From: a virus | Taxonomy: Duplodnaviria; Caudoviricetes | Direction: 5' to 3' (one strand) | DNA length: 32,168 nucleotides | Virus record (IMG/VR): IMGVR_UViG_3300020044_001276 | Coordinates: 1-32,168 of that record | Part shown: in pieces, positions 1 through 32,168 of the stretch | Layout of the letters: each line of letters opens with the position of its first letter | Position numbering within the stretch: the first letter of the stretch is position 1 | Position numbers and translations under genes: made by a program | Notes under the pieces: generated by a model | Told to the model about the DNA's origin: nothing | What the model saw: the letters and a program-made list of their open reading frames with translations, nothing else | Databases searched by the model: none

Positions 1-714
1 ATTAAATCTTTGGAACCATACGTAGCTCCTGCGCCAGAACCTATACCTCAACCAGCACCAGAGCCTACGCCAGAGCCAACACCTACTCCTGCACCCACGC
101 CTGAGCCAGTACAACCTGAGCAGTACGATCAAGACAATCAAGATGCTATAGATAAAATTGAACAAGAAGTAGCAGACGAGCAGTTTGACCAAGACAATCA
201 AGATGCTATTGATAGGTATATACGGGAGTTAATACCTGAGCCTGTGGCATTACCAAGTCCAGATGATGACTTCGTGCCAACTAATGAAATTGAAGTTCCA
301 GAAACGCCAACTACTCCTAAAACGCCTACATCGCCTAAAGCGCCAACTGCGCCGGGTAAAACCCCAACAATTTCTGCACCAGCCACTGCCGCAAAGCCAA
401 CTGCGCAACGATCAGCAGTGCAAGAGATGGTCCCCGCGCTTCTTGGTATGCCGCAGTTGGGTAACGTCTTTTATTACGGCAAAGACTTTAGCTCTCAGAA
501 GCAGCGGCTGGACCCAAGTGGTCGGTTGATACAGGAAGAGTACGACCCGTTAAGTGTTACGCAAGCAGGCGCAGAATTACAGCTTGATAAAATAGCTGGA
601 AGCAACGAAAATGACGTCCAAGCGTTAATTGAACAAATTATGGCAAGCAATGGTGGCAATATATCCCCCGAAGAACTTGCGCAGATCCTAGGACAAGGAG
701 ATATTTATGGGTGA
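1..714 (+). CDS. Pro/Glu-rich putative virion-associated protein, 5'-truncated
   Basis: Frame is open from base 1 (ATT AAA TCT TTG...); PEPTP repeats; stop overlaps the next ORF. Confidence 0.7.
   Translation: MKSLEPYVAPAPEPIPQPAPEPTPEPTPTPAPTPEPVQPEQYDQDNQDAIDKIEQEVADEQFDQDNQDAIDRYIRELIPEPVALPSPDDDFVPTNEIEVPETPTTPKTPTSPKAPTAPGKTPTISAPATAAKPTAQRSAVQEMVPALLGMPQLGNVFYYGKDFSSQKQRLDPSGRLIQEEYDPLSVTQAGAELQLDKIAGSNENDVQALIEQIMASNGGNISPEELAQILGQGDIYG
118..214 (+). repeat. Intragenic direct repeat with 60-bp period (EQYDQDNQDAID / EQFDQDNQDAID)
   Basis: caagacaatcaagatgctat occurs twice, 60 bp apart. Confidence 0.85.
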
Positions 715-1849
715 TGAAATTAATTGGGACGACTCGGGTTTTGATAGCAACGCTCTAGCTGAGCTTGACGCATATAACCGGAGCGTTGACTTTACAAACC
801 CTATCTATAGCGATTATTCGCCCGTTGATGGCAGCGATACTGATAGTGGTCCCGGTGCTCCCGGCACTTCATATACTGGCGGCGACTACCCCGGCAATGA
901 TGGTAGCGGTGGTGGTATTAATTTTAGCGGTTCGGACATTGCAAAGTTCTTTGCTAACAACCCATCCCTTGCCGGCATTGCCAAAGTACTGGGCTCTGTT
1001 GGCGCAGGTAAGTTAGCCGACAAACTTTTTGATGTGCAAAAGGGCCCCGGTGGTTACAAAGGTGGTATCCCCACACTTACTGCATCCCGCCAAATGTTGC
1101 CCATCCCGACCACTATGCAAGACGCATCTGGTAGAACGGTGGCTCGCCGACCCGGTTCTGGCGGCATTAGCTATTTCAGCCCAATGCGGTATCTTAAGCC
1201 CGGAGAAACTGCTGAACCTATAGCGCAGTCAGCTCCGGCGGGTATTGCTAATTTACCAATTGGTAACTCTCTAGGTCCTATTCAACAACCGCAACAAAGC
1301 CCCGCGCAACGGGTGGCAGAAGGTGATGCGTTTTACCAGTCGCCTGAGTACAAAGACTTCCAGAAAAGCCAAGAAGGCATGATGGGTACGATGGATATGT
1401 ACGATTCCCCATACTTTGGGTCGGTTGGTTCTGGTTCGGCAGGTCGTGCTATGGATGCGGCGTATGAAAAATACAAAGGCATTGCGCCACGCCAAAACCA
1501 AATGAGTTCAATGCCGTTTGATCTTTCTGCGCCAATGCAAGAGTATCAAGCATTTGCCGCTGGCGGCATTGCTAATTTAGGTGGCTACTCCGATGGTGGC
1601 CGACTACTTCGTGGCCCCGGTGATGGCGTGTCTGACAGCATCCCAGCTATGATCGGCAAAAAGCAACCTGCTCGGTTAGCCGACGGTGAATTTGTAATCC
1701 CAGCACGTATTGTTTCTGAACTGGGCAATGGCTCAACAGAGGCTGGTGCGCGTAAACTATACGCAATGATGGACAGAATTAAAAAGGCTCGCAGCAAGGC
1801 CAAGAACATTGCCGCCGACACTAAAGCAGACAAGCACTTACCCGCTTAA
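707..1849 (+). CDS. Putative internal virion protein with conserved GPGDGxSDSIPA...LADGEFV C-terminal domain
   Basis: SD AAGGAG upstream; the C-terminal motif is familiar from phage tape-measure/internal proteins; Gly/Ser-rich N-terminus. Confidence 0.7.
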   Translation: MGDEINWDDSGFDSNALAELDAYNRSVDFTNPIYSDYSPVDGSDTDSGPGAPGTSYTGGDYPGNDGSGGGINFSGSDIAKFFANNPSLAGIAKVLGSVGAGKLADKLFDVQKGPGGYKGGIPTLTASRQMLPIPTTMQDASGRTVARRPGSGGISYFSPMRYLKPGETAEPIAQSAPAGIANLPIGNSLGPIQQPQQSPAQRVAEGDAFYQSPEYKDFQKSQEGMMGTMDMYDSPYFGSVGSGSAGRAMDAAYEKYKGIAPRQNQMSSMPFDLSAPMQEYQAFAAGGIANLGGYSDGGRLLRGPGDGVSDSIPAMIGKKQPARLADGEFVIPARIVSELGNGSTEAGARKLYAMMDRIKKARSKAKNIAADTKADKHLPA

Positions 1850-1858
1850 GGAACGACT

Positions 1859-2794
1859 ATGGCTACTACAGCAAATATGGCAAACACTGGCGGTACTGGG
1901 GCTTCAGCGCTACCCGCAGCTGGTGGTACTTCAGAATCCACTGTCTCTAGCTGGGCTGGACCGTATGTAACTAATATGCTTGGTAGAGCCCAAGCTGTTG
2001 CCGACGAACCATACCAAGTCTACGGCGGCCCAATGACGGCTGGCGAGTCGGGTTTGCAAAGCAAGGTATTCCAAGGTTTGGGTAACTTGTCATTCCCCGG
2101 CAATTTGGGTCAGAGCTTTAGTTCAACTGGCGCATATCAAGCACCTAACTTAAACATGGGCGCATATAACACGCAGCCTATTGGTACTGGTCAACAACCC
2201 GCTAGTGGTATCGCTGGACTTCCGCAAGCGCCTCAACAACCTCAACAGCCCCAAGGCATTGCTTCGCAGTACATGAATCCGTATTTGCAGGCTGTGCTTG
2301 ACCCCCAGATGGCTGAACTGCGTCGTCAAAACGACATTACCAATATGCAAGCTAACGCTAAGTTAACTGGCGCTGGCGCGTACGGCGGTGGTCGTCAGGC
2401 AATTATGAATGCGGAAAACAATCGCAATCTAATGCAAGAGATGAACAAAACCGTTGGTCAAGGTTACGCAAGTGCGTATGACAAAGGCATGGGTCAATTT
2501 AATATTGAGCAAGGTCAAGCTAAAGACTTGGTCAACATGTTGGCGAATGCTGGCGGACAACAACGTGGCATCGAGCAAGAAGGTATCACTGCGGACTACA
2601 ATGAGTTCTTGGCGCAACGCGATGACCCAATGAAGAAAACCCAGTATTTGCAATCTATGTTGCAAGGCATACCGTATCAGACTATTACTAATAGCCCACT
2701 GCCTAAGTCTGGTATGGGTCAGTTGACTGAGATTGTTGGCAGCCTGCCCGGGTTGGAAGAAAATCTTAAAAACCTTGGCATTATTCCTAAATAA
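1859..2794 (+). CDS. Gln/Gly-rich putative internal virion (DNA ejection/pilot-like) protein
   Basis: YMNPY motif and Q/A/G-rich helical composition typical of podovirus ejection proteins; SD AAGGA. Confidence 0.6.
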   Translation: MATTANMANTGGTGASALPAAGGTSESTVSSWAGPYVTNMLGRAQAVADEPYQVYGGPMTAGESGLQSKVFQGLGNLSFPGNLGQSFSSTGAYQAPNLNMGAYNTQPIGTGQQPASGIAGLPQAPQQPQQPQGIASQYMNPYLQAVLDPQMAELRRQNDITNMQANAKLTGAGAYGGGRQAIMNAENNRNLMQEMNKTVGQGYASAYDKGMGQFNIEQGQAKDLVNMLANAGGQQRGIEQEGITADYNEFLAQRDDPMKKTQYLQSMLQGIPYQTITNSPLPKSGMGQLTEIVGSLPGLEENLKNLGIIPK

Positions 2795-2805
2795 AAGGTA
2801 GCGGT

Positions 2806-4467
2806 ATGAACTTACTTGAAGTACAAGATAGGCTTAACAAACTGCCACCTCGGCCCGAGTCTATTCAATATTTGACGGCGGCTTCCCACGGCCAAAACCC
2901 CCAAGTGCCCCCTTATATGGCACTTGCTCGTATTAGCGAGATCAATAAGCAAATGCAGACGGCGCAGAATAAGCCGCAGCCCCCTGCCGAGCCTTTGAAT
3001 CAGAGCCTACCTAAACAAGCTATGCAAAACATGGGCATCGGCGCGTTACCGCAGGGTGCTCCACAGGGTATGCCACAAGGCGCTCCACAGGGTATGCCCC
3101 AAGGTGCCCCTCAACAAGCTCCCGCACAGGGCGCTCCGCAGCAAGCTCCCCAAGCCCCTCAAGCTATGGCCGAAGGCGGTTTGGCTGGTCTGCCAGTTGA
3201 CCCTCGCATGTTTGAGTACGGCTCAGGCGGCGTTATTGCGTTTGCTAATCCAGAAGGTAAGCAGGATGTTGAAGACCCTGATGCAGAAGAAGATGACGAC
3301 GAAGAAGATGCGGATGTTGAGGTAGGTGCTGGAGCAGAAGCAAGTGCAAACTATGATCCCGTTGCCGCGCTTGAAAAGCTAAAACCCCAAATTGCAGCCG
3401 CAATGAAACAAGGTGTTCGCCCCGTGCGTTCAAGAGCCGCGATTGAAGCTGAGTTACGCAGTGCTAAAGACTACGGCGTGGATGAAGGCCCAATTGGTCA
3501 GAAGTACCTTGAGGGTCTAGGTGCGCTGGAAGAAGCTAAAGCTAATGAGCGCGGCATACAGGGTGGTGATATTGACATACGCAAGAAGCTTGCCGCTTCT
3601 AAAGGTCTTCTTGACTGGAGCGATGCTTCTCGTGGGCAAACAGGCATGGGCGGCGTTGGTGCGTTAGGTCGTAACTACATTAGCTCTACTGAACGATTCA
3701 TGAAGGAAGAGCAAGCCCTGCGCGAAGAAGCGATTAAAGATCAGTCGTTGATAAACGAGGCGCAGTACAAAGTCCAAGCCTTGCGTCAAGCACAGCGATC
3801 AGGTGATGTTAAGGCCGAGCAGAAAGCCGACGTTGATCTGGCTAAGATTGCTAAAGACTTGGGCGTGTCTAAGAACAAACTTATTCAAGCTGCTATTACT
3901 GGCAACCTTGGTGTTATTGGTAAGCAAGTCATGGCTAAGGCTCAGGTCGATGCTGCAAAAGAAAGAGCCAAAGGTAAAGGCGCTGGCGGTGCAAAGAAAC
4001 CCACTGATCTAGTAGAATCGTACCAAATTGAATTAGCCGCGCTGTTGGCTGCCGGTGAACCCGAGGATGCGTTGACACGTAAAAAAGCCATGAATGCAGC
4101 GCAGCGCAACTTAAGTAAATCGGCTGGTAGCGAACGTGCGGATGTAACTAGAATCAAAGAAGCTAACGCAGAATTTTCAGAACGTCTTTTGTATGACAGA
4201 GAAGCTAGAAAACTTAAGTCTGATCCGGAAAAATACAAAGCACGAGTAGAAGCAATCCGTAGACAGGTTGAAAAAGAATTTGGTATTTTGCCAACTACGG
4301 AAGTGCCGACAACTACAACCCCTGCCCCTGCTGCTACTCCAGCCCCCGCTCCCGCCGCCCCTGTCGCTGGACCTATCACTCCTGAAGCATTTCAGGCAAA
4401 ATGGGCTAAACTAAAACCCGGCCAAAAATTAGTTGGGCCAGACGGCGTTGAGTACACTAAAAAATAA
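2806..4467 (+). CDS. Putative internal virion protein, coiled-coil, 553 aa
   Basis: Long ORF between similar genes; PQG repeats, acidic patch, A/K/E-rich helices. Confidence 0.6.
   Translation: MNLLEVQDRLNKLPPRPESIQYLTAASHGQNPQVPPYMALARISEINKQMQTAQNKPQPPAEPLNQSLPKQAMQNMGIGALPQGAPQGMPQGAPQGMPQGAPQQAPAQGAPQQAPQAPQAMAEGGLAGLPVDPRMFEYGSGGVIAFANPEGKQDVEDPDAEEDDDEEDADVEVGAGAEASANYDPVAALEKLKPQIAAAMKQGVRPVRSRAAIEAELRSAKDYGVDEGPIGQKYLEGLGALEEAKANERGIQGGDIDIRKKLAASKGLLDWSDASRGQTGMGGVGALGRNYISSTERFMKEEQALREEAIKDQSLINEAQYKVQALRQAQRSGDVKAEQKADVDLAKIAKDLGVSKNKLIQAAITGNLGVIGKQVMAKAQVDAAKERAKGKGAGGAKKPTDLVESYQIELAALLAAGEPEDALTRKKAMNAAQRNLSKSAGSERADVTRIKEANAEFSERLLYDREARKLKSDPEKYKARVEAIRRQVEKEFGILPTTEVPTTTTPAPAATPAPAPAAPVAGPITPEAFQAKWAKLKPGQKLVGPDGVEYTKK
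3049..3165 (+). repeat. Coding tandem repeat, ~12-bp unit (PQGA/PQGM)n
   Basis: ccacagggtatgcc / caaggcgctcca units. Confidence 0.8.
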
Positions 4468-4476
4468 AGGTTGATT

Positions 4477-7400
4477 ATGGCTTGGACTCCTCCTAGCGAT
4501 GCTGTAGAAACGCAAGCATCTTCTGGCACCGCGGGTTGGACTCCTCCAAGTGACGCTGTAAAGTTAGAGGCAGCTCCAGCCGCAGTCTGGACTCCTCCTA
4601 CCGACGCAGTTAAAACCGCCCCCGCTGCCCCTGCTGGAGAACCTGACACTTACGACTACACACGCTTAACTACGCCCACAAAATATCAAAATGCGCCGAC
4701 TAAAGACGGTGAAGCGCTGATATTTAATCTTAAAAAAGGGAAGATAGCCCCCAATATTGGCAACTCTTACTATGACAAAGAAGGCAATTTAAATACTCGC
4801 GGTGGGGCACAAACCGACGAATCTTGGATTGCTGAACGCAGGGCAAATGAAGCCGCCCCTGCTAGTACTTTTGCTCGGCCCGGTGATGTTGTAGCCCCCC
4901 GCCGAACAGAATTTACTCCACCTACGCAAGTTAAACCCGTAGACGGATTCCCAACTGCGGCTCCAGCCAAAGCAACACCGCCAGTTGATTTGGGGGCCAA
5001 ACTCGCCGCACAAGAAGCCAAACGCGCTGAGTTTTCACCTCTTGAAGAGGCTAAGAAGGGTGTTGTCGGCGCGGCTACTGTTGGCATTCCAAGCTCTGTT
5101 GAACAGTTTAAGTTGGCTGGTAGCGCGGAAGTGTTGCAGAACACAATTCAGCAAATGCAATTGCTGGACAAAATTGATAAGGGTGAAATTACTTCTCCCC
5201 GCGATTTGCCGCGTGACCCACAAGTGCGTATGTACTACGCTTCTAACCCAGAGGTACGAGGTCGACTGCGTCAGTCAATCACTAACGATTTGGCTAATAA
5301 CAAAGCATTTGTAAACGCTTCTCTTGGTTTGCTTGAGCAGTACAAACAAGAAGGTCAGAAATTTAAAGGTCGCCAAGAAAAAGTACTGGAGAGCGAAAGC
5401 GCCGCAGACTTTGGTAATTGGTTGGCTAAGAACGTTGGTGCTGGCGCTGCGTATGCTGTGCCTTCTATTATTGCCGCAGTGGTAGGAAAACAGCCGGGCT
5501 TGTTTGCGTTCAGTACAGGTATGGGTTACACCGAGGCAGTCGGTAACCGCCTTGACGCAATGGCCAAAGAACTCCAACAGTTGCCCCCAGAACAAAGAGC
5601 CGCTCGTGTAGCGCAAAGGGTGCAAGAATCTGATGACGTTAACTTGGCTATTGCTATCGCTTCCGGTGCTCTGGATGCGGTGTTAGGTCCAGCAGCTTCT
5701 GTTGCTAAACAAGGCATTAAAGGCTCGATCCAAGGTATGGGTCGTAAGGGCGCGGCCAAACAGGTAGTTAAAGAACTTCCTAAGCAAGCCGGTCAAGAAT
5801 TTGTGGCGGGTAGCGGGCAAGAAGCCGCGCAGATTGCGGGTAAAGTTAAACTCGGTGAACGCGATAAATTTGCCACAGCTGAAACTGCTAGAGACATTTT
5901 TGAATCTGGCGCTTCGGAGGCTGCTGGTTCTTTAGGTACAACTGCTGGTTTAGGAGCCCTTCGCGTGGCCAGAACCCCCAGTGCTGCAGAGCCGGTTGAA
6001 GAAAAAGAAAAAGTTGAGCCGATTTTTGACGCCGATAAAGATCTTAAAAAAGCACCGGTACCACCTGCGCCCACTACGGTAGTTAAAGAAGCTGCACCTG
6101 CTGAAGTAACTCCAGTAGTACAACCTGCGCCTACCCCAGAGTTTGAAGCACTTGTAGAGAAGTACAAGAAGCGTGGCTACATGCCAGAAGATGCGGCTGT
6201 TTTGGCGCAAAACGAAATTGAAGAGTCTAAACCTAAGAAGGTTAGACCTGAAGGTGTACCTGACGTTGAGAAATGGACAGATGCTGCGCTAGCGAGTACG
6301 CTTAAATTGCAGCAATCAAAACCTGATACTGCCCCTACAATGGTTACTGCTGATACGCCCGTAGAACAGCGTTCAGCAAAAAACAAACCTTTGATTGAAG
6401 CCATTGAAGCGGAGATTGCTAACCGTGAGAAAAACAAAGGAGCAGCAAGTGTTACAGAATCTGTCAGTGAAGCAGGTGGAAAGAGCACTGCGTTATCTAC
6501 ACAATCAACCGACGACGTTTCCACCGCCGCAGGAACTAGAGACCTTGAACGAGATGGAATGGTTCTTACTAGACCGGATGCTACAGAGTCTGCTGAAGGA
6601 AAAGGAACTGAGTCCACTGCAGTAACGGATGCAGATGTAACGGACACCGTAAAGTATTTTGAAAAACGCGACGAGCTTCTTAAGCAACTTGATGCGGCAA
6701 GCGAAGAGAGCTCGGCTCTACTAGACAAACTACTTGAGCTAGATAGTGTTCGTGCGGCAGACGTTCTAGGCGCTGACGGCAAACCGTTGACTCTCGATGA
6801 AAACGGTAACTACGATTCAGACAAAGCCTATGAAGCTAGAAAAGCTTTAACAGCCGAGCGCAACAAAGCCTCAGCTAAGTTCGACGCCGTTATTAAACAA
6901 CTTGATGAACTTGATGCCGCTAGAGAAGCGGCAAAGAAAACCACTACCGAAATTAAAGGAGCCGACGTTGGCACTGAGACCACTGAAACCGTCCAAACAA
7001 CGCAAAAAGGACAAGCGGCATCAGCAGCCGGAACAGTAACCGGCAAGCCTCGTGGTCGGCCAAAGGCCGCAATCACTGAAGAGCAACGTGCGGAGAAAGA
7101 GAAAGCCCGTACCGAAAGCCGTGCTGAATATATGAAGGGCGAGCGTGCCCTGCCTAAACTCCAAGCCGATCTAGATAAAGCCAACGCGCCTATTGACGAG
7201 ACTAACATCGCCGACGATGAAGGTTTAAAGAACGCAGAAAACGAAAAGCGTACGGCTAAGCGTGATGCTATTAACGCATTGCTGGACTTGGAAGCTAAAC
7301 ATCGTGGCACTGCCTTGGGTAAACGTGTCAAAGCCGCCCTTGCTGATCGCTCAAAGATTTCCCAAAAAGAACTTGATGACGTAGTAGCTGGGCGCAAATA

Positions 7401-10400
7401 CAAGGCGCAAGAGCGCGTAAACAAAAGCTCTGCAAGTAGTGAAGAAGTTGAAGACGCAGATACGTCGTTTAATAAAGCAACCAATGCCTCGCAAGCTTTG
7501 GCAATTATTATTAAAAAGGGAACTGGCTTTCAAAAGTTCTTGGCTAAACGTCTTCGTCCGCTAGTGGCTGGCGTTAAATTTGTTGTAGTTGAAGAAACCG
7601 ACCCGCTGCCAGAACAACTCTCTCGCCACCAAGAGGCATGGGGTAACGAAAACTCTCGCGCTCGTGGTGTTTATTTTGAGAATACGGCTACGGGTGAACG
7701 TGTTATTTTTGTGCGCGGTGCTAGTGCCGGTGGTTTTCAAGGCATTAATAACACCACAGTGCTACACGAAGCACTCCATGCTGCACTGCAAAAAAAGCTT
7801 GAGCTTGCGCTCCTTGCGGTTCAACGTGGATTCTCTGGTGACGCCAAGCTGGTACGTGCGTACAACGATCTGATTGCGGTCATGAACAACGCAAGGGACG
7901 AGTACAACCGCTTGTCCAACCTAGGCCAATTGCCTACGGATATTTACTACCTAAAGACCGTGTCTGGTGTGTTTAGCAATCCACACGAGTTTGTTTCCTA
8001 CGGCATGACTGACCCCTTTTTCCAGAAGTTCTTAATGGGGGCTTATGGCTTTGAAGAAGAGACAGGTCTGTTTAACCGTTTTGTAGACGCGCTTCGTGAA
8101 ATGCTTGGCATGGCTACTGACACCGTTAATGCATTGTCAGATTTAATTGTGGTTACCGATAAGCTTATGTCGGCCAAGTTGACTCCTACAATGCGGATGA
8201 TTGTTAAGGCTGACAAAGCTAACGCAATCCGTGAAGGTCGTGGCGAAAAAGTTTCTGCGGCTAAAGCAAAGGCTAAGGCTAACGCTAAAAAGATTACCGC
8301 TGCCGAGAAAAAAATCCTGCGCAGCAAAGAAGCGCAAGAGGTCGTCAACGGTATTGACACCATGGTCAAACTGCGTGATCCACAGATTTTCTTGGACACC
8401 CTTGCGTCAATGTGGCAAGGGCTAAACGTAGCAAAACTAAAAGCGTTGATGCCTGCTATCCAAACCAACGTCTTGGTTGAGTGGGGCACTAACCTTGGTA
8501 TTACGCACATGGACAAGACATGGCGTGCCATGCAAGACATGGGTGCTATGCGTATGAAGATGCTTGGTGGCGCTTCAGATGTAGTAACCAAATGGTTGAA
8601 TGTTCAGCCCGGCATGTACGGTAAGCTCGTTAAAGGCAAGAAGAATGAACTTGCTGAGTTGTCTGCTGTAATGCACTACGCCACAGACAAGAGCATTGAC
8701 CCTGCTACAAATAAAAAAGACGCTACGCTTAACAAGATGTGGGACGGCTTGAGCGACAAAGCCAAGGAGATCTACGTCGATGTGCGTGACTATTACAAGT
8801 CTAACTTTGATTTGTACCGTCTTTTGCTAAACAACCGCATTGATGCGATGAAGATTCCCGGTGATGCCGCTAACCCCGACACACCCAAGGGCAAGCTAAT
8901 GGCTGAGATTAAGAAGATGTACGAGACAGCAAAGGGCTTGTCTCCATACTTCCCATTGATGCGTTACGGTGACTACTGGTTGCGTGTGGGCTCTGGCAAG
9001 AAAAAAGAGTTCTACATGTTTGAAAGCGTAGTCGACCGCGAGATGTTTATGCGTCAGCGCGTTCGTGATCTGCAGGCTGAAGGTGATACCCGTAGCTTGG
9101 AAGAGATGAAAGCCGATGAAGACATTGAGACCGGTAATGACTTAAAAGGTTTGCGCGACAAGAGCACGGCTAACGACACTGCGCCGTTACTTAAACAAAT
9201 CTTTGAGCTGATCGGCGAAGGCATTAGCGAAACCGATGCCGAGACGCTTAAGGATCAAATCTATCAGTTGTACTTGACCACAATGCCGGAGCAAAGTTTC
9301 CGTCGTCAGTTCATTCACCGCAAGGGTACGGCTGGTTTTTCTGGTGACGCACTGCGCAACTTCATCACGTCTTCCACCAACATGGCCAATCAGCTTGCAC
9401 GCTTAAAGTACGGCCCAATAATGCTTCGTGAAGTTGATGCGGCTAAAGAAAGTCTTAAGGGCAATCCCGAGAAAGACAAGTTGGAAATGCTTGTTAACGA
9501 ATTGGGCGAACGTGTACAGATGGAAGTCTACCCACCTGCTGTAGATTCCGTAGCGCAAGGAGCGGCTAACTTTGCAAACAAGTCGGCGTTCTTGTACTTC
9601 ATGACCTCGGTTAAGACTGCGGTTGTTCAGTTCTCTTCACTGCCTATATTTGGCGCACCTGTCCTTATATCTCGCCACAACCCTGCTCAAGTAGCCGCCG
9701 AGATGGGCAAGATGATGTTGGTCTTTAACGATGTTGGCGTTATTGATAAAGACGGTAAGTTTAGTCAGCTCTCGTTGGCTAACTCTCGTCGCGTTAAGAT
9801 GAACGCAGAAGAGCAACGGGCTATTGAAGCAATGACAGATCGTGGTGTCAGTGAGATCACGATGGCTTACGACTTGATGGATCGTCGTAGTACTCCCTCG
9901 GCTAAATACTCAGGTGCATGGAAGTCTGCAACTAACATGATGGGTGGTTTGTTCCATCACGTTGAGCGTTTAAATCGTGAAGTCATGTTCATGACCTCGT
10001 TCCGTCTGAGCCGCAAGCCCGGGCCAAATCAGTTGTCGTTTGATGATGCCGTCGACCAAGCGGTTAAGGATACTTACGATGCGCTTGGCAACTTCTCTGA
10101 ACAGAACCGTGCGCGTATGATGCGTGGGCCTCTTGGCCGTACGCTGCTGCAGTTCAAGACTTTCCCTCTTTTCGTAACCACATACTTGGCTCGTAATGGC
10201 TATCGTGCTATGGCCGGTATGGATGCGGCGGCTAAGAAGGAAGCGGCAACTCAGTTGTTTGGCACTTTGTTTATGTCGGGCCTGCTTGCTGGTTATGTCG
10301 GTATCCCCGGAATTAGCGCGGCTATGGGCGCTGTCCAAGGCATTATCAACGCAATGCGCGACGAAGAAGATGACGACCCATTAGAAGAGCGTGACCTTGA

Positions 10401-11184
10401 GTTTTGGTTCCGCAGTGTGTTTGTTCCTAACTTCTTTGGTGAAGCTGAAATTGGTGGGCATAAAATCAGCGAGATTATTGACTCTGGTTTGATTGACACT
10501 ATTTCGGGCTACAACATGTCTAACAGCTTGGCAATGAACAACATGTGGATGCCTGAGTTGAAAGAACAACGCCATCTTGAAGACACTGTGCAGGAATATG
10601 CAATGTCATTAGCGGGGCCGTTCGCTAGTTTGGCGATAAATCAAATACCTTCCGCTATTCGTTTACTGCAGGAAGGCAAAACCATGCAAGGTTTAGAACG
10701 ACTACTTCCAGCGTTCTTCCGCCAACCATTGACTGCGGTTCGGTATAGCAAAGAAGGTGCGACAACAAGCACCGGAGCTGTTATCAGAGAGCCCGAAGAA
10801 TTTACCAAAGCGCAACTACTTGCTCAAGCAGCCGGTGCGCGTACTACGGGTCTTGCCTCTGCGCAAGAAGCCAACTTTAAAGCCAACGCGCTAAAAGCAA
10901 AGGTGACCCTTGAGAAAGGCAAACTTGTTAATCGTGTCGACCTAGAAGCTATGCGGGGTAGCGATGAAGAGTTTGATGCCGCGCTAGAAAAGCTAATTGC
11001 GTTTGGTGTGCGTAACCCGCAGGTTGCTGTTAAAGGTGAGCAGTTGTCTAAGATACTCAAAGGCCGCATGGAGAAACGTCTCAAAGCTGATCGTGGGTTT
11101 GATGTGGACAAGAAGTTCTACCCATACTTGGAAGAGTTGCTTGCACCATCCCGCGAGAAGCTTGAACGGGAAGCCGCGAAATAA
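4477..11184 (+). CDS. Large polyvalent-type/ejection protein (~2235 aa) with AT-hook, zincin metallopeptidase (HEALH) and PLxRFG-like domain
   Basis: ATG at 4477 after AAAGG; KPRGRPK at 7045-7065; HEALH at 7765-7779 with downstream HEFVSY; YFPLMRYGDY from 8947. Confidence 0.8.
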   Translation: MAWTPPSDAVETQASSGTAGWTPPSDAVKLEAAPAAVWTPPTDAVKTAPAAPAGEPDTYDYTRLTTPTKYQNAPTKDGEALIFNLKKGKIAPNIGNSYYDKEGNLNTRGGAQTDESWIAERRANEAAPASTFARPGDVVAPRRTEFTPPTQVKPVDGFPTAAPAKATPPVDLGAKLAAQEAKRAEFSPLEEAKKGVVGAATVGIPSSVEQFKLAGSAEVLQNTIQQMQLLDKIDKGEITSPRDLPRDPQVRMYYASNPEVRGRLRQSITNDLANNKAFVNASLGLLEQYKQEGQKFKGRQEKVLESESAADFGNWLAKNVGAGAAYAVPSIIAAVVGKQPGLFAFSTGMGYTEAVGNRLDAMAKELQQLPPEQRAARVAQRVQESDDVNLAIAIASGALDAVLGPAASVAKQGIKGSIQGMGRKGAAKQVVKELPKQAGQEFVAGSGQEAAQIAGKVKLGERDKFATAETARDIFESGASEAAGSLGTTAGLGALRVARTPSAAEPVEEKEKVEPIFDADKDLKKAPVPPAPTTVVKEAAPAEVTPVVQPAPTPEFEALVEKYKKRGYMPEDAAVLAQNEIEESKPKKVRPEGVPDVEKWTDAALASTLKLQQSKPDTAPTMVTADTPVEQRSAKNKPLIEAIEAEIANREKNKGAASVTESVSEAGGKSTALSTQSTDDVSTAAGTRDLERDGMVLTRPDATESAEGKGTESTAVTDADVTDTVKYFEKRDELLKQLDAASEESSALLDKLLELDSVRAADVLGADGKPLTLDENGNYDSDKAYEARKALTAERNKASAKFDAVIKQLDELDAAREAAKKTTTEIKGADVGTETTETVQTTQKGQAASAAGTVTGKPRGRPKAAITEEQRAEKEKARTESRAEYMKGERALPKLQADLDKANAPIDETNIADDEGLKNAENEKRTAKRDAINALLDLEAKHRGTALGKRVKAALADRSKISQKELDDVVAGRKYKAQERVNKSSASSEEVEDADTSFNKATNASQALAIIIKKGTGFQKFLAKRLRPLVAGVKFVVVEETDPLPEQLSRHQEAWGNENSRARGVYFENTATGERVIFVRGASAGGFQGINNTTVLHEALHAALQKKLELALLAVQRGFSGDAKLVRAYNDLIAVMNNARDEYNRLSNLGQLPTDIYYLKTVSGVFSNPHEFVSYGMTDPFFQKFLMGAYGFEEETGLFNRFVDALREMLGMATDTVNALSDLIVVTDKLMSAKLTPTMRMIVKADKANAIREGRGEKVSAAKAKAKANAKKITAAEKKILRSKEAQEVVNGIDTMVKLRDPQIFLDTLASMWQGLNVAKLKALMPAIQTNVLVEWGTNLGITHMDKTWRAMQDMGAMRMKMLGGASDVVTKWLNVQPGMYGKLVKGKKNELAELSAVMHYATDKSIDPATNKKDATLNKMWDGLSDKAKEIYVDVRDYYKSNFDLYRLLLNNRIDAMKIPGDAANPDTPKGKLMAEIKKMYETAKGLSPYFPLMRYGDYWLRVGSGKKKEFYMFESVVDREMFMRQRVRDLQAEGDTRSLEEMKADEDIETGNDLKGLRDKSTANDTAPLLKQIFELIGEGISETDAETLKDQIYQLYLTTMPEQSFRRQFIHRKGTAGFSGDALRNFITSSTNMANQLARLKYGPIMLREVDAAKESLKGNPEKDKLEMLVNELGERVQMEVYPPAVDSVAQGAANFANKSAFLYFMTSVKTAVVQFSSLPIFGAPVLISRHNPAQVAAEMGKMMLVFNDVGVIDKDGKFSQLSLANSRRVKMNAEEQRAIEAMTDRGVSEITMAYDLMDRRSTPSAKYSGAWKSATNMMGGLFHHVERLNREVMFMTSFRLSRKPGPNQLSFDDAVDQAVKDTYDALGNFSEQNRARMMRGPLGRTLLQFKTFPLFVTTYLARNGYRAMAGMDAAAKKEAATQLFGTLFMSGLLAGYVGIPGISAAMGAVQGIINAMRDEEDDDPLEERDLEFWFRSVFVPNFFGEAEIGGHKISEIIDSGLIDTISGYNMSNSLAMNNMWMPELKEQRHLEDTVQEYAMSLAGPFASLAINQIPSAIRLLQEGKTMQGLERLLPAFFRQPLTAVRYSKEGATTSTGAVIREPEEFTKAQLLAQAAGARTTGLASAQEANFKANALKAKVTLEKGKLVNRVDLEAMRGSDEEFDAALEKLIAFGVRNPQVAVKGEQLSKILKGRMEKRLKADRGFDVDKKFYPYLEELLAPSREKLEREAAK

Positions 11185-11210
11185 AAAACCCCCGGGGATT
11201 AGCCGGGGGT
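11183..11210 (-). terminator. Rho-independent terminator for the leftward replication operon, at the convergence point
   Basis: ACCCCCGG-7nt-CCGGGGGT stem followed by a T-run on the - strand. Confidence 0.8.
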
Positions 11211-11268
11211 AAAAGGAGGAGAACCAAAATCATGTCTGTCAGCAACTGCGCCGACAGTTCAGTTTAGC

Positions 11269-11463
11269 TCAAAGTCTCCACACTCGCAAACCTTTTATGC
11301 CGTCTTCTACAACTACTTTCGTAAGTAGTTCCATTTTTAGCCGGCGTGATACTCGACCAAGTTCCGCTTTAGCTTTTGCTGTATCAATGCAGGGTACAAA
11401 AAACGAGTACCCTTTACGGAACTTGGCCCAGTTGACCTCATAGTGAACTGTCTCGATCTTCAT
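11269..11463 (-). CDS. Small basic phage protein (SFFVP...GLRVWR)
   Basis: 64 aa, overlaps the primase stop; motif pattern seen in small phage proteins. Confidence 0.75.
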   Translation of the reverse strand: MKIETVHYEVNWAKFRKGYSFFVPCIDTAKAKAELGRVSRRLKMELLTKVVVEDGIKGLRVWRL

Positions 11464-14278
11464 CGGTAGCTTCTATGTGAATAAAGTCGGCCTGAGAAGC
11501 ATCAAACATCAATGCTCGCACTGCGGGGGACACAACCTTCATGCCCTTAGCCATGCGTTTGTTTACAGCTTCCTTAAATACATTAACTTCTTTCAGCTCT
11601 TTCAGTACATCTTTGTAGTTAATCTGGCGTTGAACGCAGAAGTCTTTGAATGACTTAGCGGCGATCCACAGCAACTTAGTGTCTGGCTCGTAGCGTATGA
11701 ACAACTCGCCTCGTGGCTCCATAGTCGGCATTGGAATCATATTGCTTCGTGCATCGTTCTCACCGTTCACAACCAAAGCGTGGTTCATGTTGCCGTTGAT
11801 GAATTCACCAAGGGTAGAGGCGGGGTTGCTGATTGGGGGTTTAATGTCTTCGCGCATCTCGCCGAGCATGCCAACCAACCATGCGTAGACTAGCTTCATG
11901 TCGTAGTCGTGCAGTTGCAAGCTCTTGGCAATCAAGCCACCGGCAATGTTACAGGCGGCAACGGCTGACCAGAAGCGCTCACGCTGTGTGAATTTAACTT
12001 CCTTGTCGAGCTTGGCCTGAATCTGACGCACCAAATCTTTGGCTTCTTCCAAGTTATTGACGAGCCATTGAGCGTAGATTTCACCTGCGTGTCCGTAGTT
12101 TTCGCGCAGTTGGTGGTCAAACATTTGCTTGCCGACTTGCACGTCAATCAGGGCGTTGGGCTTGATCTCATACTCAAGTAGACGCATGGACTCACCATCG
12201 GGTGAATCTTTGGCCGCGCCAAGCTTTTGGTAGAAGCTAGCGTTCGAGGATGTTAGGGTAATCCCTTGCCAGCTAGTTAAGTTAACACGCTCTTCGTTAA
12301 CCGAGCCGCGCATCTTGTTTTTGCCCCGACCCTGCGAAATGCTGTACGACAGGTCAGAGAACTCCATAGGGCTGGTGTTCGTAATCTCGTCGATTGTGTT
12401 GGGCAGGTTGTTCATCACGCCGAGTCTGTGCATCTTTGCGTTGAACGTATCTTTCCAGATCGAGGCGTTCTTAACTGGGTGACCCCACACGCTGTTGCAC
12501 ATAAACAACGCTGTCGACTTACCTGAGCCTGAGCTACTGTGAATCACGTTGATGATTGCACCTGACATGCCGGTGAACTTGAGCAGTGGGGAGCCAAATG
12601 CCGTCAGTGCCGCAAAAGCGTGAGGCTCGAGGCCGGGCTTTGCGTACATGTTGAACACTTCTTTCCACTTTTCAAAGTCACCCTGCTCGTTGAGGTGCTC
12701 GGCTACCGCCTTCGTAATGTGCGATGGGGGGCTGTAATACACACCATCCTTTGTAATTTCTCTGTCGCCAAGAATGAACTTGCTGTCGTTGTCGACCCAA
12801 CCAAACTGCGTTCTCATAATATCTGCTCTCCTCATAACTTGTAAATTTTTAACTGCGGTAATCACATACACGCACATGAGGTCAACTTGCTTACTAAACA
12901 AGCCCACACCCTTGGCCGCTAATGCTTCTCGCAATTTATCTTTTGATGAAAGTACCCCAAGTGGGATTGCAAATTCTTTCATGCCGTCCATTGGTAGGTG
13001 CAATCGGAATAACAATGTCTCCCCAATATCAGGGTCGGTTAGCCGCTTGATGATGTACAGGTCGTGCTCATACACAAGCTCGGGATCCGCTTCATCATCA
13101 GCGGGTCTGCGGTAGATGCCGCCGTTCTTACCCCTGAAGAATGGGAATGGATACTCAGGTATGCGTACTGTCTCAACCTCACCGTCTTCAGCTTCAATTA
13201 CAACGTCGTAATCTTCGTCTTCGGCTTCTTCGATCTCAACACCAAGCATGATTGGCGACTTGATCTTGCCCTTGTGCTTACATCCATCGCAACCACTGGG
13301 GTTGTGCTTCTCAAAGGTGGCGCAGTGATGCGGTCCGCCCGTGCGTTGCAAATCATCAACCTTGAACTCAGTCTTAAACCGGTCGTAGTCAGGGTGCTCC
13401 GCAGACATTTTGTGTACTGCAGAATCTCGGTCGACGCAAAAAGTTGCAATCGAAAGCGCTGAGCGCCATAAGTTGTAGTCGAGTGTGGCTTGATTTTCGT
13501 AGCAGTACAAGAGTTGGTTACAACCTTCCCCCTGCGCTGACTTCATCATTATTGTTTTGAATCGCTTGATCTTGTTCTGCATCACCGTTTCCATTAAAGG
13601 ACTCATGGTGCGCGGAATAAAATCTGGCCGCTCTTCTTCCGGCTCTACGTCCGGTGCGCCGAGTAGCTCTTTCACTTGTGCGTAGGTCATACGCTGAGTG
13701 ACTTCGTTAAGAACCGTTACTTCTACCGGTTCAGCTTTAAAGTTGTATGTGCCGGGGACACGCAGTACTCTGGATGCTTCAAATACAGCAGGGTCGACAA
13801 TGAATCCTTGCTCAACGCACAACTCACGGAGGCGGCTTGCAAGGGGCTCCCAGTCTCGGCGAACTAAGGTCTCTTCAAGCAACCAGTATGCGTGGATGCC
13901 ATAGCCTGAGCTAACCAAAATCGGTTGCGGTAACCCTACGTTTTTGCAAAACTTTTTGAGCTCGCTGAGGCCAGTGGCTTGGTCGATATAACCTTTGATT
14001 ACCCCTTTTTCGTCGGGTACAGCCTTTGTGGGGCCGCAATCAATATCCATCCACAATGCGCGAACGAAAGCTACGTTGTCGTGTGTGCGAGTATTCAGTG
14101 GGCCATACGTGGCACAACCAAAAAACACATCGAACTTGTTGCTTACTAACGCCTCAATCTGCTCATCTACTTCTGCTCGTGTACTGTAAAACTTCTGATC
14201 TGGGTACTTCCCTAGCCCGAACACACAGTACCGACCCTTGTCAGGTAGTACAGCGTTTAACAGGTCAAATTGGGACAT
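11438..14278 (-). CDS. Primase-helicase: RepB/AEP-like primase, Cys/His cluster, DUF927-type P-loop helicase
   Basis: WMDIDC, SSGYGIHAYW and RVLRVPGTYN primase motifs; HHC..C..CKH; Walker A SGSGKST, Walker B TIDE. Confidence 0.85.
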   Translation of the reverse strand: MSQFDLLNAVLPDKGRYCVFGLGKYPDQKFYSTRAEVDEQIEALVSNKFDVFFGCATYGPLNTRTHDNVAFVRALWMDIDCGPTKAVPDEKGVIKGYIDQATGLSELKKFCKNVGLPQPILVSSGYGIHAYWLLEETLVRRDWEPLASRLRELCVEQGFIVDPAVFEASRVLRVPGTYNFKAEPVEVTVLNEVTQRMTYAQVKELLGAPDVEPEEERPDFIPRTMSPLMETVMQNKIKRFKTIMMKSAQGEGCNQLLYCYENQATLDYNLWRSALSIATFCVDRDSAVHKMSAEHPDYDRFKTEFKVDDLQRTGGPHHCATFEKHNPSGCDGCKHKGKIKSPIMLGVEIEEAEDEDYDVVIEAEDGEVETVRIPEYPFPFFRGKNGGIYRRPADDEADPELVYEHDLYIIKRLTDPDIGETLLFRLHLPMDGMKEFAIPLGVLSSKDKLREALAAKGVGLFSKQVDLMCVYVITAVKNLQVMRRADIMRTQFGWVDNDSKFILGDREITKDGVYYSPPSHITKAVAEHLNEQGDFEKWKEVFNMYAKPGLEPHAFAALTAFGSPLLKFTGMSGAIINVIHSSSGSGKSTALFMCNSVWGHPVKNASIWKDTFNAKMHRLGVMNNLPNTIDEITNTSPMEFSDLSYSISQGRGKNKMRGSVNEERVNLTSWQGITLTSSNASFYQKLGAAKDSPDGESMRLLEYEIKPNALIDVQVGKQMFDHQLRENYGHAGEIYAQWLVNNLEEAKDLVRQIQAKLDKEVKFTQRERFWSAVAACNIAGGLIAKSLQLHDYDMKLVYAWLVGMLGEMREDIKPPISNPASTLGEFINGNMNHALVVNGENDARSNMIPMPTMEPRGELFIRYEPDTKLLWIAAKSFKDFCVQRQINYKDVLKELKEVNVFKEAVNKRMAKGMKVVSPAVRALMFDASQADFIHIEATDEDRDSSL

Positions 14279-14282
14279 TTAT

Positions 14283-14531
14283 TTATTTCAGTTGGTGGCG
14301 GGCTTTGATGTTAAGTATGTAGTCGCTGATCGCTTGATCGTAGGAATGAAAGGGGACAGAGTCCCCCTTAAACCAATTGTAGATAGTCATTCGGCTTACA
14401 CCGAAGTGGTCTGCAATTTTGCTAACACTAATGTTTGCGCGGATACATACACGACCCAAGGCCACACCCAGAGACTTGATACTTGCTTTTTTATTTGCGT
14501 ATACCAAGCTCTGGCTATAACCATAAGTCAT
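14283..14531 (-). CDS. Cro/XRE-like helix-turn-helix protein
   Basis: SVSKIADHFGVSRMTIYNWFKG. Confidence 0.8.
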   Translation of the reverse strand: MTYGYSQSLVYANKKASIKSLGVALGRVCIRANISVSKIADHFGVSRMTIYNWFKGDSVPFHSYDQAISDYILNIKARHQLK

Positions 14532-14533
14532 AT

Positions 14534-15424
14534 TTATTCCTCGTCACTCCAAGCCTTCACCACGGAATCCAAATCCTTCTTGGTCACAGGTGTAGGCGCA
14601 GTTTTGGCGGGGCGCTTGATTGGCTCGTCGATTGCTTCAACCTTTGCGGAGGCTTCTGCTTTAGCGGCGGGTGCTTCCAACTTAGCGGGCTTGCCAGACA
14701 TGTCGGCTTGGTATGGTGTCATAACGACCATCTTCAGCACTTCAGGAGTGTTAGCCACTTTGCTAGTCACAGCGTACTGGGACTTGTTGATGTACTTAGT
14801 CGGCGTAAACAACACTGACTGATTGTCATTGTCTTCGTTGAAGCTGATCTGCGTCACAACATAGTCCAAGCTCTTGCCGTTGTTAGACAAATACTTGGAG
14901 TAGTTTTCAAACGTGTGCGTGTTATCGCCAACGCTTTCACCAAACAAAGACTTGGATGCCAAGTTCATTTGGTACACAGAACCTTCGAGTGATGTACCGA
15001 AGTCTTCTTCCAACACAAGCGCAATACGGCGTGAGTAGCGGCAAGCCTTAGAGTTACCTTGGCCTGAGCCTTTGATATTCTGTTGGCAGGTGTCACAACG
15101 ATCTGCTTGGGGGTTGATTGAACCCGCATCAGGTGCGCGTCCATCATTAGAGAAGCAGTCAGGTGCAGTTGGCTCGGCATCAGGGCTCCACTGTTTTGCG
15201 TAGAAGATACGACCAACAGCAGGGGATGCGTTAACGATGATGGCACTTACGTTGCCTTTGACCTTGCCCATCTCTTCGCCGCCGACTGTCTTACGAAAAA
15301 TGCCGTTCTTGGGCACAATGCGTTTGACACCGGACTTACCGGCGAGTTGTTTTGTGAGCTCGCTAACTCCTGCGGTTTGCAAGAATTCGGGGAGGTCTTC
15401 GTTGAGGATTGTAATGTTACTCAT
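14534..15424 (-). CDS. Putative ssDNA-binding/annealing protein with Cys motif and acidic tail
   Basis: Position in replication module; CDTC...KAC; flexible Ala/Pro/Lys linker and WSDEE C-terminus. Confidence 0.55.
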   Translation of the reverse strand: MSNITILNEDLPEFLQTAGVSELTKQLAGKSGVKRIVPKNGIFRKTVGGEEMGKVKGNVSAIIVNASPAVGRIFYAKQWSPDAEPTAPDCFSNDGRAPDAGSINPQADRCDTCQQNIKGSGQGNSKACRYSRRIALVLEEDFGTSLEGSVYQMNLASKSLFGESVGDNTHTFENYSKYLSNNGKSLDYVVTQISFNEDNDNQSVLFTPTKYINKSQYAVTSKVANTPEVLKMVVMTPYQADMSGKPAKLEAPAAKAEASAKVEAIDEPIKRPAKTAPTPVTKKDLDSVVKAWSDEE

Positions 15425-15426
15425 TT

Positions 15427-15840
15427 TCAGCTTTCTTTAGAACGTCTAACTACCACGGTGTATTCACTTTCGACATTTAACCCCTTCGGGTAAAGGTCAG
15501 GATTCTCAGCGAGAAAGTCTTTCATGTTTGTTTGATGAATTCGTTTCTCTAACAGGCCAAATGCTCCGGTCTCTTCGATGAAACCGTAGATTGAATCCCA
15601 ATCGTTTGTCCAATACCGTGACTTAATTGAACGCATGATCGTGCCATGTGGGGTGCGAATGCTGTCGGCATTCATGTCTTTGCATACGTCGAGCATCTCT
15701 TGCGCTAAGACTTGCATTTGAGCTTCAAGGTCTTGATCTTCAGCTTCAAACATTTTCTTATTTGCAGATCGCTTGTCGCGTATTTTGATGTACAGCGCAG
15801 TCAGTTTGTCTAACGGCACTCTCTCTTGAACTTCTTCCAT
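15427..15840 (-). CDS. Conserved-looking phage replication-module protein, 137 aa
   Basis: SD AGGAG; N-terminal coiled coil; first gene after the promoter. Confidence 0.7.
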   Translation of the reverse strand: MEEVQERVPLDKLTALYIKIRDKRSANKKMFEAEDQDLEAQMQVLAQEMLDVCKDMNADSIRTPHGTIMRSIKSRYWTNDWDSIYGFIEETGAFGLLEKRIHQTNMKDFLAENPDLYPKGLNVESEYTVVVRRSKES

Positions 15841-15858
15841 CTGATTCTCCTAATAAAA

Positions 15859-15957
15859 GTGTGAACAATGACGACTCACATAAAGCAGTGTATTTTTTAA
15901 CGTCCCCCTCGGTTAAAGGGTGCGATGGCGCTAACCCAACGCTCGTCACTGCCACAC
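15859..15957 (-). ncRNA. Candidate structured 5' leader RNA (multi-stem)
   Basis: 15957-15943 pairs with 15874-15859 (15 bp, G-U pairs, one bulge), enclosing hairpins; begins at the predicted TSS. Confidence 0.55.
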
Positions 15958-15963
15958 AACTCA

Positions 15964-15991
15964 AATATAACACAACATTTGACAATGTCAA
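15964..15991 (-). promoter_or_regulatory. sigma70-type promoter TTGACA-16-TATATT with extended -10 and palindromic -35
   Basis: - strand TTGACATTGTCAAATGTTGTGTTATATT. Confidence 0.7.
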
Positions 15992-17373
15992 GGGGTGTCT
16001 AAAAATTCTTGTCGATAAAGATCAATTATTTTGTTATGGTTTGCTACGTTGTTGCGCAACAAAGAATATAAACGCTTCTCTGTTTGACTTCCGTGTATGT
16101 GTACGACAGTCATTGGATTGCGTTGGCCCGGTCTGTCGATGCGTGCGTTTGCTTGTAGATACGTCTCAACACTGGAGGTGGGAGCGTACCAAATAACAGT
16201 GTTAGCCGCAGTAAGTGTTAACCCGTGTGATGCCGCTTGCGGTTGGATGACAAGCACTCGTGGGTCAGGACGCCTTTGAAACTCTTGCACAATCTCTGCG
16301 CGTCTGTTAGCAGACACAGCTCCGTTAATGACATCGCATGTAATGCCATTCTTTACAAGGTACTTAGTTAGCAACTCAATCGTGTGCGTGAATGGAACGA
16401 ACACCAACACCTTATGGCTTGACTCGTCGATCACTTCCTTGATTACCTTGAGGCGGTCGGTCACATCGAACTCAATCACTTCGCCGCTGTCAGAGTACAC
16501 TGCGCCGCCTGAAATCTGTAAGAGCTTGTTGAGCTTTACTGCGGCGTTAATAGCCGTAATCTCTTCTCCTCCTGCCTCGATTAGCATCTGCTTCTTGAGT
16601 ATGGCGTAGTACTTTAACTGCTGCGGTGAAAGCGGAGCCTCTCGGTCAACAAACGTAAGCTCGGGCAAATCCAAACACTGCGCTTTCTCAAACCGAATAG
16701 CGGGTTGAAGAGCCTTATGTACTGTGGCTTCCGATGTGGGTTTGGGTATCCAACGATAGTCGCTGATCTTGTGCATGACTGAGTCGCGGAACTGACCGAA
16801 GAAAGCAGGTACACCCTTGGGGTTCACAAGCTTTGCTAATCCGTAAGCATCCACAGGCGACTGAGCCGCCGGCGTTCCCGTCAACATCCACAGACCTTTA
16901 ACCACTTTGGTAATGTCCCGCATGGTTTTCCATCTGTCAGTCTGCGCGTTCTTATACGCGGACGCTTCGTCAATCACGATGAGGTCAAAGCCACCCGCCA
17001 TGATTTCTTTCTTAACAATCTCAACGCCAGCAAAGTTAATGATGACGAACTCGGCAAGCCCGTTAATAATTTGCTTGCGCTTCTCCCTGCCGCCATGCGC
17101 TACGGCTACTGTGCGGTGCAGTGCAAACTTAAACAGGTCTTCTTGCCATGCGGCCTTCATCACCGACAACGGGCAAACGATTAGCACTCGGCTAACCAAT
17201 CCAACTTTCATTAGGTAGTCGACTGCCCAGATCACTGATGCAGTCTTACCCGTACCCTGCTCGTTGAAGCAGAAACTTTTGCGGTTGCCGATTAAGAATT
17301 CAGCAGTTGCCTTCTGATGCTCGAACGGGGTGAAGCCGTGGGGTCTCGGCCAATCGTACTCTGATAGGTTCAT
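15988..17373 (-). CDS. SNF2-family (SF2) helicase
   Basis: EQGTGKT, VIDEAS, LTGTP, HGLTL and QANARIDRPGQ motifs. Confidence 0.9.
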   Translation of the reverse strand: MNLSEYDWPRPHGFTPFEHQKATAEFLIGNRKSFCFNEQGTGKTASVIWAVDYLMKVGLVSRVLIVCPLSVMKAAWQEDLFKFALHRTVAVAHGGREKRKQIINGLAEFVIINFAGVEIVKKEIMAGGFDLIVIDEASAYKNAQTDRWKTMRDITKVVKGLWMLTGTPAAQSPVDAYGLAKLVNPKGVPAFFGQFRDSVMHKISDYRWIPKPTSEATVHKALQPAIRFEKAQCLDLPELTFVDREAPLSPQQLKYYAILKKQMLIEAGGEEITAINAAVKLNKLLQISGGAVYSDSGEVIEFDVTDRLKVIKEVIDESSHKVLVFVPFTHTIELLTKYLVKNGITCDVINGAVSANRRAEIVQEFQRRPDPRVLVIQPQAASHGLTLTAANTVIWYAPTSSVETYLQANARIDRPGQRNPMTVVHIHGSQTEKRLYSLLRNNVANHNKIIDLYRQEFLDTP

Positions 17374-17684
17374 TTCTTCTTACGTTCTTTGGTGCTTACT
17401 TCGGTTACCAACTTGTGCTGAGAGTTGCGCTTGAATGAGCGGTTAGCTGTTGGGGATTGCACCTTCGTGCCGTCCTTGTTGGAGCCGCCCTTACTCAGAG
17501 CTTTAACGTGGGCAATGTCTTTACCTTCTCTGGAATCAGCAGTGCCATCGTTGTCCTTGTCGGGGTGCTTCTTGTCGTACTCGTTACGGGCACGTTGGCG
17601 TTCCATTCGTGCGGGCAACTCGCCACGGGCAACTTGCTGTTGGTATTCCTTTTTGTAGGGGCGGGGTTTGTTGACGTAAGGCAT
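17370..17684 (-). CDS. HNH-like endonuclease
   Basis: GKDIAHVKALSKGGSN...ANRS. Confidence 0.65.
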   Translation of the reverse strand: MPYVNKPRPYKKEYQQQVARGELPARMERQRARNEYDKKHPDKDNDGTADSREGKDIAHVKALSKGGSNKDGTKVQSPTANRSFKRNSQHKLVTEVSTKERKKK

Positions 17685-17686
17685 AT

Positions 17687-18352
17687 CTATCCTTTGTTGT
17701 ATTCACATTGTTTAACTGAACACCACTTGCACAGTGGGCCACTCTTGGGGTTCCATACCCCACTCATGAATGCACCTTCAAGTCGCTCAATATCGGGCAG
17801 TACTTTCTGTACATACACAGACTTCATTTTCGCATCATGTTCAGCTTTTACAAACTCTTTGCTGACTACGAACATAAGCGCAGACTTGACCCGCTCGATC
17901 TCGGGGTACTTGGCAAACAGGGCGGCGGCAATCAAATCAAGCTGACCCATGTCGGCATAGCGTGCGTTCTTACTTGTCTTGTAGTCGACTGAGTAGGCCA
18001 ACTTTTTCTCGCGGTTCAGAATAACCAAGTCGGCAATCCCATGCCACCATACGCCCTCGGCTGAGAATTCACAGGGCTGTAAATCTTTGGTCAGACCAAG
18101 TTTGACCTCGCAATGCTTTTCCCCGGGGATGGCGTTTAGTCTATCTAGCGAAGACTTAACGTACGAAAACTTTTCTGGGATCGGCGTTCCGTCTCTTATG
18201 TATTCTTCAGCGGCAGTATGCATCTCTTTGCCATACAGCGTAGCGGTTGTGTCCCCCTCGATTACATCCTTGGCAACCTTGGTGTGATAGTACTTCTTAG
18301 GGCACTGCTGAAATGTTTTCAGGCTACTGAATGACCAAATTAACTGCTTCAT
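17687..18352 (-). CDS. Cas4-like PD-(D/E)XK exonuclease
   Basis: [23 protein letters not shown] and C-terminal CKWC..C; probable start MKQLIW at 18352. Confidence 0.85.
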
Positions 18353-19095
18353 ATATCTTCCCTTGTGTACTTCTTCCAAATCTCTTTCGCGTCCATTTCC
18401 CAAATGTGGCCTACCAATTCCTTCAGCTCTTGGTACATATCGGGCTTCTCTGTCTTTAAATTCTCTACCCATGGCGCGTCTTGAAGCGCGGGTCTAAGTT
18501 CCCACCACAATTTGCGTTTCTTGGACGTCAAGAAACTTCCATTAGTAAAAGCCCGCTCCTGTATTTCTTTTTCTATTTCTTTTTCTCGCTCTTCTCTAGC
18601 TTCTTTCCATCTTTTTTGTATGTCACGAAGTTCTTTTTTCTTGTCTTCTGTTGTCTTATAGTAGTCTTCAGGCATCCAAATTTGTCTTAGTATTGCGCTA
18701 CGCTCCGGCCTCTTCATTTTGCGTAATGCTTTGGCTTCAATCTGCCTGATACGCTCCCTAGTTACGCGGAACGCAACCCCAACTTCCTCTAGGGTGTAGT
18801 CGCTGTCCAACCCAATACCAAATCGCATCTGCAACACTTTAGCTTCCCTTGGCGTAAGAGTGTCTAACATTTCTTTAACATGCTCGGCTAACTGCGCCTT
18901 GCATAGCTCTTCATCAGGGTCGATAGTTGGTTCTTCCTCGTATGGTAGGCATGGGAACTCAGGCAACATTGAATCTTCTTTGCACCCATAATAGTAATAA
19001 ACTTTGATAAGTTCTTGGCTTGCACCCGCAAGTGTGCCGTAGGGTATGGTATGCCCCTTGAATACTTTATTCTTCGGGCGGGAATCTTTTTTCAT
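18349..19095 (-). CDS. Protein with a stand-alone RpoD-like sigma70 region 4 domain
   Basis: [41 protein letters not shown]; no region 2; start uncertain (19095 chosen). Confidence 0.85.
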
Positions 19096-19207
19096 AGAAC
19101 TCTTTGCGCTCGCTGTAACTCCACCGCTCCCACGAATAGTGCACTTCGGCAAACCGCCTGTGTGTATATTTCCATAATATACGGACGCCATTCTCAGCAT
19201 GCTCCAT
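19067..19207 (-). CDS. Small hypothetical protein, 46 aa
   Basis: MEHAENG... fills the gap and overlaps both neighbours. Confidence 0.45.
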
Positions 19208-21008
19208 AAGTCTTGCCGTGTCCGGCCTCGCAGTTAAGTGGCAACTCAAGCGCCCACTTGGGTCGCACCTTCATACACATCTCAACGTATTCTTGCGCGG
19301 TTTCAACCTCAGCCTTGGGTACGATGCACGCAATCGCGTCATGTACAGTCATCACCACTTTGTATTTCTTAGCAATCAGTAGCATCTGCTCGCCGATCAC
19401 GATACGAGCTAACGCTTGGCACACGTTCTCGATTACCTTGCCGCCGTAGATTCGGTTCGGTATTGTGGCTTTGCCTTTCTTGGTGTCGTACACAAGTTCG
19501 GTCTTGCCCTCTTCCGTGCGTTTACGCAAGTTGGGGTAACGTAGCCACAATCCGTTTGGTAGGAGGATGCCGTCCTTGCCTTCGATCTTTAGCACCTTGT
19601 CCCTGCCCAGTCCCATCGCAGAGCCACGCAGTATTGCATCTAGCGCCGTACCCGCTTCTTTCCACAGTGCAGTAATTTTCGGGTAAGTAGCTCTATACGT
19701 ATCAATGATTCGCTTCGCTTCCTCGCTCGATACTTCAACACCAAAATTTTTAAGTTGCATCTGAAACTTCGCAGACCCCATGCCGTAGCCTGCACCGAGA
19801 ATCGTAGTTTTGCCGACGAATCGTTCGTCCTTGGTGATCTCAGAAATGGGTTTGTTGTAAATTGCCGTCGCCATGATTTTGTATACATCCTCGCCACGAT
19901 CAAATGCCTCCACTAAGTCGTTCTGTTCCGCAAGCCATGCTAGCGTACGGGCTTCAATTTGTGATGAGTCTGAGTCGATCATCATGTACCCTTCAGGCGC
20001 GAAGATAGCGTGCTTCAGGGGTGAGTTGCGTGGAATGTTTTGAAGGTTGAGCTTGTCGTCACCACCCCAACGGCCTGTGTGAGCGGCGTAGTAGCGGAGG
20101 GGAACTGGCATAAGTCCTCGTTTGGCAATGCCAATAAACCTTTCGGTTCGCGTTTCCTCGATGGTCGACTTCGTGCCAAGGCGTGCGGCTACTAAGGCTT
20201 GCACTGCGGGGCTATCGTGTTCAAGTAATGCTTTAAACTCTTCGTCAGTCTTAGAGAATGCGTAAGTCTCTTTACCTGTTGCCGCGCTGATCTTCGTTGG
20301 CGGTGTAGCTCCTGCGGCTTGCAACATAATGGCAAACTTTTGATTGCTCATCATGTCCTCTTTAACATAGTCCCCCAATGCCATGGCCTTTAAATCCTGC
20401 ACTGACTCCAAGTGGTCACCGAGTACTTGTAGGTCCAGCGCCAAAGACGGTTCTGTAAACATGCGTATGGTTAAGTCAATTAGCCGCAGCTCTACTTGTG
20501 GAAACCCTGCGCTCATATTGCCAAACAACTCCCATGTCAGGGCTACGTCGTTCTTGCAGTACTCGCCGTACCTTGCTAACTGCTCAGGCGAGAAGTCGAT
20601 GCGTCTAAGTCCAAGGGCGTTCTCAACTTCCGTACCCTTCTCACCAATGCTGTAGTACTCTGCTAGTACCTTTAGACTGCCACCTACGTTAGTACCATGA
20701 AGGGCTCGACCCATTGACAGCGTGTCCAACCAACCCTTTGGTTTAATGTCGAAGTGCCAGTTTAAGATTGCCCCATCGAATATGGCATTGTGTGCTAGAG
20801 CCAATGAATTGGCCCAGTCGAATCGGCTAAGGTACATGGCGGTTTCAACCATCGTACCGCTGAACCATTCAGGCTTACCATCATCCACCTGCACTGATAC
20901 ACCTACCACATGGAACTGCGGGTCACGGATGTACTCTTCGGTTGTCTGCTTACCAAAGCCTACGTCCCTTGAATAGAACGTCTCGAAGTCAACTGTAATT
21001 ATTTTCAT
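19194..21008 (-). CDS. polA: Family A DNA polymerase with 3'-5' exonuclease domain
   Basis: DFET, AHNAIFD; motif A DSSQIEAR, motif [15 protein letters not shown], motif C VHDA. Confidence 0.95.
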
Positions 21009-21307
21009 TTTAAATTCTTTGCCATTTTGATGTGTATCTCAATATCGGCTAGGTTGGTCTCGTTGATGACCAAAGCCACACCGCCTGATTCGGTAATTTG
21101 TTTTAGGTTTTTATCTTGCAAGGCTGTCGTAGTGCCTTTGCCTGCCTTGGCTTCTATCGCTACAAAGTAGCCGTTCATACAGCAGAGAAAATCGGGGACG
21201 CCACTGCTTCCGTAGCCAGTACCAATCGGCATGGCGTAGTAAATGTTGTGGGCTTTAAGGATTGCCTTGATCTTTGCCTTGACCTTGGCTTCAGGTGTTT
21301 GTGCCAT
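21005..21307 (-). CDS. VRR-NUC / Holliday-junction-resolvase-like nuclease
   Basis: TPEAKVK, GVPDF, AIEAKAG..T.LQ; start MAQTPE at 21307. Confidence 0.85.
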   Translation of the reverse strand: MAQTPEAKVKAKIKAILKAHNIYYAMPIGTGYGSSGVPDFLCCMNGYFVAIEAKAGKGTTTALQDKNLKQITESGGVALVINETNLADIEIHIKMAKNLK

Positions 21308-21663
21308 TACTTTTTCCACCCAATGAACGTAGTGCCCTTGTGTTGGAACATAGCGAGTGTTGGTTTGTTTTCGCAAGTCTCGCAAGAGAACTCAACGAGC
21401 AAAGCGCCTCGGCCTTGTGAGCTTGGGTCGTTCGTGGCTTCGGGGTCTACGCAGGCGGTAGTAATAGTACTGCCCATTATGTGCGTGACGCGAGTACGAG
21501 GTTCTGATTTATACGCGCCTGTTTTTACGTCCCATGTATGGGCATTGTTATCGGGGTTGAAGATCGAATAATCTTCTTGGTGCAAATTGTTGCCGCCACA
21601 CTAGGGGCACTCGTCCAACGCATCTTCGTCTAACTTCAAAGGCTCTAAAAAAGTATTCATCAT
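21307..21663 (-). pseudogene. Zn-ribbon protein gene interrupted by an in-frame TAG (CP*CG ... CETC)
   Basis: SD GGAG and ATG at 21663 are in frame with ORF 21307-21585; single TAG at 21603-21601. Confidence 0.6.
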
Positions 21664-21688
21664 TAACTCCAGTTGTGTTTATGGAGTC

Positions 21689-21716
21689 AATATAACACGC
21701 TGTTTGACTTTGTCAA
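21689..21716 (-). promoter_or_regulatory. sigma70-type promoter TTGACA-16-TATATT with extended -10 and palindromic -35
   Basis: - strand TTGACAAAGTCAAACAGCGTGTTATATT, just downstream of a terminator. Confidence 0.7.
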
Positions 21717-21728
21717 TAGTACAGACGT

Positions 21729-21751
21729 AAAAAAACCGCCCGAAGGCGGTT
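21729..21751 (-). terminator. Rho-independent terminator with cUUCGg tetraloop ending the early region
   Basis: AACCGCC-TTCG-GGCGGTT followed by TTTTT. Confidence 0.9.
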
Positions 21752-21761
21752 GGGATATACC

Positions 21762-21774
21762 CTAACATTGTTAG
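21762..21774. repeat. Palindrome CTAACAWTGTTAG copy 1 (intergenic, between stop codon and terminator)
   Basis: cctaacattgttagg. Confidence 0.95.
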
Positions 21775-21780
21775 GTCGTT

Positions 21781-22296
21781 TTACTTCAGCGCATTGATCT
21801 CGCGTGTCAGATACCACTGTGCTTTGCGCAAGTCTTCGAGCTTGTTGCCCTTGTGGTCGGCGCGGGTCAAGTACTTCACCACGTTGCCGATGTTGTAGTT
21901 GAGCTTCTTCGCTTCGATGAAGTCGATGGTCTCGATTCCACCTACCTTGTAATGGGCAGGGTGATTCACTGGGTCGGCTTTTGGCTCGAACATCTCGATC
22001 TGAACGGGCGTGTCTAAGAATGGGTGTACATCACGGCTACCATCTGCGGCTTGCATCAGGCGTTTGTTTTTGTACTCATCCACCAATCGCTTCAGGTTAG
22101 CTGATGCTTGCGTAACCTTACGTGGTCGGCCTAACTTCTTGGCTTTCTTCTTCGCGTTCCACATAACTGTGTATACGTACTGAAGCCCAACACCGATAGC
22201 CTCGGCTATCTCCTTTGGTTTAGCCTTGGGGTTCTTGGCTACATACGCACGTACCTGTTGTGCTTTGGTCACTTTTTTGGTTGCTAATTCGATCAT
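21781..22296 (-). CDS. N-terminal HTH-like and C-terminal DUF3310-like protein
   Basis: PKEIAEAIGVGLQYVY; DPVNHPAHY..GGIETIDFI...GNVVKY..RA..K...EDLRKAQWYL. Confidence 0.85.
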   Translation of the reverse strand: MIELATKKVTKAQQVRAYVAKNPKAKPKEIAEAIGVGLQYVYTVMWNAKKKAKKLGRPRKVTQASANLKRLVDEYKNKRLMQAADGSRDVHPFLDTPVQIEMFEPKADPVNHPAHYKVGGIETIDFIEAKKLNYNIGNVVKYLTRADHKGNKLEDLRKAQWYLTREINALK

Positions 22297-22499
22297 GGTT
22301 TCACTCCTAATTGGTTATTAACGTACTCGGTAAGAACTTCTCTCATCTTGGCTTGCTTTGACATTGGATGGTTGGTGTCGAAATAATCCATCACCTCCTT
22401 CGGTAGTCGCAAGCTCGTGCAGGCTAAAGCGGGTTTCTTACCAAGCCCCCGCCCCTTGCGTTTCTTCTCTAACTTCAAATACTCAATTCCTGTGGTCAA
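22293..22499 (-). CDS. Ribbon-helix-helix protein, BrnA-antitoxin-like
   Basis: RGLGKKPA..TSLRLPKEVMDYF...QAKMREVL; TTG start. Confidence 0.55.
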   Translation of the reverse strand: MTTGIEYLKLEKKRKGRGLGKKPALACTSLRLPKEVMDYFDTNHPMSKQAKMREVLTEYVNNQLGVKP

Positions 22500-22663
22500 A
22501 ATGGTGCCTCTTCATAATCTGATTGTGGTTTCTTTGGTTTGGGGAATCGCTTTGGGTCGAGTCGTGTGAACGGCCACCACGCCATTAGCTCCTCCTGAGT
22601 CAGCACCTTGTTTGACAAGGGCTTCGTAGTATCCTGTTGGGTACTTTGCTTTTTGTTTGACAT
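22496..22663 (-). CDS. Small hypothetical protein (WWPF...EEAPF)
   Basis: ATG at 22663; stop overlaps the next start; overlaps the 86-aa ORF in another frame. Confidence 0.5.
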   Translation of the reverse strand: MSNKKQSTQQDTTKPLSNKVLTQEELMAWWPFTRLDPKRFPKPKKPQSDYEEAPF

Positions 22664-22772
22664 AGTTTCTAAGCCAGTCGGCTCCACCTAATTCTTTAAA
22701 CTGCGCCCACTCCACATCACTTAAACGTACGAATCGTCCCTTTAGGGGGGCGGGGGGCTTTGGTCTTGGCAT
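22512..22772 (-). CDS. Small putative RHH-type DNA-binding protein
   Basis: MPRPKPP...VRLSDVEW..FKELGGADWLR; SD AAGGAG. Confidence 0.6.
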   Translation of the reverse strand: MPRPKPPAPLKGRFVRLSDVEWAQFKELGGADWLRNYVKQKAKYPTGYYEALVKQGADSGGANGVVAVHTTRPKAIPQTKETTIRL

Positions 22773-22968
22773 GCTCTAGTACTCCTTCATGCTTATTCGG
22801 TTGTCTTTCTTTGGCTCGTGTGAACGTACCAAATTGTTTGTAGCCTAAGCCTTCTTCGCTCTTGATCGTGCCAGTGCTTTGTTTGGCGCGAAAGTATGCG
22901 TCTTTTAAGAAAATGCTAGGTCGGTCAACTTGCGCTAGCTCTTCCCATGCGTTAAGTGTTTTGTTCAT
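22717..22968 (-). CDS. Hypothetical protein
   Basis: ATGA overlap with the upstream gene (start MNKTLN). Confidence 0.6.
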   Translation of the reverse strand: MNKTLNAWEELAQVDRPSIFLKDAYFRAKQSTGTIKSEEGLGYKQFGTFTRAKERQPNKHEGVLEHAKTKAPRPPKGTIRTFK

Positions 22969-23174
22969 TTCTTCATACCTCTTACAAACGCGGCAAAACT
23001 CCAAGAGGTATCGCCAAACGCTGTCATCTTCTCAAACTCTTTCGCCACTTCTTCCAATACAGTATTACGCTGTGATGGTGAAACATAGACGTCGTAGTGG
23101 TACGGCTGACCCTTCTTCATCTCAGCTTCATGGGCAATGCGCTCGAACTCATCGTCTTCGTCTGTGTGTATCAT
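22965..23174 (-). CDS. Hypothetical protein
   Basis: SD AAGGAG, ATGA coupling. Confidence 0.75.
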   Translation of the reverse strand: MIHTDEDDEFERIAHEAEMKKGQPYHYDVYVSPSQRNTVLEEVAKEFEKMTAFGDTSWSFAAFVRGMKK

Positions 23175-23392
23175 GTGTTCTTCTCCTTGAGTGGGTCAGT
23201 CGTAAACTTGTTGTCGCCTGTAGCAACCCAGTAGCCTTCACGATAACCCTCGTAGTGAGCCAGCCATCTGCCGTTTAATGATTGCTCGCTCATGTGGTCA
23301 ACCTCACCGCGCTTCATGCCCTCAATGTAAGCATTCTTTCGGTTGGTCGCATACCTTGAGGCATCTGTGTGTAGTAGTTCTTCGGGTGTCAT
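23171..23392 (-). CDS. Hypothetical protein
   Basis: SD AAGGAG, ATGA coupling. Confidence 0.75.
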   Translation of the reverse strand: MTPEELLHTDASRYATNRKNAYIEGMKRGEVDHMSEQSLNGRWLAHYEGYREGYWVATGDNKFTTDPLKEKNT

Positions 23393-23406
23393 GTGTTCTT
23401 CTCCTT
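23171..23406 (-). repeat. 18-bp direct repeat AAGGAGAAGAACACATGA at 23171-23188 and 23389-23406
   Basis: Identical SD + KEKNT* + ATGA junctions flank the 73-aa gene. Confidence 0.9.
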
Positions 23407-23613
23407 AAGTTTGGCTTCAATAGCTTTGACTAAATCTTTCAGGTTTCCACCTTCCTCCCAATCAATTTCATCCTCATCAGTCAGCCCTACCCACTCACGC
23501 TTGGGTTCGTAGTGATACGGCTGTCCCATGTCACGCAGTATCTGCTTGCCAAGGTTGCTGTGTTTCTCGACGTTGTTAAAGGCTTCGTCTTCTTCCTGTG
23601 TCCAGTTGGTCAT
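23389..23613 (-). CDS. Hypothetical protein (WVGLTDED...AIEAKLKEKNT)
   Basis: SD GGAGG, ATGA coupling. Confidence 0.75.
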   Translation of the reverse strand: MTNWTQEEDEAFNNVEKHSNLGKQILRDMGQPYHYEPKREWVGLTDEDEIDWEEGGNLKDLVKAIEAKLKEKNT

Positions 23614-23792
23614 GTTTCCTCCAATACTTCAAAGATTACTTTTCTGATCTTGGTGTATGCGTCTGCTTTGGTAAGCGGAGACGACAGTATCTCGTCGATC
23701 TCGCACAGTGCATCGTAGTATTCGCTACCTTTCATCGCGTGTTGTAACTTGTACTCATCGTCAGGGTAATAGAACTCAAGAACGGCTTTCAT
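23610..23792 (-). CDS. Hypothetical protein (MKAVLEF...)
   Basis: Internal ATG of the track ORF, overlapping the upstream 55-aa ORF. Confidence 0.65.
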   Translation of the reverse strand: MKAVLEFYYPDDEYKLQHAMKGSEYYDALCEIDEILSSPLTKADAYTKIRKVIFEVLEET

Positions 23793-23943
23793 AAGCGGTG
23801 CCTTTCGTGAGGCGGAGGAGCAGTCTTGCTTTCCTCCAAGTTCTTCTGACGTCGGTTGATGCGGCGTCGACCCATTTAAATTTGGGATGGTTGCAATCCC
23901 GTAGCGGGATGACTTTTGATTGATATTTGATTTCATGTTTCAT
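23776..23943 (-). CDS. Hypothetical protein, 55 aa (not in ORF track)
   Basis: MKHEIKYQ...AASTDVRRTW...; SD AGGAG overlaps palindrome copy 2. Confidence 0.65.
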   Translation of the reverse strand: MKHEIKYQSKVIPLRDCNHPKFKWVDAASTDVRRTWRKARLLLRLTKGTAYESRS

Positions 23944-23953
23944 TCCAATTCTC

Positions 23954-23966
23954 CTAACATTGTTAG
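23954..23966. repeat. Palindrome copy 2 (overlaps SD)
   Basis: ctaacattgttag. Confidence 0.95.
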
Positions 23967-23973
23967 CCTGTTT

Positions 23974-24858
23974 TTATGCTAGTTCCCGCTCTGCGGTAAG
24001 TACAACAAACACCTCGGTAGTGGCTCGGCAACCCACACCCTCGATCATCTGCTCAGGCTCTACTAACTTCAACATACCTAACTTACCTCTAAACTCAACG
24101 GGGAGCGTATTATCATCGTAAATTTGTATATCGTCACCTGTTTTAACTAAGTACTTTCCATTAGCTACTAAGATTAAGCTAGTGCCAGCGCCTCTGAACT
24201 TACCTTCTATGTCAGTAACAGTTAGCATCTCAGCTTCTGTCTCGCGTAACTTACTCAGCCTGTGCCCCTGCCCATTAGTAATTGCGTACTTCTGAAACAA
24301 ATCCCACATATCTTTAAATACAAACGCCTTCATAAGTGGTGCAAGCTCTGAGAAAGCGGATTGATAATCCCCACGCTTGCGACTACTCTGTCTACCAATG
24401 GCACGAGTGGCTTCTGCGAACGCATCGTTCATACGCTCGGTTACGCTCTTTGGGTTGAATGTTTTCTTGATAGCGGCTAGGGCTTTCTTAGCATCCTTAG
24501 TGCGATACGCGCCTACACGCTCACGCTCATTTCTGATCGTGTTGCTAGCGATAGAAAAGATATAGCCCCCTGCATCGTAGCGGTAGTCCCTGTCGATAAC
24601 ACCGACCTCTTCCCCATCCTTGAATACCTTGAACTTACTAACTGTAAGTCGTGGGCGGTCATCATTATCTCCACTCTTGATCTGTCCGTAGTACTGCTCA
24701 ACTCGGAACTCCCATGTTGGGTTCTCGGTGATGACCTTCCACATGATCTCATTCAATGGTTTCTCAACATTGAACTCGAAGTCACTCTTACGCCTACCAT
24801 TCAACAGCTTATCGCTGATGGTGACGTTACTCAATGTCATTGCTGTGTTTGCATCCAT
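23974..24858 (-). CDS. Hypothetical protein, 294 aa
   Basis: SD AAGGAG; long ORF. Confidence 0.8.
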   Translation of the reverse strand: MDANTAMTLSNVTISDKLLNGRRKSDFEFNVEKPLNEIMWKVITENPTWEFRVEQYYGQIKSGDNDDRPRLTVSKFKVFKDGEEVGVIDRDYRYDAGGYIFSIASNTIRNERERVGAYRTKDAKKALAAIKKTFNPKSVTERMNDAFAEATRAIGRQSSRKRGDYQSAFSELAPLMKAFVFKDMWDLFQKYAITNGQGHRLSKLRETEAEMLTVTDIEGKFRGAGTSLILVANGKYLVKTGDDIQIYDDNTLPVEFRGKLGMLKLVEPEQMIEGVGCRATTEVFVVLTAERELA

Positions 24859-24868
24859 GATTATCTCC

Positions 24869-25294
24869 TTAAAAATCTTCTGTAATATCCACTAAGCCCT
24901 CGGGCTCATGCTCTCCGTTGTTTCGCTCAAAGCTACCGCCGTAGTACCCATTACTAGAGTTGCGGAACTCGATCAGACATGTGCCTTTCTCGGTGTGCAC
25001 TTTGTGAAACAAAACCTCATCGGAGTCCTGTCTCGTTGGCTCAGGCTCAACACCTAGCATGCTGTGAAAGTCAAACTCCTCAACCTGTGTGACAGTTCCA
25101 CCTATCAAGTTATGTATATCGTTCACATGGTTAACCCATGACTCACTGCAACAGTCGCCATAGCAGTAGTAGTCAATATTGCCCGTGGTCGTAACGAATC
25201 GCACATCGCTCTTGTCCGGCGTCATCTGCACGCTCAGTATCTTTCTACCAACCAAGTCGGCTAGCTCTAATTCATCTGTGTATATGTTGGCCAT
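24869..25294 (-). CDS. Hypothetical phage protein (GDCCSESW, NSSNGYYGG)
   Basis: SD AAGGA; conserved-looking motifs. Confidence 0.75.
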   Translation of the reverse strand: MANIYTDELELADLVGRKILSVQMTPDKSDVRFVTTTGNIDYYCYGDCCSESWVNHVNDIHNLIGGTVTQVEEFDFHSMLGVEPEPTRQDSDEVLFHKVHTEKGTCLIEFRNSSNGYYGGSFERNNGEHEPEGLVDITEDF

Positions 25295-25303
25295 TGTGTG
25301 TCC

Positions 25304-26152
25304 TTACCATTCAAACTTCTTAATGATTGCATCGACCTTGGCCTTGACCTCGGTGCGATGATGCTCGTCTTCCTTGATTGCATCTATGTTAGTACCTAAC
25401 ATTGTTAGCTCTAATTCCCTGCGTGCCTCTTCCAACTTGGGGTCGTTGGTGATGTTCATCTTGGTCAGCAGTGAGCAAAGCTCTAGCGGGTTGCTCACCA
25501 ATGTGTCGTGGTAACGCTTCTTACCGCCTACTGTGTCGTCCAGTTTCTTGGACATGCCTACTAACATTTCATGCAAGCGCTCCCATGGCTCACGCATAGC
25601 GTCAGCTAACTTGTTGTCCTGCTGTGCGTTGAACTCAGCTCGCATCTCCTCTAAGTCATTCGCGGGTATGTCTAAGCGAAAGTCGCCCGCCTCTGGCACC
25701 GGCTTGACTGTGCGACGGAATCCAAACTTCAGCTTCACCGCTTCAAGCTCGGGGTAGTCCTCTGCCTTGTACATCTTGCCTAGGTGCGTAGGTGCATCCT
25801 GTACTAATGACGGATACGCCTGAAAGAATGAGTCACACATTGTGTTGAACGTCTGCTCGTATGCGTTCATGGTCTGCTTGTATTCCATAAACAATGCAGT
25901 CGGCAACATACGCTCACCCTTGTCTGCCCATGGTAAGGTGCGTTGGTTGTGATACAGCCGAACTTTAGCCGCGAAGTTCTCGATCTCTTTGCGCAAGCTA
26001 GTGCCTGCGAATAAGTTCTTGTGGACACGCGCTGCGTCAACGACTGCTGATGCGTCAGTATTCACTTGCGCTGTTGTGTCTCGGTCTAGCTTTGATGCAG
26101 GCCAAACGCTGATGTTCAATTCCACTAACACTGCTGATGCACTAATACTCAT
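25304..26152 (-). CDS. DUF3150-like protein
   Basis: Start MSISAS after AGGAG; TLPW...R.LP and YP..E...KF patterns; sits beside VWA and AAA genes. Confidence 0.6.
   Translation of the reverse strand: MSISASAVLVELNISVWPASKLDRDTTAQVNTDASAVVDAARVHKNLFAGTSLRKEIENFAAKVRLYHNQRTLPWADKGERMLPTALFMEYKQTMNAYEQTFNTMCDSFFQAYPSLVQDAPTHLGKMYKAEDYPELEAVKLKFGFRRTVKPVPEAGDFRLDIPANDLEEMRAEFNAQQDNKLADAMREPWERLHEMLVGMSKKLDDTVGGKKRYHDTLVSNPLELCSLLTKMNITNDPKLEEARRELELTMLGTNIDAIKEDEHHRTEVKAKVDAIIKKFEW
25396..25408. repeat. Palindrome copy 3 (inside CDS, encodes LTML)
   Basis: ctaacattgttag. Confidence 0.95.
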
Positions 26153-26165
26153 TTCGTTCTCCTGT

Positions 26166-26336
26166 TTAACTAAAAATTTGTTCGACCGATTCAACAAACC
26201 AATGCGAATCGTCCATGTTCACTACATCTGATTCAATACGCTTCCAAGCTAATGCCTCGGCTTCGTCTTCGTTCTCGGCTTCCACAGTCACAATGACATA
26301 GGTTGTCCGTTGTAGTTCCACCTCGTATGTTTTCAT
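26166..26336 (-). CDS. Small acidic protein, 56 aa, DpnD/PcfM-like (not in track)
   Basis: MKTYEVELQRTTYVIVTVEAENEDEAEALA; SD AGGAG. Confidence 0.65.
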   Translation of the reverse strand: MKTYEVELQRTTYVIVTVEAENEDEAEALAWKRIESDVVNMDDSHWFVESVEQIFS

Positions 26337-26337
26337 T

Positions 26338-26589
26338 TCATTTCTCCTGTGGTTTACCGGCTAATCTAGCCATTTGATATTTACTGTCACTCATAATCTG
26401 CATAGTGAAGTTGGTGTCATTCGGGTACACATGGTAGGTATAAGTCTCATCCATGCCGAACTGCCTGCGCTTCTCGTCATTCCAGTACTTCTCTTCGTAC
26501 ACCTCTGCACCTTCCAAGCAATCTATTAGCACCATTGCTTTGTCACGAGGCAACACAAACTTTTTGTATCCCATTTCAATTACTACCAT
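26338..26589 (-). CDS. Hypothetical protein
   Basis: SD AAGGAGG before MVVIEMG. Confidence 0.75.
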   Translation of the reverse strand: MVVIEMGYKKFVLPRDKAMVLIDCLEGAEVYEEKYWNDEKRRQFGMDETYTYHVYPNDTNFTMQIMSDSKYQMARLAGKPQEK

Positions 26590-26599
26590 TTCGACCTCC

Positions 26600-27805
26600 T
26601 TAGTCTTTGATATGAATCGTTTTGCCGTTGTCAGCCACCGCATCATTGCCTCCTGTGATTACCCACATAGTTGGAGCAGTCCACTCGCTACCCCAGTTCG
26701 GTACATAGCCGTCGGTCAACACGATGATGCACTCGGGCTTGATGTTCTCGTCACGCAGATGTATGGATACGCAACTAGGGTCAGTACCCCCACCACCCTT
26801 GGGTTTGGTTGAGCTAACAATGTTAGATACCTCTCCACCCTCATACTTCTCATGCCCCGCTACTGCACCATCCCAATAGATCAAGTCAACGATCTCGGGG
26901 TTGACTTCCTCAGCCACACCTTTGACCTCAGCTAAGAATTCGTTAAGCTCATGCCCACCGATAGACCCCGATGTGTCAATCGCTACGACGATATGCCCAA
27001 CCTTCTCACCGATCATGCTCGGCATATAAGTACCGCCCGATAAGAATCTGCGGTTGACCCTACGCCATGATGATGTGTCTTTGTTGGCGCAGGTGGCTTT
27101 CACATACTCGCGTAGTTCTTCGCGCCAGTTAACCTTGGGTTCCAAGTGCTCGTCAATCTCACGCCCGATACCACCCGCACCTTTGCCGTTGGCTTTCTCA
27201 TGCGCCATGAGTCCCTGCCGAATAGCTTGGTCGATCTCGCGCTCGAGGGTTTTCTTCTCCTCCTCGGTCATGTCCTTCGCACCATCCCAATCATGGTCAT
27301 CGAGTCCACCACCATCACCATCGCCACCTTCGCCGCCCTCGCCACCTTCCTGATCTTCGAGTAGATCGAACACTTGCTTGGAGTTCATGCCTTTGAATCG
27401 TGGGTCATACAAACCCATGCGCTCACCCTTGTGCGGTCCATCCTTATACTTAGGCATGGCGATAATGTCCTCGTTGGGATCGAGTTCTCGGAGCATGTAG
27501 TTAATAACGTAGTCACAAGCCATGTTTGCCCGTCGGTGATCTTGGTCATGGAGTTTTTTCCATGTCGTCAAGTGCCGGTACATTTTGTGCGACACCTCAT
27601 GCGCCACAAGAAATGCCAGTTCCTTGTCGGTCAACGACGCCACGAACTTACGTCCGTACTTCTCATCGCGTCCGTTGGTGCACGCAGTTGGAATGTCATC
27701 CACTACGCTAGTACGGCCAACCATCATTACACCTTGGAGTAAGGCGAACTTAGGATTACGCATGAGCGTGATCTTGGCCTTCTGCAGTTTACGTTCTTCT
27801 AACAT
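26600..27805 (-). CDS. DUF2201-type HExxH metallopeptidase plus VWA domain protein
   Basis: PTACTNG, AHEVSH, N.ACDYVIN; MIDAS DTSGS, GGGTD, LTDGY; start MLEERK lies in palindrome 5 after AAGGAG. Confidence 0.88.
   Translation of the reverse strand: MLEERKLQKAKITLMRNPKFALLQGVMMVGRTSVVDDIPTACTNGRDEKYGRKFVASLTDKELAFLVAHEVSHKMYRHLTTWKKLHDQDHRRANMACDYVINYMLRELDPNEDIIAMPKYKDGPHKGERMGLYDPRFKGMNSKQVFDLLEDQEGGEGGEGGDGDGGGLDDHDWDGAKDMTEEEKKTLEREIDQAIRQGLMAHEKANGKGAGGIGREIDEHLEPKVNWREELREYVKATCANKDTSSWRRVNRRFLSGGTYMPSMIGEKVGHIVVAIDTSGSIGGHELNEFLAEVKGVAEEVNPEIVDLIYWDGAVAGHEKYEGGEVSNIVSSTKPKGGGGTDPSCVSIHLRDENIKPECIIVLTDGYVPNWGSEWTAPTMWVITGGNDAVADNGKTIHIKD
26814..26826. repeat. Palindrome copy 4 (inside VWA domain, SNIVS)
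   Basis: ctaacaatgttag. Confidence 0.95.
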
Positions 27806-27811
27806 TGTTAG
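27799..27811. repeat. Palindrome copy 5 (contains upstream TAA and downstream ATG)
   Basis: ctaacattgttag. Confidence 0.95.
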
Positions 27812-28026
27812 GCTCCTTCGTTTAATATGTTTACTAACTTCTGACAAACTTCTCTGTCGGCATGCTCGAACAAAGTCTCGCACTTCCTTGTGTCGTATAC
27901 ACAATACCCAAGTATCTGTATTTGCAAAGTACCGCTTTCGTTGTGGCGTCGTTCGATCACCCACCTAGCTATGTACCTACCCCTTCGCAGTAAATCTTCT
28001 GCGGTTGTTCCATTGAACGCCATCAC
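27808..28026 (-). CDS. Hypothetical protein
   Basis: SD AGGAGG; stop inside palindrome 5. Confidence 0.7.
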   Translation of the reverse strand: MMAFNGTTAEDLLRRGRYIARWVIERRHNESGTLQIQILGYCVYDTRKCETLFEHADREVCQKLVNILNEGA

Positions 28027-28244
28027 AAACCTCCTTCTACTAGCAACCTAGCCATAAGCTGTAACTCCTGCAGGGATTCAAAGTCATGCACCTTGTCAAG
28101 GCTTCCCTTGTCGATTCGATACAGTACATATCTATCCTTGCCGTTGTCGGTGTACCCACCCATCGCATACCCTGCTTCATGTAGCTTGGCATAGGAGAAT
28201 GGGTCAGACTCAATCCACTGCCCCTCGTTATCAGAGTAAGTCAT
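28023..28244 (-). CDS. Hypothetical protein (MTYSDNEG...)
   Basis: Internal ATG overlapping the end of the ATPase gene. Confidence 0.65.
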   Translation of the reverse strand: MTYSDNEGQWIESDPFSYAKLHEAGYAMGGYTDNGKDRYVLYRIDKGSLDKVHDFESLQELQLMARLLVEGGL

Positions 28245-29295
28245 GGTTCTTAGCAACCCAGTCAGCGAACGCCTTGCAACTAAATGCAATGCTCTGCTTG
28301 CTTGGTGTCTTGGCAATGTTGATTGCGAACACGGCTTGCCACTCGGCATCGAATCGAGACAAGTACTCCATGAATGGGGCAATGGTTGTCTTGTCTACCC
28401 TAGCAATCGCACCGAATACCACAATCGCACAAGCACCTGCTGACGTAGGAATACTCGTGGTCTTGGGATGTTGGATAGTCGACTCCCATGTTGGCAACTG
28501 ATCTGAGAACTCAATGTATGCTTGCATATCACGAGCGGCTGACTCACCGATAGCGCCTGTCAATGCGGCAATCACAGTCTCAGGGTCGTTGTCCTTACGT
28601 GTCCTAACAATGTTAGATGCCGTCTCGAGCGAGCGTGGTGACACAAAGGCTTTCTGAGAATTCTTAGGGTTGTAGATGTAGGGGTTGTCGCCTTGCCCTG
28701 CGTCCGTGTAACTTGCCATGGCATGAGGGAATCGGTTGACCCATGCAATAACCTCGGGCTCGATACCTTTGTTGATAGCCCACTCAATCCATTGGTCGGC
28801 ATCGGGTTTGCTGATCGTCACGGGCACCAGTCGGTTACGGCTATGCGCTTTCAGGTTATCGCCCACGCCGTCGGTGCTCAGGTTGCCAGTCAGGAACACC
28901 ACAGTATTAGAGTCGAGCGGTAGATCACCGAGTCGAGGATTCGCCTTCTCTAGCATTGGGTGCAACATATTTTTAACTGGGTCTGCACCCTTGGTAAACT
29001 CGTCGAGCATGATTACCATGGGCTTGCCGTTGTGGATACCAAAGCGAGCGTTGGGGTAGTAGCGTGTGGTCTTGGTTTCGTGGTCGATCACCGGCATGGC
29101 AATGTCGCCCAAGTCCATGTTAGGGACGTCGATGTAGGCGTAGTCGTAGCCCATGCCACTAGCAATACTCTCCAAGAGGGAAGACTTGCCGATTCCTGGC
29201 TCGCCTTGCAGTAGGAACCTTGTGGTTGGGTTAGTACGGATAAGGTTAGCCGCTTGCTTGAGGGTAATTGATTTACCGAATTTGATTTCTGACAT
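28231..29295 (-). CDS. MoxR-like AAA+ ATPase
   Basis: Walker A GEPGIGKS, Walker B MLDEF, TGN sensor, NR finger, SPRS. Confidence 0.9.
   Translation of the reverse strand: MSEIKFGKSITLKQAANLIRTNPTTRFLLQGEPGIGKSSLLESIASGMGYDYAYIDVPNMDLGDIAMPVIDHETKTTRYYPNARFGIHNGKPMVIMLDEFTKGADPVKNMLHPMLEKANPRLGDLPLDSNTVVFLTGNLSTDGVGDNLKAHSRNRLVPVTISKPDADQWIEWAINKGIEPEVIAWVNRFPHAMASYTDAGQGDNPYIYNPKNSQKAFVSPRSLETASNIVRTRKDNDPETVIAALTGAIGESAARDMQAYIEFSDQLPTWESTIQHPKTTSIPTSAGACAIVVFGAIARVDKTTIAPFMEYLSRFDAEWQAVFAINIAKTPSKQSIAFSCKAFADWVAKNHDLL
28604..28616. repeat. Palindrome copy 6 (inside ATPase, SNIVR)
   Basis: ctaacaatgttag. Confidence 0.95.
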
Positions 29296-29319
29296 TTCTA
29301 ATATCCTTCTGATTTGTGC

Positions 29320-29332
29320 CTAACAATGTTAG
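29320..29332. repeat. Palindrome copy 7 (5' UTR; extends to 17-bp GCCTAACAATGTTAGGC)
   Basis: Lies between the promoter at 29392-29420 and the ATPase start. Confidence 0.95.
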
Positions 29333-29391
29333 GCGGGTTACTGTTACTCTAATACTCTGATTCGATGCTTGATTTGTTTGCATCAGCTTAT

Positions 29392-29420
29392 ATTATACCA
29401 CAATGTTATGGCAATGTCAA
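29392..29420 (-). promoter_or_regulatory. Consensus sigma70 promoter TTGACA-17-TATAAT with extended -10
   Basis: - strand TTGACATTGCCATAACATTGTGGTATAAT. Confidence 0.9.
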
Positions 29421-29425
29421 GTCCT

Positions 29426-30634
29426 TTAGTCATAGGTACGACTAAAGAATTCCTCGCGTTGTTCAGGTGTCGGCATGATCGTTACCAATTTGTCGTACCT
29501 ATCGTTGGGTAGTTGGTTGGGTTTGAGCTCGCGCTTGTCGATCATCTCGTCGCTGTGGTATCTCAGCAGTGCATTGTCGAATGTACTGAGCGCGATGTTT
29601 GCGTGAACAAACACTTGCTTGTCGTCACCATCCAACGGCCAACTGTAAATGTAGCCAAGCGACAGACCTAACAATGTTAGGGAGGCTCGGTAGTAGTTTT
29701 CAGTCCGTGTCTCCTCGGGTTGGTCATCCGCGATCAACGAAAAGAATTGCTTACATTGGCGCTGATACTTAGACCACTGCGTCTCTGACGGCATGGCATG
29801 ATCTTTCGCAACATTGAGCAACCGATTGACTGTCGGCGTCAGGCACTGCACCCCTTGCGGTTTGCTCTGTATCTGTACCACGTTACGCAAGTCAGGCTTC
29901 CACCGCATCACCTCGGGTTGCGGAACAACATTCGCACTCCAGTTCACATCCTTGAACGTCTCGTAGCCAATGCAGTCGGCCATCTCCATGAGTGACATGG
30001 GAATCATCTCGTGTGTCTCTACCTTGCGGTAGTTACTGCCGCCTGTGGTCATTGCCTCTTTGCGTAGGGATATGAACCCCTCGTAGTACTTGATGAACTG
30101 CGAGTAGCGTGACCTAACATTGTTAGACTGCTTGCGGTTAATGTAGTACGAATAGATCACATCCTTCTTGAACACGCGCAGGGAATTCTCTCCCGCTTCT
30201 TTAATACACTCAAGCACGAGCACGCCCCCGCCCGCAACTACATAGCGTTCGTCTTTGATCTTGATGCCGATCTTTTTGCGGTCGAGCCAAGCGGGTGTAG
30301 CTAGTACGCGCTCAATCATGCCCGACTCCATCAGTCCCATCCATGAGGGTGTGATGATGATTTTGTTGTCGGGTGTGTAGGTGAGCACGACTCGTCCGTA
30401 ACAGACAAGCTCGATGTGCCTACTCTCCTCGTCTTGCCTGATTGAGTAGGTATCAATGTCGCTTCGTCTGCCAAGTGGCACGCATGGGTTAACTTTATTG
30501 CCCCATCTGTGGTTGGTTGGTGTGCGTCCGCGAATAGGCTTCGTTGACTTGAAGCGGGTCAATGCTTCCTGATACGAGCGTATGCGCGGTAGGTAATAAG
30601 TTGAGGGATAAACCCCCGTCCGTGTTTCTTTCAT
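29426..30634 (-). CDS. Hypothetical protein, 402 aa
   Basis: Long ORF, SD GGAG; no recognised motif. Confidence 0.8.
   Translation of the reverse strand: MKETRTGVYPSTYYLPRIRSYQEALTRFKSTKPIRGRTPTNHRWGNKVNPCVPLGRRSDIDTYSIRQDEESRHIELVCYGRVVLTYTPDNKIIITPSWMGLMESGMIERVLATPAWLDRKKIGIKIKDERYVVAGGGVLVLECIKEAGENSLRVFKKDVIYSYYINRKQSNNVRSRYSQFIKYYEGFISLRKEAMTTGGSNYRKVETHEMIPMSLMEMADCIGYETFKDVNWSANVVPQPEVMRWKPDLRNVVQIQSKPQGVQCLTPTVNRLLNVAKDHAMPSETQWSKYQRQCKQFFSLIADDQPEETRTENYYRASLTLLGLSLGYIYSWPLDGDDKQVFVHANIALSTFDNALLRYHSDEMIDKRELKPNQLPNDRYDKLVTIMPTPEQREEFFSRTYD
29668..29680. repeat. Palindrome copy 8 (inside CDS, LTLL)
   Basis: ctaacaatgttag. Confidence 0.95.
30114..30126. repeat. Palindrome copy 9 (inside CDS, SNNVR)
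   Basis: ctaacattgttag. Confidence 0.95.
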
Positions 30635-30638
30635 AACA

Positions 30639-30812
30639 TTACTCCATCATTTCTGCGGGTGCGCGTAGGCGCAGGGCTTTCACATTCTTCAGCGTTGGGT
30701 ACTTCAGAACGAAGCGCTCCCTTGCTGTGCTTATGTCTTTGGCCTCGGCAACCTCAGTCACCCAGTAACCAAAGCGGTTACTCCATCCTGTCATTAGATA
30801 CTTGGCTAACAT
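30639..30812 (-). CDS. Hypothetical protein, 57 aa (not in track)
   Basis: MLAKYLMTGWSNRFGYW...; SD GGAGG; ATG inside palindrome 10. Confidence 0.65.
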   Translation of the reverse strand: MLAKYLMTGWSNRFGYWVTEVAEAKDISTARERFVLKYPTLKNVKALRLRAPAEMME

Positions 30813-30818
30813 TGTTAG
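30806..30818. repeat. Palindrome copy 10 (contains TAA and ATG)
   Basis: ctaacattgttag. Confidence 0.95.
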
Positions 30819-30934
30819 ATACCCTCCAATAAACTAAAACAACCAACCCACTCACGGAATGTCGATTGGTTTGCAAGTGGCAACCACTCTAGTTGCCCGC
30901 GCACCATGCGCTCAACACAAATAGTTCCTTTCAT
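30815..30934 (-). CDS. Small hypothetical protein, 39 aa
   Basis: MKGTICVERMVRG...; TGATG coupling; stop in palindrome 10. Confidence 0.5.
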   Translation of the reverse strand: MKGTICVERMVRGQLEWLPLANQSTFREWVGCFSLLEGI

Positions 30935-31056
30935 CACAACCCCTTCACAATAGCGATCAACAGCAGAAAGACTGCGAACACAAAGGACGCGAACGGATTC
31001 ATCGCCCTTGCTAGGAATATCTGCGAAAGCAGAAAAAAGTATTCGGCTGGTGTCAT
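30934..31056 (-). CDS. Small membrane peptide, 40 aa
   Basis: MTPAEYFFLLSQIFLARAMNPFASFVFAVFLLLIAIVKGL. Confidence 0.5.
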   Translation of the reverse strand: MTPAEYFFLLSQIFLARAMNPFASFVFAVFLLLIAIVKGL

Positions 31057-31087
31057 AGCATCTTCCCTTCGTCCATTAAAAACACTT

Positions 31088-31180
31088 TCATAACGGCCTC
31101 CAATAAAGTAAATCTAAAAGCACCACAATTAAACCAAGCAGGAACACAACCCGCTCAAACTTTTCAAACCCGCCTAACAT
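31088..31180 (-). CDS. Small membrane peptide, 30 aa
   Basis: MLGGFEKFERVVFLLGLIVVLLDLLYWRPL; SD AAGGAG; ATG in palindrome 11. Confidence 0.6.
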   Translation of the reverse strand: MLGGFEKFERVVFLLGLIVVLLDLLYWRPL

Positions 31181-31424
31181 TGTTAGTCTCCTTCATGTCT
31201 TCCATTAGTACTACTAGGTCTTCGATCAAGTCTTGGATGCAGTCGCCTCGGATTGGGTGAATAGGTTCAACGCCCATGTCCTCAGCCATTTGGCTCACAT
31301 CTGCAAACAACTTGTCCCAACCCGTAGCCCAGTCGGTCATGTCGTACCAACCGATTGGGTGGATTTCGTGGTCGGAGAACAAATAGCCCCAGTACATCAT
31401 CCCTGTGTTTTCTTTACCTAACAT
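31164..31424 (-). CDS. Hypothetical acidic protein
   Basis: SD GAGGAGG; ATG in palindrome 12. Confidence 0.7.
   Translation of the reverse strand: MLGKENTGMMYWGYLFSDHEIHPIGWYDMTDWATGWDKLFADVSQMAEDMGVEPIHPIRGDCIQDLIEDLVVLMEDMKETNNVRRV
31174..31186. repeat. Palindrome copy 11 (contains ATG)
   Basis: ctaacattgttag. Confidence 0.95.
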
Positions 31425-31638
31425 TGTTAGCCTCCTCGTCTGCTAGTTGGTCGATCATCTTGATTACCCTGTTACTGCCCACCTCACGGATTAGCCACAG
31501 AACGCTTCGCCCTGCGTCAACGCCATGTCCGTTATGGGTTTTAAACAGACGCCTTACTAGGCGTAACACAATCCAATGGTGTGCTTCGGGTTCTTTGTAT
31601 TTACCTAACTTAGTCATCATGGTCTTCCTCATCTTCAA
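31414..31638 (-). CDS. Hypothetical protein
   Basis: Overlaps both neighbours; start uncertain (possibly ~31620). Confidence 0.6.
   Translation of the reverse strand: MKMRKTMMTKLGKYKEPEAHHWIVLRLVRRLFKTHNGHGVDAGRSVLWLIREVGSNRVIKMIDQLADEEANNVR
31418..31430. repeat. Palindrome copy 12 (contains ATG)
   Basis: ctaacattgttag. Confidence 0.95.
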
Positions 31639-31906
31639 GAAATTCTGTCATCCCAATACTTTGAAGCAACCCCCTCGAGTACTCGATCTCAAGGTTTAAC
31701 TGCTCTATGTACGAGCCTTCCTCTATGTAACTGTCGGCAGTCTCTAATAGATTGCTCAACGCCCACGCCAACAAAGTAGTCCTCGCTTGCGCATCAATCC
31801 AACCCGCAGTCCATATCATGCGATCTCGGTCAGACATGTTTTGCTCGTTGTTGTCGGCTTCCCACTGGTGGAACGCCTCGTTTGCTTTCACTTGTTCATC
31901 TAACAT
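31610..31906 (-). CDS. Hypothetical acidic protein
   Basis: Start MLDEQ in palindrome 13 after GAGG. Confidence 0.65.
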   Translation of the reverse strand: MLDEQVKANEAFHQWEADNNEQNMSDRDRMIWTAGWIDAQARTTLLAWALSNLLETADSYIEEGSYIEQLNLEIEYSRGLLQSIGMTEFLEDEEDHDD

Positions 31907-31912
31907 TGTTAG
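31900..31912. repeat. Palindrome copy 13 (contains ATG)
   Basis: ctaacattgttag. Confidence 0.95.
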
Positions 31913-31914
31913 CC

Positions 31915-32166
31915 TCACAGTTCTACGATGATTGTTAGCTTGTTAAATGTGTCGGCATCGACTTCTTGCCAACACCCTGCGCTTGTCATGCGGTCGCCAA
32001 AGTCGTGCATGCTGACAGTCCCATCACCCGCTTGCTCAGCCGCATCGCCCCAAAACTTGGAAGCAATCTCATCTAAGCGCTCTTCGGGGTGTGAGTCGGT
32101 TTTAAACTTGAACATGGAGTTAACCACGCTCTCGCCAAAGTAAGTCTCGATCTCGCCAATGTAATG
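31915..32166 (-). CDS. Hypothetical protein, 5'-truncated by the window edge
   Basis: Frame stays open to the end of the window. Confidence 0.6.
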   Translation of the reverse strand, partial: HYIGEIETYFGESVVNSMFKFKTDSHPEERLDEIASKFWGDAAEQAGDGTVSMHDFGDRMTSAGCWQEVDADTFNKLTIIVEL

Positions 32167-32168
32167 TT

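Follow-up and report, generated by a model that had tools for sequence, protein, structure and literature searches.

An array of exact 13-base palindromes, CTAACA(A/T)TGTTAG, occupies the early region of the phage genome analysed here. The best reading, to which I give a probability of about one half, is that a homodimer of Gp1, which the first early gene encodes, represses early transcription in a negative feedback loop. The palindromes would be the likely binding sites of this homodimer; Gp1 would build up after infection, and site-bound Gp1 would form repeated roadblocks to the host RNA polymerase, lowering the output of the early operon. The effect on transcription, which I infer, is the weakest step of this model. 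I favour such silencing over a DNA-organising or protecting role, the other possibility raised by a first-pass annotation, while sequence alone cannot decide between them.

The array and the nature of its sites

The window, meaning the whole stretch of DNA analysed, is a partial podophage contig from a freshwater bacterial virus. Its relevant features are as follows (a dot marks features without a strand).

20820..32168, strand., zone poor in restriction-type words (CCNGG, GGNCC, GCNGC, CCGG, GGCC)
21689..21716, strand -, sigma-70-like promoter (11/12) of the replication operon, outside the array
21734..21751, strand -, intrinsic-terminator-like hairpin, by consensus match only, closing the early operon
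21762..21774, strand., final site, lying between the last early gene and the early terminator, close to both
23954..23966, strand., intergenic site
25396..25408, strand., site within the 282-aa gene (LTML)
26600..27805, strand -, gene for a DUF2201_N + DUF2201 protein, phrog_1314
26814..26826, strand., site within the DUF2201 metallopeptidase/VWA gene (SNIV)
27799..27811, strand., site spanning the predicted ATG of the VWA gene
28231..29295, strand -, AAA+ ATPase gene, phrog_1297
28604..28616, strand., site within the AAA+ ATPase gene (SNIV)
29320..29332, strand., site ~55–65 bases downstream of the consensus sigma-70 promoter at 29420
29392..29420, strand -, consensus sigma-70 promoter (12/12) upstream of the ATPase gene
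29668..29680, strand., site within the 402-aa gene (LTLL)
30114..30126, strand., site within the 402-aa gene (SNNV), present in homologues just 22–30% identical
30806..30818, strand., site spanning the predicted ATG of the 57-aa gene
31174..31186, strand., site in the final codons of the 86-aa ORF
31418..31430, strand., site spanning the predicted ATG of the 86-aa ORF
31900..31912, strand., site spanning the predicted ATG of the 98-aa ORF
32048..32168, strand., 121 bases exactly common to the end of contig L417, the probable continuation

The thirteen coordinates given by the first-pass annotation were all exact on recheck, as was the centre base on the plus strand (T in nine copies, A in four), and the copy number is beyond chance, with no match across 100 dinucleotide shuffles. 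A scan of the window allowing up to two mismatches added only two places, 6233 and 16193, both outside the array and against 1.68 expected, so degenerate members are almost absent from it. Five copies lie within genes, with the peptides originally reported, four (27799, 30806, 31418 and 31900) contain a predicted ATG and three (21762, 23954 and 29320) are intergenic; eight of the thirteen sit at gene borders. That the sites coat the whole early region was an overstatement, the real density being one site per 0.2–2.2 kb. The last site, adjacent to the terminator, is found at the same place in G001, G002, G003, G004, G006, G007, G009, G010 and G011.

The window is a truncated contig of 32168 bases (complete relatives have 62–67 kb), so the array within it is incomplete. 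The assignment of L417 to the same genome is based on the exact end-to-end overlap of 121 bases; this contig carries six further sites (five exact, one with one mismatch) in 2.3 kb, and gp1 at L417:6995-7510, beyond the window end. None of the public-run contigs examined lengthened the window, no RNA run was listed as carrying it, and no close cultured relative was found. Confinement to the early region, as first proposed, was recovered in all five complete relatives, each with 12–16 exact sites in one block of 9.9–15.3 kb that begins shortly before gp1 and ends at the early terminator.

Across relatives the sites fall, genome-wide, into classes with a spacer of one, two or three bases or with altered half-sites, and at least five such classes plus mixed arrays occur among close relatives. 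This variation bears on the earlier suggestion that selection acts on the nucleic acid, which is upheld. Codons of the ATPase gene spell the site in 46 of 50 same-class loci but in none of the 30 others, whereas 77 of 80 loci keep the peptide, these and the following counts coming from related and therefore not independent loci; the spelling is bound to the class and the peptide is kept regardless, so selection acts on the DNA. The site of the 282-aa gene is exact in 36/46 same-class loci versus 0/29 others, and that of the DUF2201 gene in 40/48 versus 0/29. Three CTGACA-class loci carry a site of their own class at the counterpart of 26814, with the peptide SDICQ.

A double-stranded site, rather than a hairpin, is supported. 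Pairing of the flanks shows no excess over base make-up in the two large classes, and the hairpin or cruciform reading was dropped. Three-base spacers are AAA (9) or TTT (9) and nothing else, the centre base on the coding strand is A in 189 and T in 157 of 353 distinct contexts, and hairpins at 10 of the 13 sites of the window are weak (−1.6 to −4.2 kcal/mol).

Gp1 as the candidate reader

Gp1 has ~170 amino acids and belongs to no known family, and its gene is flanked by cognate sites. I consider it very likely to be the reader of the palindromes, although I infer the binding itself. Among 42 loci spanning terS to the ATPase gene, 40 have gp1 and 5–13 sites there, and the two that are devoid of gp1 have 0 and 1 site. 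The one-base-spacer word is the top inverted repeat for 105 of 107 distinct type-A Gp1 proteins. Between classes, Gp1 reaches 57% identity at most (111 sequences), versus 70–99% in 15 of 17 other families. Mapped on gene trees, class changes of the distal sites are no more numerous on the Gp1 tree than on each of 10 others, and fewer than on seven of these; three other early genes equal Gp1 in this count.

From one relative to another, protein and palindrome thus appear to vary jointly, a pattern suggestive of a self-matched switch. In the sister pair G011 and G012 most core genes are 79–97% identical, yet Gp1 gives no hit between the two, and their homologous sites are a one-base spacer indel apart. 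Classes switch on backbones whose ATPase and terminase are 94% identical. Counting against Gp1 as the reader, its types A and B have the half-site in common although they are ~20% identical. Exceptions are L051, L061 and L277, where a type-B Gp1 is paired with the one-base class. L040, L048, L289 and L300 have mixed arrays with a single gp1, proximal and distal sites differ in class in L284, and L303 has CTGACA sites, but the residue that differs in L040/L041 is unchanged.

The dimeric reader postulated by the first-pass annotation finds a counterpart in the predicted Gp1 homodimer (score 0.64, versus 0.02 for the best control). Solved homodimers attained the homodimer mark in 20 of 30 cases, single chains in 1 of 23; as an own alignment was used, these counts hold roughly. 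At least 73% of contacts recur between model runs, and pLDDT is at least 73. The predicted interface involves helices 15–40 and 117–157, leaving helix 79–95 mostly free; this helix presumably reads the half-site.

No convincing match to Gp1 was found in Pfam, PDB sequences or fold searches, so its fold gives DNA binding no support. Searches with two models returned no Foldseek match at E 0.001, and the best fold Z scores, 6.7 and 6.5 for whole chains rather than separate domains, were to unrelated helical proteins. The 30 nearest clusters in the ESM Atlas are unnamed viral proteins, tblastn against 50,697 phage records gave no match, and by hhalign the first early genes of Pag-Yong1 and the Rhizobium phage RHph_TM3_14A, cultured phages with dyads of their own, and of L046 show no similarity to Gp1.

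The HTH and RHH proteins of the window, which the first-pass annotation had put forward for binding assays, are not supported in that role, since phages of different class share 99% identity in the 68-aa RHH-like protein and 88% in the HTH-DUF3310 protein. Three further candidates were rejected, namely an 82-aa HTH protein (80% identity across classes in 8 sequences, not tracking class), the 86-aa RHH-like protein, which splits by class (57%, 19 sequences) but occurs in only 6 of 13 genomes, and TerS (93% identity across classes).

Possible functions of the array

The placement of the sites relative to promoters is consistent with roadblocks. For 73 of 108 strong promoters, which amount to about three or four homologous positions, the nearest site lies at +33 to +116 of the estimated start, and for none is its centre between −45 and +32. 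Sites become more widely spaced as transcription proceeds (rho 0.87 for the window; positive in 12/12 genomes), a gradient that may simply stem from a larger number of small genes close to the start. In 6 of 9 genomes the restriction-poor zone outruns the last site and the terminator by 0.9–4.4 kb; that the last site stands before the terminator while this zone runs on links the array to transcription. Other placements fit less well. At the two ends there is little for a roadblock to block, since the first site precedes the first promoter (−56 to −112, unphased) and the last one follows the last gene. In addition, reversing a stoperator abolishes its block, according to the available part of PMC9283540, which argues against simple steric roadblocks. 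Class I activation was rejected, as upstream sites show no 10.5-base phasing (p 0.23, 107 promoters), and so was short rigid looping, inter-site distances being likewise unphased (p 0.32, 48 cases).

It is possible, if rather doubtful, that Gp1 instead marks the putative leading, first-entering end as a domain, and so anchors, compacts or shields the DNA or paces its entry. Such pacing would last until anti-restriction functions are produced. The array block is poor in restriction-type words (CCNGG 1 vs 27, GGNCC 1 vs 29, GCNGC 12 vs 122), and on the terS side the depletion begins 160–250 bases before the first site (G002, G007, G009, G010 and L417). The sites bracket the operon and are densest at the putative leading end, the site-free core promoters fit as well, and second-step transfer of T5 requires the dimeric DNA-binding protein A2, as stated in the part of 10.1101/866236 available. 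Against domain marking, the array ends at the terminator and not with the restriction-poor zone in those 6 of 9 genomes, word depletion is weak in G003 and G005 despite the same array, and one 13-base site per ~700 bases would provide little shielding.

A circuit chiefly for immunity or exclusion, in which Gp1 made by a resident phage would shut off the early region of incoming kin and the classes would be immunity groups, is unlikely. Resident here means a carrier state or an ongoing infection. The number of classes and mixed arrays among close relatives, as well as the swapping of Gp1 on near-identical backbones, would suit such a circuit, and in Cluster A phages repressor and stoperator motif co-vary with immunity (PMC6550527, available part). 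However, tyrosine integrase (PF00589), resolvase (PF00239) and ParA (PF13614) were found in none of the five complete relatives, two pattern scans of GTDB genomes, for the ATPase and for type-A Gp1, gave no relative, and the array does not include the replication promoter. Exclusion by itself also leaves unexplained why a phage keeps sites that target itself; it fits better as a by-product of the roadblock model.

That the reader is a host or virion protein, with class following the host, is highly improbable. The half-site is constant although Gp1 types differ greatly, and two hosts could explain mixed arrays, but classes switch on the 94% identical backbones, one class spans backgrounds of 46–53% G+C with differing word avoidance, the array is lost together with gp1, and trees of the DarB-like and other virion proteins need 2–4 class changes (13 genomes). 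Least probable of all are recombination anchors used in the swapping of small early genes, or signals that act as hairpins in single-stranded DNA or RNA: gene-border sites, some strain joints of public contigs at or near sites (30818, 31437–31909, 31165–31898) and the between-repeat deletions described for Cluster O (PMC4351075, available part) favour anchors, but sites are kept at synonymous positions within core genes, stems are weak and not extended by the flanks, and no recombinase was found in the complete relatives (PF00589 and PF00239 searches).

Building on the roadblock model, I propose more tentatively still a self-recognition system of a new kind in non-integrating phages, whose first-made protein, helical and of an undescribed family, would mark the putative first-entering 12 kb by way of the dyad array, throttle the transcription that pulls in the DNA and so keep kin of the same class from entering. 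If so, the classes of spacer and half-site would define exclusion groups, switched by one gene swap and ~15 site edits, immunity-like groups would seem possible in non-integrating phages, and the dyad arrays of cultured distant relatives would represent a widespread, directly testable strategy. If Gp1 is the binder, a protein family with no known fold match joins the sequence-specific DNA binders, and orthogonal protein-site pairs would follow. The many relatives supply a natural site-class series and candidate specificity residues.

Comparison with known systems

Searches of mainly open main texts returned no mention of the exact motifs and, with general terms, no related array, the matches listed being all unrelated. 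The palindrome presumably resembles integron attC ends and matS, with no recombinase or MatP-like match found. The matS sites of enterobacteria are 13-bp palindromes in one chromosome domain, read by a MatP dimer; they belong to a host chromosome system and differ in sequence, and MatP is absent among the Gp1 fold-search matches. Operators of the lambda or lac type overlap the core promoter, whereas here no strong promoter (0/108) has its nearest site there. N4-type hairpin promoters combine a virion RNA polymerase with oriented hairpin sites; this reading was rejected, as the 2237-aa protein is a DarB-like phrog_10089 match and of no polymerase family, sigma-70 promoters are present and the sites lack flank pairing.

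The 21-nt intergenic repeats of the lytic T1-like phage TLS are likewise dispersed near gene starts, with no function described in the available part of PMC11447400, but they are direct and oriented repeats ~76 bases upstream of starts, not dyads. The first-step-transfer DNA of T5 (10.1101/866236, same part) is, like here, a terminal early block poor in restriction-type words (weakly so in G003 and G005), and Gp1 is a candidate for a dimeric DNA-binding early protein of the A2 kind; the T5 repeats, in contrast, cluster at the injection-stop region.

The closest known systems are the Cluster A stoperators and the dyad arrays of Cluster O mycobacteriophages, and the array belongs to neither. As far as the available parts of PMC9283540 and PMC6550527 describe them, the stoperators (L5) are also many 13-mers outside promoters, one of them near the repressor gene, whose motif co-varies with the protein and for which an elongation block is proposed. 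They are, however, asymmetric, oriented and more than 20 genome-wide, unlike the orientation-free dyads of one operon found here, and the Cluster A repressor is an HTH monomer of temperate phages, whereas Gp1 is a predicted homodimer with no Pfam HTH, from relatives that lack integration genes but may enter a carrier state.

The 17-bp dyad of Cluster O (Corndog), in the available part of PMC4351075, shares invariant inverted half-sites, an AAA/TTT-rich centre and no meaningful orientation; about one third of the copies are intragenic, they are denser towards one end, and the phages lack integrase and ParAB, with a dimeric reader predicted and no function described. It differs in sequence and architecture (7+3+7) and in its 34 copies genome-wide, and the same part identifies no reader and reports no class switching, whereas the array studied here stays within one operon and varies in step with a single protein. 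The dyad arrays of these lytic phages thus previously had neither reader nor function, and the gain, loss and swap of gp1 now provide a candidate reader.

The array in the window and its relatives

The first-pass annotation reported 13 exact copies of the palindrome CTAACA(A/T)TGTTAG between 21762 and 31912, and all were recovered at those positions, with none in 100 shuffled sequences. Allowing up to two mismatches added only two places, both outside the array, against 1.68 expected. The 32,168-base window encodes a DNA polymerase A, a primase, an SNF2 helicase and a DarB-like protein of 2237 amino acids, and its minus-strand early operon includes genes for a DUF2201 protein and for an AAA+ ATPase. 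Five sites are indeed mid-gene, as had been claimed; of the other eight, four contain a predicted ATG, one lies within the last codons of a gene, and three are intergenic. Site spacing grows in the direction of transcription, from ∼250–500 to 2192 bases (rho 0.87), and this widening is general (rho positive in 12/12 genomes, p < 0.05 in 10). The last site sits before two features:

21751–21734: terminator-like hairpin
21716: sigma-70-like promoter of the replication genes

An ORF with a Sigma70_r4 match (18349–19200, E 3.5e-17) is inserted between the polymerase and exonuclease genes; none was seen at the equivalent place in the relative genome G002.

I gathered 80 relative loci via the ATPase, and 78 carry at least two further exact sites, falling into classes.

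Site classes among the ATPase loci
One-base spacer, CTAACA-N-TGTTAG: 44 loci
Two-base spacer, mostly AA or TT: 24 loci
Three-base spacer, AAA or TTT: 2 loci
CTGACA half-site: 2 loci
Mixed-class arrays: 6 loci

Locus L055 (264–9208), whose first gene lies outside the locus, has an extra class, CTTATA-NN-T[AG]TAAG, in five copies. The proposed confinement to the early region holds in five complete relatives (62–67 kb), where the 12–16 exact sites of each all fall inside 9.9–15.3 kb. The array block starts beside the divergent small-terminase gene (terS) and ends after the HTH-DUF3310 gene. Some loci encode an early protein of 155–195 amino acids with two repeated strand-helix-helix-like segments (L044:647–1147, L011:6639–7121, L040:3129–3641).

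No close cultured relative was found: no cultured phage protein exceeds 27% identity to the ATPase, the matches being mostly from phages annotated as N4-like, and the polymerase is 38% identical to that of Rhizobium phage RHph_TM3_14A. Parts of the window recur in public metagenome runs, which are from rivers or other freshwater, or are unlabelled.

Nucleotide-level selection at intragenic sites

The suggestion that selection acts on the nucleic acid rather than the peptide is borne out, since codons of three genes spell the site only where the class matches. In the ATPase gene, the peptide SNIV is kept in 77/80 loci, but its codons form the exact site in 46/50 loci carrying the one-base class and in 0/30 others. 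The corresponding counts, from loci that are related and hence not independent draws, are 40/48 versus 0/29 for the VWA gene and 36/46 versus 0/29 for the 282-amino-acid gene. At the VWA position, three CTGACA-class loci have a site of their own class, and the peptide there is SDICQ. The array is real, strongly selected and clade-wide.

Gp1, a candidate reader of the sites

The first early gene, gp1 (product of about 160–185 amino acids), is absent from the window. However, one end of locus L417 overlaps the window end exactly over 121 bases, and the two are probably the same genome. L417 carries six more sites, terminase genes beyond, and a type-A gp1 whose flanking sites lie 160 bases before it and 34 bases after it; the product of this gp1 is 76% identical to the copy modeled below. 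The stretch from terS to the ATPase is covered by 42 loci: 40 of them carry gp1 together with 5–13 sites in this stretch; the two lacking gp1 have an unrelated gene in first place, with 0 and 1 sites. Unrelated first genes replace gp1 in L046 (6115–6600, 161 amino acids) and L064 (5721–6245, 174 amino acids); L046 has three TTACGTAA words near 5160–5340. L071 holds a tandem pair of type-A gp1 (5333–5845 and 6532–7020), each flanked by sites.

Gp1 forms two deep types, about 20% identical to each other. The one-base-class word is the top inverted repeat for 105/107 distinct type-A proteins, and in a separate comparison one-base is the majority class in 21/21. Type B is usually found alongside the two-base class; exceptions are L051, L061 and L277, the short L274, L280 and L291, and the mixed L048, L284, L289 and L300. 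Across classes, Gp1 sequences reach at most 57% identity, versus top values of 70–99% in 15/17 other families, the remaining two being a patchy 86-amino-acid protein and the DarB-like protein (9 sequences). In 13 long contigs, the type-A cluster comprises seven one-base genomes and no two-base genome, and each family found in at least eight genomes, with at least three per class, needs 2–4 class changes. The distal-site class changes less often on the Gp1 tree than on 7/10 other trees, and ties with three. Sister genomes G011 and G012 share most core genes at 79–97% identity, yet their Gp1 give no hit to each other; a one-base indel in the spacer separates their homologous sites, and the G012 ATPase gene retains one old-class site. 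Linkage and co-variation make Gp1 a well-supported candidate reader.

The Gp1 profile matches 313 clusters at 50% identity, and sequence-family and fold searches found no match to a known family or fold. The AlphaFold2 model (139 alignment rows, pLDDT 88.6) has helices at 12–22, 28–40, 55–73 and 79–95, then a flexible linker and a hairpin (117–155). A homodimer is supported by prediction, scoring 0.64 versus 0.02 for the best control, with contacts agreeing in at least 73% and pLDDT of at least 73 across runs; the dimer mark was reached by 20/30 solved homodimers and 1/23 single chains. Helix 79–95 contributes just residues 82 and 86 to the predicted interface. In type B, the residues directly before the near-invariant W83 vary along with the site: NID[KQ]M pairs with CTGACA and SQVDVY with CTTACA, though cases are few and L303 is a counter-example. 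A change of D to N or T accompanies fewer outer C (0.33–0.70 in five related loci, 0.50 in L268; 0.62–1.0 elsewhere).

Possible function and comparison with known arrays

No site centre falls between −46 and +33 of 108 strong promoters, the nearest being at −46 or further upstream in 33 and at +33 or further downstream in 75. Upstream of 107 gp1 promoters a site lies at −56 to −112, 48 of these promoters have a second at +32 to +66, and no helical phasing was found. Since core promoters are avoided and phasing is missing, the sites do not qualify as classical operators and are unlikely to be activator sites.

Gp1 at the sites might instead form roadblocks giving feedback on the early transcription unit, to which I assign a probability of about 0.5. 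A second, less probable reading is domain marking or pacing of DNA entry. The block is depleted of restriction-type words, a depletion with a sharp edge 160–250 bases before the first site, which suggests that the block could be the first-entering end of the genome. However, the poor zone extends 0.9–4.4 kb beyond the last site in 6/9 genomes, and depletion is weak in G003 and G005. Roadblock feedback is favoured because the array, unlike this zone, stops at the early terminator. Within 21700–32168, CATG (p 2e-5) and TCGA (p 4e-4) are enriched, other palindromic words being depleted. A candidate genome end or packaging site is marked by G-rich tracts and a short word, both conserved, in the interval from terS to the first site (L417:6651–6830 and the same place in relatives), where depletion begins.

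An immunity role is unlikely: integrase, resolvase and ParA were not found in the five complete relatives, nor did pattern scans for the ATPase and type-A Gp1 find a relative in GTDB genomes. Roadblock feedback, marking or pacing, and immunity would use a common Gp1-site pair and can coexist. A host or virion protein as reader is quite improbable, and recombination or hairpin roles are about as improbable; a duplex site fits, because in the two large classes flank pairing does not exceed expectation, and site centres occur in both orientations.

Neither the motifs themselves nor, by general terms, such systems were found in the literature searched. Other dyad arrays occur in two of six cultured distant relatives examined; none was seen in 50 kb each of KPP25, DSL-LC04, HTVC023P and Caulobacter phage RW. 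RHph_TM3_14A (MN988472, 1–50000), whose early genes include an ATPase and a metallopeptidase, has TTACC-N6-GGTAA 24 times and an N5 form seven times, spread throughout. Pag-Yong1 (OL906435) has ∼25 copies of GTTCA-N3-TGAAC, densest at 30–40 kb over the early operon, one directly upstream of a first early gene without similarity to Gp1. The 17-bp dyad array of Cluster O mycobacteriophages, whose function and reader are not known (PMC4351075), looks similar but has defining features that the present array lacks. Cluster A stoperators, to which the array had been likened, are described as asymmetric, oriented and monomer-read, in temperate phages (PMC9283540, PMC6550527). Of these features, asymmetry, orientation and, it appears, temperateness do not extend to the present array; what stands of the analogy is that the two may act alike.
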